From Atractiella rhizophila (taxonomy: Eukaryota): a stretch of DNA of 64,000 nucleotides. Each line of letters starts with the position of its first letter. Positions within the stretch are counted from its first letter, which is position 1. This document shows positions 1-64,000 of the stretch, in pieces. Location: the NCBI GenBank assembly GCA_021432655.1, contig MU271426.1, positions 1 through 64,000 of the forward strand. Direction: 5' to 3'. The notes beneath the pieces are model-generated. The model saw only the letters and a list, made by a program, of their open reading frames with translations, searched no databases and had not been told where the DNA came from. The translations under genes were made by a program, and so were the position numbers.

Positions 1-689
1 CTGTGGCCGGACATGGATTGGGAGATGGGTTGCAGCAGCTCAGTTTACGGCGTCTTATGAGCGTAATGGTACCTTCAGGTCTTCCGAGGTCTGTCATCCT
101 TTAAATACAACTATTTCTTAATGTCTTCACAGAGCCCTATCCCTCGTAATGCCTATTCTTCTCGCATGTGTCTTTCTCCTTCACAATCCTATTCTCACCC
201 ATGCTTATGATCAAAGGAAAGGAGCCATCTGGATATGTTGGTGATAGCATGTCCTCTCCCACACGCCAGGTAGGCATTTTGTCACGTAATGCAAGGTAAT
301 GCTGCTGAGAGTGGTCTGGACAGTTTGCTTTCCGCCATCACACTCGGCACCTCCAACCTGAGCGTGGTGATCAACACTCACAGCATATTGCTGCTACCAA
401 CACTGTGCGTAATACCTTAGTTACAATTTTAGCATATTGACCACTGAGTAGACTTCGTTCTCCGCTGAGCATTCCAGAAGACTTTCTTCGGCTACAGCAA
501 ATAGAACCTCTGCTCCATCTCAATCCGGTAAGAATCATGGTCTCATTTCAGCAGTGCAGGGCTGACTGAACTGTCAAGAAGGTGGAAAAGACCAGGTCAC
601 CGTGCGTTGATCAGCTACAATCTCTTGACATACTGATCAGAATGTTGTATAGGACAACCCAGAAGGCACCAAAAATCGAGATCTTAATG

Positions 690-1530
690 ACGATCGAGGC
701 ATGTCTGTTGACGAGGAGGCAAGAATAGATCGGAAAGGACGCATCGGGCTGAAGGTGTTTACGGAGTACCTCTCGACTGAAATATACCAGCGCGAGGTCG
801 ATTATCCTAACTCAACTGCTAATGACTTTTTGCTGGCTATCAAGAGCTACCTTTTCACTCCAAAGCCCTTCCTTACTCCGGCAGATACTATCTTTTGGAT
901 TGATGAGTGGACAAAGCGGCGAGGCATGTCGCACATCCGTCAACTATACCGAGATATGGTTTGTGCACATTCATTCCTTCTCCCAATAACCGAGAGTTTA
1001 GATTGAGGACAATCTAACAAAAGCACGAGGGAACTATGCCAGCTACGTTCGGGGACAGGTCAAGAGCCTTTACAACTTAGGGTCAAGTGTTCCCGAAATA
1101 AGAAAAAATGTCGAATTCTGGCTGAAGGATCAACATTTCTTATTTGCGCGGATTGACGTCGTTCGTTCCTTTATCCCATGATCATTGCAAGCTGATAATA
1201 TGCAACCGTCACAGAGCGGCAAAAAGGGGAAATTCCAGCATCCAACTGCGAAAACTATCATTACCGATTACTTCTATCGCAGGAATGTCTTAGGAGACCT
1301 TTCACGGAGGAATGTGAACGAAGCAGACGTTGCGGACCCATTTGGACATCATGAACGTGCGGTCCCAGCCCCTCTAATTGCTCTTACGTTCACAGCGGCA
1401 TGTTACTTTTCACATTTGACAGCCCATGCTTATCTCCCTCGTTAGATTCGGGCTGGATTGAAGGATTGGAGCAGTGGGATTCAAACTCAACCGTCGCGGG
1501 CGCCGTTTCACGATCGTGCCATTATGTGTA
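690..1530 (+). CDS. Multi-exon transposon-associated protein, DUF6532-like (partial model)
   Basis: Exons read VKSLYNLG..IRKNVEFWLKDQHFLF, GKFQHPTAKTIITDYFY, PAPLIALTFTA and AGLKDWSSG. This matches the F.HP.I..II...F / P..IAL..TA...L.EW.G pattern I associate with DUF6532 of basidiomycete transposons. Confidence 0.5.
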
Positions 1531-2137
1531 AGTTACCTTTTTTGTAACATCCGCCTCCATCACCACTAAGATTCCCGAGTTTAGGTCACTCTTACATGTT
1601 TATAGTCATTGCGTGTATGTGTAGGTAATTCGCGATTTCCTACTCTTCATTTGGCCTCACTCTGATTTTAGATTTCCTAGCCCGAGCTCTTTCTTCCCTT
1701 CGCCTCGGACAAAAGACTTGTACATAAAATTATATTTTTTCGATCACATTCATTATATCCTCATTCGTACTATGCATGCTTTCAAGAAAGGGAATTTCAG
1801 CCGTAATTGTGAGAAGCTCCTGCTACAAACTGGAGGAACTGAAGGGCTTGAGAGGACCTGGAGGAGGAGAGGACGAAGAGGAGGGGTGGCCGCACCAGCT
1901 CTGGAGAGTTTCTGAGGCGCGGAGGAGAGGAGCCCCGGAGGATGGGAGGAACCTGGAGTGATCTAGAGGGAACCTTCAATTCTGAGAGCCGCACTTTCCC
2001 TCAAAAACTCCCCAATTTCCAGAGGCTCCAGAGCACCCCAGTGGGGCTGGACTTTTTCCTGATGTTGGACATGGTTGTATTAATCAAGTGGCTACGAGGG
2101 GCAGGTGCTTGTAAATCGAACTTCTCTCGCTACCATT

Positions 2138-2492
2138 TGTTGATTCCAAGGGTCTAAAGGAATGAATTATAACGAAGTTATTGTTGGTGTTCATGATTCA
2201 TCCTGCCATCTCACTTGAGTGGCAATTCTAGAACGTTCCCTTTTGCCACAAGTTCTTGTTTTGCCTTATCTTACTTTTTCTTGAAAGTTCTAGAACAACT
2301 GTCTCACAAGTATATAAAGACTGAGAAATAGCGAAATAATAATTGCAGTTTTACACAATAACAACAGTTATAATGGGCTTTTTATACCTTAAGGAACTCG
2401 GCAAAATGAGAGAAACGGCAAAGGGGAAAGAAAACTAGAGCCACAAATGACAGTGGTACGAATGCAGCTTAAAATGGTGCCAAACTCTGACA
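2138..2492. mobile_element. Solo LTR family A copy (~165 bp unit) interrupted by a nested solo LTR
   Basis: TGTTGATTCC...CTCTGACA ends, near-identical to 58282-58446 once 2182-2371 is removed. Flanks CCATT and GTTTG do not match. Confidence 0.9.
2182..2366. mobile_element. Solo LTR family B (185 bp) nested in family A LTR
   Basis: TGTTG...CAACA termini, perfect 5-bp TSD GTTAT (2177-2181 and 2367-2371), internal TATATAAA box. Confidence 0.9.
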
Positions 2493-5439
2493 GTTTGGAC
2501 AGTCATCAACCTAGCAGGTACAGTATTCCTTCTTTCGTCGTGTGCTACCTGCTTGAACGCAAAGCTCATTCCTGATCGACACAGGCCTGCTCTCCCTAGT
2601 CTACAACCTTTATAAACACACGCGACTGCCTGTCTCTCCCCAACGGGCGAAATCATAACTGAATCCGCCTTCCAATACTACACGATAGACTGTTCGCTAC
2701 AATGCGTGGCCAAACATTCATCCTTACGTGTGGACGCAAACAACGTCTACGTGATCCGTGCTCCATCTCGCGGTCTGACACTGGACAGTGCCACGCTCCT
2801 TTGCACTTCATGTTGCATCCCGGCGACCTTAAGCATTTTTTTTATGTGGCGGAAGGTTGCCGAAGCCTCATTACTAGAGCTGCCTCTGCTGGAGAAGAGG
2901 AGGAACAAACAGAATTATCCTAATGATGCGGCGGAACAAAAGATGGATCTCATCATTCGCACCCGACTCAATTTGGTCGAAAGAATATTGTTTTCTGCTT
3001 GTATACTCACAATCCTTATCTTGGGAGAAGTTAATTCTGGAGCGAGCAGATGAAGGTGGGTACCGAACCGATGGCTTCTGTTGGTACCTCCTTCTTCGTC
3101 CTTTCCCAGATCGTGTTCTATATAAATCTGATGTCCATTCTCTCGTCCAGGTCAATGGGCTCCAATCGTAGGCGTCGGATTTGCAGATATTGGATCTCTG
3201 TACGCATCATGGGCGAAACCGCTTATCCAGGTCATACAACGGATCGAGCTAGGGACTGTCAGGTTAATACGCCTCCTCTTCCCTCCACTCCGAATCCGAA
3301 ACCCTCATCCCATTGCTGCAGCTCATCCAACCTTCCTCCAACCCCTCTCCTCGCGCCTCCATCGAATCGAAGCAGCCAGCATTGGGTTCCGACTCCCCAC
3401 CATTAGCAATGACATGGTGCTCCCAAGAACAATATCTATCGAATCCAATGCGTTGGACAGCTCACACTCCTCCCCGTTCCTCTCTCCGCATGAGCCTCCT
3501 CCTTCACCAGCGCTGTCCTCGTCTTCCAATCGAACCGTTCCGGTTCCATATAGCCATGGTTCGCCTCGAAACGTTTTTCACCGGCGTTGCCGGTAGGGGA
3601 TTGGATACTACCGTCAGTGAACACTTACACGAATGGCCGGAGGTCCCTGGAGAACCAAATTGGAATGGGAGGTTGAGGAGTGACAGAGAGAGGTTCAGAG
3701 CGAGGAATTCGAACGCGATTGAACAAGAGGACACTGTCACATTTGGTGGAATTTCGTATAGACAACACTCCTGTACTTTGTGGGTAAGAAGAGAGGAGAA
3801 AACAATGACACATACCTCCATCCCCTGAAGAAGGTAACTTGACGGGACATTGTCCTGAGAGCACGGCGAAAAGGCGAGTATTGAACGGCAATCGGATGCT
3901 GAGGATCCACACAGGGTTTTGGCCGGTGATGAGAGCCCCGCTGTATCCTCCAACATTTTCAAAGGATACGAGCTCCACAACTGCTTCGCCTTCAGGAGCA
4001 ATGGAGATGCTGGAGTTCCTATTAAAGGATGTCAGCAGATGAACCATCATTCCAGGATTCTGTTCTGGTGGAGAGTCGGATAATTGTGCTTTCGAGATTT
4101 TCAGTGATATCCTTTCTCAGGTTTATTAATGTGCTTTGCGAACATTCGACACTATCCGTTTTATTGTGGCAGGCGGTCCGTTTCGCTCGTTCAGGTCGTC
4201 CTGACGAGACAGGCTGTACAGCCCGAGTCTCCTCGCGCGAGTGAACTCTCCTCCCTCTCGTGCGAGTGAAGAACCCCTCACCTGAATCAACCTTGTTACT
4301 CGTGCGAATAAACTGTTCCTTGCGCGAATCAACCTTTCCTCCTAATCCTCAAAATCTGTCCTCACCTCTCTCCGGAAAGGACACTAATTTATTCCCTGCA
4401 CCTAGACCAAGCTCATCCAATAAACTCGTTATGACCACCAGCTCAAACGGTAACCATCCACCATCATCCCTAACCGTCCCTTTCTTCACCAATTCCATGA
4501 CAAACTCCCGAATTAACCAACCAGCGCCACTCTCGAACGAACCGCAGGATGTGAACTCGAGGCCACCGCGTATATGGCCTAATCCGGAGGGTATCTTTGT
4601 TCGGGTGGAGGCATTGGAAGGTCCTAGCTGGGTCTGCTTGAGGTGGGAAAAGCTCGAGGAGTACCTTCTCGATCCCAGGAACACGGAAGGGTTGCCGGAA
4701 GATGATGTTCTCAAGAGAACTGCCAAGCATCTGCAAGGTGTGTTCTTTCAATGTTTTCTTGTCCTGTCGCCTTGTTCATCACTTCGTCCTGTGGCCCAAG
4801 CTCAGCTCCGCGAATTGGAGCGGCGGAAGTCTGAGTGAAACGATGTTTACAACTTGTTATGCCACCGCATGTCTGCGCCGATAGGAAGGAACAATCTAGA
4901 AGTCTGGACATATGGACAGTCTAACTTCTGTCATTTGTGGATCAAAAGTATTAGTATCTCTACTCTCCGTCCTTCCGTCTTCATCGTCCTGAAGTAATCC
5001 TCGCAGCCAGAATGCATCACCAATCCTTCAACCCTACCCAAGCAAGTGCCTTTCCGTAGTTTCAATATCCAATCGACCCCCCTTCCCTTACGCTAACCCA
5101 CCCATCATGTCAACAAACCCATCTGACCACTCTCCTCGCTTTCTCCCACGAGGCCTAACACACCATCCAATCCTCACCATCCCACAAACCAATCCCCTAC
5201 AACGTCCAACTCCCTGACGGTAGATGCCAATACCGGTCTCCCGCGGGTGCCAATACCGATTTCAACACTCGTTCCCTTTCTCCAACCTCTCCTTCCAGCA
5301 CTAAATCAACGCACGGTCCCATGCCCTCAAAAGAGAGGGGCAATCATCATTCGCGACGATGATCTCCTTCAGTCAAAGAAGGTACCTCTTACCGAGAATC
5401 TCCACACGACTTCAAACCTAACGACTTTGCCTTCGCAGC

Positions 5440-6100
5440 AAACGACAACGCATGCACCTTCAAGCCTTGTGCGTAAATGGTCCTCATTTTGTAATCTGCT
5501 TCAAGTTGTGCAACAACGGTCAGTCACACCATAGCGAGCCCTTTGAGGAGCACAGTGTGGCAACATATTTGACAAAGAGTTTCAATCTATGCCCACCGTG
5601 CACCTGCACTCTTGGTGGTGCAAATGCCTCCTCTATCCCCATGCTTCTTCCAGCGACTGCCAACTTGTTCCATGAACCCTCATGTCCCTCCATTGTTGTT
5701 GAAGCACATACAGAATGTGATTGTCAGTCTGGAGCAACCTCTCCAACCACTCCATAGCTGGGCTATACCGTTCCACCTCCCTGATCTCTCCGGCTTCATC
5801 ATCTCTTTCCACCATACCTCGAAATATCCCTTCTCTCCCTTCTGCTCCTTGTGGTAGGCTAGGACATTAGTCAGAAAACTTCTCAATTCCTCCCTTTTCC
5901 CACTCCAAGCTGTGACATTTTTAATACTTACCTCCCTCTCCCTTCTCTGCCGTTCCACTCTCTCTCTGTTCCTTAATATCTTTTCTTAATTCCCTCAACT
6001 CTGTTAAAAGCATCATCTGCATTCTGTCTCCTCCTTCTCCCCCCTTGTCATCAATTCCTGATCTTCCTTCCCCTTGCTCTAGGTCCATCGATAATCTCTT
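5440..6100 (-). pseudogene. Decayed Ty3/gypsy gag fragment
   Basis: A charged coiled stretch followed by IKNVTAWSGKREELRSFLTNV and SPAMEWL, resembling Retrotrans_gag (F.G....L..FL, A..W). Frameshifted. Confidence 0.45.
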
Positions 6101-7509
6101 GTTGAATGGTGCAAGTTGCCAGTAGGGGTGTTAGCGTGTCAGATGTTTGTTCCGGCGATGGTGAGCTGATTGGTGAGGTCTGTGTGTGAGGAGGGGTGCT
6201 CTTCATTCTGCTACGGGAGAGAGACAATGAGAGGGGGTATGGGTGGGAGCGGCGGGGCGTTGTTGATGAGGTGCAAGGTAGGTGAACGTGATCGCAGCGA
6301 GGCGAGACGGGAGGGGTCTTGATGGTAGGATTTTGAGCCAGCATGGGCGTGGGTGGGTTCGTATGCAGGCTAGCCACCTGTAGTGGTCCCCAAGGTGGTG
6401 GGATATGAGTGATAGATGGTGGATGTGTATAGTTCATCCTATCAATTGTACATGTTTGTGCCTGCCACACCTCTATGAGGTCAAACCATGCAAGATACCT
6501 GGCTGTAAAGCTATTGTTAAGCTAAACCATATGTGATCGCATGTGGCTGCCCATATTCTTAGCTTTCTCCATCTGGGCCACTGTGAACAACCTTCGCACC
6601 TCATTCCACTTCCCCCCTGCCATACATCTAGAATTGGTGATAAGAATGTATCCTGTGTCTCTTTCTTTTTCTAGACCATCTTCTACTAACTGACATACTA
6701 TACCTTTAGCCTGTATTCTTCACCTGCACGTTTATGGTTTGCATCCAACGGCAAAATTCATCTCCTCGATGCTTTAGCCAAAACTATTCAAAATGGAAAT
6801 TCGCTGTCACTGTTGTTCTGGAGAGATGCAATTGTGGAGCCCGAACAAGAACTGCATAAGATGAAACAAAAAACACACTTATAATTAGCCTCAACCCTTC
6901 ACAGTTCATGTTCAATTGGATCCAGGGGCCTTCATCAATAGCATTAATGAATGTGTAGCACTGCAGAAAAAGGTGGCGAAAGTGTTGAAGAAGATGGGAG
7001 CATAGGTTATGCCTTTCGGATTGTTGTATCAAATTATCAGGATCAAAGTGCTGGGAAGAGGCATGCAGCGGAAATCCCGAAATTTTCTTTTCTTTTCAAC
7101 TTTGTCTGGATCTCGAGACGGTCACCATGATGCAGCACAATGGACTCGCTGCACGAGACAGCGATAGTGATCAACATGGGCTCTGGCACCATTCTGTGCA
7201 TTCCCTTGATCAACGTTAAGGAGAAGGAACATCTAAACTTGTAGACTTCTATTCATGGGAGGAGGAGCAGAGCTAGCAGCCCATGGCTCTCAACTCCATC
7301 TTACTCCCAGTCCATACACCAGCACCAGCGATGAACGCAGGGGATTTCTCTGGCGTTATTCCACCTGTTCAAACTCAGTGACATGGAGGGATGAACCCAC
7401 GAAATGTTCAACCTGAACATAGAGAACATGCACGTCGTGCAATTGGATGGATTGTCACTCCTGACAAAAGAAACCAATTTCACAAACCGGATGTGGCTAG
7501 GAACAAAGT

Positions 7510-7655
7510 AGCAACTTTGTCCTGCGCGCGGCAGCTTTGTCAAATCATGCCTTGTTGAAGCACTTGTGAGGGCTTGTCACCAACTTGTCAGAAGACTTGT
7601 TGAGGCTTTGTTAATTGTTAACAACCTTGTCATGGCGCTTGTCGGAGCTTGTTCA
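7510..7655. repeat. Dense array of CTTGT/TTTGT motifs, probable subterminal repeats of a DNA transposon
   Basis: About ten (C/T)TTGT motifs in ~145 bp, all in one orientation. Confidence 0.5.
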
Positions 7656-8590
7656 AAGGACGAGTCAAAGCATGCTAGTGATCCTTATCCCATTCTGATA
7701 CGGCGTTGTTCATTATCAGCCTGAAGGCGACACTCATAAGGCGACCCAATCATCCTACTCTCTCCACACATCCTAGAAATCATGAAAGCGATTTGGGGCA
7801 AGAGAATCTCTCCCCATAAACAAGTCGAATGTGAAGTAAAATCCGACATATCTGTGCATTTTTCATCATTAGATGGAAAGATAAGGTTTAGGATGACATA
7901 TGAACCAACGACAGGCGATGGGGGAGACTAGATGGAGGTAGATGAAGAGGATGGGAGACTCCAAGAAAAGGTGCATTTCCTTTCTGTTCGAGGCGGCGAG
8001 TTTAACCCTAGCAGTGTGCTAGAATGACATTCTTCAAGGGCCTGCAAGCGTGACATTTATAAACATCGGCTCTACATAAGTCTTGCCTCCTTGCCTCCTC
8101 AATCCTCTGATTCATATTTTTTTCAGTGCTGTCGTCCTCAAAGCAAGGCCGCATGTAACCCAGTCGTCGCCGAACACTCCGAATATGACTCTGAATATGC
8201 CGAAGAATCTGGAGAGGATGGAGGGGCAGATGTAGATGGCGAAGCAGAGACAGTGGGCAAGGAACAAAGACAGGTACCTAACCTGATATAGTACGAGACC
8301 AGAACTGTGAGACTCTACTGCAAAAAGCGAGTTCCTTTAGCTCAACTAGAGCGAGAACCAAGAGGCTCAATCAATAAATGAGAGCTTAAACGAAAAGGAG
8401 AGACAGGAACCAGCTTATGCTAGCCACACTGAAGTCTAGAGCCGCTTATCAAGCTATCTCGGGTCGAAGAGCAAATCGGACAAGCGATATTGTCAGTGAT
8501 GATGCTTGTATTCTTCATTTCGAACTATCTTTTTGAGATTTTGTCAGGCTCAGTGCCAGTTCATTATGAGGGAATGCAAGCATTCAACAA

Positions 8591-9124
8591 TAGAGAGGGA
8601 TCGGAAAATCAAAAATGTCGAATTTTGATTTTTGAAAGTCAAAATTTTTACTGCCCTTTTAAAGACTCTTCCTCTGTTTCCAGGTCCCAGACATCTTAGA
8701 TGACCACAGAGCAAGTGGGGAAGGCTTGTCTAAAGCCCTACTAAGGAACTAGCTGCCACAAAAGCACAAAAGGCGGCTCCTCTGCTTATGTAATTAGTTT
8801 TGTACGTGACTCTCAAACATCACCATGAATACTGCTGCAGAGTGTGCAATAGCTATGTGTGGTCTTCACTGCTGACCATTCTAAGACAGACTGCCTTACT
8901 TGATTGCGATTACCAGGCGAAAAAAAACCATTAAGAAGTGTAAACAATGGTCATTATGTTCTTAACTTCAGTGGTTTGGAACGCTTTTGTTGCCTTCAAA
9001 TCCATGTTGACTGCCGAACAAAGGGTTTGGGTGAACTAAAGGCATCCCAATCCCTCAATCTGTGCCCTTGTTTGTGAACTTTGAACAAAATCAGAAAAAA
9101 AATTGGTTTTCTGATCCCTCTCTA
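8591..9124. mobile_element. MITE-like non-autonomous TIR element (~534 bp)
   Basis: Left end TAGAGAGGGATCGGAAAA is the inverted match of right end TTTTCTGATCCCTCTCTA. A related end occurs at ~30740-30794. No TSD beyond a possible TA. Confidence 0.7.
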
Positions 9125-10587
9125 ATTTCCACTTTCAGGTCAAACCACGTGACGGTGGGAGGAAAAGAAACCAGCGTGGTTGCCGATGGTCAAGCTATCT
9201 ACATTCAAAATATGAAAGTAGTTGAAGCGACGATCTTAAACAGATCTAGATATGGACTTGATGACGTGTATGCTAGTTACGGTTGGAATCCTAGAATGTC
9301 AGGCAAATTGTTGTAAGTCGAATCGGTCGGTCTGCCTGGCCAAGGGATGCTGATGCCCTCTGTGTTACAGATATCCTTACTCCACCACCATTTGTGTATA
9401 TTGCCAACCCACCCACATCCCATTCCACATCGCGATTTCTCCATCTACAAACACGCTTGATCACTTTTCTATTCTGTTCTCATCCTATTTGTGCAGGCCA
9501 ATCTTTCCCATACATACCTGCCTCTTCTGAAAGAGTCAATTTGCACGATTCATTATTAATATTATCTGGAAGCAGCAATGGAAGTCAGAATTCTGAGAAG
9601 GTGACTCCATTGCTGGAGCCAAACCAGTCCCCTTAGTTTCCCCACAGGTTTGTGAGTTACTCAAAGCACTCCCACTAACACAATGATCTCTCAGCGTCGT
9701 ATCAAAGGGTATTGGACATGAATGGTGTGGAGTACTTTCCTTCATCGAGGACTCATGTGGCTGCAAGGTCAGTACTGGTTTCGTGTCTGGTCTAGCATTG
9801 CCATCCAGCATCTCTCAGTTCCTGGCCGGATTAACGTACGTGCGGTCGTTGTTAGGTCAAGCATTGGTTTCCCACTTCCAACGCATCATTGAATTATTCT
9901 GATGAAGTCGAGGGAAAGCCTGTGTCTTCCAAAATTTCGACACTCAAAATAAATGTGAGTTACAGCATCTGCCTCTGGCTTGCTGTGGTAATCCATATGG
10001 ATGTTGATGGGTACATACTTTAGACAAGCGTCCTGCAGTCATCAGAAAACACTTCATTTCTTGCAGACTCAGGGCACAACTAGTTGGCGACATCGACGCC
10101 ATCAATATGTGTTGCTTGTTATGGGACACTATGTGAAATCCATGATTCCAGCGGTTTCAAGCCCCAAAATTTCATTATCAAATCTTTCGGTCTCAGAACC
10201 GCTTCCTGTTGCGTTTCTTTCTCCCTCAGCTATTTATGCACTGTGCCTGCGGAAGTTTGGCACCATCACAAGCGCGATTGTCCATTCTACTTTCATCACA
10301 ATATCCTCTGGCTACAATACCTCCGAAATGTCAGTCGTCCTCTTCAGTGATCCAATACTTTGGTGCATTTCTCCATGGTCTGCTTCAGGCATCGTCAAGT
10401 CGTATGGTCACTATTTGCCAACTTTGGTCGCCATCAGCACTCACCAAAACGGCAGCTTATCGAAACCTGGGGGGCGGAACAGTCCTGCCTCAAAGTAATA
10501 ATAAGTAGTCTGTTCAGAAAGCACGATACAGAACTGACTGGCAAGGGTTTCTACTGGATATTAGTTCATTAAATGACACTGAACTTA

Positions 10588-10868
10588 TCTATTCTTCTAA
10601 GATTCATCAGTTCTTGGCATGAGTCATAAAACGCACTTTTGAGCCTTCATATCTCCCTCACCAGGCACATTGAAACGAATGAATTACACCATCTTATCAA
10701 ATATGCTTGTGCCTTTCTGAAGCCGTAAGGAAATTTTATTCTGAAGGGGTAAAAAATGTGTTTCATACTGGTCTCGAACCCTCACAACAGTCACAGTAGG
10801 GTTTAAGGGGCCATGGCCCTTGCGAGTGGGTTAGGGGGCCTGAGGGACGAAGGCCGATGACACACTTG
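10588..10868 (+). mobile_element. Non-autonomous Helitron (~281 bp)
   Basis: A|TC 5' end and CTTG|T 3' end, GGCCT...AGGCC hairpin ending 13 nt before the 3' end, no TSD. Homologous to 39523-39805 and to the 5' leader of the Rep-encoding element at ~39915. Confidence 0.8.
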
Positions 10869-11689
10869 TTCCTTTTAATAACTATCGACATTGTCAAATG
10901 ACCAAAATGTTCCCTCCATTGATGAAAAGAAACGTTATCGGACACTGTACGATGCATAGTTGAGGTTTCACATGGATGAATCGAATGAGGAAACGCGGTG
11001 ACGCCAACGATACAAGTAAAAAAAAAATGTAGTGACATCTGCAACGCACAGTCTTGTCCATTCAGAGGGTTCAGGTTAGGATTACGAAAGTTATAATTTC
11101 GAGAATCGATTGGATAAACTGGGGTTGTGCCTTACTTCCTTTTATCGGCTCATTCTAACGGAGTGAAGAACTGGCTCTCAATATCAAAGTTAATGCCGAC
11201 GAACCCCTCAGCCTACACATCCAGCCTGACAATCGGCAAAACGTTACAGACAGTGGGAGCTGAGGCGACTAGGATTTCAATTGTCTTCGGATCGTGGAGG
11301 AGGAGAAACATACACCATGCCATTATGGGTACCCCTTATCGAGGCTCGCAGGACGATGACATCCTTAATCTCGCTTGGCTGATCAGGTTAGTTTCTCAAT
11401 CCCAGAATTCGGCATGGGACCTGTTTTTGATAACAGACCCAGATCTTTAACACCACATATTAATGTCCCTCAAAATTAGCTCCAGCCATTAGATATTCCG
11501 GATTCAAGATCTCCGCGCCTGTGTGCAGATTTTGTCTCTAAACAGCGAGACCATTGCTTGTAATCTCTCAGAGATATCAATGAAAATATAGTGTTTCATA
11601 AAATCTGTGTTTTTCAAGTATCTATATGCAATTACTGTAATTTTTTTTCGCAATCTCAAGAATGAGGTCGAGTCTTTCATATTCCAAAC

Positions 11690-12850
11690 ACTCTTAATGA
11701 TCTGACTGCAAGTTGCTGAAAGACAGCCTGTTGAGAGGCGAGTGTAGTTTAAGTGGGCAGCATGACACTTTTGGGTCACATGCAAGCGGAACAACCGTGC
11801 AGTCAGTTTGAATGTCTTTGATTGTCTTCTTTGACCCAACACGACCTTCTGTCTTTCCCTCACACTTCCCACCATCCTCCAAATGCCTCATTGGAAGAAG
11901 AAGGTCTGACGGAGGCTCAGGAGTTGCACAGAAAGAAAATGATTTTGTTGAGGCCGTGCCATACAAATTAGATGGTATGATGTTGCAAATATGGACGAGA
12001 AGGGATTGCAACTGGGAGGAGCTCGAAATTTGGGGAAACAGCGTGTTATTGGTGCAGCTGAGAGGAAAATCGGTATATCGAGCAAAGTCAAACAAGCGAG
12101 AGCTGGTTACACTTATTGAATGTGTCACTGCAAATGGGAATTATCTGCCTTCCCTTTTTTCTTCTCCGGCAAACGTTTTATGAAGAACTGGCTAGAGGGT
12201 TTGACAGAAGCATAAAAGAATGGCATTTTGTACGCCTTTTTGGTCTTCAGCTTAAGTGCTTTTATGTATGCTCAGAGCTTCACTCTAGTGTCGGGATATC
12301 AGAGAATGGATGGACAGATGAGGTGTTAGGATATCTATGGTTCACACTGGTTTATATCTCTTTTGTCAAAAGTTGACCTGATCCAAATCGTCCTTGTCTT
12401 CTCATCCTTGATGGCCATGGTTCCCATACATCGGTACTCAGTATTCGCTATGTCTGGGAAAACCTTCACGATGTTGTCAATATCATTTGTCTCCCTCCCC
12501 ACACAATCCACAAATTGCAACCTCTCCACGTTGGTGTGTTTGGGCCGATTGGAAAAGCTTGGAGCAAACGTGACAGACGATATGTTGGACGATGGTCATG
12601 AAGTCTCCAAGAGAAATCTTATCGAGGGGTACTTATGGTGTTGTGATGAAGGAATGAAGGCTTCAACAATTGTCAGTGCTTGGGTAGTTATCGGATTCTG
12701 AGTCCATGAATACTCCGGAAGATTTGTGAGTCGAAATCACTTTGCAAAAGCCGACTTTGCTCCTGCCCATCAAACCTTGTCTAGAACAGAGTTGCCAGAT
12801 TGTATTCCTCTGGACGTCGATCTTGACCTCCAGCCATCTCAGGTGCTCAT
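11690..12850 (+). pseudogene. pogo/Fot1-type (DDE_1) transposase pseudogene
   Basis: Across frames: DEKGLQLG, RELVTLIECVTANG, SENGWTDE, LLILDGHGSH, CLPPHTIHKLQPL.VGVFGP. Many frameshifts; cut by the solo LTR at 12851. Confidence 0.85.
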
Positions 12851-13011
12851 TGTTGATTCCAAGCGTCTAAGGAATGCATTACAATGAAGTTATAATGGGC
12901 TTTTATACCTTGAGGAACTTGGCAAAATGAGAGAAACAGCAAGGGGAAAGAAACTAGAGCCACAAATGACAGTGGCACGAATGCAGCTTAAAACGGTGCC
13001 AAAATCTGATA
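12851..13011. mobile_element. Solo LTR family A
   Basis: Homologous to 58282-58446; 5-bp TSD CTCAT on both sides. Confidence 0.9.
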
Positions 13012-13849
13012 CTCATTACTCTATTCATCTCATAAATCGACAGTCACCGGACTAGAGAGGTGGAGGAAGGAGGAATAAGGGAGTAGGGTTGGGACAGAAG
13101 GAGTGGTGATGGAGATTGGTTTGGCTTGATGGGATATGGGGAGGAGAGGAAATCTAGTCCAGTGTAGTTACTTCGATCTTCGCGAAGAGCTTCAAGACCG
13201 TGCCGTAAAGCTCTATAATTGACATCACCATCATCCATCAAGGCGGCCGGGGCACGTCGGGTCCGCTGGGAAAGGGGCTACTGTTTTCGGCACATACCCA
13301 GGATACCATTTCCGCTGGGTGCAAAACTGTCTCTCAGAGATGAGTAAACGTGAATCCTTCTGTCGCAGACATGGCACGAAACAACCATACAACTTAGTTG
13401 GAGAATATGGGCTCACCGACATCATATGTATTTCTATTCCCTCAGCCAAGGCCCCAATGCTAAAATAGCATAACCCTCACTCCCACTTAGAATTCGCTGT
13501 AAATTGCATGAGGGGTAAGCCCCTGGAATCTTGCAGGGCTGGTCTAGTGCTGACCTAGTCACTCAAGGCACTACCACTCAAAACAGTGCATGCTTAGAGC
13601 TGGTTTAGGGCCGATTTTTGGCTCCGCAGCAGTGACGACTCAGTGCTTTTAGTGCCCTGCCAGTGCCTCTTTGGTGCTTTTGTGTAAATCGCATATTTAG
13701 TGCTTTTAGTGTACGGCGAGTGCATTGTAGTGCTGCTTTAGTGCTTGAAAACAGTGCACGTCTAGTGCTATTATAGTCGCGCTCCAGTGATGGCTCAGGT
13801 GCAGGAGAAGTTCTGTGTTATGGATAGAATTGCACTCGTTGTACCCCTA

Positions 13850-16689
13850 ATCGACACTGGCTGCTGCACGTCCAGTGCTAGTCCCTTCTCTCCCGTTTCC
13901 CCAGTGCCCCTGCCTAAATCCTTCCCCAGACCCTCTTCTCCCTAAGACAACTGAAAGCCACACCGTGTTATCTTTGCCTTCGTAGCCGACGTCCCTCTGT
14001 TGTCCCTGCACCGTTACCTGCATCACTCCCTCCGCCACTTCCACTAGCAAGGCCACTTTGGTTGCCCTGGTCCACCTTGAGCAGCCGAATAAGTTCCAGT
14101 ATCCTTTTGTCGACGGAATTGAATTTTGTAATACTAACTCCTACATTGTACTCCTAATCTATGTTGAGAACTTAGCTAGGCAGACAGGGGTGGCTCACTT
14201 GGTTTTGTAGCATTTTCTTCCAATGCTCTGCATTCCAGCGGTTATCTTTTGCCAATTTTTTCGCCTCGACCAGCTACATTATCGCATCCTGCTTATCGAG
14301 CAGAGGTCTAAGTTTCTCTACATCCTCCCGCAGTTTCATAACTTCCTCTGGAGGTAGAGCGCCGGGGTCCTCTTCGCTCTTCTTTGACTTCCCTCTCTTC
14401 TTGCTTGCACCAACCGCATTTGTCTGTCCCCCCTGCCCCAGCTTGAGGGGTGCGGGCCGGATGTCTGATGGCTCGATAGGCCCAGATGGGATGCCATTGC
14501 TATTGGGAGGATACGGGTTGCAAGGGTCCTCGCTGAATGGTGGCGTAGGAACGAGACCATGTTCTTGTAGAGGGGGTGGAGGAAGCTGGTTTTCTGTAGG
14601 AGGGGGAATTGCATTGTCGTGACCCTGTTGCAAGGCGAGAGTGAAGTGGCGGTTTTGTTCCGGAGGAGGTGCGATTTCGAGAATGCAAGGAGAAGTCGGA
14701 GGAAGGCAGTGAGCAGTAGAACGAAATGGAGGTGGTGGAATTAGATGTTCTTCGGCTTCGAGGGTCGAGGTAGTGCCCGCAAGAGGATCTGTACGGTGCT
14801 GTGACTTTTCATGCAACGATTTTGAGTACTCGCCTGGTACCATACTATTCTTGAGAGCTTTGGCTGAACGCACATCCTTACCCAGTGTGAGAATCCTATT
14901 GAACCTCGAAGGTAAGAAGTGACACTCACAAAAATAGCGTTGCTACCACCTCCCTCCAACCAAGCCTCAACCAGACTCTCGGCCAGCCTCCCTATACAGC
15001 TAAAGTCCAGAAGTAATGGCGTCAGATCCATCGAATCCGGATATGCCTCCTTCCATCGCTTGCATAAAAGTTGCGCGACCTTTGCACCCCTCACCACGGC
15101 TTGAAGCAGCTTCCCAATCGCTTCCCGCGAACCCACATTCTCCCATTTCTTCAAGCAGAACAGCGTCTCCTCACCAAGGCTATTGTGGCCAAGCATATTC
15201 CCTTGAGGATTGTTCCGTAGGTCTTCAGAGCTGTACTTATCGTCATCTGCATCAATCGGAAGGTTGATATCGCATTCTGCTGATGTTACGGCAATGAGAA
15301 GGCGTTTTGTCGCTGATTGTGCAAGTGTTTCGGCTTCGACGGTACGAGAATTGGCATGGCAGAGAGGTAGCACACCGTCTTCGATAAATGCAGCCAGCAC
15401 TCTGATGTTGACAAGACAATCATTGTCAACAACCATTGCTTTGAGCTCCCCTGTTGTCATGTTACTTTCGAATAGCGGAGAGTGTCATGGCAAATAAAGT
15501 ACGCACCAATGGAGACCTTAATGCTATCAGGCATGGAGACGGAGCTGTTTTGGTTCTCGAGTAGCTTGTTCTGCCTGGCCCTCTTCTCTCTAAGTGGATC
15601 ATTCGGGAGATTCGCCTGTGTGCAGAGTACTCAGTGTTGACCAATTTAAGAAGCTGAAAAACACACCATTGGTCTGTACCTCTTCCTGCTCATTGTCTTC
15701 TCGACCACTCTTGCTACTGTGCCGATAGAAGCACTGTTTTCTTCAAGCCCTAGTCCTCTTTGGCCCCATTTGTGCCCAAGGAGAGAGAGATGCTCACCAT
15801 GATCCGCATGCAATCTCTCTACCCCATTTCTCCTCTCCTGCAGCGCGACACCTACATCGATACTCGCCTTCCTCTTCATTCCCCTTTTAGCAATCCGGCC
15901 TCCATCCTCGTCGTCCGCTGAATCATCCTCATCGTCGTAATTGTAGGCACTTCCACTCCTATTCCTCAGGACACCGGTAACAAAGATGCACGCCATCCAG
16001 TCAGTCTTTCCAAGACAAAGAACTGAACTGTAGTCCTCCTCGAGTTTGCGCAGGATGTTGGGAAGATAGGTGGTTTTGCAGACACCTGTCTGGTTCTTGA
16101 TCGACTTCGTAGCGTCAAGATAGGTTCTCGTGTAGAGTGTGGCATCGTTTCGGATGACATCGGCGGTTGCATTGGACAACTGTGTTGCTCCGATGACAGT
16201 ATTATCGATTTCGTCGAAGACGAGTTGATGTAGCACCTGGACTGGATCGAGGATATTGTTCTGAGCACCGGTACGTGTTGAGGCCGCTGCTTGTCTGCGT
16301 TCCCAAAAGATCCCAAGGTAATCAGCATCTTCCTTGCTGATAATCGGCCGGTATGGTTTCACTGGCTTTTTGATCCAATCTTCTGCCGAAACCCCAGTGC
16401 CTGTTTCCGTAGTCATCGCTGCCATGCCTCCCATGGGCTGTTTCAACATCGAATCCGCAGGTGGAAGAACCTTTTTGGCTTTGTCAATGTCCAGCCTCAA
16501 TCGATCCACTTCCTCATCCTTCTCCTTGTAAAACTTCTTCCACTTATCTTTGTCCATCTGTTCCCTCTCCAAAGAGCTCTCCAGCTCAAATACCTTCAAC
16601 TCGAGTTGCTGCACGTAAGGATTTGATGAAAGATCGCGCTGAGTAGCAATTTGGACGTGGATAGAAAAGGACGCATCTTCTCGCGACAT
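13850..16689 (-). CDS. Multi-exon accessory gene of the CMC element, unknown function (3' end approximate)
   Basis: Long ORFs 15646-16689, 14741-15460 and 14274-14873 lie in series on the minus strand inside the TIRs. N-terminal coiled coil, acidic/basic NLS-like patch, Pro-rich segment. Confidence 0.6.
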
Positions 16690-16982
16690 ATTCGAGCTGC
16701 TTGTGGGAGAAGACTGAAAATATTAAGAGAAATAAGATAGAGGTATGGGCACGTAGCTGGCGTGGAGGGCTGGATAACAGAAAGCGGTCGTTGTTGTCTA
16801 ATTTTGCCAACGAAATTGCATTGTCTGAACTTAGTGTGCATACCTGCATAAGAACAAGTGACTGTATTAGAATCCTTTCCTTAAATATTCCCAGCACAGA
16901 GACTCACCTCCTCTATGCTCCTAGATGTGATGATATGATCATAACAATATTCTTCGTGAACTTCTGCCTAAGCCATCTTTTG

Positions 16983-19900
16983 ATGAGATCCTGTTCTTCC
17001 AACTCCATCTCACCTTCCCATCAACTTTCTAGTCAAGATGTCGCAAGATCCGCCAGCAACAGAGCTTCTTCATCACAACTTCCTCCCATCCGAGCTCGTG
17101 CCAGAAAGAAGAAAGATGAGCAGGAAGGGCTGCGCGCCGCGACACGTGCGGCTCTACGCGTCGATGCCATCTCGACTTCAGGCATCTCCTTTAAGAACAC
17201 AAGTGCCCGATTCGATCCCATGCGGCCACGAAGTGTTCCGTATGCCTCCAAGGTACATGTCAAGCTCCAACAGCAAAATCAAACACCCCTGGCATCTGAT
17301 TTTCAGCATTATCTGCTCGACACAATCAACTTCTGTCCTCCCGAGAATGAGGTTGATCGAGGATCCAGATCTAGATCCAGTCGAGAGGAAGGCGACATAG
17401 AGATGGGAGATGGTGGAGATTGGTCTGGAGAGCTGAGGGAAGACGACGTAGAGCATCTTGTGGCTGCTCCCGAAGATGAGGAGGAGGCGTACCACAATCC
17501 AAATCCGGACCATGCCGCTCGTCCTGCTGGAGCTGGCAAGCTCACACATGCAACACCACTATCGTAAGTAATCTAACTGCAGAAAGGAGATATGCTGATG
17601 CTGGTACATTGGATTACAGTGAGGTTCGCGATATCCTGATGCCACTCTTCGATGATGGTTCTGATGACCTTCCGAGTCTTCCTCCAACTTATCACGATGA
17701 GATCCCTGTGCTTAGCGACAAACAGCAGCTTACCTTGGACGAATTCCGAGTCTGGCACCGAGGCAATGAGAAGGAAGCAAGCTACGAAGGTCACTATCAG
17801 AATTGGACTTTACGCGATCACGACATGCATACCCTTCCGGAGGCAAAGAAGATGCTTGCTGAACTCAGTGGGCTGGATGGAGAGTGGTTGCCGATGTGTG
17901 GAGCTTCTTGCAGCTCCTACCTCGGGAAGTATGAGGGGTTGGAGCGGTAAGATTGTTGTCGTTGGCGGATGAATTACTTGAAGAGCTCACATAAGTTGCA
18001 GATGCCCTCATTCTCGCAAGATCAACGGACAGGTCGTACCCTGCAATAGGCCACGCTATTCCCTTTCCTTTGGACGCTCTGGGATCCCAGGACACTCATC
18101 GATAGTGAAAAGAAAGACTAAAAAGAGCTTTCTCTTTTGTAACCCGATCCATCGAATCAAGGCAATGTTCCGAGCACCACAAACGGCTGGCATGATGGGA
18201 TATTTCGGGAGGAAGCTGGGAGAGACTCTGGCAAAAACTGAGTATCTTATAGACAAGCTGAAGAGCGGCTATGCATACAACGACTTCCATCATGGTACCA
18301 CAGTCCAGTCCAAGCGCTAGCTGAGGACAACATTGGCTTCATGGAGGTCGAATGAGAATCTGTTTTTATTGCGTCAACGAATGGTGCAGCTATCCACGCT
18401 ACCTACGACTCCAACGTGTGGTTTGTCGTTCTCTCGTTCCTTGGCTTCAACATGCAAGTCAGAGCAAAGCGCCATCATACCTTCTTTACACTAGGCATCC
18501 CCGGTCCCAACAATCCAGTCGACATTCAATCATTCTTCCTCCCGTTCTATAAGGCGATGGCGAAGCTGAGTGGAGGGTTGTGGATGTGGGATGTGGCGTC
18601 TCGGAAGTGGTTTGTTTGGAAGGGATGGCTTATCAACAAGCTGGGTAAGTTATCTCACGCTTTCTTCATAATGTATTAATATTAATACAGGCGATATGCT
18701 CGGTTCTGCAAAGGCCAACGGCTGCACAGGCCATCAAGGAAAGTGTGGCTGCCGCTTTTGCAAGATTATCGGTCAACTCCTAGGTCAGCATTACTACTAT
18801 CCATGTATATCACTTCCCCAAGACGACGGTACTCTCCCCAGCTATCGCCCAGCTGCATATGACCCGCTCAATCTTCCAATTCGCACCACGACTGAGTACA
18901 CCGAAACAGCGAAGGATCTTGCACTCGCAACGACGCAAAGAGCGCGAGCAGAGATAGCGCGAGATAATGGTGTCATTTCCATCACGCCAATTTCTGGATT
19001 CAAGACTTTCCGTGATCCATGGACTTTCTTTGCTGGGGACCTGGCTCACCTCCACTGGAAGAACAACGCTGAGCTCATTTTCGACTCTACCATGGGGATC
19101 AACAAGCAAGAATCACTTCCTGAGCCATGGCACCCAACACAGCAAGTGCGAGAGGAGTTTGGGAACATGGTCGAGCGCTCTAAGGTCGACATTCCCTATG
19201 ACTTCTCTCAAGCAGCTCCTCGGAACACACACCGATTCCGAAACACCCAGTATAAGATGCATGAGTGGTGGGACGTTTTTTGATTGGTTCCTTATTCCCT
19301 GTCTGTTCCTTCTAGGATTCCCGTTCGACATCATACACCTTCTCGACTCGTTTATCTGTGGCTGCCGACTGGCGTGGCAACATGAGATTACCGAACAGGA
19401 TCGCCTGAAGATTCGGGGAACATTTTGGTTCTTTCGTTATTGGCTGGGAGAAGCTATACATCCATGGAGATCGCACCCGTCTTAGTCGTATGCCAATGTG
19501 CATCCACCACCTCTTGCACATTGCCGACTGGATCCTCTGGTGGGGGCCGGGGATCCTCTACTCACAGTTCCCGATGGAGGGAATGATCGGATTCCTCAAG
19601 AAACGAATCAATCAGGACAACAAATACCAAGAGAACCTGCTTAACCAAGCCCTGTTGCTGGAGCAAATGAACATCATGGATATTCTATACCCAGCCCCAA
19701 ATGTGATCCATGGAAACGCTGGCTCTCGATATCGGCGTTTCTCTCCCGCTCACTCACGCAACTCTGTTTATTCCCCTCGCTGGGCATCGATTCCTCTTAC
19801 AAAGCTTGCGAAGCTTCAAGGTACCGAATACAGCATCGAATGGATGCATGAACTTGCTTTGATTCAAGCTCACTGCTTTGCTCGCAGGAAGAATCTCGAG

Positions 19901-20475
19901 GGGTTGGACTTGGAGAAAGTCGTGGCGAAGTGGGAGCATTGGGGACGGTGTGCCTTGGCTAATGGGGATATCATTCGGTCTCGGAAGCTGGAGAGGTCAT
20001 GGAAATTCGATGCACGGAAAGCATGCAGGTATGAGGTAAGTTGCGGGTTAATGTGTCTTGCTATCTCTTCTAATGACGGAAACAGGGCATTGACGACAAA
20101 GGAGATATCTTCTATGGCAAGACAGTGGTCTACATTCGGGTCCCAGAGTCTTTCTTTGACCCAGAAACAGACCCAGCCACTGACAAGCTCTTCGTACTCA
20201 CTCAGCTCTTCACCAAATGCCAAAACCTTTTCAGGAGCGAAATACTTTGCCAATGGAGCAACGAAATCCGACTGGTGCCGCTCGATCAGATGAAGCGCTT
20301 GATCAGGATCTTTCAAGCAGAAGACAGCGAGGGAAGAACCTTCATCTGGATTCTTCACCGTCATCACTCTGATGCACTTATATGCCCAGTCCCTGAGCCG
20401 GAGGCAGACAAGGCTCTTATCGAAGGAGATGCGGATCAGAGTGACGAGATGTATCTCCCAGACCCAGTGTATTAG
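16983..20475 (+). CDS. CMC/EnSpm Tnp2-type transposase (Transposase_21/DUF4218-like), frameshifted
   Basis: Motifs GIPGPNNPVDIQSFFLP, GDMLGSAKANGCTGHQGKCGCRFC, GDLAHLHWKN and HHLLHIADWILWWGP..YSQFPMEGMIGFLK. Short GT-AG introns such as 18645-18690. Start codon approximate. Confidence 0.85.
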
Positions 20476-21169
20476 CATTACAATAACTTGTTTTGGTGAC
20501 TGTTTTATCGCTTCAATGCAGCAGTATTCTTCGTCTAGCAAACTATATTACTTCAGTTTGTCATTTTAATTCCCCAATGCGGATTTCATAATGGTAGATA
20601 TATACAGTCTGACTGAGATTCTGCAAGCTATTCACCAAAATTATGCACAGAGTGCTCGAAGACTCATCCTTCCCTCACTGAATCAACCCTCCATACGGAA
20701 TTCTATCTCTCCACCATTCTTTCCATAGAAGTGGTGCTTCGAGGGGACAGGGAGACCGAGTTGCTACTTTGTCAAGTGTCCCCCTATGTACTTGTCAACA
20801 TTTCAATGGCCCCTCGACAATCCTCGAGCAAATTGACAGCACTGGACGACTCTAGCACACTGAACTAACCGACCACTAAGTACACTAACCCTTCCCTACC
20901 CCAGCACTAACTCAGCCCTGCAAGTTTCCAGGGGGTAAGCCTTGACACATCCCTGGGGCGACCAGTTTGCCCCAGTTAGCAATCTTACGAAATGATTTTC
21001 AAAATGTCGACATAGTTTCATGGGTGAGCAGCATTTCCAGTGTTTGCTCGTGCCATTTCGAAATTTTGCACAGTCCATTCCGACATTTGCTCAAATATGG
21101 CTGGAAAATAGAGTAAAATATCGAAATAGTGAAATGATGAATTCATTTCATTATTTATGTTGTGTTTGC

Positions 21170-21350
21170 GCCACACATGTAGCATGAAGTTATTACAGGT
21201 GCAATCAATTAGTGTGTTCCAGAAGTTTTTTAATAAAGGATCGAGTGCACTCTATCGATGATTCAGCACAGCCACACTATAGTTCAATCAGCTATGGACA
21301 CCTTGTACAACATCTGCTCTGCTCACCTGCAGTACCACACTCACCCGTCA
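21170..21350. repeat. Dispersed ~170 bp repeat module, copy 1 of 3
   Basis: Shares AGTTATT..., GTTCCAGAAGTT and TGCAGTAYCAC blocks with 31935-32103 and 61960-62125. Confidence 0.75.
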
Positions 21351-21570
21351 TGATGCAAGTTGCATCATCCCCTCCTCCCCACCTCACCCGCTTCTTCTCG
21401 ATTCGCCATAGGCCATAAAAGGAAGCCAAGGCCATATTTTTTAAAATGGTGTGAGAATGCGTCTAGTGGAGAATATGCCCTGGTCTGGAAAGGATATCCT
21501 GGAAGTGCTTGTACATGAAGGTTGTTGTGAGGACTTTGTGTCTCTAATGGGTGTGATTGGTGTGCAAGTG

Positions 21571-21735
21571 TGTCAGAGTTTGGCACCGTTTTAAGCTGCA
21601 TTCGTGCCACTGTCATTTGTGGCTCTAGTTTTCTTTCCCCTTTGCTGTTTCTCTCATTTTGCCAAGTTCCTTAATTTATAAAAAGCCCATTATAACTTCA
21701 TTGTAATTCATTCCTTTAGACCCTTGGAATCAACA
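21571..21735. mobile_element. Solo LTR family A (inverted orientation)
   Basis: Reverse complement of 58282-58446; 5-bp TSD AAGTG on both sides. Confidence 0.92.
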
Positions 21736-22899
21736 AAGTGCTGTAGGATTTTGATCCCAGCAAACCTCGTCTGTGCCGGACATTGTTCAGCGCATGCGTG
21801 ACAGATATCATCATTGCATCAAGCAGCTGTCTGAGGCAGCATGGTCTGATAATGCGAAAGCATTTTTTCAAGCTGCGCTTCAGAAGCTCTCAGCTGGACC
21901 GACACCTGGTGATGTCGCTGCCTCTCCACCAGGAGTCAATGATGGTGATCCACTCCCTCCCCTTCCTTATCTGGGAGTGGTGATGCAGAGATGCACGAGG
22001 TCAAAGCATCATCACCTTTAGCACTGCCTTTCGGCTCCTCATGATCAAAATTGCTCGAACATTTTAGACAGCCACCGGGAGGCTTGGTTGAACAAGTTCT
22101 CAGATCAAGACGCCTTACGCTTTATTTGAAAATTATGCACTGCTACAGAGGTTTCTTTGAAAAATGGAAGCAAGAGGGCTGAGAAGCTGGTACAATAGGC
22201 CAGAATGTGTGTCTTTATCCTCATACCGCACTCTAGAAAGAATCCTTGATTGTTATATATCAAGGGTAGCAGTAATATGTTGCAAAATGAGACGAAAGGA
22301 CCCCACCAACCACGTCACCTTGCCTGCCGAAGAAAGGACTCACCATATACACTTCCCTCATGTGCAAACTCACATGGAATAAACACTCAATATGCTTGCT
22401 GTAGTCACCTCCCAACTGCTCCCAACCTGTTTTTGAAGCTTCACTGCGATGCTGGTTGATCGATCGATGTGGCAGAATGCGTTGAGTCGTTATGAATTGC
22501 AATTTCCTTAGCAGCGCTTGCTGGCACCAAGTGTTGGCTGTGACAATACACAAATGTCGTCTTCACACCCTCAGGCACTCACAATAGCAAACAAGTGAGT
22601 GATCTCCATAGTGTCTATAGCTCCCATAGGAACTCCTAGGAAAGGTCTATACGGTAGTGCTAGGATAGATCCTATAGTGCCAGGGAATGTGCTGATGTGG
22701 CTTTGGGTTCTTGAGAATATTTGGCTGATGCTGGGTTCATCATAACTCGTACAGCTTTACGATTTCTGGTGACTGATCTTTGCAAGATTAAGATCTAAGG
22801 CATCGTGCTGGTCTGCTGACAGGAAAGTTGCAAACCACTTAGTGGCCATGGCCACATTGGCCTGGATTGGAGATTAGTGCTACCAGCAATGGGTTAAGG

Positions 22900-24900
22900 G
22901 GGGAAAGCATACACAGTCACAATCCATTGTTGTTCGAAGATGCCTCTTTATTGTCCGTGACAAGACTTGAAGGTCTTCCCCAGTCTCTGATGTTAAGTCA
23001 TTTCTGCTTGTGCTTGGTCAGTATGGTCAAGGCAAAGAAACTATGAGAGCACTGACATTAAGTTCTCTTGAGCAATGAGGCTAGAAACTGCTCCAAAGGA
23101 ATAAGGACAAGATATTCTCAGCCTGGTCTTTATCCCGAATTGTTCCTTCATATGCTGACAAAAAGTCTTCTGCTCGTAGTAGCACCTCTTTCAACTGCAG
23201 CTGTGCCTCATTATAACCACTTGATGGCTTTTCCTCTTTGCCATAACCAATCTCTTCTTAATGGTCAATGCCCATGTCCACACCCCGAAGGTAATCAGTA
23301 ACCGCAGAGTTTGCCAGCTCAGCATGTTCTGAAGAAATGACCATCCCAACTGCTCTAAGAAGGGACTGAGCACCATGGTAAGTCGCTTTGGCACACTTTT
23401 CAAGCTCAAGGTTAGTCGGGTAATGTGTCAGAGCCATAAGCTCAATATCCTTTGAAGTGACATAGTTGTGATCTTAGCCAGCAGCAACGGTGGTAGCCTG
23501 GTCAACGGTCGAGAGAGATCCTGAAAGGCACTCCAGGCTAGCAGAATGCGAAGTTTTGGTACCATCAGCAAGGCATCAACAGCGGAAATGACTTGATGCA
23601 TGTACGTATTCCAGCAAAAGCATGCTTGTTTGTTTGTGTCATCAATCACCATGGAAGGAGGGGATCATCAGGACAATATTGGCAATAAACAAAGATGAGG
23701 GTGACCAACCCATCTGCTTCAATGTTGAAAATGCCATAAGCTTTGTGATAGATAAATTGGCGAGAGGTGGTATAGAAGGTATGGCTTTCGACAAACTGCT
23801 TCCAACCTGCAAGGAAGAAATTTGCTCTCAAAGCCATTTTCACATGCTCAATCAACTGTAACCTTCGATTCTCCCATGCATCTAGCAATTCTCTATGGAC
23901 AAAGTTATACAGACCTAAATCTTCACAGCAAGCTTCTACAAGGTGCTCCAGAAGCAGAGCAGAGAGTACACAGCAGCTGACAGTCATCTTGTTGATCACT
24001 ACCTTCAATGTTGTGATGGAGCAATGGTCCCTGGTTTGTCTCTGAAAGTGTGATGTCATGAAGTTGAGTATAATGGACAGTATAGTCTCTTAACACAAGA
24101 ATATGGGTACTGTTTGTGCTGAGGTTGTGAGCAGTTTTCATGCCATGTTTGCAATCCTGAAGCTTCACAACAGGAGGATGGATCCCTCTGATGTCATGGT
24201 GTGTAGCCTCAAATGTGAGCTCCTTCTGATGCCATAAAAAGAAGGGCGCCGATGTACTATATCGAGCAGATTGGATAGGAAACGTGAAGCAAGTGTTGCG
24301 CCTGGTGCTTGTGTTCCGTTCTGTCCGAGCAGCAGGAAATGATACGTAGACGGTGCTTGGCGATGAACTCAAACGGTTCACTTTGCAGGGTTGCAGAGCA
24401 GTGGCAGGCTTTTTAGATCAGATTAGCAGAAGTGCTTGAAAGATTGGAGGAATCCAGGAGTGGTATATTGAGAAGGTGGAAACGAATCTAGTATATCATA
24501 ACCAGCAATTCAAGTAAACAATAATGAGAGACCTTGGTTGCCAGCTCTCTTCCATCCACCTCTCTCAGCACCTGTTGTAAACTTCCTTGGCTCCTGGCAC
24601 TCGGCATCATTGACTGAGATCTATAATGGACCAGTGTATTTGAGTTTCCGTAAATGTTCTGCTACTGTCTCAAGTTGCACTCTGTAATCCGTGGCTGGAA
24701 ATGATGGTCTTTTGCACTGACAAGTGTGTTGGTGCCTTCATCCCTCAGGCATCATCCCCCCCACCAGGGGCTTCACTGCTTCACCCTCTAGCAGCCACTG
24801 CATGGAGCTCTTGCCTGGGCGACAAGCTCTCTCTTCTTCCCACTCACCATATGGACATGGGTTTTGTTATGAATCCAGGTCTCCATCTGATTGTGAATTT
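22900..24900 (-). pseudogene. P-element-like (fungal P/THAP9-type) transposase relic
   Basis: PVVKLQDCKHGMKTAHN (DxxH), DQQDD, ELLDAWENR..EHVKMALRANFFL, DDPLLPW. Many stops and frameshifts. Confidence 0.6.
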
Positions 24901-25079
24901 CAAAACTTTGCTATACACTATATTTCCGTCCTCTTATTCTATATCCCTTGCACTTGGTGTAAATAAACTTAAAAGATTCTTTGCATTAGAAACTCAAGAA
25001 AGTCCTACATAAAATGGTCTATGTGCAAAGACTGGTGTGTCCAAATACAGTCCCACAGCCTTTGTGGACTGGCCCTGTC

Positions 25080-28000
25080 CAGTGCTTGTACCATTACAAT
25101 ATAATGTTAAGGTCTGTAATATTAGGAGTTATAGTGTAAAAGATCTAACATTGTATTTATTTGTAATCTTCAGACAGGGAATTATCACAAATGCCCAGTA
25201 ATTTAAATGACATTAAATTATAAGCCCTATAATGATTATAAATGTGGTAAAGAATGAGCCAGAATGCAGGGGAAAAACCATAAAGAATGTTTTTTCACCA
25301 CCTTTTCGGAACCTACTCTCCCTGTATCATCCAAGCGTTTGTGGTCATCAGCTCTGCAAATGTCTTCGCAGTCATGGAAGCTCTTTTATCAGTATCAATC
25401 CACTCAGCCCATGAAAAGAGCCTTTCGACACCAGTCGGATAGAGTGACATATTCAGCTAATAGAGCCCTGCTCAGTGTTTTCCCCCAGGAACAACAGCAA
25501 ATTTCACACCTTCCAGTAATTCAAGTCAGTTTGCCCTTCCCCAAGCTGTGCCGTTAAGTTGAATCTGTCATACTTATGTAGACCAACAGTTACCCCATCT
25601 TCACATTCTGATAAATCCTCCAATGCAGTACTGTTGCTGTCTTCGGTGGTGGCATTCTGCTTCTGATTTGCCGAAGTCGGCAGACTGTCAGTTAGACTCA
25701 CAAACCCTGATATATTCTTGCTTGACTTTTCCTTCTATGAGCTTGTAGACATCCATTCCAAGTTTGTTGAAGAACTTTAGTTGGTAGCATGGTGACAGAG
25801 CTGAGGTCCCATGAGCAAGTGGCTTCACTATGATCAAATAAACGGACAGACGGGTTAAAATGATATAGCACTTCTTAGTCTTCATCGGATCATAGTAGGC
25901 ATTGAATTTCGTAAGGCCTATAGTGACGGCATGCTTCACAGTTACTTTCGTAGGATCTTGGACAATCTTCACCAAAGATTTCCAAGGCGATAAAGTGTTG
26001 GTCACACATCTCCAAGGTACAATGCCAAAGCTTGCAGGATCATCATTGTATCCTTGTATGGCCACAGAAGTGGATGTCAGACAGAGCAGCTTTATGTATA
26101 CAAGTACAAACATCGGCAATAATATTCATTTGCTTCCCATAAGAGCATAAACACTGGATGTAGTGCAGTCTTTTACACCGAACCTCTACAGTGCCTGTTG
26201 TTGCCAGCAAATTTCTACACCAGATTCTTGTCTACAATTGTCTTCGAGATCTTGCGTACAAGGACAGGAGCCGTTGATAATCCACTCAGAATTGAGCTTC
26301 GCAGAACTCATTCTTGCTTCACCCAATCAGTGTCGATGTAATGAGCGATAATGGCAAGGATGTGATGGAGGCTCCCAAAGCTGCTCTAGCCATCATGTTC
26401 AATGTGGACCATGCTGTGTGCGTCTATGCACTGGGATCAGTTTTGCTAAAACACTGCAATAGGATGGAGACTTTACATCAACCTCGCCCTGTACAACCAG
26501 TTGAAGTGCATCGTACAAGCGGCCAGCCCACTTGCCTGCTGTCGTTGCTCCGTAACGCGTGCCTCCTGGCCTCAAAAGCCCTAAGACATCCTTCAATCCT
26601 TGATCTTCGACAATGCTTACAGCATGATCATGGTGGACAATCCATTCCACTGACTTCCGGAAGACCTCATCAAGCTCAGCAGTACTTGGCATCTTGAACA
26701 AAGCGGAGGAGGATGGGTCCTCCGGTTGGATCTTCTTCCATCGTGCAAGGACTTTGGCTGGTTGAGGAGGTAGCGTGATGCCGTTTGAGGCAGCAAGGTC
26801 ATGGCGGGGACATTCATGGAGGCGGGTATTCAGGTTCGAATAGTTGTTACTGTGGATGTTCCGCTCTGCGCTACCAGTGCATTGTCAGACATCACTAAAA
26901 AAGAGATGATTGAGATAAAGCATACCTGCACTTGTTGTCCTTTGTTCCACATGGATAGGCAGGCGTCAAAGGATCATGCTGCATACCATACTTTCAGTGC
27001 CAACTAAGCATAAATGGACCGGTTAAAGCGCACCTTGTAGCAATTGAAGACACCTGGATTCCCCTCTACTCGTGATCCATCCTTGCATGCTCTGTTCTGC
27101 TTCCTTTCCTCATCACTCTCCTCTGTCCCCGCTCCCATTGCATTGAGCTCCGCTTGCATCTGCAGAACGGTTTTCTTGGTTCGATGTTTTGGCTTCCACC
27201 TCTCCTTCTTCTTTGCAGTCATTTGTGTAGAGTCTCCTGAGTTGGATTGCATCTGCGGAAAAGTCAATGAATCATCAATGTTAAACAGCTGGAAAGATAC
27301 ACAATGCACCTTTTTAGTGGGCTGTACATCAATCTCTAAAGGAGATTTGTCGTCTGTCAATGTAAGGACTCGCTGTTACCTAGAGCCTTAACATCTGCTT
27401 TGACAAAAACAAGATAAAATATCTTACCTTCTTCTTTGGCAGAGGTTTACATGTCTGTGTCAACCATCAGCAATCAGCAATCATGCTTCTACACTTTGCA
27501 TAACAACCTGACAATCAGATCCCAAAACCACCTGTTCATCATCACTCTCAATCTTTGTTTCTGAGCTGTCACAATAGCTGCTTTTGCTCTCTTCAGCTTC
27601 TGAGGTGTGGTAGTCTGGAATCCTTGAATTGTGGGGGGACTGATCTTCTCCCTGCAGTGTGTAGATTGGCAGAAACTGCACCCGGATCGATATCATCAGT
27701 CAACAGATCAAAGTCATTGAGGCGGGCAGGGCTAATGAGGCGCTGTGTTGATTTTCTGGACGGAGTACGAGTAGAAACAGAGCTGTGAATACTCATATCA
27801 GTTCTCAGGTTGTGCTAGTTGTGGGAGCTGGAAAAACGAACAAAGAAAGCTCATTTATACGCAACAGCATTGGGTTGCGCTCAAGGCTTCGCAAGTACCT
27901 TCGGAGTCTGCAGCTGTGCAAAATCTGAATCTTGGGGTTCAAGCCACCGAAAAGAGAAGACGAAGGAGTGTCGGGGCGACGTTGGGGTTGTGATGTCTGT

Positions 28001-28289
28001 TGCAACCGGAATACTGGAGTGCTAGAGCGATGGAGAACGAAGTTGATTGGGGCGGCAGGCAAGAACACAGCAGTTGCCGTCGTTGTCATTGGGCCGATCT
28101 TTTCAAGCTGGATTTGTTACATTTTAAGCATTATAGGCATTAGAGCCATTAAACTGGCTGTTGACTTATTGATGATGTCATTGCTCAGGTAAGATTACTA
28201 TGGTCAAATCCATTACATTAATAATTTAATGCATTTGGCATTAATTACACAACATAAACATTACTTGTAGAGTAATGGTGGAAGCGCTG
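25080..28289 (-). mobile_element. hAT DNA transposon with decayed transposase
   Basis: TIR CAGTGCTTGTACCATTAC versus the reverse complement CAGCGCTTCCACCATTAC; CATTA subterminal repeats. Minus-strand peptides WIVHHDHAVSIVEDQGLK, GLTKFNAYY and LSPCYQLKFF. No 8-bp TSD retained. Confidence 0.75.
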
Positions 28290-28318
28290 CGTGGCATCTG
28301 CGGCATTATTTGAAGGTT

Positions 28319-30181
28319 CTACTGACTGTACTTTAGGGTTCAATACCCTGCCTCTGTCAGGAGTGAGATCCTGGCTGAATCCTTGCCTCCTGGCTGCATA
28401 GGGTCCGACCTTGCCTCTGTCAGGAACAAGATCGTGGCTACATCCTGCCTCCTCACCTCCCAGGGTACTCTGCCAGGAACAGGATCCTGGCTGAATGTTT
28501 GCCTGATTGCCGCCCAGGTTACAACCCTACCTCGGTCAGGATGCTGGCTACATCCTTGCCTCCTAGGCAGCCAGGGTACGACCCTGCCTCCAATAAAAAT
28601 AGCATCATCACAAAACTGTTGGCTCTCAGTCAACCAGGGTAGAACCCTGCCATAGATAGGGTCTGAGGGGTGCAATTTTGCTGAAACTGCCCCATGTCGA
28701 TAGGTCATTGACAGCAGGTGTAGAGGTGTGAAAAGTGCAACTTCGCTCAAAACTTCCCCAGTCAATAGATTATTGCCACAGGTATAAAAGGGGTGGGGAA
28801 AATACAATTTCACTTGAAACGTCCCCAGTCGATAGGTTATCGACACAGGTGTAGAGGGGATCACTGCAGTGCAATTTCCTTCAAAATGTCCCCAGTCGAT
28901 AGGTTATCACCTACGATAGCTAATGAGGATGTGGAAACAATGTTCACATATATACGCAATTTAAGTATAAATGATATATGACTGCCACAGAGATCCTCCA
29001 GCTCCATAAGCTTCATGTGATAAAATTTTTCCTCAACATTGCTTGTTTTACATCATTACTCGCACTCACATTACGTTTACTAGTAGATGTAACAATATCA
29101 AAGGCTTTTAGAATAACATAATATCCGTTTGTCTTGATGTAAGATCTTTTAGCAATAATCTTATTTATGAATGATAAAATCATTATTAATTTTACTCTTA
29201 GTTCACAATGATTTAAAACAACCATTTCAACAGGTCACATTTGTTAAAGCTTTCTTAACACCTTTTTATTTTATTTGTATTACTATTTTCAAGTGCTCGA
29301 TCACATTCAGCATTGGTGATACATTCATGTTTGTGTATACACCAGATTGATTCTACACAATTCAGTCCTTTGATTAATCACGGATATATCCAATGCATGC
29401 ACTACCTTCAGCAGGGTATCAATCTATCCATGCCCATAACTACTCTTAAGCGGCTGCATAGCTCAGTTTTAACATAATTTTGGTTTGCAGACCCATCTCC
29501 AGCTGCTGTTGATAACTTATCGACTTGGGCCCCTTTCAACAAAATTACACCCCTCAGACCCCTCTCTACCTGGTGTTGATAACCTATTGACATGGACCAG
29601 TTTCAATAAAATTGCTCTCCTCAAACCCCTCTTCGACTGTTGTCGATAACCTATCAATCTAGCGCAGTTTCACCAAAATTACACTTATTGTTAATAACAT
29701 ATAGAGAACACATGTCTCACCATTATAAATTAATTTTGCAACTTTGAATGTATTTTGTTTAATGGGAGATATATGCTAAATATTATCTAGAGCAGTCCAA
29801 TGAAACAAGCATTTCAATGGATAAGTGATTTAAAGATGTGTCTTAGAGAGGACATTGCCTGTGTCTGCGAGTGTTTATGAGTACATGACACTTTGACTGG
29901 ATTGTTATTCCTATCTGTGGCAGGGTTCTACCCTGGTTGACTAAGAGCCAACAATTTTGTGATGATGCTATTTTATTGGAGGTGGGGTCACACCCTGATT
30001 GCCTAGGATCCTGTTCCTGACAGAGGCAGGTTGTACCCTGGGGGCCTAAAAGGCAAGGATGTAGCTAGGATCCTGTTCCTGACGGAGGCAGGGTTGTACC
30101 CTAGGCGGCGAGGAGGCAAGGATGTAGCCAGGATCCTGTTCCTGACAGAGGCACAGTTGAACCCTAAAGTACTGTTAGTAG
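28319..30181. mobile_element. Foldback-type non-autonomous element with long modular inverted arms
   Basis: Ends CTACTRACWGTACTTTAGGGTTCAA are inverted. ~60-bp tandem units (GCCTCTGTCAGGAACAGGATCCTGGCTACATCCTTGCC) and an inner GTCGATAGGTTATC motif set are mirrored on both arms around an AT-rich core. Confidence 0.85.
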
Positions 30182-30294
30182 GCATGGAGGACGAGATCTA
30201 ACACTGTGGCACATCAAACAGGTGTAACCAGTGGTGTGTGCGTTAAAGGCATGCTTTTGATTTTCTGTTGGGCGACAAGTTGGTCGGACGGTGC

Positions 30295-30555
30295 TGTTGA
30301 AGTTCAGCCCGCTACCACCTTTCACTGCTTACTAAGAACGACGCGACACCACATATTCGAGGGGATTCTATTTCTTCTCGCTTCTTCTTGCTTACTGATT
30401 TCTTACGTGTTGGTGTACTTTCTAGAATTTGCTTGCCACACTTTTCTCAGATATATAAACTGTGCTGAAGTCTGGGAGAAAGATGTAATAATAATAATGA
30501 TATTCTTGTTTCCTCTAAACTAATATCTTGCATCAGTAACCGCAGCCTTACAACA
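30295..30555. mobile_element. Solo LTR family C (261 bp)
   Basis: TGTTG...CAACA termini, 5-bp TSD GGTGC, internal TATATAAA. The 3' part is repeated at ~58492-58667. Confidence 0.9.
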
Positions 30556-31934
30556 GGTGCAGTCGATGAATCCCCAGCAATTGTGAAGAGGGACCCTTCT
30601 TGCTGAGATCAGGGTCGCATAGTATGCTAGGCGATCGGCAGTGAGGTAATGTGCAGGAAATTCAATGACATGAGCCTACGTCCTGGCTACGAACTCGATT
30701 ATTAATACCTATTAGGATATAGAAAACTATGTGTTGCAATTTTTGAATTTCCGACTCTAAAAAAGTCAAATTTTGAATTTCCTAACCCTCTCTAATAGGT
30801 AAGCGCCTAGGGATCTCCGCTATGCCAGCAGCTGCGTTGTTGCATGGGAGAAGCATCCTAGACAGAGCAAACATCTATTAGCTAGTGCCCACAATTGTGT
30901 TCGCCTTTCTTGCCGTCGATTTCAAGAGGAACATCGGCGTCTTGTATGCAGCAAAGACACAGTCGTCGTACCTGAGGTCGCACTCTTCTTACAGATGGGA
31001 ACCATCGCTATTCGAGGCAGCTACTGGGTGGCCAGCCTCGCGCAAAGATGGCCAATTTCAGGAGAGATCATGTACTGAGCTAGCAAGGGATTGCAGTGAC
31101 TTTCTCCCTCCAAGGAGGTGATGACGTCGAGATCGGCTTGCTGCTACAATAATGATCATTGCTCGCTGTTATAGCGGCGATGGTCGGATTTACATCCTTC
31201 CGGAGAGTGTTGCTCATGCCTGGCACAGCGGTGTGCTGGTACATACGAGGCGCAGGAGCTTTATTGCTTGTCGATGGAGTACTGATGGCCATCCTTCTCA
31301 GCACTATCGCGCTCACACATCCACTATGTGCTCTATGCATCCACCTGAAAAGCAGATGGTGGGTCTGATGAGGAGCTTTCAATGAATAGGGACAGACGCA
31401 GGGACAGACGTATTCATATTCCTCTGGACACCAATAGCGCTGTCAAATTCATGCCCGTCAGAGACACTCCACCATCTAATGACCATGAGAGAAATATGTA
31501 AAGTCGCGCTTCTATTGTGGAAGTATTGGAGGAATCGAGATGAGTTACTACCGGCTTCGATAATTCGGAAGGGGACTAGGGAAACAGCCAAAATATTACG
31601 CATATCCAATATTTCACCTTTGCAGAATGACATTGCAACGCTTCCTCGGACAGCCTACAACGCTGGCATCTTCAAGGGACCACACCAACCAGTCCTCATT
31701 GCGTTCGCCTCTTTCGATCCCTGCAGGACCTGACTAGTGGGGGTTACTTCACGTACAACTTGTCAGTCAGAACCTACTTCCACCAGATGAGTGAAGAGCG
31801 TTCCACCCACAAACAGGCATTGTTCTTGAGGAAGAACTGAGAATGACCGTAGCAGCGAACGCCAGCGGGAGAACTGTCTGTAGGCGAATTGCGAGCATTA
31901 GATCCATCGACCGTGGCAAGGAATAGAAGGCGAA

Positions 31935-32103
31935 TGTAACATATAGCACAAAGTTATTGCTGTTCCAACCAATTAGTATGTTCCAGAAGTTCCGTGAACA
32001 GCATCGAGCGCACCCTATCAATCATTAGCACATTCGCACCACAGATCAGTCAGCCATGAGCACTCTGAATCCCATCTGCTCTGCTCACCTGCAGTACCAC
32101 CTA
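31935..32103. repeat. Dispersed ~170 bp repeat module, copy 2 of 3 (directly downstream of the NLR stop codon)
   Basis: CATCTGCTCTGCTCACCTGCAGTACCAC is identical to the 21311-21338 copy; GTTCCAGAAGTT block shared. Confidence 0.75.
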
Positions 32104-32115
32104 TCAGGTGGCTCA

Positions 32116-35100
32116 TTACTCTTGGATGATGCAATATACATCAGCCATTGATCTGCAGCAGTCTTCTTCACCTCCTCGGTCGCTAACTTCCATGTAGATT
32201 ACTTTCGCCTCCTCGAATGCTTCCAGAGCGTCCTCGTTCCGCCCACTTTGAAAATCGACCCTGCCAACGCTGAACAAGCAGTCGGCTTGACCGAGTCGAT
32301 CTCCCACATCCATGTAGAGCTCATTCGCCTCCTCGAACGCCATCAGCGCGTCCTCGTTCCGTCCGCATCGAAAGTCAATCTCCCCGATGTTGCGGACGCA
32401 GTGACCTTGACCGTCTCGAGATCCCACTTCCATATACATCATCTTCGCCTGCTCGAAATCCTTCAGAGCGTCCTCGTTCCGCCCACATTGAAAATCGACC
32501 CTCCCAACGCTGAACACGTAGTTGGCTTGACCGAGTCGATCTCCCACATCCATGTAGAGCTCATTCGCCTCCTCGAACGCCATCAGCGCGTCCTCGTTCC
32601 GTCCGCATCGAAAATAGTTGGCTTGACCGAGTCGATCTCCCACATCCATGTAGAGCTCATTCGCCTCCTCGAACGCCATCAGCGCGTCCTCGTTCCGTCC
32701 GCATCGAAAATCGAAATTCCCGATGTTGAAGACGCAGTTCGCTTGACCAAGTCGATCTCCCACTTCCACATAGAGCTCCTTCGCTTCCTTCAACGCCTTT
32801 AAAGCCTCCGCGTTCTTGCCACGGTCGAGAAAGCAGTAGCCAAGGAATTCTATCAGCGAACGCTTCAGTCTTAACCAATCGAACCGTTTGCGATCTGCAG
32901 AAAGTGGCATTCCAAGCATTTTATCCACAACACACATCGCCTGTTGAAAGAGTGAAGTTGAGAGCCTATGTTGCAGGCGTAGGAAGTGAAATATGTTCTC
33001 TAAGTGCTGAAGGATCGGTAAAGGATCTGGCAGGTTCAACATGCTCCAGAGAAGGACTTGTTCGAGGTTCGGATAGTGTTCACGGAAGAGAAGCAGCGCA
33101 TAATGATCCTTGTAGGTCTCGAATTGTTTGATGTTTGCCTCAGCTTTCCCCATAAGGTTTCTTCACAACGGGCAGAAGTGACAAAGGCACAGTCATCGAA
33201 AATGGCGGTTTTGAATGAATGACAAGATGGTTGAGGTATTCACGAATAGGAGCGAGCATACGGAGAGTGCCGTTGATGTCATTGGCAAATCCAATCTTTG
33301 AAATCAAAGCGATGACCTTGAAGATACCCTGAGATTCATGCGGGATGGAAATGAGTGCTGACAGATCGTCGTGGGATAGACTGTCAGGTACCCATGACAG
33401 CAATGCGAGCGCAAAGACAGCACGCTCCCCTTCTTTTTGAGGGCCGGAGAATCGAGCGAGAACGATATAGAAGTTTGGAGGGTGACTATCTCTTCACTAT
33501 CTTCATCCCACATAACATCTGTCTTTTTCTTTTCCCACTCGTCTACCAATTCTTCGAGTGTCATAATTGGATCCCCGTTGGCACGGAGAGCGCATAACTT
33601 GATTGAAAGAGCGTGGAAGTCTAACTGTTCCAGTAGCCGATCGACAAGCGGCAGCGAGAACTCGTCCTCTCTCTGATATGAGTCCTTGAAGAGTGCGTGC
33701 GCACCGTCGTTCGGCAACCCATCAACTGAGACCTTCACAAACTTCACAGGCTCGTTCCCCGTCACGCCCAAATACTCCACTTGATCTCCACGATGGACCA
33801 CGACGAGTACTGACCCGACTGAGTTGTTCGATAGAAGTGTTCGGAAGAAGTGTTGTTTTTTGTTTTCGTCAGCACGCAGAGGAGTTTCAAAGTTGTCCAA
33901 AACAAGAAGGCATTGTCGACTTCTGAAGTATTTGGCCATGACCTGTAGTGCCGGCTCGCTAGATTGAGGCAGCGCGAATACATCGTTGCAGATGTGGTTA
34001 GAAAGCTTGGCAAAGGTATCAAAGTTATCGCAGCGAACCCAGAAGCGGAGATCTTCTCCAGTGCCCCTCTTCGTATCTGTGAAGGACTGCTCGACCTCTG
34101 CGCAGTGCACGGTGTTGAGTGCACGGTGGATTTGCCGTTCCCAGCTCCACCCACAATCGCAACGTGGCGGCCGTTAAGGATAGCTTCTCTGACGCGTCGG
34201 ATCTCGTCTTCGCGGCCAAAGCAGGAGCCTGGAGGCGGTAACGGTAACCGTCGACGGACTGCAATCCGTTCGCTGCACACTACAAGGACCTCAACGTGGC
34301 ATCAACACAAGAGCTAAGAGTACATACCCTGCACGAGGGATTCAGCAGCATTACGCGCTTCGTCGCCCATTACTTCCATATACGCCCTCGTACGGCCCAC
34401 GACGTCCTTGGTTCGCTCCCACTCCTCCCACTTGACGCCTCCCATCGTATGGACTGAAAAGCGGTGGTAACGATGCCCTAGACTGTGATCCTGCATCCTC
34501 ATCTTCAACTGATCTGCTACGTGGGAACAATCTTCGATGATTGCCTTCACAGCAAGTTCAATCTCGCCTTTAGTACCACCACATTTAACAGCCGCAGCGA
34601 TTCCTGACCCCAGGGAGACGAGGCAGGCGACTTCGCTGCCTTGCCCCCAAATGCGCTTTGACTCCTCCATCGCTAGCGCTGCCGGGTTATTGTTTCCGAT
34701 GGCGACTAATTTCGCTTTGTCGATGACAATAGGAGGAAAGAATTGAGGAGCAGAGGAAGTCGCTCTGGCTGCTTCCCACACAGTACACGTAGCAGCAGAA
34801 CGACCTGCAGCACGGACGTGGTACGTCCGCATCTCTGTTGAAACAACTGCGTCTGATTCGTACTTTGAGACGACGAAAGTTCTCCATCTGTGTTCAATCG
34901 CGTCATCCTTCATGGTAAGTTGAGAGGACGATACAGGTGATGGAGCGTATCGTGCAATGATCTTGTGGAAGACGGCTTCGAGCCTCTCTGCAGAGTACGT
35001 GTAGCCGTCTTTCGAATGTGGAGCTTCTTCGGCAAAGACATTCTGCAGGATTTGCTCGTACGCGCAGATGCACTGTCTAACAGTCATTCCCAACCGTCCG

Positions 35101-35615
35101 AGCATGAGTGCGATCCATCCTCCTGTCGAAGTGCCACAGATGAGATCGAAAACATCGCATGGCAGGACTTCTTCTCCCTCTGGAACTGCGAGGATGTCTT
35201 CAACCTGGAGCATGATGACTTCGAGCATGTAAAGGGTGGAGAATGTACAGATGCCTCCGTTGTCGATGGCGAGGATTCGGAGTCCTTGTTCGTTCGTCTT
35301 CTTGAAATTCTCCGGGACTCTGAAGATTTTGATAGTTTGCGCGTGGGCTGAGACTCGGGACGGGAGGGGTGACGGAGTTGGGACTCTGGATGCAATGGGC
35401 GTTGCGGTCCGTGACAAGAGGGCGAAAGGCGGAGGAAAAATTGTATTGACGCGTAGGAATGGACTGGGTCGAGAATACAGCTGCAGCACAGAGACGTTTT
35501 GAGCTGCTGCGCGTTCTACCGATGGAATGTCTCGCGATTTAGCGCAGGATGAGTTGACGTCGTCCAAATCCGTGGGTTCTTCATGATCGTGATCGTTGGA
35601 GGAGGTAGTATCCAT
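32116..35615 (-). CDS. Fungal NLR-like protein: patatin-like domain + NB-ARC/STAND NTPase + TPR repeats (three apparent frameshifts)
   Basis: Patatin motifs LAIDNGG, GTSTGG, ARATSSAP. A 48-bp intron (34280-34327) joins it in frame to CFGRE..GGAGNGKST (Walker A) and LLVLDNFETP (Walker B). C-terminal 40-aa TPR units. Confidence 0.88.
32150..32850 (-). repeat. High-identity intragenic TPR repeats (120-bp unit, one 96-bp unit)
   Basis: GRNEDALMAFEEANELYMDVGDRLGQA occurs three times; 32519-32614 and 32615-32710 are an exact tandem pair. Confidence 0.95.
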
Positions 35616-36359
35616 CGTCTAGACAAAGTATCGGATGATAGATAGTATCGATGATAATTAGAAGAACACAGTGACAGCGTTGAGCGCGAGACAACACTAA
35701 AATGCAAGTCAGATTTCTGCGCTCTGGACTCGGATGCCGGGAGAAAGCAGGAAAACATGCAAAGGTGCACTTGAACGTGCGGTTTCATAGCGCGAAGAGA
35801 GGAGAAGACATGAGAAATGCCTCCCCAAGTTCGACGGCGCCGTTTTAGGAGGGTTAAGCCGATCCAAAACATCCCTGAAAACATCCGTATGTACGAATGT
35901 TAGACGATGCGATCGATGAGGATGAAGGCAAGTGATTCGTGATCCACAAAGCAAAGGCTAGGAGTATCAAGGATGGCGCACTCCATATCTTCCAGCGCTG
36001 AGGCAGTGAAGAAACTGCTCTCCTAAGGACGTGAAATGATCCCATGAAGTAATCAAGGTGAACTTGAAGATGGAACGATACGTAATTTGACGAGGACGAA
36101 GTAAAACAAAAACGTGAAGTCATTTCTTCCACTCGTCCCTCAAAATTTACAGGCTACACAACGATGTCAACGTTTAGCCTCAGCCAGCCTCAACGGCCGA
36201 TAAGACCAGTTTATAGATTTGATACTCACAAGGACTTTCAAGATCCTGCGAAAGCACCAATTTCAAGCAACAGGCGATCAAGGTCCAGTGCCTTAACAGC
36301 TGAATATCAGCTCTCAAAGTTATCTGAAGCTGCAGAGGAGAGCGATGTTGGTTGATTGG

Positions 36360-39300
36360 TGGGATTCTAGATGTAGATTGAGTCCCACATCCTGAACATG
36401 CGTTGCCCAACGGTTTCCGGGTCTGAGATGTAATCTGTCGCTCCTGGCACACAGATTCAGTACCATCATTGGTGCATCCTGCTAGACCACAAGCATGTTG
36501 GACGTTCACGATGGGGTGTGGAATGCCAGCGGAGTCCTTTGTCATTGTCAGAGTTCCATTCAGTCTGAGTGTAAGGGACATTCTTACCATCTTCCATGAC
36601 AACTCCGTATCCTCTCCGTCTGGCTGAAGAAGTGGCATGCTGAAGGAGGGGTGAACACCAGCAAAATTCACACGACGCCCAAACGCCTTTACCAGGCTGG
36701 CATCAAGCGAAGGGGATTCAACTAGCAGCAGCTCACGGATGTAAAAGACATAAGCATCCTGAGCTCCGTTCGTTAGTCAATTTGGCCACAACAGCTTACA
36801 GCAAAGTGTTGTGCATGCCGCAGGGGTCACATTCACCAGTACAAAGCTTTGGTCCGTTGCATCTTCTTCTGAACGGGTCTTGAAGCTTCGAAGGCGTGAA
36901 TGGAGAAAGTTGTTGAAGTTCTTGCCATCGGATGAAATTGGAAGGTCAGGGCAAATTCGGTGCAGGATGGTTTCCTTAGCTGGTATTTCCCGTTTACGTT
37001 GCGGTGCTAAAACCCATGACCCTGGAACAACCTAGTCATTGCTTGCAAGTTGGCTAAATTAGCCATACCAGGAGTTGTACTGCCATTTTGAGAGTTGTGT
37101 TGCAGAGTCGGGATGTCAAGAGTGAGATCCAAAAGACGCCGAAAGGTTGGATCTTCTAAGATGTTACAAACTTTGATGGAGGCAACAACCTATTCTCCAG
37201 TAGCAACATCTTTCCAACGACCGCCACTGAAAATGTGTCTGACTCTGTCAAATCCACTGAATGATCGGGCAATATCCTTCCCAGGAGCATGGCGATTCGA
37301 GTGGACTGACTTCAACTGCATCACTCCATTGTAGCTTTCGAATTTCTCAGTGGCATAGTTGATTGGAACCCCAAATCGCTTCACATTATCCACAAGGTGA
37401 ACAAGAAAGATGGAATTTGCGCTTGTTGAACCATTGTGTGGTTAGCGAAGCCGTGGTATCAAGAATACTTGATTGTGCTTTCTAAATTTTCCTGGTGTAA
37501 AAAACCTCATCAGCCAAACCGGGTCAGTTGTGGATTGAGAGATCATACAAGGTACATTTCTTTATTAGCCACTCTAGGTGGCCAAACTATACTCCCAAGT
37601 CTCCCAAGAGCAATCCAGATTTGAAAGTACGGTTGTTCAATAAGCTGATCGAGCGCAAAAGTAGCAATCTGGAAGATAACTCGAAAGTCTTTACCGACTA
37701 AACTGTGAGTGTAATCAACTAGAGTCTCTCCATTAATGCGGGAGACTTCTAGAATGTCAAACAGTTGGTCAATAACTTTTACGGATGTCAAACAGTTGGT
37801 CAATAAGGAACGTGGTGAAAGTGTCCTTGATACCGGTAGAGGTTTGAAGCTCCGAGATCTGACTTTTAGGGAGGGGAGGATCAGCGGCGGTTCGAAGCAT
37901 TGCCTGCAGGATTTCATATGTTTGAAAAGGTTTACGATATTGACTGCACTATCAAGCTACAATAAGTAATTGTAAACAAAAGCATTTGCCAATACTTGCA
38001 TGAACTTGGTAATGTTCACTTCGATCTCCTCTTCAGCCTTTGTTTCAGCACCAACATGACAGGTCCGTGGGAACTTCAGGGATGCTAGACCTCCAATTGA
38101 GCAGAATTCGGATTGCATGGGATTGTCTCCTTCAAAAAGGAGCACAAGGGGTCGATATACGACTTCTTCTCCTAGCTGAGCATCCCACACAGACCTAGGA
38201 GTTCTCCAGGCGTCCCTACACACCCATGTGGACTGAATGATGCGAAGCATTACAACAACACATGAGAACATCACAAAAGTCACATACAGAATTTGAGTGG
38301 TGACACCCTCAAGCAATTCCAATGCGCTTGCAACGTGGAAGTACCCAAAAAGTTGATGAAGAACTCCTGATGTTGCAGTTTGTTTGGGAGACCTAGTAGC
38401 AACAGAAGTCAGCTTACGTGGAGCAGAAAAAATAATCAGAGACATGACAAGTCATTACCTACTAGATCAGCGTAGAATGACTGATGCTTGTTCCATTTCT
38501 TCGAGCGGTTGCCAGAGCTGTCATCCGCATACAAAATGACGGGCACTGTCACTACCCTTTTGCCTGGATGAGCAGTGCGAAGATCAGAAATTGAGACCGA
38601 AATTTCAGTATGTTGGAATCCATCAGCTGCGGTAATCATGCCTGAGAAGAAGCTGGTCAGATGTAAATCTACTAAGCTTTAGGTCAGAAAAGGTACCTTT
38701 GATCTTATAGCTCCTCCGAATGTGTTCCCTAGTACTGAGTCCATTCCGAACCATGCTCTTCAGAGGGATGTCCAGAACACTTCGGCAGTCAATAACTAGT
38801 CCCTGGATGTTGCTGGGTAAGTTTACTTGATACACTCGGCCAAAAATATCGCCATTCTGGAGGATCCAACGAGATGTGATGAAGAACCGGCCATCTTCAA
38901 GCTCGCTGACTTCATCTACAAAGAAGAGAGATGATCCATACTGGACAGAAGGGGTAAGGAGCCGTGGCCTAAGTTCCTTGAGCCATTTCTCCGCCTGATA
39001 TATCTCCTGAATCTGATTGGGGGTACTTTCAGGAAGAAATGTGAGATGCTGGCGAATCAATGGATTAGCAAATTGCCTGTGATATGTTTAAGATCATTGT
39101 CAATGCTCTTGGATAAGTCAAATGAAACAGACCTCTGCAATCATTGTTGGTAGATCATTGGCATACACAAGATTGCTTCGGTGTCCACGATATTCCTTTG
39201 TCTCAGCTCCTACACCCACTGCCTTCATTTTCTCAGCAAAAATCTTCATGCTTTCCTTAGAGGGCAGAGTTGCTTTCGGAGCATTATCCATTCCCATTTC

Positions 39301-39905
39301 AGGGATCATCTTCCATAAAACCTCCCGGAGTAGTTCCGAGACATCATTTCGCAAGTAGTTAAGGAGGATATCGGAGTAGGCATGCTGCACAAACAGACTA
39401 TGATATAAGGATACAGGTAAAATTTGGGCAGTGATTTCACTGGCCTGTTTGCTCGGATATGGAAAATACTCCAAAGACTCCATAATGACTGGACGGGCTG
39501 ATGGTCCTTTATCTATCTTCTATCTATTCTTCTAAGAGCATTGGGTTTCTTGGCATGAGTCATAAGACGCACTTTTGAGCCCTCACACCTCCCACACCAT
39601 GCACAATAGAATGAAATGAATTATACCATCATAACCCATATGCTTGCCCCTTTCTGAAGCTGTGAGGAAATTTTATTCTGAGGGGGATAAACAAATGTGT
39701 CCCATACTGGACTCGAACCCTTACAACATCACTATGGGGTTCAAGGGGCCATGCCCCTTGCGAGTGGGTTGGAGGCCTGAGGGACGAAATCTGCTGATAC
39801 ACTTGTCACTCACTAAGCGATCAATCAGACCCGAATAAAGTGACTTGAATAACAAACGAGAAGGTGTAGCCAGCAGAACAGACTCCATCTCATCTTCCAG
39901 CTCAT
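36360..39905 (-). pseudogene. Basidiomycete CMC-related DDE transposase relic (second clade)
   Basis: PVILYADDSSGNRSKKWNKH, GDNPMQSEFCS, SLVGKDFR, VKRFG..YATEKFESYNGV..SNRHAPGKDIA, VNVQHAC. Interrupted by Helitrons at 39512 and ~39915. Confidence 0.7.
39512..39805 (+). mobile_element. Non-autonomous Helitron, second copy
   Basis: A|TCTAT 5' end (alternative start 39523), CTTG|T 3' end, colinear with 10588-10868. Confidence 0.8.
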
Positions 39906-39914
39906 TGTCACTAC

Positions 39915-42900
39915 TCTTCCTTACCTCTAAAAGCCATCCGTTCTTGGCATGAGTCATAAAACGCACTTTTGAGCGTTCATACCTCCCTCAGCAGGCACAT
40001 TGAAACGAAATGAATTACACCATGTTACTGCATATGTTTGCGTCTTTCTGGAGCTGCAAGGAAATTTTATTTTGAAGTGGTGAGAAAAAGTGTTTTGCAG
40101 CGGACTCGAACCCTTTACAACCGTGTACTCTGCTTTCCCCGGCTCCACTGGCTTCCCTCCCCACTTGGCCCACTTGGCCGCTAAACACCATGCGCAGCTG
40201 CCCCGCAAAGCAACCGCAGCACACGGCGCCAAAACAAGGCCGCACGCTATTTCTTCAGCGCATGTTGGGATTTCTCAAGTCGGGCGCCAAAAAGTGTCAT
40301 TTGCCTACCTTAAGGGGAAGAAAGTGAGCACATGTGAGCTAGAATATACTGCCTTTAGTGCTTTCTGACAGCACTTTAGAATCATCATGCCCCACCCTAA
40401 GCAAAAAAATGGCGCAAACCAAGAGTTCATGCTCAGCAGCAACGACGAGAAGAGAGCCAGTCAGATACCCCTCAGGCTGCTCCACAACGCACAGAGAGAC
40501 GTCATGCAGGACTGCCCCAGCGTTTTCAGATTACACAACCTACCCCACCTCAGCACTTGACACGCCAAATTCGTGAGCAACAGCAGCAGGCTCAACCTCT
40601 GAGGGTACGACGACAACGTCGGCAGCCAGACCCTCAGCCTTTAGATGGAGACATCACTGAAGGATCCTCTGATGGAGAATTTGGGAACAATGATGTTCCT
40701 GACCCAAGGATGGTGCCACCAAGAGATGAAAGGCATGATCGGCATCCTTTCATCACATTTAACTACTCTTCGGGAACTGTGGAAGCCGTGCGGCTTTCTG
40801 GCTGGAGCGTAGTCTTCTGCTCAGAATGCAGTGCCTTCCGTTGGCTTGAGGAGCGAATAGTCAAGAGCTCTAAGCGTAATCCGAAATTTACGAACTGCTG
40901 CTCCCATGGAAAGATTGTTCTTCCTGCTTATGAAAATACTCCACCAGAGTTGTTTCAGCTGTTCACCAATCCAGATACGCATGAATCAAGACAGTTTCGT
41001 GAGAATATCCGCTCCTACAATAATGCTCTTTCCTTTACTTCTCTCAGAGTCAAGCGTCCACCTATCCCTGGGCATGGAGTTTACACTTTCCGGATTCAAG
41101 GGGAGCTTTGCCATCGCATCGGTGCTTTGCTTCCGGAATCTGATGGCGAAGAAAAGTTTGCACAGATATATATGCTGGATTCTGAAGAGCAGATTCGTTA
41201 AAGAATAGGGACCATTAGAGGGAACAAACTTAAGGAAGTGACATTGAGAAAGTTGCAAGACATGATGTGGCGAGTTAATCCATGGCCGGAAATCTATAAA
41301 ACTGCAAGGGAGCGTATGGCAGATGACCCAGCATTACAACTCCACATTCGAACTATTAATCCTACAGATCTCCATCCCGTCGATATAATAGGCCAACAGG
41401 TCATGGCATAGGAGAAATTGCAGTGCTTCTCATTGGAGAAGAATCAGGAGCCACCGCAGGTGTCACAAGAGATATTGTGGTCAAACTCCGACGGCCTGAT
41501 GGTCAGAACTTTTATGAAAAAGTCAGTGATCAAAATGCCAACTATCTCCCACTGCGATTTCCACTTTTATTTCCATATGGTGAGCAAGGTAGGCACACGT
41601 ACATTCCCCTCCGTCATGGTGATCTGCTTCAACGTGGTCCACGGGAAGAACATCGAAATAATGACGGACAAATAGTTGGAAACATGGGAGAACGAGTCCA
41701 TGTTACGCAGATGGACTATTACTCCTATCTTTTCACCCAAAGAAGAATACTTTCTCTCTCATTCACCATGGTGGTCGACTATTTCAAGAATTGGTTTACG
41801 ATGCTTACGCCCAAATAGAGAGTGGAAGATTGAAGTTTCTTCGGTTCAATCAAGATCTTCTCCGAACTGAATCCTATGCTGGACTTGGTGACGCCTTAGA
41901 AGATGGCCGAGATGCAGCAGATGTTGGGAAGCGGACCATTTTACCATCCACACATACTGGAAGCCCACGTCAAATGAATCAACAATTTCAGGATGCGATG
42001 GCGATTGTTGGAAACAGAGGTTCTCCCGCTATCTTTACAACATTCACCTGCAATCCTCGATGGCCCGAAATCACAGAAGCCCTGCTTCCTGGACAAACAG
42101 CTGCAGATAGGCCAGACTTGGTCTCTAGGGTTTTCAACGTGAAGGTGAAGGCCTATATGCAGGACATCAAAGATAACTCAATCTTTGGACGGACAGTTGG
42201 CTTTGTCTGGGTGATCGAATTTCAGAAACGTGGTCTGCCTCATGCTCACATCCTCATCATTCTCAATGCCGAAGACACCATCCGGGATGTTGAGGCTATC
42301 GACCGCATAGTATCTGCTGAATTGCCTGACAAGGACACCGATCCTGAGTTATTTGACATTGTCTGCAATCACATGCTCCATGGACCCTGCGGAGATATCA
42401 ACCCAGATGCTCCATGCATGATAGATGATCCTAAGAACCCTGGGAGAAAAATCTGTGGCAAAGGGTTTCCAAAGCCCTTTGCAGAAGAAACAGGCATCCT
42501 CCATCTTTACCTGAAGAAATCGATGACGGTCCCTCTGATGGACAACAGGAGGGAGCATTTGACAATACTGATCTGCCTGATCAAATGGTGGTAGCTCCTT
42601 GGGATGCAAGACGAGATTAGCATGGTTTTCTCACATTCAACTACTTACCAGATACAGTGGAGGCCATCAGACTTTCGGGCTCGAATGAATCCTTTTGCTC
42701 AGAATGTGGTGCCTTTTATTGGCTCGAAGAACGGATAGTAAGGAGCTCTAAGCGGAATCCAAAGTTTTGTCACTGTTGTTCTCTGTGAAAGTTTGTTCTT
42801 CCTGCTTAAGAAGAAATGTTCTTTCCTTTACTTCTCTTGGAGTCAAGTGGCCACCTATTCCTGGGCAAGGTGTTCACTCTTTCCAGATTCAATGGGAGCC

Positions 42901-43200
42901 ATGCCATCGTATTGGAGCTTTGCTTCCTGATTCTGACAGAGATGAACAGTTTGCACAAATCTACATGCTGGATTCTAAGAGGAGATTGGACAAAGAGTAG
43001 AGATCATTGGACAGCACGAACTCAAGGAAAGGACTTTGAAGAAGTTGCAAAGAATGATGTCGTGAGTTAATCCCTGCGCATAAATTTATAAAATAGCAAG
43101 AGAGCATAGGGAAGATAACCCAACTTTGAACCTGCACTTGTAAACTATTGATCCTACTGATCGGGACCCTTGATGATACAATAGGCCAACAGGTCACCAG
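39915..43200 (+). mobile_element. 3'-truncated autonomous-type Helitron
   Basis: The 5' ~190 bp match the non-autonomous copies. It is followed by the Rep coding region and a decayed duplicate of its N-terminal part. The 5' boundary is approximate. Confidence 0.8.
40387..42500 (+). pseudogene. Helitron Rep (HUH endonuclease) N-terminal part; helicase absent
   Basis: CSEC.A.RWLEE..CCSHGK, FRENIRSYNNALSFTS, GSPRQM...QDAMAI, FTTFTCNPRWPEI, VIEFQKRGLPHAHILI (HUH), HMLHGPCG. Breaks off after CGKGFPKPF. Start approximate. Confidence 0.92.
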
Positions 43201-43249
43201 CCACCGACATATCTTCGTCCACAATAGGACCGTCCATTGTAGCCGGTAG

Positions 43250-43400
43250 CTCTTGATCCTTCGAGATTGGAATGGTCAACTGTAGTAAATAAATGACAGA
43301 ATAGATGGACCCTCCCTGATTGAGAGATCCGTCAATATTGTAAATAGGCACTGGGGAAGGGAGTTGAGTAATGGGTAGGTTGTATGCAGAAATGTTTTGG
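43250..43400 (-). pseudogene. Ty3/gypsy aspartic protease fragment
   Basis: YNLPITQLPSPVPIYNIDGSLNQGGSI, typical of fungal gypsy proteases. Confidence 0.65.
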
Positions 43401-44259
43401 GGAAATAAAGGAAGTGGTTGCCCTGCTGTCGACGAGCGCCGATGTGGCATGTCAGGAATGTGGATGATGAAACGTAGTTCTGAGTTTTGTTTTTGAGCTG
43501 ACAAGGGATACAGTTGTTGAACATAAGTGGGCTTTGTCATATATTTTTGTAACATCTACACATCTTTGTCTCCAAGAGGGAAAATGTAACTTTGGAAATG
43601 GGGAGTCATGTTCAGGAGAAGGGAAATCTGTGCAAAGCGGCACTTTGTTGGAAGTGATTTTACTTGACGAAAATGGATTGTGAGTCGGCGATGGAGACAC
43701 TTCTTTCACACATTGCCGTCTCAAAAATCCTCATCCAGATCTGTCAGCTCGTTTTCAGCAACTGGTTGGCGATTTGTGCAGATTGTCGTTCTTGTAGTAC
43801 AAGACGAGTGTCGAAATATTCTCCTTGTGCACAACGATATTGCTCTTTGCTCACGGACATCTTGCATTCCTTCTCTCTGCATCCGATTTTTTTGGCACCT
43901 TCGACAATGAGGCGTCTGAACTCAGTTGCGTCCACCTCCATATAATTGGGGTCATTGGCTTCATGAGGCTGCAAAGTGGTAGTCAGCAACAAAGCGGTGT
44001 CAGGTTTGTATTATGCAAATTGGCCTCCATTCATCCGTTTGTGTTCTTCGTGACTCTGGTGAGACTCATTTGATTCCCTTCAGCTTCCTCTTCGTTCCAT
44101 GCTTTCTGATTATTCCATATTTCTAAAATGACCAGTCATTCCCAACAGTGCAGATTAACCCTTTATACCCAAGGTTCAACACACATATCCTCAATTAAGA
44201 ATCTCAATCACTTCCACTTGTGGTCTAGTCAATGACAATAGGCATTGGAGCATCCTGAG

Positions 44260-44720
44260 GCATGCGAAAAGCCACTCCAAGCCTCCTTTCATCTTTCCAT
44301 CATGTCTCCACCATGCTCGTAAGAGCATCAACTTGCGAACAGTTTCTGCTTTCAGTGAAGCACGACGCAAGGAGATGACATCCCGTCCAGAGGAAAATAC
44401 GCGTTCGACGGCAACGGAGGAAGCTACCAAGATGATCAGTGATCCGAGTACAACATTAACTAAGTTGTGAGCACATACCTGGAATGCTCACCACGTCCTT
44501 GGCCAAAGGAGCCAACGCAGCAAATTTTCCACTCTGGGCATGCTTTTTCCACCACAGCTCACATCAACCTGAGCATCCTTAACACAGTCTTCCGAATCCA
44601 CCTCTTCCTTAGCACTCAAGTAATTCCAGTACCGTTCCAGAGGATGAAACTGTGAAGTATTGCTGATCTTTCGAGCGTTGGGGAAGAGACGTGCGTTGAG
44701 TTTCTCCACAGCGGTCATGG
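44260..44720 (-). pseudogene. hAT transposase C-terminal dimerisation domain fragment
   Basis: ASSVAVERVFSSGRDVISLRRASLKAETVRKLMLLRAW, preceded by an intron and an LERY...WW-type exon. Confidence 0.88.
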
Positions 44721-45148
44721 GTTTTTAGGAAGCTGCAACTTTGGTAGACTCTGGAGTGGAGGAGGCAGGTGTTGATGGTGGGGGAGTGACGGGTATTTTG
44801 GATTAGGTGTTATATTTCATGGTGTTGTGTTTGTGTGGTCAGCCACCTCTGTTTTGTTTGCTTCACTTCGGAGTATTAGCCCCCTAGGGGGCAGTTTAGG
44901 CGGTCATCATCTTTGACCATCAATCCCTGTCCCTTAGCTCCATCTAGCATCAGATTCTCTCATGGTAGCGAGAGCGGAGGCTAGGGATTGACAGATCAGT
45001 TTTGCCACCCACTTGGTTGAACATTTTGATCACTCAGCCATCCGTTGTCCAATCGGTTTGAAACTTTGGGATCATAAACGAGACCCCCTTATGCCTATAT
45101 CTACCCATTCTACGAAGATCGGACGATCCAAACTCGAATTTTATCACC

Positions 45149-45250
45149 ATGGCTGAAGAAAATAAAATTTTGATTACCCCCCTTGGAGAGAAGAACTATG
45201 GCGCCTGGTGAATCGATATGCAGGCAGAATTGATGAGAAAGGGGCTATGC
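45149..45250 (+). pseudogene. Ty1/copia gag N-terminal fragment
   Basis: MAEENKILITPLGEKNYGAW*IDMQAELMRKGL fits the L...NY..W...M.A.L..KGL copia gag start. Confidence 0.6.
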
Positions 45251-46281
45251 GAGATACTATGGGTTACGGGTATGTCCCTCTCTCACAGAAATCAATGATA
45301 TAGGCAACCTCCTATCTTCTACTTGCCGCAATACCAATCGAGGATCCCAAGAAATGCTTTGACTTATTCTTCCTTTAGATCTAACTTCGACATTGGACAG
45401 CTCTTTGTGTTTGTTGTTACGCACCCCCAATCTGACAAAGTTGTCTGTCCTGAAGTCAAAGCTTGGTATGATTCTTCTTCAACCAATGTCGAACACCTCT
45501 TATGCAAAGTGAAGCGTTCGAAAACAATGGGATGACCATTGACAAACTGAAAAAGGACCAACACGCCATCCACAACTTATCGCCCACCTATTCTGCAGGA
45601 ACGAAACACTGACTTCATAAAGAACATAATCGTCAGCATTCGCTGGTTCCGAGCTGATTCTAAACAACTCATTTACAGCAATAACCACTAGTGCTTTTCT
45701 TTTATGTTTTGCTTTCAAACATACAACAGCTGCTTTTGTGGATGAATCAGAGCCGCGATTCTATACGTCGCTGTTGCGCTCTCTAATATTGTCTTTCAAC
45801 TTTCTGTCTATGCAAACCGAATTCAAGCAGTTCAATGAAAATAACACTAATTTCCCACTGTTCGATCGTTTGCAGCCTTAAACATACTGTAAGTGCTAGC
45901 TCGATATTCAAAGTCGACATAACAGACAGACTCGATATGGAAATGTGCATAAACGCCCAGGATGGACTTTAACCCGTAATTGAGCTAGCTCCTGCGGCGA
46001 TAGATATCCCATGCATATTACTGAGAGCACAACGATATGACAAAACAAATGCAGCTCATTAATGTTCAATATTCAATTTCCACCACTCCTATATGCAGGT
46101 CAGGTACGGGCGCACCTGCGCGTTTACGATTCAGAGCGATCCCAGGATTGGATCAGCTTGCTTGGAGGAAAGAATTTGTGCCAACCAGCTTTATCGCCGA
46201 CGAACTCCGACCCCTTGGTTCTCCTCAATCATGGCATCTATTTGTTCTTCCATTGAATAGTTTGTTTGAATTCTTGCCCGT

Positions 46282-48925
46282 GTGGGTGTGGGTGCGGGTG
46301 CCACCGCGGAACTGGGAGGAATAAAAGGCCTCCACCTTATCAATTGTCACCTCCAGATTTCCAACGGCATTTTGAACATCCTGCAGATGTTGGGTTCAAC
46401 CAAACATGATGTCTCCCAACCAAAATTATTGTCTTTGCTTCTCTGCGTGGTTCTAGCTTTGGAAGGGCTAGCACAGGAAGAGGGGCACAAAAAAAGTGAT
46501 CCAACTTGGTTTATCCCTTTGGTTCTGTGTGCCGCCTTCTTTCTCGGTCTTCTTGCTGCTTTGCTCAGGTGGGTCATTGTTCTATGGTCTGATCAGTTTT
46601 TGATGAAAGATGGGCGAAGGCATATATGGAAGGATTCCTTTGGTGATTGTTCGCACATTATTGGCTTCATTCTCTTACTTCTATTCTCACCTTTCATCAA
46701 GGTGCTCGTCATGGCAATCATGGTCGCAGAATTCGTTCTCCTGCTTCGGCATATCATTCTCTGCATTCCGGACGATCGGCGGCTCAGCTTGAGCTCTTGG
46801 GCCAACCGCAGTGACAGAGCCGAAGAACGCTTTCACAATGCTGAACATGTCATGAAAAAGTTGATTCGGGATCCGTCGTTTGACCTGAATGCGGCTGAGA
46901 AGTTGCGTTTTAAAGCGTGAGTGTTCCCTCGATCATTCCCACATCACATTGAATCGGTGAAAAAGTAAAGTCGAATGGCATCTTCAGACCTGTAACCAGT
47001 CGCACATAACTTTCTTCCGCTGGGTTCGGCAAGCTGTCAATAAACAATTGAACCACCTGTCAAGAGACATATTGCGTTCATTGCCTTCCGAATCGTTCCT
47101 TCAATTATGGGAACAAAGGACACATTCAGCCCTTTTGGCCTTCAGAAAGCAGCTGGAATCCTTGACTATTCAGTGGCCGACGTCATTATTGCAAGCGACG
47201 TTGGCCGTCCAAGGACGTTCGAGGAATGGCTCGCGACGGACGAGATGCAGTCAGTATATAGTGGTTTTGAACTGGAAAATCTGGCTGAACGGGAACATAC
47301 CAGTCATTGAAGGATGTAATCAAAGTTGCTCTTTTCTCTGATGCGCTTCCGCAAGGCATTGGCAACGCGGTCAAGGGCTCGATTCTCAGATTGTATCGGA
47401 AGGAGATGGGAGAAGATGTGGCGGAAGGCAGCCACTTATATGACCTGCCGTACCTGTCGCGTGGTTGGAGCAAGCTGACGGCTGGCCAACATGACACGCT
47501 TTTGATACGATGTGCAACCCTATGTCGTGCACTTATATTGCTTGCCCAGTATTGAATTAATGGGAAAGTAGTTGACATTGATGCTCCGACCAGCACCTCT
47601 GCGTACTACACCCTACTAGCTTCTCCCATCCTAAACCATGAGCAATCCATTCCACCAGAAGCAGCAGAGTTACGTCAAGAGAGAATTGTTCGATTGTTTG
47701 GGCATGACGCCGTGATGGGAGAATGGAAGAACGATATTACAAACCTGAAGGATCAGGTCTCCCTCTCTATATAAGAAACTCTTGCTCACAGAGAGCGCAG
47801 CTGCTTATGATTTGCAAGAAGAAGATCTTGCAATCAATTGCTGTCGTCGACAGATTGCAGCGGTCGCTCACAGCAGGGAAACAAGGAGAAGAAGGTCATT
47901 TGTTGCCTTTTAACAGTGCTGGAAGTACTGACAGATGATGAATAGATGTCAAAAATATACTGGGTCTCGCTAAGCTCATACCGGATCCTCGAGGATGTGA
48001 GGCAGCGGCCAACGTTGTCGCAAAATGGGTCTCAACACAGGCGACTAAAGGCAGCCGAATGGAGAGTGTATGGGACGACGGTCCGGTGTATCACGCCGCA
48101 GACGGAGCTCAAGAGGAATTCACTCCAACATTATTTGTCCAGGAGACAATCGTTGTCTTGAATGCTGTCTTGTCGCATGTGAGGACGTTGGGGGAAGGAC
48201 CATTCTTTGATCTGGTTACGTATCAGGTGTCTTTTTTTTTTTGAAGTGAATGTTTCCATCGCTGATGCCTGACGCCGCTCAGTCTTCGACAGCTCTCGTA
48301 AACGCAACAGAACAGGCGGGGAAGCTGCTTTCATCATACCTTGACAAAGCCTTGAGGAAACGAGAAGATCCATTGCGCACACGTTCACTCGATGACAGCG
48401 TCAAAGATGTGGTTGGGTCTTCCAGGTTATCTACAGTACAACGTATAAGCTAAAGTCCATCCAGTTGCAAATATATCCTTTCCTGCAACCGAAAGACATC
48501 TTTCTTCAACTGCATGGTCAACGTCTTGCTAGAAGGATCGTACAATTCGAATGTTTCCATGAGGAGAAGGAAAGTGACATCGCTAGGCTTGTTTCGGAGG
48601 GAGAATCACAGTACGGACGGAAGATCCCCAGGATTCTCGCAGGTACCTGCCTTCTCATATTACCAGCGCTTAAAGCTGAATTTTTTGGTAGATATAGACT
48701 TTTCAAACTCATTGGTTAATCGATTTATTCATGAGAGAAGGAGAAGGGCCAGCGTCAGTTTTTCCCTTTCAGGCGTGCCGGAGGCAAGTTTACGATTTCA
48801 CGCCTTTTTATTTTCTGCTTCTGCGCTAGCTTTCTCTCCATCCAAGCTCGATGGCACCAGAATCCCGGAAGAGCTCAAATCTTTACATGATGAATTCAAT
48901 GAGTATTTCACACAGGAGCAACGGT
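46282..48925 (+). CDS. Divergent cullin-like protein with hydrophobic N-terminal extension, 3'-truncated at a hAT relic
   Basis: Cullin-homology motifs KLLSSYLDKALRK, FLQPKDIFLQLHGQRLARRIV, EEKESDIARL..GESQYGRKIPRILADIDFSNSL and IPEELKSLHDEFNEYF. Upstream exons resemble cullin repeats; several GT-AG introns. Start codon uncertain (possibly 46387). Confidence 0.7.
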
Positions 48926-48939
48926 AGGTTTAAGTCCAT

Positions 48940-50380
48940 CGCTTAATATGAAGGCTCAAGATGTTATAATCGACTTCCAAGAGCTTGAGGGTGCACATAC
49001 AGGAGAAGCCATTGCAGAGGCACTTATGAAGACGATTGACGACTATGGTATTGACAGGCAGGTATGTCGTCAACTGCCTTTTAACACATTATCTTAACTT
49101 ACCTTTGTAAACTCTTGCAGCTAGGATGCATCACCGGAGATGGGGCCTCAAATAATACGACTGCTGTCGAAGCAATTGAATCACAAATGCTTGATCGTGG
49201 GATCCCCTTCAATGCAAAAGAACGCCGCATGTTCTGTACTCCGCACGTCATTCATCTTGCTGCCATGGAGCTTCTGAAAGTCATAGGTGCGTTCCCTGAG
49301 AAGGAGAAAGAGGATGAGGCAAAGGGATCAGTCGCATGGCAAGAGGAAGTCACTAGGAAAATCAAGTTGGGGGGGGGAGAGCTACCGTTTGAAGACAATA
49401 TGGATATTGATGTTCAGGTTGGAATGGTGAAGGAAACCCTGGCTAAGGTATGTCTTTCTTCTCTTATTATATTGCTAATTACTGTCAACAGCTTCGTTAT
49501 ATTGTCAAACATCTTCGTTTGACACCTCAAAGGCGGAGGGGATGGTTCAAGGTACTTGAGGAAACACTTGACGGACTTGGAACTCTGTCAAATGAGCAGC
49601 TCAAGGTTCTTATCGTTGATTGTCGTACTCGTTGGTCGTCAACACATGACATGCTCACGCTCTGCCTTCGATATCGGGAGGCAATAGAGAAGTACGTTGA
49701 TCAATGTGGGCTAGAGCGGCAAAAGTTGTGGAATGCGGAGTGGGAAGTGGGTTGAAGCGGTCACGAAATGGCTCGAATCTTTCCGCAATGCGACTATCGA
49801 GATGTCGACAACATCCTCTCCATCCCTCTCATCAACGATAGGAGTGTATTACGGACTGATGGGGGAACTGAAGGAGTTCATTGCGACAATGCCTGGGACC
49901 CTTCCGAAGCCATTTCAAGATGGTTTGGTGAAGGCCCATCTCAAGTTGAGCACCTACAACGCTGTCTTGGATGATTGACCTTACCCCCTGTGGTCTGTTT
50001 GTGAGTAACTTGTGTTCCTTAGACATCTTTAACCTCATGCTGGTTAGTTCTTTACCCACGACTCAATCATCACTTCCTTTCAAATGCTATTTTTGATGAG
50101 CACAGGGAAACGATTGCAGCTAGCAAGGCCGCCTTGATCGAACATTTCAAGACCAACTACCTTCGTAAAAGCCAACCACCATCTTCCCACACCTCTTCTC
50201 CTTCTGAATCCTTCAAGCACGTTCTAACGTCTGCAGCAACAGCACTCACATATTCAGCAAAGCTTATGCAGAAGGCAAATCAACAAGCAAAGGTGTTTCA
50301 CAAGGATGAGGATCAGCAACCGAACCTTTGGTTCAGTCTTCCTCTATTGGACTGGATGGAGGATCCGTTGGAGATTTATC
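48940..50380 (+). pseudogene. hAT transposase core fragment
   Basis: IDFQELEGAHTGEAIA, ITGDGASNN, FCTPHVIHLAA (CxxH), DCRTRWSSTHDML, W..VEAVTKWLESFRNAT. Both ends missing. Confidence 0.9.
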
Positions 50381-50959
50381 GTGTGCGGTCGAAAACAGAT
50401 TTGAACGTGATTGAGAACGGGTGGAACCAAGAATGCGCAGAGGGTGAAGGAAGAATCGATGCTGAGGTGCTGAATGATTATGGACCGATTTTCTAAACAT
50501 TGTGCGATTAAGGATGAGTACTCGATGAGTACTAGACGGGGAACTCTAAATTTAGGATTCGGGTCATTGATGTGTCCATTGATTTAGTCCAATTCGTCTA
50601 AGATTCAAGAATTATTCTACCAAAAATCTGAGTGCGTGAACGATTTGTCCAACAATGCATTTCTTAGTGATACCTCTACGCTGCGTACTCGATTTGTGTT
50701 ATCTGTCCAGATGCCGCTTTATGGAGGGATCACACTGGATTATCTGAACATGGTCAAATGGTCGTATTGGGGGTTAGCTTGGGGTGACAGAATCGTGTGC
50801 CTCCTCCTTTCGCCACTTGCACACTTGCGCGTTTAGTTTCCTGCGAGCACTTTCTGGAACTGTGGCCAACCTTTTGCCACAGGGATCTAGCTGTTATAAA
50901 AGCTTGTAAAGCTGCAAGTGCAAGACTTATACTCATTGTTATCTCGCACTTTGCAGCAC

Positions 50960-51500
50960 TTGCACATTTGTCATGGGGTACTGTGCTCAAAGACAGCTCA
51001 GAGCTCCTCCGTATCTTTGCCATCAATCACTCTCACCAAGAAAAGCGCAAGAAAAGCAAAAAACGGGGAGAGGAACAGCTCTGGATTGTGACTGCTGATT
51101 TAGAGACACTTTATCCCAACATCAAGACAGAAGATAGTATCAGGAGCATACATGAGATGTTGCAATCAGATGCCAAACCGGAATGGTCCAAGAGGGAATT
51201 AGAGGGAATTCATTTGTTTATATGCTATGATTCATGCTGCAACAGACCTACATCCAGTTTCAAGGCAGGTGCTACCAGCAGAAGAATGGCACTGCCATGG
51301 GGACTCCAGTCACGGTGCAGTATGTGAATCTGTACCTATACCTGCTTGAGAAGGACCTTGTTGAACGCTGGCTCCTCTACCAACAGACTCATACTCTTCA
51401 AGAGATATATTGATGACATCGTTGCCCTCATCTTTGGAACATGGGACCAAACAGAAGCCTTTGTCAATGAGTACAACTTTTTAAACCCACGATACGTCTC
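50960..51500 (+). pseudogene. Penelope-like element reverse transcriptase fragment
   Basis: LKDSSELL, VTADLETLYPNI, YQQKNGTAMGT..YVNLYL and FKRYIDDI, a combination typical of PLE RTs. Confidence 0.75.
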
Positions 51501-51769
51501 ATACATCCATCTCAGGAGTTTACTTTAAATGGGTGCCCTATCTCCATGAAGAGCTAGGAAGAAGCAGGTAGAGGAGAAGGAGGTAGTCGGGGATGAGAGG
51601 AGGCAGAGAATGGTTTCCCGGTGCTTGTAACGTTACTAAATCACAATGGAGAGCTTCATGACCTATAGGTCGCCAAAAGCTCGTTAATGGATTTCATCAT
51701 CATCATCATCATCATGTCTCCATTCTGTTCAGCTCTTCCTCACCTTGTTTCCCCGCATACACCAGTATT

Positions 51770-52330
51770 TTCTGTGGTTATTTGCTTGGCAGTACACCTC
51801 CCTGATTGGCATTCTGCGACCTTTAGTCCTCAGGATGAGTCCCTGGGTAACATTCTTGGTGGGAACAACTTTGCTAAAACACTGTTGACAGAGTTCTTCA
51901 CCTACTGTTGGGAAAACCCCAACATTACTGAAGACCTTACCTATCCTAAGGCTCCCTAATTCCTTACCTGGAAGTCAGGCTCACACTCTTGGACAATCTG
52001 GGAGAGACAAGAAGGCATCGGCCATATCTACTCTGTTGCGCCGTCACAAGGGAAGGATCTCCGAATGCTTCTGCATCAGATCGCCAGCTTGAAATCTTTT
52101 GAGGATATTCGAACCATCGAGGGAACTGTCTATGAGACTTTTGAGACTACATGTGTGGCACTTGGGCTCTTAGAAAGTGACAAAGAATAGGATTATTGTC
52201 TCAATGAAGCCAGCATGATCAAGAATGGCTTTGTGATGCGATCTCTGTTTGTCCACATCCTGCTATTTGGAATTGCCAGTGAATCCAGAAGATTATGGGG
52301 CAGCCATCATGAGCAATACTCCAGGGGGGA
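51770..52330 (+). pseudogene. Helitron RepHel middle-region fragment
   Basis: AVHLPD, TLLTEFF, LRMLLHQ..LKSFEDIRTIEGTVYETFETTCVALGLLESDKE, MRSLFVHILLF. Contains stops. Confidence 0.8.
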
Positions 52331-53139
52331 AAAGTTGCCGTGGAACCCACGGGACACCGGGGCAAGATTAGGTCTTGCATGTTCCACCAGTTCCTTTCTT
52401 CAGCAGGCATAGATCGCGGATAGGGGCCGGTGTGCCTGTACACAATGGTCATAGGTCACCATCACAAGGACTGGAAGTCAAAGGGGAGAAGTCGAGGGAC
52501 CTTTCGAAGAAAGAAGTTGATTTGATGACAACCAGTGGTAAGAGACGATCGCACACTCTTGAACAAGCAGGGAACCATGTCCTTTCCAGTGGATATCCTC
52601 CTCCAAACTTCAGGTTCACCAGCCCCTCTGCTCTAAGCCTTTTAGGCTTCCACAGAGTAGGAAGTGTGTGGAGGGTTTAATCGGGGTGATGATGATGATG
52701 ATGAAGTCATATTATAGAGCTTTTTGAACCGATTGCTTCTTTCAAGGCATCTCTCCGGCTGTGAGTAGAATGCAGCAAAGAAAGATCACCTCAAATCGAT
52801 GAAACAGAAGGACAACAGTGGACCTAGTGCCCATTACTATCCCATTCATCTGTTTTTCAAGTTCTGATGGTGACGGGACGGGTTAACACGTCCTGCACAT
52901 CCCATCAAACTTACATTGACGGGGACGGGCGGTGGATGCTACAATATGTGTTCAGACAGGCAGGAAAGAGGGTGTGCTGGAGTGGGAGATCACTGTTGCT
53001 ATGCTAATCATGAAATAAATTGATTTCAATCATGGAAAATTAAATTACAGTTTTCAGCAGTGTGTGCAATCACTGTCCGACCTTGCTCCGACTCAATCTG
53101 CATCAATAGTGATAACCTGTTGAGTAGAAGATCAACTGG

Positions 53140-53740
53140 AAGGCTCAAAAAGCCATTGCAATGTTCCTTCTTACATTGAGTCCACCAACAATGCAAAGCA
53201 TCAGCTTTTGGATGGCTTCCGCCTTGAGGGAAGCATGACGAAAAGAAATAACGTCTCTCTGTAGAAAATACATGTTTAACTGTGACCGCAGAGGCTGCAG
53301 TAAGATCTGCTTCAGAGAGCACATAGAATAGAACAATGCCACTAACCCGGAATGCAGAGGATGCCACTAGCTAGCGAGCTCAAAGCTTTATAACATCCTC
53401 CTTTTGCCTGCTCATTCCACCATGCCATCAGGTCGGTATCATCGTCCCCTTCTGGTACTCCATCCTCTGAGTCTTGGAGCTTGTGCAAGTGTTTCCAAAG
53501 CTGATTGAGTATGTGATCCATGGTTGTGGTGACAATTCGAGCCCTTCTCCAGATACATTTACCAAGCTTCTGCTTTGTGACTGATGCTTTGGAGGATACA
53601 TTTTGCAGCTCCGTGTAAGATGCTACAGTGGTGGTTGAGGTGAGGTCACTGTATTCTTTGTCGAACTTCTTCTTCAAAAGATCATTCACATTCTCCAACA
53701 GATAATATTCAAAACTATGATGAGGATCTTCAAAAGTTGC
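53140..53740 (-). pseudogene. hAT transposase C-terminal relic
   Basis: DLMAWWNEQ..YKALSSLASGILCIP, then after an intron ASAVTVKHVFS..VISFRHASLKAEAIQKLM. Confidence 0.8.
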
Positions 53741-55419
53741 TAACCCATGCCAGGGATTAAAGAAACCAATGAATTAATTATACTCGTAGGTACAGGACCC
53801 ATACTCACGAGTACTGATCATTTGAAAGTTGATTTGTGACTTGTTGTGGATGAGCAGCACAAGTACCCTTGACTCATGAGTATTACTCACAGGTACCTGT
53901 AGATTACCCACTCTCTTCCTGAGTCATCAAAAATGAAGACTGTAGTGTGGATAATTTAATATAAAGTCAAATATACCACTACATTCACTTTAATATGGCT
54001 TGTTATAGTTAAAACCCTTAAAATGACTACCTTCATGGCTCAAATATATGTATTTACCATAAAACTTCACCTTAGGTACACAAGCAACTCAGTTAGACAA
54101 GGAACAGATGGAAGGCAAGTTGAAAAGAGTCCTGCAGCATTATGAGCAGGACAGCAGGCTAAGAAAGGCACTTACTCTTAACATTCGAAACTTTTACAGT
54201 GTAAAGGCCAGAAACTTGAAGGTGATTACCCATGAGCGAAAAAAGTGCGCACCAGTAGGAGACAGATCAATTTCAACGGCTACATTGGCGAGCACTGCCA
54301 AAGCAGTGGCTGCTTTGGATTCTACTGTCATTTTGAAGTGAGGCTACGAAACTGGTTAATCTAGGCAATGTGGATAAAGCACATACGTTCCCTGTTGACT
54401 GCACTTTGGATGGTTGACTACAGAGGGAAGTTTGGGTGGTAATCTGATGAAGTGCTCCCTAGCAGCCGTAATCAATACCAATCAACCAACAAAGTAAGAG
54501 ATAAACATGGGGCCAGTTTCTTGCAGTTGTTTACGGCAATTTTATGTTTCTCTCTACCGGCTCCAATCAAGAAAGGTTTATGTTGAGGATGGAACTAAGC
54601 TCACCGGTGTATGCAAGTTTGAAATAATTTCTACTTCAGGCTGTCGAATAACAAACCATGTTCATTCTCAGCAAAGAACATTCAAAAGGAACACACACCA
54701 AAGTGTTTGTCCTGTCTGCTTGATATCTCGCTCCTTTTTTCTCCCTCTTCCTCCGAGCATCATTCCGATTTGCAATATAGTTTTGAATGAGCTTCTTTGC
54801 CTTCCAGTTATTATAACATAGACCAATTCTGGAACCTGAGCTGATTAGAGATTGACAACAGAGCTGGATGAGATGCGGATGCCCCTTAGGAAACTGAAAA
54901 GACAGTCTTATTTGGAAAAGTGTCTACTGGGATTTTCGCGTTCTTTAGTTGCAGTTCCTGATTCTTTGCCTCCAAGTCCACAATTCAACTTCTTTGATAC
55001 ATTCTGCCCTGGTCCGCCTCAGCAATACGAGCCTTGAAATTGTCTTGATTTTCAAGGAGCGAACTAAGGAGGAGTTGAAGGTTGTTGGAGGAGAGATTTG
55101 GGGTTGGTGGAGCTTTGTGTGCAAGGGCATTGAATGAGAGAGCGGTTGAACAGGTTCCTTGGCCATAAGGGCCAGGAGATGATCCTAAAAGTGCTGACAA
55201 GTCGCTGTTAGACCCTGTGGTGTGTGGTGTTGAGTCTGAAGACATCTTGAGAAGGTCAGTGGCTGTTTTGAAAAGTAAACAAGAGTATTTTGTATTGTAG
55301 CTGCACATGATTCTACAAGGCGCCTGCTAGTCATTTATCTGCAAATAAATCAGAAGCAATCTCTTCTTTACCGATAGCTTTATGCCACAGCAGAATTGAC
55401 ATCAAAATACGAGCCAAAG

Positions 55420-57000
55420 ATCCATGTTTCTGCTATTCCAAAAAGTGTTATGAAAAGCAGAATGGACAGGTGGTTTGGCTAGATCCCAGAACTATTCGAG
55501 AGCATCGCAAAAAAGATCTCACTCTGACACAATGTTTGCACTCACAGGGTCTTCCTATTATCTCAGAGTTGCAGGTGGCTCTGGATTTCTTTACCCAAAT
55601 ACCGCCAGCAACCTATGTGGCGTGTGGCCATATCTGCTTTAAGAAGACAGCAAGCACTTGAAGAACAGAGAAATGATGGAGAAGAGACTCTAGAAGGACA
55701 ACATGCAGAACTCATGTTGGATGTAATGGCATCAAGCCTAGGAAGGTATGCACTCATATTCATTCACCTAACAACCACCAATTGCCCTGCAGCCCAAAAA
55801 ATACTCCAACTGATGCACATCACAACCTCCCGATACTCTCAACCCTTCCTCTTTCTCCTCTCCATCAAGCCATAACAGAGAACAATGATGATCAAGAGTC
55901 GGATAAGGAACTGCATCTGCATCTAGATGGCCGATATGGTTTTGCAGACATGCAGGGGAGATCGCACATGGCAGGAGGATCTGAAGGAGAAGACGTGGAG
56001 GAGTCGGCAGGATTCAAAGGGTCAGACGTTGAAGATGGTGATGAGAGTGTGAGCAATCCTGAGAGTGGTAGTGAAGAACATCATCAAGGTGGCATCGATC
56101 TGGACGAGTAGATTGCACAGAGTTTCTGACGTCGGTGAGGAACTTAAGCAAGAATTTCCTCACCTTCTACCTCCCGACAATCCTCCACCAGATCTACCCA
56201 CTTTCCCACCGTCAGTTCCTCCTGACAATGAAGAGCTGCTGCCAAGCCTTTGGCATTGGTACGCTTGGACCAAAACCCATGGAACAGTTGAGCAGTACAA
56301 TCGATATGCCAACAATCTGCGTGTACAAGGCAACAAAATCAATGTTCTCAAGCTCTACATTCCTCACGTTGACACCTCTCCTAAACTGACAAAAAGAACA
56401 AACACTTTTCCACCAAATCATGGTCTAGGACGTTTGATTCTGCTCTTGAAAGCAGTATCTTGACCAGACTTAGGTCTTACCTTACGTTCGTTTCTGAACT
56501 GAATATGAAAGTGAAGACATTGCTAAGATATATTCTCAATGAGAGAAGTCGGACAAAATGCGTCTTGCAGATGGACTCATTGGAGAATGAAAGTCGGCAA
56601 TGTAATGCTATAAGGCGAGCACGTCACTTCGTTGTAAGTCATGCAATCTATTGTCTCCCATAGCTTGACTGATTTATGGAAAGTATGAATATGGTGGGAA
56701 GGAAGGATATGCTGAGGCAATAATATACATAAGATTGCCCACCAATCTAGCAGTTTCCAGCGTAACACACATTGTTGTCAGCCATTGTATTTCTGTTGCA
56801 CAAACTCTCCCAGGAGAGACTGTTTCGGGAAGGTGGGACGAAGCCTTGACTGTGCTGCCCTGCAGGGCGGTCAAAGACTTGATTGGCATCTTCCAACCGG
56901 CCACCTCTCCGTCCAAAGTGTATGTTCTCAAGAAGAATCCTTGGACCGACATTGTAGACAGCCATTTGGAGGAGGATACAGAGTAATATAATATTATCTT
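55420..57000 (+). pseudogene. Internally deleted CMC-type transposase relic
   Basis: SLWHWYAWTKTHGTVEQY resembles the N-terminal TLDEFRVWHRGN..SYE segment of the 17-20.5 kb transposase. WDEALTVLP..AVKDLIGIFQ..VYVLKK resembles its C-terminal WSNEIRLVP..MKRLIRIFQ..IWILHR. Confidence 0.45.
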
Positions 57001-58281
57001 AAAGACAGCAAGATCTGAGATACAGAATCTATTTGATATGCGGCGTGCAGCCACTGTTTGAAAATCCAACACCAAAGACTGACATACCGACCAAAAGCTC
57101 ATCGATCAAAGCCATGCAACAACTACAATCATTAAATCCCTCTCCGTCACTCTCCATTCCATTACAAATACGGTGCAAAAAACAGATCCCAGTTGTCAGC
57201 GAACGGGAGGAAGGTGGAGGCGGAGAGGCGTCGTCGGAAGTAGTGGAGGGAACCCACCTGCGAAAGACAATATCAATCAGTTTACACAATATACAAATGT
57301 GACAGTGGGACGATACCTTCTGACTCCTAATGCCTACCGCTGGTACTTGTGCGCTAGAACAAGGAGTGCAATATGAGCTGAGAACGTCGTCGATAGACGA
57401 CGGACGGCATTGATACAAGCACCAACACCGAAACGGAGCTGAAAAACTGCTGACATCGGACTGTCGAACATTCAGTCACTTTTGGCAGACTGAACTTCGC
57501 CCATGCAGTACCTGGCTTTTGACGGAACTGACTGAATTCTTACCGAACCCTGTTTTCTTAGAGATTCAACCTTTATGGACTTTGAGCTACGACATCCTAA
57601 TCAAACACCAACACAACAGCGTGGGGCTCATGGCACCCCAACTCCAACTCCAATGGCCCCGAGCACTCGAGGCAGACGTGAGATATCTCTGCAGGAACTG
57701 AACAACGCCTTGACAAAGCTAATTGACAATAACCGGTTTCTTGAGCGCTCAGACATTGTAGGATTGAGAAATTTTGCTAGGGTACCATTCTCTTTACTAC
57801 TCCCTTACATTCTCGCTGACTGGTTTTTGTTCTCAGTCCTACATCGCCATTCAGTTGACCTCAATCCATACAACACAAGTGGCACTCCAGCGCCAGTTTG
57901 CAGATTTGGTCGACAAGTTTGTCATCTCACGGGAACCACTAAAGGTTATTGAGGAATGTGTTTGTTCTCATTGTCTCGTATGTTGCTTTGCTGACATTAA
58001 TCTACAGAATGCTATCATAGCTGCAGTTCAACATCTGCTTAGGGACCATCGAGTTATTTCTTACAAGGACGGATTCAATGGACACATTTGCTGTAAATGA
58101 CTATTTAACACATTTAAGGTGTGTCTGATGGGTTCTGTATGTTAGCGCTATATGCTGGATTGGGAACGAAACGGCACAACGTCTCTTAGCTTGGAATCCA
58201 TCTGGAGGAATGAGACAATGAAGAGTACGATGATCAGCCGGATTGATCATCATGCGGAGCAGAAGCAGTCGAAGCTGAAGG

Positions 58282-58446
58282 TGTTGATTCCAAGGGTCTA
58301 AAGGAATGAATTACAATGAAGTTATAATGGGCTTTTTATACCTTAAGGAACTCGGCAAAATGAGAGAAACGGCAAAGGGGAAAGAAAACTAGAGCCACAA
58401 ATGACAGTGGCACGAATGCAGCTTAAAACGGTGCCAAACTCTGACA
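58282..58446. mobile_element. Solo LTR family A (165 bp, best preserved copy)
   Basis: TG...CA termini and 5-bp TSD GAAGG. Confidence 0.93.
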
Positions 58447-58491
58447 GAAGGAATCTGTGGGTCTTTCCATCAAAGTACAAACAGTTTGCTG

Positions 58492-58667
58492 CTTCTCGCT
58501 TCCTTTTGCTTACTGATTTCTTACGCGTTGGTGTACTTTCTAGAATTTGTTTGCCACACTTTTCTCAGATATATAAACTGTGCTGAAGTCTGGGAGAAAG
58601 ATATAATAATGATATTCTTGTTTTCTCCCAACTTCAACCTTGCATCAGGATTCGCAGTCTTACAACA
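58492..58667. mobile_element. Partial LTR family C
   Basis: Colinear with ~30374-30555, ending TTACAACA. Confidence 0.8.
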
Positions 58668-59786
58668 CGTCAACCTTCCACGCCTTCCCCTCACCCGTTT
58701 CCCTATCTGCCCTTGTTTCCCCCACGTTCAAAATACCCACCGTCTTTCCTTCATCCAGTGCTTGCCGGAAGAGTCGCTAACTGCTATAGGTTTCGAGACT
58801 TGTGCCTATTATGAGAAGGTGAGAGGAAGAGGAGATGGAGTTGTGGGCGGCGTCGCAGACGGATTGGGGCAGAGATTGGGTGAAGAAGACTATGGACGGT
58901 TTTAGGATTCCCATACCGCAAGACGGGCTGGGGAGGGGCGTTGAAAGAGTTGTAGTTTATAGGACCTAGGTCTACATCTCCTACACTCAAATAATAGATG
59001 CCTCAGTGGATGTAGAACAGAAGACTAGCAGATCCCTGAGATGGTTCTCACGGACGCGCACGCATGAAGCTCTAACTGCTCCCCGATTGACTTTGCGTGA
59101 AAGAATTTCGAGTTGTTGTAGAAGTTCTTCATCGTTCGGTGATACTGGAATACACAAGGTTGGCCAAAGCCAACGCTGCTCTCTTCTAATCCAACCAAGG
59201 TTTAATGACCAAAGTGCCTACATCCACGAACTGGACACACCCAGGCCAGTTGTGTGGCTTGCAGCAGTCGTCATGAAGGACGAAACACAACTGAGTAGCA
59301 ACGTGGAGAAAGGGGAAACGTGCTCACACTTTCATCGACTGAGACGTTTAGTTGCTATGCAAATTTACAATTGCGAGACACAGTTCCGCGCCCCTTCTTG
59401 CTTTCTATGCATCATCTCGTCAGGAAGCATACTGCCAAGGGAGCGTCAGAAACCAGGTCAGCAAGATCTTCAGACGGCCTCTGCTTTCTCAGCGTATTGC
59501 GCTTCGTTTTTACCTTTGAGACCTGATTTGTCGAAATCGTCTTCCATGTCGGAAACCAGCCAGACCCATGCGTAGGGTTACACATATGTGATGCACTTCT
59601 TCCAGAAGAATACAAAAACAGTATGTTGAGGAGTTGGCATCAGCTCATTGTTCTCGCTTTAACAAGGCAAATACATTCGCGATTTCTGGTCTAGCTATGC
59701 AGCACAAGATGCCTATCCTCAGCGTAGCTGTCGCTACACGAAGCGTGAGTCCTGTTGTTGCAGCTGAAAGTCCTTGCTTATCGTGA

Positions 59787-60873
59787 GTGCAGGATCTGAT
59801 TCCCACAATAATCTTTCTGGTGCTCTTCGTCCTTGTGACACTCCTGTCAACCTGGAATCTCCTTCTCAATCGTTCCAGACGAGCGCTGGCTTTCGCTTCC
59901 CATCCGCTTGTGCTGGGAACGATTGGACAGTTACCTTTTCTCTGCTTGCATCTGGCTCAGGCTCTGGGGCATGGAAGAAATAGCAAGGCGATTACGATCA
60001 TCAAAGAAGGGCAAATGTCGATAGCTTACTTCACCCTCATATTCGCAATGTTGAAAGTTCTCCCCAACCTCACGGAGAGGGTATATGGAGAGAAATATCT
60101 GTTATTGGGTCAGTATATTGTCAAGATTTTGAAAGTTCGTGATTGTTTCATTTCAGCCCTGGTAATAAGTCTGACCTCTTATGGCCAGGTTTTGTTATTA
60201 AGTGCAGTAAGCCTACTTGTTGCAAATTCGAACAATTGATCATGAACAGGCAATAAAGCTGGCTATGGGGATAATCTCAGTCTTCTTCTGGTGGGATGCA
60301 CGCTCCGGAGATCTTGGGCGACAGCGAACTGTGCAAAAGCTTCGTTTCCTATCCGCCTTCATCGCATGGAAGACAGTCTTCACCTTCTTCACGACCCTTC
60401 TTTTCTTCTACGTCGAGAGAAGCTACTGCCTCCGAACGGGGAGGCCTCGTCTCTTGAGTTGGGCGGTAGCTTTTGGACCCGACCCCGATTATAGCATGGT
60501 CTCAAAGGAATATCTACTATTTCCTTTAATCGTAACGTCAGCCTTGGTAACGTTCTTTTCAAGCGGAAGAAAATAGTATTAATCAAAGGAGCAGTCAATT
60601 CTGACGTTTTACAAACTTGTCACCTCGGCCCTCGTAGTTCCTAGTCCAGAGAACGCTTCCGGATATCCTTTGCCCATGGAACTATTTTATTCCACCGTGC
60701 GCTCTAGGACTCTCTTCTTCACCCTCCAGCTCCTCATGGAGTGCATCGCCATCTCAGCCTTCGCTTTTCGCTCTCTTCGATCTGAGGAGGATATATGGAC
60801 TCAGCGGACACTATGGAATAGGATTCAAGAGACCAACAAAGATGATTCCTGTGGCAAATCAAAGCGCTGGTAG
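59787..60873 (+). CDS. Multi-pass membrane protein, RTA1/DUF3112-like (partial model)
   Basis: About seven hydrophobic segments over several exons, with DLIPTIIFLVLF at the start and SRTLFFTLQLLME near the end. Confidence 0.4.
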
Positions 60874-60946
60874 AGTGAACGCGATCCAAATGCAAACACA
60901 AGCATGAGGCCTTTAACTAGTCTCCCTTTTGATTGAAATGGAATTA

Positions 60947-61009
60947 TCCTTTCCTCTATATCCATCAGTTCTTGGCATTAGTCATAAACGCACTTTTGAG
61001 CGTTCATAT
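60947..61009 (+). mobile_element. Helitron 5' end fragment
   Basis: CATCAGTTCTTGGCAT.AGTCATAAACGCACTTTTGAGC matches the other three Helitron 5' ends. Confidence 0.75.
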
Positions 61010-61085
61010 CCCTGGAACTTTGCAGGGCGATGTGCATGGCGGCATGAGTGCTGAGGAAGGGTGGATTAGTGTACTAAGTGTACAT
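61010..61085. mobile_element. Orphan CMC TIR end related to the 13.5-20.9 kb element
   Basis: CCCTGGAACTTTGCAGGGC followed by AGTGCTG..GGAAGGGT..TTAGTGTACT, matching the reverse complement of 20870-20933. Confidence 0.7.
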
Positions 61086-61959
61086 GGAGATTTGAATTGA
61101 GAGCTTCAAAACCAACTGTATTTGGCAAGGAAAGGCCTTCAAATTTTTCGAATTTCTTCAAATGTGTCAAACCAAAGAGTGTTTGATGCGAAAATCGAAT
61201 CAAAGAAACAGACTTAGACAACTGCAAGACGCAACTCAAGATGTAAAGTCAACAAAACATTTCCGTGCCCGATTGCTGCCACAGAGGGACTTAGAGAAAG
61301 AAGGAGAATGGGGCTACAACTCGAGACACGCAACGGGAACCCACAAACTACTGAGAGGCCCTTATGCCTTCCGTGCCACCGAGACTCAGGTTCCGTACTC
61401 CTCTTCCAGTTCCCTCAGAATCAAGCGTCCTTCACCAGTCGCCGCATAAACAAGATCTATGGATGATATTCTTAGTTGAAAACAGGTCACAACCTCCACA
61501 ATATGAAAGAGAGAGATATTTTTTTGAGATCCGCCCAAGTGTAAGACAACAATTCCCAGTTGATATGAATACATTCGAAACATTGATGAAACTGAAGGTT
61601 GCTTGATGCTGAGGAGGGCTCTTCAGCCCAGTGAATCATTTGCCATCGCCATGCACTACAAACGCGCATGCAATTCTCCTGGTGCGTTCGACTATTCCGG
61701 TCGGGAAAGGCGTTAAAGGAATCGTGGATGTGCCTGAGTACCCCGCAGAGGAAGTTCTAACAAGATGCCCAGATCTGAAAAATGGTTCTGGAATGGAGTG
61801 TCCAGGGAGGGCATTCCAGCAGTATTGAGAAAAACGCGGGCAAACTCTTCACAAGCAGCGTGGCAGCAAATAATGTCGCGAGAATTATTCTGAGGGATGT
61901 TCTGAGGGATGGGTAGGCGAATTACAAGTGTTAATTCCGTGAACCAAATGAATGGAAAA

Positions 61960-62125
61960 CGTGACATATAGCATGGAAGTTATTACTGTTGCAATCAAAT
62001 AGTGCGTTCCAGAAGTTCGTAACATGGATCGATGATTTAGCAAAGCCACACTACGCCGCAATCACCCATGTATGCTTGAATACCCTTCGGTCTGGTTACG
62101 TGCAGTATCACCCTCACCTGTGTCA
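61960..62125. repeat. Dispersed ~170 bp repeat module, copy 3 of 3 (abuts the IleRS truncation)
   Basis: TAGCAT.GAAGTTATTAC, GTTCCAGAAGTT, GATGATT.AGCA.AGCCACACTA shared with 21170-21350. Confidence 0.75.
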
Positions 62126-62134
62126 TTTCTCTTG

Positions 62135-64000
62135 GATGGATCGATAACGGTTTGCATATGAGTGACTTGTCGCTCAATAACAGGATCGAAATACTCTTCA
62201 CGGACGTGAGGGAAGCTGAGGAAGTGCACGGAGCGTGGATCGTTTCCAAACTCTAGGGCTTGAATGTCCTCCTGTGATGTGGGTGGGAAAGGTCGGAGGC
62301 CTTGGTAGATGTTTTCGGTGAGGAATCGAGTGGAGGAAGACTACATTTCGGTCAGGATTGCATAATCACAGCTAGAATCGCTTACCATTGTTCTACAAAG
62401 GGTTAAAAGACCTTCGAAGAGAGTATTCAGAGCGGCAACAGTATCAGCCAGTCCGTTCGCGCCTTTCAGTCGTAAGCGGTTGAACCGGATATACCAGTTG
62501 GTGAGTTCGTCAATTAGACCTAATAACCGAGGTAGTATGGTGTATAATCGGTAAGCTATCACAATTTTTAGCAAGTTATAATATTTGTCATACTCAACAT
62601 TACCTTCCATCTCCGTCTTGACCAACTGGATAAGGCTTTGGCATCGGACTAAAATCCAGCGATCCATGACATTCTCCAACGTCTTTGCGTGGACATTGAA
62701 CGTGAATTCCACTGGCGAAGTTTCTTGAGAAGCTCGACTTGTCCAAGGAAAAAGCGGAACGAGTTAAGCCACGGCAACAAAGCTCGGCTGATTGACTTCC
62801 TTCACCCCTGAGTCCTTGAAGCGAAGGTTCTCTCCTCGAACGACAGGGGAATTAATGAGGTATAATCTAGCAGGCGTCCACTGGCCATACAAGGCACGCA
62901 CCGTAAAGCATCAGCGCCATATCGTGCAAGGATCTCATTCGGACCAGGGTAATTCTTTAGACTCTTGGACATTTTACGACCGTCCCTGCACAAAGTTAAA
63001 CGGCATAGCCATACGACCCCAAAAAAAAAGCGTACTCTGCAAGGACGATGCAAGTCACAATCAAATTCTTCCATGGGGCGGTATCGAAGAGAAGGGTTGC
63101 AAGGACTAGAAGGGTGTAGAACCAACCGCTACGACAACTTTAAATCGATGCGCAAGAAGTTTTAGTTCGGGGCATACCGCGTCTGGTCAAGACCTTCAGC
63201 AATGAAGTCAGCGGGAAACCGTTCATTAAAGCCTTCCTTGTTCTCGAAGGGGTAGTGGATCTGAGCGTAAGGCATGCTAGAATGATGTGAGAGTCGTGAA
63301 TAGGTAAGAAACAGCGAAGACGTACCTGCCAGACTCAACCCAGCAATCAAATACCTCCCTCTACACGCGGAAGTTGGCCTTTACCCTTTTTCGAAGGGAT
63401 AGTAATCTTGTCAACTGTTTCTCGATGAAGGTCAGTGAGTGTGCCGCAACCAGCTAGCTCGTTCAATTCCTCTAGCGATCCAACACAGACAATCTAATCA
63501 TTTCATCAGTAATCTGTAGATTTCACGGGGGAGACGAACCTCTTCCAAGTCCTCACTAGCGCAGAGCGGCAATGGCGTCCCCCAATACCTATTCCTGCTG
63601 ATGTTCCAATCCCTAGCGATCTTGAGCCAATTCGCAAATCTCGAATCGGAGACTGATTGTGGAACCCATCTTGTTTCGGCATGGTTGTTGACAAGCTGTT
63701 CAGTCGAAATTGACGGCACGGATGAACCAAGCCGGCACAGAGCAGTAGAGAAGAGGAGTGCCAGAACGCCAACAGAAAGGGTAAGAGTGAGTGAGTGTGC
63801 CTTGATGCACAAGACAATTCATAGCTTTAATGGCTCGCGTGATGCCTTTATCAGCATCCTGCATGTAGCGTGAGAACCATTCTTGCTGTCATAGAAAAGT
63901 GACATATCGTACCTTCACATACTGCCCCTCAAAACTGCGGAATGTCAGACGTGTACTTGTCCGTCTCGTTGATGGGACAAGGTGGCATTTCATCTTCTTT
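62135..64000 (-). pseudogene. ILS1: Cytosolic isoleucyl-tRNA synthetase copy, degenerate and 3'-truncated; runs off the window end
   Basis: [71 protein letters not shown]. Introns retained, frameshifts present, homology stops after RQVTHMQTVID. Confidence 0.9.

What the first reader, a model, noticed from the sequence alone, without database searches (positions are those of the whole stretch)
32116..35615. Patatin-NB-TPR NLR (PLP-1-type architecture) isolated among transposons
Seen: patatin, P-loop NTPase and TPR segments join into one gene through a 48-bp in-frame intron plus three single-base shifts. Established: this domain order matches Neurospora PLP-1 and Podospora het-z PaPlp1, allorecognition NLRs that act with SEC-9. 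Inference: a basidiomycete non-self recognition receptor in a fast-evolving compartment. No SNARE partner is visible in the window.
Basis: partly seen in the sequence, partly recalled or inferred. Interest (0 to 1): 0.7.

Follow-up and report, generated by a model that had tools for sequence, protein, structure and literature searches.

The report
Transcribed, frameshifted fungal patatin-NLR pseudogene
This is a real fungal immune-receptor-type gene (lipase-like head, nucleotide switch, repeat sensor), but three one-base shifts break it, and it is one decaying copy of a gene family that has multiplied in this one fungus.

Summary
On the minus strand, from ATG 35615 to TAA 32116, a patatin domain, a P-loop NOD and a TPR array lie in one gene. 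They are joined by a 48-bp GT..AG intron (34327-34280) and three single-base frame shifts (34123/34122, 33438-33427, 33163-33158).

The shifts are neither introns nor assembly errors. Contigs of three public runs from two samples cross each one without a gap. One of these contigs lacks exactly the intron, so the broken gene appears to be transcribed. As it stands, the message encodes a 601-aa protein that stops at 33762, without the NOD core or the TPRs.

The first exon is 100% identical to an Atractiella rhizophila protein model. At least 26 A. rhizophila models are paralogs, and none of them is complete.

The family's patatin domain keeps the nucleophile serine but lacks the catalytic aspartate. 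Its NOD has an NB-ARC/STAND fold, yet it groups with non-patatin fungal NB-ARC-TPR proteins rather than with ascomycete patatin NLRs. No SNARE gene lies in the window.

Verdict: this is a recently inactivated member of a lineage-specific patatin-NOD-TPR family. It shares the PLP-1 domain order but is not shown to be a PLP-1 relative or an allorecognition receptor. Interest is modest.

The parts
35616..35696 (-). 5' untranslated part of the ATG-bearing exon; AG acceptor at 35698-35697, so a 5'-UTR intron lies upstream (inferred)
   Evidence: An X3 contig of 511 nt fits only 35276-35696, while DNA contigs of X1 and X2 run on to 35800 (table 8). The sequence reads ttag|tgttg.
34328..35615 (-). 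Coding exon with the start codon (35615-35613); 429 codons plus one base; frame -3. Residues 1-91 are predicted disordered and residues 95-429 form a patatin fold.
   Evidence: 100% identical to P0029 residues 1-429. Model pLDDT 77.9; Foldseek hits CapV at E 5e-14 and patatin 1oxw at E 2e-12.
34671..35267 (-). Pfam Patatin (PF01734) match
   Evidence: E 5.4e-12, 46.8 bits against a cut-off of 27.7; ORF residues 118-316 match profile positions 3-190 of 191.
35253..35264 (-). DNGG, at the place of the patatin oxyanion motif DGGGxR (here DNGGIC)
   Evidence: Alignment A1; position.
35121..35135 (-). GTSTG nucleophile elbow; the serine is kept
   Evidence: Invariant columns in A1.
34695..34709 (-). 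LVAIG at the place of the catalytic-Asp motif (x-x-D-G-G); the Asp is replaced by Ala
   Evidence: A1. 14 of 15 A. rhizophila sequences lack the Asp, against 39 of 41 other sequences that have it.
34280..34327 (-). 48-bp in-frame intron, GT..AG
   Evidence: Sequence. X3 joint 34279>34328 'skips 48', ends CT..AC on the + strand. Paralog proteins read ..LVQVCSERIAV.. across it.
34123..34279 (-). Start of the second coding exon, frame -3, with Walker A GGAGNGKST at 34151-34125
   Evidence: aligned to paralogs.
34122..34123 (-). Frame shift 1: one base missing relative to paralogs (-3 to -2)
   Evidence: Ten or more paralog proteins switch frame exactly here. Contigs of X1, X2 and X3 cross it with 0 gaps. 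One other X1 contig (depth 201 of 281) has an extra base at this place (tables 4 and 8).
33427..34122 (-). NOD core in frame -2 (not translated from the message as it stands); Walker B LLVLDNFE at 33909-33886
   Evidence: 62% identity to P0028 over 232 aa with no gap. 17 of 21 family-conserved columns are kept.
33762..33764 (-). Premature stop met by the reading frame that is actually open; the product is 601 aa
   Evidence: ORF 33762..34301.
33427..33438 (-). Frame shift 2: one base missing within the runs A5 and G4 (-2 to -1)
   Evidence: Contigs of X1, X2 and X3 cross it with 0 gaps.
33161..33430 (-). Helical linker / winged-helix part of the NOD, frame -1
   Evidence: Aligns to P0028 residues 425-520 and to P0041 and P0085.
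33158..33163 (-). Frame shift 3: one extra A (-1 to -2)
   Evidence: Window SLLPVVK/NLMGKAE against P0028 SLQPLTNHLMQKPE, read. Contigs of X1, X2 and X3 cross it with 0 gaps.
32119..33159 (-). C-terminal part in frame -2, with a TPR array of 40-aa units at about 32850-32140
   Evidence: TPR_12 at E 4.9e-27. 120-bp period, 3.6 copies. Units are 48-90% identical to each other.
32519..32711 (-). Exact 96-bp tandem duplication (2.0 copies, 100% match) that cuts one TPR unit to 32 aa
32116..32118 (-). Stop codon (TAA) of the ancestral reading frame
32087..32088 (-). GT of a probable 3'-UTR intron donor (cag|gtgagc), inferred
   Evidence: An X3 contig of 408 nt fits only from 32088 upward (table 8); sequence.

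Best explanation
The locus is a recently inactivated, still transcribed copy of a patatin-NOD-TPR NLR gene. It belongs to a family that multiplied in Atractiella rhizophila.

Shown: the ancestral gene had one coding intron and encoded about 1,150 aa. These comprised a disordered N-terminus, a patatin-fold domain, a P-loop NOD of NB-ARC/STAND fold, a helical linker, and about six 40-aa TPR units. Three one-base indels now break the frame.

Inferred: the spliced message yields only a 601-aa protein, made of the patatin domain, Walker A and 118 out-of-frame residues. An intact ancestor would have worked as other STAND receptors do. The TPR array holds the NOD off until a ligand binds. Nucleotide exchange then drives oligomerisation, which brings the N-terminal patatin-like domains together to damage membranes or to signal death. 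Because the family's patatin domain has lost the catalytic Asp and the oxyanion Arg, that last step cannot be the canonical Ser-Asp lipase reaction. This copy can no longer sense or oligomerise.
For: The domains and their order are established.

The shifts are real. Paralog proteins align through each site without inserted residues. Contigs from three runs of two samples cross all three sites with 0 gaps and 0 other letters. The exact contigs have a depth of 80-112, like the single-copy flanks at 88-92 in X1, so no second allele is seen.

Transcription and splicing are indicated by one X3 contig that lacks exactly 34280-34327, and by two X3 contigs that stop fitting at an AG| and a |GT site where the DNA contigs run on.

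The product is 601 aa.

Inactivation is recent. There is no stop in any ancestral frame segment. 17 of 21 conserved NOD columns are kept, and 3 of the 4 differences are shared with P0028.

The family is large and broken. 18 A. rhizophila hits came from the patatin search and more from the NOD search. Of the 26 models checked, 0 have the Ser motif, P-loop, Walker B and TPRs together. The search of 761-2170-aa proteins found no Atractiella protein.

The NOD is homologous to NB-ARC. 37 of 46 relatives match Pfam NB-ARC and 33 of 46 match TPR_12. hhalign to ascomycete patatin-NLR NB-ARC gives probability 96.8%, E 2.3e-10. The model of P0028 (NOD pLDDT above 90) hits Apaf-1 at E 2.3e-9, and also NRC2, CED-4, MalT and ZAR1.
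Against: X1 and X2 may be the very reads the assembly was made from, so only X3 is independent, and its library type is not on record. Calling X3 RNA is my inference from the joints.

Contigs drop rare variants, so a minor intact allele could be missed. One X1 contig at 90% likeness or more carries the base missing at 34122 (table 4). I read it as a paralog because its depth is about twice single copy, but an allele is not excluded.

The untranslated parts look fully intact. That fits very recent loss, but it would also fit a gene that is functional in other isolates.

The paralog census rests on annotated protein models only, since no genome is held. Gene-model errors could hide an intact copy.

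The window's own NOD pieces pass no Pfam cut-off. A profile of Atractiella sequences alone finds no solved STAND protein.
Confidence: 0.8

Rival explanations
1. The gene is intact and functional, and the three shifts are assembly or base-calling errors (two lie in homopolymer runs). The locus then encodes a working 1,150-aa patatin-NOD-TPR receptor.
For: Two of the three shifts sit in A5/G4 and A3 runs. No stop occurs in the ancestral frames. Conserved NOD residues are kept. One X1 contig has the base missing at 34122.
Against: Nine contig pieces from three runs of two samples reproduce the window letter for letter across all three sites (table 8). Shift 1 is not in a homopolymer. The public protein model of the locus (P0029, 511 aa) also fails to read through.
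Confidence: 0.05
2. The truncated product is the functional unit. A 601-aa patatin-plus-P-loop protein, freed of its sensor, would be kept as a constitutive or decoy form that modulates intact paralogs. This would explain why so many family members are annotated as patatin-only proteins.
For: The broken gene still appears to be transcribed and spliced. Many paralog models end within 35-69 residues after the P-loop: P0030, P0033, P0034, P0036, P0038 and P0225. The patatin part is well conserved among the paralogs, at 62-74% identity.
Against: The paralogs break at different places and read into different wrong frames, which looks like independent decay rather than a selected form. The downstream NOD and TPR sequence of this copy is still intact, which a long-standing truncated form would not preserve. 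There is no protein-level evidence.
Confidence: 0.1
3. Patatin and NOD-TPR are two separate genes, as in the public annotation, which calls a 511-aa patatin protein here.
For: The public model P0029 ends at 34028 and nothing is annotated downstream of it in my searches.
Against: P0029's tail comes from a 55-bp intron choice and reads the NOD region out of frame. The X3 contig supports the 48-bp intron and bridges the patatin end to the P-loop. Paralogs P0037 and P0041 carry patatin, P-loop and Walker B in one chain. No start codon or promoter-like gap separates the parts.
Confidence: 0.03
4. The shifts are decoded by programmed frameshifting or transcript slippage, so a full-length protein is still made.
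For: Two shifts lie in slippery-looking homopolymers.
Against: There are three sites in two directions (-1, -1, +1), one of them not in a repeat. X3 contigs show the genomic letters at all three sites. Paralogs lack the shifts, so no conserved recoding signal exists.
Confidence: 0.02

Closest known systems
PLP-1 of Neurospora crassa, HET-Z1 of Podospora anserina and VIC2 of Cryphonectria parasitica (patatin / NB-ARC / TPR allorecognition NLRs paired with the SNARE SEC-9)
   Same: They share the three-part order: patatin-like N-terminus, P-loop NOD, C-terminal TPRs. This comes from review passages read and preprint passages read. Dyrka 2014 (PMC4986451, passages) reports that patatin in fungal NLRs is almost always paired with NB-ARC.
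   Different: This copy is frameshifted. The catalytic Asp and oxyanion Arg of patatin are absent, whereas PLP-1 needs patatin enzymatic activity. No SNARE gene is in the 64-kb window. The NOD is not detectably similar, at E up to 10, to that of three ascomycete proteins of the same architecture used as stand-ins (P0003, P0004, P0006). The gene's home is a Pucciniomycotina basidiomycete.
Fungal NB-ARC-TPR NLRs without a patatin domain (for example P0093 of Collybia nuda, P0101 of Mycena galopus, and unnamed metagenome proteins)
   Same: These are the nearest relatives of the NOD outside Atractiella, at 75-80 bits and 22-25% identity. They share the Walker B signature LLVLDNxET and the TPR_12-type repeats.
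   Different: None of the 35 non-Atractiella members of the 43-tip subclade holding the Atractiella NODs has a patatin domain. Their N-termini are absent or of other kinds: SIR2_2 and MLKL_N each occur in 4 of the 46 scanned.
Patatin-fold phospholipases: potato patatin Pat17, the CBASS effectors CapV and CapE, iPLA2-beta and PlpD
   Same: They share the fold. Foldseek gives E 5e-14 to 1e-8 with TM 0.65-0.76 on the target. The GxSxG nucleophile elbow is kept. CapV and CapE are also immune effectors.
   Different: The Ser-Asp dyad is incomplete (LVAIG in place of xxDGG), and DGGGxR is DNGGIC. The Foldseek table gives no residue-level structural superposition, so the Asp loss rests on sequence alignment.
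Paralogs in Atractiella rhizophila (P0028, P0030-P0044, P0083-P0090, P0171, P0225)
   Same: They share 41-74% identity in patatin and 62% in the NOD (P0028). They have the same Asp-less motif, the same intron position and the same 40-aa TPR unit.
   Different: Most read straight across the window's shift 1. Each model is truncated elsewhere, and none is complete.

Membership tests
Fungal NLR / STAND receptor (effector domain + NOD + repeats) | Walker A P-loop (GxxxxGK[ST]) | tested here: met
   GGAGNGKST at 34151-34125, in frame with the patatin exon.
Fungal NLR / STAND receptor (effector domain + NOD + repeats) | Walker B and the conserved NOD core | tested here: met
   LLVLDNFE at 33909-33886. 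D, N and E are invariant or nearly so in 85 relatives. 17 of 21 conserved columns are kept.
Fungal NLR / STAND receptor (effector domain + NOD + repeats) | Match to a curated STAND model (NB-ARC, NACHT, nSTAND) above its cut-off | tested here: not met
   Window pieces: nSTAND1 16.8 bits (cut-off 27.1), AAA_16 17.3 bits, and nothing for the core. P0028: NACHT 23.5 (cut-off 26.7), NB-ARC 11.6 (cut-off 23.5). Only the paralog P0083 passes NACHT, at 27.9 bits. An Atractiella-only profile finds no solved STAND protein.
Fungal NLR / STAND receptor (effector domain + NOD + repeats) | Homology and fold of the NOD to NB-ARC/STAND proteins | tested here: met
   37 of 46 relatives match NB-ARC at E of 0.001 or better. 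hhalign gives 96.8% probability. The P0028 model hits Apaf-1, NRC2, CED-4, PH0952, MalT and ZAR1 at E 2e-9 to 1e-6. These tests were done on the 62%-identical paralog, not on the window's broken protein. The Atlas features of the window's own core point to NB-ARC clusters, as a lead only.
Fungal NLR / STAND receptor (effector domain + NOD + repeats) | C-terminal superstructure-forming repeats | tested here: met
   TPR_12 at E 4.9e-27; 40-aa units with a 120-bp period.
Fungal NLR / STAND receptor (effector domain + NOD + repeats) | One uninterrupted reading frame through all three parts | tested here: not met
   Three one-base shifts are confirmed in contigs of three runs; the product is 601 aa.
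PLP-1 / HET-Z1 type allorecognition NLR | Patatin N-terminal domain | tested here: met
   PF01734 at 46.8 bits against a cut-off of 27.7; patatin fold.
PLP-1 / HET-Z1 type allorecognition NLR | Catalytically competent patatin domain (activity reported as essential for PLP-1 death) | tested here: not met
   The Ser is kept, but the Asp of the dyad is replaced (LVAIG) and DGGGxR is DNGGIC. The requirement is taken from passages read.
PLP-1 / HET-Z1 type allorecognition NLR | NOD and TPR of common descent with PLP-1 | tested here: inconclusive
   No PLP-1 sequence was in hand. With three ascomycete proteins of the same architecture as stand-ins, there was no phmmer hit at E up to 10 and they are separated by a branch of 1.74 in the tree. 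Profile-level homology exists only at the level of NB-ARC in general.
PLP-1 / HET-Z1 type allorecognition NLR | Linked, polymorphic SEC-9 SNARE partner | tested here: not met
   No SNARE or SNAP-25 family was found among 260 ORFs of 75 aa or more outside the gene. Short exons could be missed, and a partner elsewhere in the genome is not excluded.
PLP-1 / HET-Z1 type allorecognition NLR | Allelic polymorphism or balancing selection between isolates, and a death phenotype | not testable with these tools
   Only one genotype was seen. X1, X2 and X3 are letter-identical at this locus.
Patatin-like phospholipase (PF01734) | Ser-Asp dyad (GxSxG and DG[GA]) with the glycine-rich oxyanion motif | tested here: not met
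   GTSTG is present. The Asp is absent in 14 of 15 A. rhizophila sequences, against 39 of 41 others that have it; the other two were mis-anchored by the script (A1).

The most novel reading that the evidence does not exclude
Atractiella rhizophila built its own patatin-NLR by fusing a patatin domain to an NB-ARC-TPR lineage that elsewhere has no patatin. It lost the catalytic Asp before amplifying the gene to a dozen or more loci, whereas patatin NLRs average 1.7 per fungal species in Dyrka 2014. The Asp-less patatin domain would then be a non-canonical death or signalling module, either a serine-only hydrolase or a non-enzymatic membrane-binding module. The family would be in rapid birth-and-death turnover, with transcribed truncated copies such as this one possibly acting as sensor-less modulators.
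Probability: 0.2. Interest if true: 0.5.

Novelty: new member of a known kind. Interest (0 to 1): 0.3.

Why it matters
Taken by itself, the locus is an ordinary casualty of NLR birth-and-death evolution, and it should not be counted as a working receptor or as a PLP-1 orthologue.

Three points are worth keeping. First, the public annotation of this locus, a 511-aa 'FabD/lysophospholipase-like protein', uses an intron that the spliced contig does not support, and it hides the NLR nature of the gene. Second, the family shows that the patatin/NOD/TPR architecture can be assembled more than once, because its NOD groups with non-patatin NLRs. This fits the 'recurring inventions of domain architectures' noted by Dyrka et al. 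2014. Third, an expanded family whose patatin domain lacks the catalytic Asp would be a natural test of whether patatin effector domains of NLRs must be lipases. That test needs an intact paralog.

Tried and rejected
1. Whole-genome census: no genome is held for this window. Paralog counts therefore rest on annotated proteins and on contig counts.

2. RNA evidence: no RNA holder is listed. Only contigs could be laid, so levels, ends and strand of transcripts are unknown.

3. Introns as the cause of the frame changes: rejected. Paralog proteins align across the sites without extra residues, and X3 contigs have no joint there.

4. A 14-bp direct duplication at the P-loop (caccgtgcact twice) as the lesion: rejected in favour of a one-base loss, because P0028 and others read GKSTVALNTVH.

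5. Pfam on the window's NOD pieces at E up to 1: only nSTAND1 at 0.071.

6. An Atractiella-only profile against PDB sequences: no STAND hit. The earlier hits to AfsR and ZAR1 came from a profile that also held canonical NB-ARC proteins, so I do not lean on them.

7. The gene as cargo of a repeat: the flanks are single-copy in depth, no LTR or TIR pair brackets it, and no second copy is in the window.

8. The long open wrong frame after shift 1 (118 codons, also open in the paralog model P0031): considered as dual coding. I left it as chance plus shared ancestry and did not test it.

9. Heller et al. 2018 (PMC5878007) is not held. What I say of PLP-1 comes from passages of two reviews and one preprint.

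10. Literature searches for 'Atractiella' with 'NB-ARC' and with 'patatin' found 0 papers each. Supplements were not consulted, and the species tables of Dyrka 2014 or Wojciechowski 2022 might list Atractiella counts.

11. Earlier notes of this scan: nothing to show.

12. No complex prediction was run, because there is no candidate partner.
Full report
**What is there.** On the minus strand, five stop-to-stop ORFs tile 35618..32116. Pfam finds Patatin on the first (E 5.4e-12, 46.8 bits, cut-off 27.7) and TPR_12 on the last (E 4.9e-27). The second ORF, which carries GGAGNGKST, gets only sub-threshold nSTAND1 and AAA_16 matches. The two middle pieces get nothing.

**Gene structure.** The first coding exon ends at 34328. 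A 48-bp GT..AG intron (34327-34280) follows and keeps the frame. A contig of run X3 joins 34328 to 34279 with no other difference on 113 and 242 letters either side. Paralog proteins read ..LVQVCSERIAVRRRLPLPPPGSCF.. across the junction.

The public model of this locus is P0029 (511 aa, Atractiella rhizophila), which is 100% identical over 429 residues. It uses an acceptor 7 bases further on and therefore reads the NOD region out of frame.

Two further X3 contigs stop fitting the genome exactly at an AG| (35697/35696) and at a |GT (32089/32088). The DNA contigs of X1 and X2 run on at the 5' site. I read these as UTR introns and X3 as RNA-derived. This is an inference, because the run's library type is not on record.

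**The three shifts.** tblastn of the paralog P0028 (62% identical over 232 aa of the NOD core) and of 25 other A. rhizophila models fixes the frames as follows:
- frame -3 from 35615 to 34123;
- frame -2 from 34122 to about 33433;
- frame -1 to about 33160;
- frame -2 to 32116.

At each switch the paralogs align residue for residue with nothing inserted, so these are not introns. Relative to the paralogs:
- one base is missing between 34123 and 34122;
- one base is missing within the A5/G4 runs at 33438-33427;
- there is one extra A at 33163-33158.

Contigs of X1 and X2 (one sample) and X3 (another sample) cross every site with 0 gaps and 0 other letters (table 8). X1 and X2 may be the assembly's own reads, so X3 is the independent witness. 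One other X1 contig carries an extra base at 34122, at about twice single-copy depth. I take it for a paralog (table 4).

The spliced message as it stands encodes 601 aa: the patatin domain, Walker A at residue 476, then 118 out-of-frame residues up to the stop at 33764-33762.

**Age of the damage.** No stop interrupts any ancestral frame segment. The untranslated NOD core keeps 17 of 21 columns that are at least 80% conserved among 85 relatives, and 3 of its 4 departures are shared with P0028. A perfect 96-bp tandem duplication at 32519-32711 cuts one 40-aa TPR unit to 32 aa. The inactivation is therefore recent.

**The domains.**
- *Patatin.* An AlphaFold model of the first exon (pLDDT 77.9; residues 1-91 disordered) matches CapV, potato patatin, CapE, iPLA2-beta and PlpD, with E from 5e-14 to 1e-8. 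The nucleophile elbow GTSTG is kept. The DGG motif that supplies the catalytic Asp is LVAIG, and the oxyanion motif DGGGxR is DNGGIC. Across the session's sequences, 14 of 15 A. rhizophila sequences lack the Asp; the exception is P0042, which has DGV. By contrast, 39 of 41 others have it, and the remaining two were mis-anchored by my script.
- *NOD.* It is very divergent. Neither the window's pieces nor P0028 reach any Pfam STAND cut-off, and a profile of Atractiella sequences alone finds no solved STAND protein. However, of 46 of the best 150 hits of an exhaustive search with P0028, 37 match NB-ARC and 33 match TPR_12. hhalign to the NB-ARC of three ascomycete patatin NLRs gives 96.8% probability. 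A model of P0028, with the NOD at pLDDT above 90, hits Apaf-1, NRC2, CED-4, PH0952, MalT and ZAR1.

**Family and relation to PLP-1.** Eighteen A. rhizophila proteins match the patatin exon at 41-100% identity. The NOD search adds more. Of the 26 models examined, none has the Ser motif, P-loop, Walker B and TPRs together. Several stop 35-69 residues after the P-loop, each at a different place and in a wrong frame. The search restricted to proteins of 761-2170 aa found no Atractiella protein. In the DNA runs, up to 14 variant contigs cover a single conserved site. Patatin NLRs average 1.7 per species in Dyrka et al. 2014 (passages), so this is a marked and largely decayed expansion.

In a FastTree of 136 NOD sequences, the seven Atractiella NODs, the window's included, form one clade (support 0.997). 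This clade lies inside a 43-tip group whose other 35 members have no patatin domain. The three ascomycete patatin-NLR NODs lie across a branch of 1.74 and were used as the root. phmmer finds no similarity to them at E up to 10, whereas non-patatin NLRs score 75-80 bits. The architecture therefore looks independently assembled. These three proteins are stand-ins, because no PLP-1 or HET-Z1 sequence was available.

**Surroundings.** There are 260 ORFs of 75 aa or more outside the gene. Among them Pfam finds:
- Helitron_like_N (41665-42591);
- two hAT dimerisation fragments (44194-44487 and 53345-53773);
- a class I tRNA synthetase (62344-63818);
- a weak Cullin match.

It finds no SNARE. The Atlas points to a Plavaka/Transposase_21-like relic just upstream, as a lead only. 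The left 40 kb has no recognisable domain.

**Verdict.** The locus is a transcribed, recently broken member of an Atractiella-specific patatin-NOD-TPR family with an Asp-less patatin domain. It is not a demonstrable PLP-1 relative or an allorecognition receptor.

Noticed in passing
window 34273-34028 (-), public model P0029: The public protein model of this locus uses a 55-bp intron, with an acceptor 7 bases beyond the one seen in the spliced contig. It ends in 82 residues read from the wrong frame of the NOD region, so the annotation hides the NLR.
   Followed up: yes
window 34122-33762 (-), frame -3: The wrong frame entered after shift 1 stays open for 118 codons. The homologous wrong frame is also open, to the same end point, in the paralog model P0031. 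This is probably chance plus shared ancestry.
   Followed up: partly
window 31880-32128; copies at 21175-21338 and 61913-62138: The 3' flank of the gene, including the putative 3'-UTR intron donor, is a short dispersed repeat (77% and 67% identity). The third copy lies just 3' of the tRNA-synthetase gene.
   Followed up: partly
window 36183-39519 (-): A row of five minus-strand ORFs (133-198 aa) has no Pfam match. The Atlas features of 37960-38451 point to Transposase_21/Plavaka clusters (score 0.96, low recognition), so this is likely a CACTA-type transposase relic directly upstream of the NLR gene.
   Followed up: partly
window 40401-42976 (+): A Helitron Rep/helicase N-terminal domain lies at 41665-42591 (E 4.6e-58). 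It has internal direct repeats (40671-40934 / 42549-42812 at 72%; 41022-41183 / 42815-42976 at 83%).
   Followed up: no
window 28349-30153: A foldback-like element: several inverted-repeat pairs (65-110 nt, 74-95% complementary) built of 57-67-nt tandem units, about 2 kb downstream of the gene.
   Followed up: no
window 2366-2493, 12885-13012, 21571-21735, 58282-58446: A short dispersed repeat (up to 165 nt, 93-98% identity between some copies, in both orientations), MITE-like. The sequence next to the 58.3-kb copy also recurs at 30374-30558.
   Followed up: no
window 1-40000: None of 150 ORFs of 75 aa or more in the left 40 kb (outside the gene) matches any Pfam family at E of 1e-4 or better. 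This is an unusually blank stretch for a fungal genome.
   Followed up: no
window 62344-63818 (-): Exons of a class I aminoacyl-tRNA synthetase (tRNA-synt_1 and Anticodon_1 matches). This is the only housekeeping gene recognised in the window.
   Followed up: no
paralog P0083 (A. rhizophila, 1235 aa): This is the longest family member found. It starts mid-patatin, has an intact NOD and about 13 TPR units, and ends in a BAG domain (PF02179, E 3.5e-9). It is either a fusion with a neighbouring gene model or a real C-terminal addition.
   Followed up: no
paralog P0042 (A. rhizophila, 638 aa, partial): The model joins a patatin domain that keeps a DG motif directly to TPR units with no NOD. It lies on a contig of the same length (33455) as P0030, which may mean a cluster of family members.
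   Followed up: no

Follow-up and report, generated by a model that had tools for sequence, protein, structure and literature searches.

A decayed Cullin-1-derived gene copy with a candidate membrane-spanning front end in Atractiella rhizophila

By the usual description, cullins are soluble scaffolds, and it is only their adaptors that bring them to membranes. RING ligases that do reside in membranes, Hrd1 and Doa10 for example, have no relation to cullins and consist of a single-chain RING enzyme. Fungi have kept three cullin genes, to which occasional lineage- or species-specific duplicates are added (Marin 2009), and lineage-specific cullins have been described from trypanosomes (Sci Rep 2025, PMC12816148); the accessible parts of these two accounts mention no cullin with a membrane segment. 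A literature search, which left most subscription journals outside its reach, found no membrane-anchored or transmembrane cullin. Likewise, judging from the listed records, papers on atypical cullins held nothing on membrane cullins, and judging from titles and the openings of abstracts, those listed for the fungus Atractiella rhizophila held nothing on its genes.

The DNA analyzed here, hereafter the window, is a stretch of 64,000 nt from contig MU271426.1 of A. rhizophila. We propose, at a probability of roughly 0.7, that its segment 46387-48924 on the forward (+) strand is a decayed copy from a gene family that is small and restricted to one lineage and that joins a Cullin-1-derived scaffold to a membrane-spanning front end (Table 1). 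The closest described system is Cullin-1/Cdc53, the scaffold of the SCF ligase, from which the members would differ by about 160 extra N-terminal residues that include a signal-like segment and membrane-span candidates. Four loci were found, all in the records of a single species, the matching proteins being assigned to A. rhizophila by their source. One is the window copy itself, for which a public gene model exists (P0001), and the others are represented by P0002, P0003, and P0004. The family resembles the fungal duplicates and the trypanosome clade named Cul-kappa by its authors, which are likewise extra, fast-evolving paralogs found beside a conserved set.

Table 1. Coordinates of the features at and next to the cullin-like locus (positions are those of the window)
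Feature	Position	Strand	Description
Exon 1	46387..46568	+	ATG, signal-peptide-like core, then a short polar segment and the first of the strong candidates for a membrane span; same layout in P0002 and P0003
Intron 1	46569..46619	+	51 nt, GTGGGT..AAG; joint 46566>46618 (cut +2) in X3, X4, X6
Exon 2	46620..46916	+	Candidate helical hairpin, conserved ..IILCIP.DRR.. motif, ~50-residue polar linker ending ..KLRFK
Intron 2	46917..46965	+	49 nt, GTGAGT..AAG; joint 46916>46966 in X3 (side 107 letters) and X4 (side 24)
Exon 3	46966..47253	+	Start of cullin-like body, frameshifted; 3' end 47249 (donor GTCAGT, X3) or 47253 (donor GTATAT, frame-keeping)
Frameshift	47132..47133	+	4 T in window versus 5 T in relatives; extra T behind 47132 in X3, X8
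Exon 4	47304..47526	+	Cullin-like body, N-terminal domain; contig joints; 51% identity to P0004
Exon 5	47572..47756	+	After intron 47527-47571 (45 nt, GT..AG); joint 47526>47572 in X3, X4, X6; 61% identity to P0004
Exon 6	47801..47894	+	After intron 47757-47800 (44 nt, GT..AG); X3 loose ends at 47756 and 47798, each continuing into the exon of the other; 67% identity to P0004
Exon 7	47946..48226	+	After intron 47895-47945 (51 nt); joint 47892>47944 (cut +2) in X3; 54% identity to P0004
Exon 8	48283..48411	+	..SSYLDKALRK.. motif; after intron 48227-48282 (56 nt); joint in X3, X6; 63% identity to P0004
Exon 9	48465..48642	+	..KDIF..RLARR.. core; after intron 48412-48464 (53 nt); joint in X3, X4, X6
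Exon 10	48692..48924	+	Ends ..IPEEL..HDEFNEYFTQEQR; last cullin sequence in window; after intron 48643-48691 (49 nt); 45% identity to P0004
Breakpoint zone	48925..48957	.	TAG stop directly after 48924; X3 loose ends 48924 (behind) and 48958 (before)
Transposase-like ORF pieces	48958..50496	+	5' part missing; transcribed and spliced in organism B; X3 contigs, loose ends 48958 and 49061

The evidence for splicing comes from assembled contigs of four sequencing runs of relatives (X3, X4, X6, and X8), a kind of data from which rarer isoforms drop out; X3 derives from an organism that we call organism B, and neither stretches without cover nor depth differences along the gene were used. Ten introns of 44 to 56 nt are absent from these contigs, nine of them by listed joints with GT..AG (or GT..CA) ends and one, that before exon 6, by two matching loose ends, and the resulting chain of exons fits up to 48924. 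In X8, the acceptor of exon 10 lies 6 nt further on. The junction that matters most for the architecture is intron 2, which links the membrane exon (exons 1 and 2 of Table 1) to the cullin-like body. An earlier note, made from the letters alone, had spliced its donor at 46917 to 46966, and precisely this joint occurs in the spliced contigs of two related organisms; it is also used by the public model P0001, and across the equivalent point P0004 reads ..KLRFK/RKVERYLQ... Three details had escaped that first reading. The membrane part, taken as a single exon 46282-46920, contains intron 1, which is in frame and free of stops, so that the unspliced ORF also reads through. The cullin exons carry a 1-base frameshift at 47132/47133, and the splice seen at 47249/47304 does not keep the frame. 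A few further joints in X3, whose sides are short or whose depth is low, were set aside (46686>47097, 47415>47849, 47894>48796, and 47890>47946).

The membrane exon lies in a stop-to-stop ORF of 46270-46920, whose sole usable ATG is at 46387. Kyte-Doolittle hydropathy over 19-residue windows of the spliced exon recovers the N-terminal hydrophobic segments where they had been placed by the earlier note: a weak peak at residues 11-29 (1.64), a strong one at residues 42-60 (2.71), and a hydrophobic stretch of 35-40 residues at about 69-110 (peak 2.63), after which no window exceeds 1.32. In the alignment, a pattern like that of signal peptides is apparent by eye, with small residues at -3/-1 followed by acidic residues. 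From its N terminus onward, the front end would comprise a segment resembling a signal peptide, a single membrane span, a hydrophobic hairpin, and finally a basic linker in the cytosol, and its insertion into a membrane is predicted from the hydropathy together with the positive-inside pattern. A HMMER search of 1.84e9 representative proteins returned three matches to this exon at E<=0.001, all from A. rhizophila, among them P0002 (E=6.7e-15, 49% identity) and P0003 (E=2.7e-9, 47% identity), whose hydropathy peaks match those of the window exon; in alignment A1, identity across the loci is 39-41%. No known family for it was found in Pfam, PDB, or the Atlas, in the last of which the best score of 0.77 carries no meaning. 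A word-based protein search with the membrane ORF matched 0 of 7996 scored candidates, which is weak evidence, and metagenome scans with this ORF and with P0004 did not find relatives.

One could ask whether this exon is translated at all. If it were an untranslated leader, with the true start at the Met of ..HVMKKL.., the members would be soluble, N-terminally ordinary cullin paralogs. The gene model of P0004 does begin exactly at this conserved Met, downstream of the membrane spans, the 46387 ATG is replaced by ACG in organism B (T>C at 46388), and the exon matches no known family in the three collections named above. We nevertheless regard such a leader as improbable, since an open frame and protein similarity extend far upstream of the Met in three loci, at the E values just given, with the signal-like and hydrophobic segments at matching positions. 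Moreover, both a 6-nt insertion in X3 and the 51-nt intron 1 keep the frame. The open frame and the hydropathy layout kept in three loci indicate that the membrane exon is coding.

The body that follows is of cullin ancestry and highly diverged. Within the window, its signals in profile searches are faint: Pfam Cullin matched 2 of the 14 pieces scanned, exon 9 at profile positions 389-445 (E=5.6e-4, 19.2 bits) and exon 8 at positions 343-389 (E=0.16, 11.1 bits), both below the cut-off of 33.2 bits but collinear with the profile. Among the PDB phmmer matches of exon 48465-48641 at E<=10, 13 of 14 are cullins (best E=0.038). These matches, together with a collinear identity of 45-67% between the window exons and P0004 (49% and 53% for the two frame-pieces of exon 3), bear out the cullin-homology motifs that had been noticed in the later exons; the cullin-homology region with its LRK / KDxF..LAxRL core is present, and the LRK / KDxF..LAxR / ..EL..F..Y.. 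motifs occur in the same order as in Cullin-1/Cdc53. The intact-looking paralog P0004 has 705 aa. It passes both Pfam cullin models (Cullin, E=7.2e-44, 151 bits; Cullin_Nedd8, E=5.8e-15), all 46 of its 46 PDB matches are cullins, and the best of them aligns it to residues 404-776 of human CUL1 (E=1e-36) with the neddylated lysine in place, ..VRVMK.. being aligned with ..VRIMK... Among the cullins, P0004 is closest to Cullin-1.

The N-terminal end of the cullin part is a different matter. Exons 3, 4, and 7 of the window gave no cullin matches in Pfam or PDB, and this includes the exons at 46966-47526, in which cullin repeat 1 had been read. Searches of PDB with phmmer returned no cullin for exon 10 (1 unrelated match), exon 4 (3 unrelated), exon 7 (0 matches), or P0001 (3 unrelated), and a word-based protein search with exon 47942-48226 matched 0 of 106 candidates, again weak evidence. 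P0004 is matched by Pfam Cullin from profile position 170 only; the first ~170 positions, corresponding to the adaptor-binding repeat, are unmatched in it, a probable difference from Cullin-1/Cdc53. The PDB profile search with P0004 did not reach the N-terminal domain, and an Atlas structure search with its N-terminal part gave nothing (TM <= 0.34). Among the Atlas feature matches of P0004 residues 1-348, 28 of 30 are Cullin clusters (top score 0.93), which we take as a lead only. Judging from the PDB alignment, the stretch before the LRK motif would reach the length of three repeats only with exon 3 included.

How the membrane and cullin parts are joined in a protein depends on the border between exons 3 and 4. 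The only joint listed for X3 at this point is 47249>47307 with TCG between, that is, donor 47250, and with this splice the membrane frame meets a stop two codons into exon 4. A second donor, 47254, keeps the frame and is the one assumed in P0001 (47253/47304). The X3 joint fits the frame of an ATG at 47226, which reads M-A-R-D-G-R-D-A and continues into exon 4 with donor 47250. It thereby favors an alternative under which the locus encodes two proteins, a membrane protein of ~260 residues (the membrane exon plus the next exon) and a cullin-like protein with its own start, for example, at ATG 47226; they would share a transcript or overlap only, and the lineage would have no membrane-anchored cullin. 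The start of the public models points in the same direction, since in both P0001 and P0004 it lies downstream of the membrane spans. We consider this arrangement unlikely. P0004 reads without interruption out of the end of the membrane exon and on across the counterparts of exons 3 and 4, and the joint at donor 47250 comes from one contig of one run, in a type of assembly that loses rarer isoforms. As a rule, further, an ORF lying downstream of one of ~260 codons would not be translated. In exon 3, two X3 changes are listed behind the frameshift. Read in the membrane-linked frame, they are a synonymous change and an I>V replacement, and in the frame of ATG 47226 each of them alters a residue, though two changes are too few to weigh.

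Returning to a family with both parts in one chain, we find its elements distributed unevenly among the paralogs. P0002 combines the membrane part with Cullin_Nedd8 (E=2.7e-9, 37.4 bits; cut-off, 36.9), and cullins make up all 30 of its 30 PDB matches, but about 450 residues of the cullin middle are missing. P0004 opens with the final 21 residues of the membrane exon, which run on in frame into the exon that follows. P0003 has the membrane exon without a cullin. At two loci besides that of the window, the membrane exon (P0002) or its tail (P0004) accompanies cullin parts. No intact full-length member was seen: the membrane part is missing from the P0004 model and the cullin from P0003, P0002 is without the cullin middle, and the window copy is broken. 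In organism B, the one relative with contigs across the junction 47249/47304, the splice seen puts the membrane and cullin frames out of register. One continuous membrane-cullin polypeptide is therefore something that we infer for the family, each member seen being incomplete or broken. Of the original proposal of a membrane-tethered, diverged cullin, the diverged body and the presence of membrane and cullin exons in one spliced transcript of close relatives stand; the single fused chain gains no support from the splice seen in organism B, which is out of frame.

The window copy is a relic, as seen from its frameshift, its truncation, and its relaxed constraint. At the frameshift site, P0004 is unbroken, reading WEQRTRQTLSGLQKAVG, and P0001 skips the site by means of a 35-nt "intron" (47096-47130). 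Similarity to P0004 ends at 48924; P0004 residues 517-705 have no counterpart anywhere in the 64,000-nt window, and the ..GRKL.. continuation of the cullin was not found there either. A contig of X3, by comparison, extends 663 nt past 48924, starting G-R-K-L-T-H-L-L-H-L, like P0004. What is absent from the window copy is the RING-binding domain and the winged helix with the neddylated lysine (PF10557), both present in P0004 and P0002, so that it differs from Cullin-1/Cdc53 in being without the RING- and Nedd8-binding half. Against a relative's transcripts, dN/dS is about 0.73, based on 38 listed substitutions (11 synonymous and 27 nonsynonymous over 481 and 1610 sites), with 2 more falling outside this set and changes near contig ends left out. 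Both marks of a pseudogene are found: lesions that disable the copy when it is compared with intact relatives, and a relaxation of constraint.

These lesions also bear on the suggestion that the copy is a working paralog or "decoy." For it to act as a truncated, RING-less, membrane-tethered decoy, the frameshift would have to be an assembly error in the T run. A homopolymer length difference (4 T versus 5 T) is indeed a common type of error, and the exons from 47304 to 48924 are all open. Yet, the 35-nt pseudo-intron of P0001 at this very site implies the same 4-T run in the annotated assembly, the frame ends in TAG right where the copy breaks off and a new 3' exon is not apparent, and dN/dS is about 0.73. 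With the frame being read through by P0004 and by the transcripts of two relatives, we see very little chance that such a decoy operates, and the suggestion is set aside. Most likely, the window copy makes no working protein; at most, its product would be a membrane protein to which a short stub of cullin is attached.

The earlier note had also placed the loss of the Rbx1/Nedd8 part at a junction with a hAT transposon. The loss itself is confirmed, the C-terminal half being absent from 48924 onward, but the hAT label finds no support in Pfam, PDB, or tblastx. A hAT affinity of the ORF pieces downstream would be a matter of motif resemblance only; the pieces of 48903-50496 gave no Pfam family and no PDB match, and tblastx detected no similarity between the downstream ORF and the PF05699 fragments of the window (44194-44487 and 53345-53773). 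Neither a hAT transposase core nor the C-terminal dimerization domain (PF05699) was found from 48925 onward. At the junction, GTAGGT at 48924-48929 resembles a donor site for splicing, and the transposase-like exon downstream has its acceptor in the AG at 48956-57. The surroundings hold many transposon fragments, and 4 kb upstream, the same strand carries a Helitron Rep domain. Capture of the gene by a Helitron was considered, and supporting evidence for it was not found; a blastn self-comparison detected no repeats within 45-54 kb.

For the intact members of the family, the following picture might apply. The front end would be inserted in an ER-type membrane with the cullin in the cytosol, an orientation that fits the basic residues on both flanks of the hairpin. 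A RING protein would dock on the C-terminal domain, neddylation would take place on the lysine kept in ..VRVMK.., and the resulting complex would act as a cullin-RING ligase anchored in a membrane. Hrd1 and Doa10 offer a possible functional analogy only, that of a membrane-held platform with a cytosolic catalytic side; here, the membrane part would instead be fused to a cullin scaffold. In its fullest form, which we put forward tentatively and at somewhat less than even odds, intact Atractiella members would be true integral-membrane cullins, with a signal peptide, three passes, and a neddylatable Cullin-1-derived scaffold in one polypeptide and a reinvented adaptor end.

The value of the window copy is mainly that of a lead exposing this family rather than that of a working gene. 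The family comprises at least four loci in a single fungus associated with roots, and several of these are in decay amid fragments of transposons; it offers an example of how a domain fusion is born and dies. A cullin that carries a membrane anchor of its own, if true, would represent a new way to fix a multisubunit ubiquitin ligase at a membrane.

At 46387-48924 (+) lies a copy, both frameshifted and truncated, of a gene from a Cullin-1-derived family whose N-terminal module is of membrane type. It lies in eukaryotic, intron-rich DNA, where the + strand stop-to-stop frame 46270-46920 holds a sole ATG at 46387. Within the first 160 residues of the spliced front end, hydropathy over 19 residues peaks at 1.64 in a signal-like core (best 11-mer 3.15), at 2.71 in a strong hydrophobic span (residues 42-60) and at 2.63 in a hydrophobic stretch of 35-40 residues (about 69-110), and a polar linker comes last; past this front end, no hydropathy window of the spliced model exceeds 1.32. 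These peaks bear out the earlier note's description of a hydrophobic N-terminal exon with a signal-like stretch. Since basic residues flank the hairpin on both sides and small residues occupy -3/-1 behind the first core, the sequence suggests that a signal is cleaved off and that one span and a hairpin follow, with the C-terminus in the cytosol. Organism B has 6 extra nt at 46658, within the exon 2 hydrophobic stretch: TATTGG, which is duplicated locally and leaves the frame intact.

A HMMER search with the membrane ORF over 1.84 billion representatives recovered only three proteins at E<=0.001, all hypothetical proteins of Atractiella rhizophila by source name; Pfam, PDB and Atlas offered no family for this front end. 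P0001 (298 aa; contig of 67,060 bp) corresponds to the window locus itself, as its public model. P0002 (331 aa, E=6.7e-15) and P0003 (166 aa, E=2.7e-9) both come from a second contig, 95,033 bp long. The window locus, P0002 and P0003 have the signal-like core, span and hairpin in the same order, along with the motif ..IILC(I/N)P..RR.. and the linker ..EHVMKK..DP...L...KLRFK. C-terminal to its membrane part, P0002 matches Cullin_Nedd8 (E=2.7e-9, 37.4 bits vs a cut-off of 36.9), and its PDB matches are all cullins (30/30). The first residue of P0001 is M where the window codon at 46699-46701 is AAG (Lys), X3 and X4 having ATG there (A>T at 46700), and its remaining residues match the window exactly; P0001 is probably a 5'-incomplete model.

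Eight public sequencing runs, none recorded as RNA, share part of the stretch, and we compared four of them (X3 from organism B, X4 and X6 from C, X8 from E) as contigs only, 85-99% alike to the window and blind to levels, starts and rarer isoforms. Short GT..AG segments missing from these contigs define a set of introns (see table), the ends of which were rechecked on the window sequence. Among them is the junction that the earlier note had predicted between the hydrophobic exon and the first cullin exon: exactly that segment is absent from X3 and X4. In close relatives, then, a single spliced RNA carries the hydrophobic exon together with the cullin exons.

Introns and mobile-element features in and around the cullin-derived locus
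Feature	Position	Strand	Evidence
Intron, GT..AG	46569-46619 (51 nt)	+	missing from X3, X4, X6 contigs
Intron, GT..AG	46917-46965 (49 nt)	+	missing from X3, X4 contigs
Intron	47250-47303	+	missing from X3 contig
Intron	47527-47571	+	missing from X3, X4, X6 contigs
Tenth intron	47757-47800	+	two X3 loose ends
Intron	47895-47945	+	missing from X3 contig
Intron	48227-48282	+	missing from X3, X6 contigs
Intron	48412-48464	+	missing from X3, X4, X6 contigs
Intron	48643-48691	+	missing from X3, X4; X8 acceptor 6 nt further on
Helitron_like_N (Rep) domain	41665-42591	+	E=4.6e-58; same strand as the cullin relic, which lies about 4 kb downstream
hAT dimerisation domain fragment	44194-44487	-	Pfam E=1.8e-7
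hAT dimerisation domain fragment	53345-53773	-	Pfam E=3.3e-5

A Pfam scan of 14 ORF pieces of 46270-50493 gave two sub-threshold Cullin matches, collinear along the profile: 48250-48450 (profile 343-389, E=0.16) and 48396-48716 (profile 389-445, E=5.6e-4, 19.2 bits vs a cut-off of 33.2). Against the PDB, 13 of the 14 matches of exon 48465-48641 at E<=10 were cullins, aligned at the KDVF..LAKRL core (top match Cul3, E=0.038); other exons, searched singly, gave no cullin match. With the cullin part of P0002 as the query, one longer protein, P0004, emerged among 779 candidates, on the same 95-kb contig as P0002 and P0003. Its 705 residues match Pfam Cullin (E=7.2e-44, profile 170-602) and Cullin_Nedd8 (E=5.8e-15); all 46 PDB matches are cullins, headed by CUL1 (1e-36, residues 349-705), with the neddylation site ..VRIMK.. 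of CUL1 aligned to ..VRVMK... The first ~170 Pfam Cullin profile positions find no match in P0004, and the PDB profile search also falls short of them; for residues 1-348, an Atlas feature search returned 28 Cullin clusters out of 30 (top score 0.93), as a lead only. On these results, the cullin repeat 1 that the earlier note read in exon 3 is a putative one. The window is collinear with P0004 from 46852 to 48924, its exons being 45-67% identical, and P0001 matches P0004 at 46% identity over 257 residues (E=3e-60). The P0004 model opens with the membrane exon's final 21 residues, which read in frame into the following exon. At three loci (P0002, P0004 and the window locus), then, cullin exons directly follow the membrane exon or its tail.

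The window copy itself has decayed. X3 and X8 carry one extra T behind 47132, and P0004 reads on as ..WEQRTRQTLSGLQKAVG.. where the window shifts frame; P0001 bypasses the site by a 35-nt pseudo-intron (47096-47130), which implies the same lesion in the annotated assembly. Homology to P0004 stops at 48924, directly followed by TAG. The X3 contig extends 663 nt further, starting G-R-K-L-T-H-L-L-H-L as in P0004, a continuation not found in the 64-kb window with up to 3 mismatches or up to 7 edits. P0004 residues 517-705 have no match there either, in keeping with the C-terminal loss claimed previously. An incomplete list of 38 substitutions relative to relatives (11 synonymous, 27 non-synonymous; 481 and 1610 sites) gives a dN/dS of ~0.73. 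Given the frameshift, the end of homology and this ratio, we regard the window copy as a relic, judged from its sequence.

A less likely alternative is that the membrane protein and the cullin-like protein are made separately, not as one chain. It draws on the exon 3/4 border, where 47249 is followed directly by 47304 in a single X3 contig, one mismatch aside (donor GTCAGT at 47250): the membrane-linked frame then hits TGA two codons into exon 4, and it is an ATG at 47226 that reads on into the cullin frame. The frame is kept only by the donor GTATAT at 47254, assumed by P0001. Organism B, in which the gene is untruncated, has ACG in place of the 46387 start codon, and the X3 joint seen gives no single membrane-cullin frame. 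P0004 reads continuously across the equivalent region. Mainly because of the broken frame at the X3 joint, our confidence in the reading as a whole is moderate.

The breakpoint of the cullin copy falls within 48925-48957, and GTAGGT at 48924 may be a donor left over from the cullin intron that came next. A transposase-like ORF follows from 48958, its start being an exon boundary in X3 transcripts; Pfam and PDB searches with it failed to confirm the hAT label that the downstream DNA had been given, and over 48.9-50.5 kb it is not similar to either of the hAT fragments near 44.2 and 53.3 kb. X3 loose ends (boundary 48957/48958, intron 49062-49120) indicate that this gene is transcribed and spliced in organism B. 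No Helitron helicase part occurs in ORFs >=40 aa up to 46.4 kb; capture by a Helitron is a conceivable route for the spread of the cullin family. ORF pieces at 50900-51530 (+) bear reverse-transcriptase-like motifs read by eye (..AMG.., ..YIDDI..), with no Pfam match at E<=0.01. At 32119-35618 (-), long ORFs encode a domain of patatin-like phospholipase type (E=5e-12) and then TPR repeats (TPR_12, E=5e-27), an arrangement that resembles an NLR-type gene of fungi, patatin in front and TPR behind. Class I aminoacyl-tRNA synthetase exons at 62344-63818 (-) (tRNA-synt_1, E=2.6e-14 and 4.7e-9; Anticodon_1, E=6e-7) appear to be an ordinary housekeeping gene bordering the transposon-rich stretch.

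Fungi are described as keeping three cullins plus occasional lineage-specific duplicates (Marin 2009, PMC2785787), and lineage-specific cullins are described from trypanosomes in a 2025 survey (PMC12816148), as far as the consulted parts of both sources go. Term searches of both papers showed no cullin with a membrane segment, nor did the literature searched, most subscription journals lying outside its scope, yield a membrane-anchored or transmembrane cullin, which is no proof of novelty. The earlier observation is confirmed, and the reading of a membrane-linked cullin paralog is partly supported: it fits a family of Cullin-1-derived members with a membrane-type front, of which the window copy is a frameshifted and truncated one. 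The point of interest is the putative architecture of the family.
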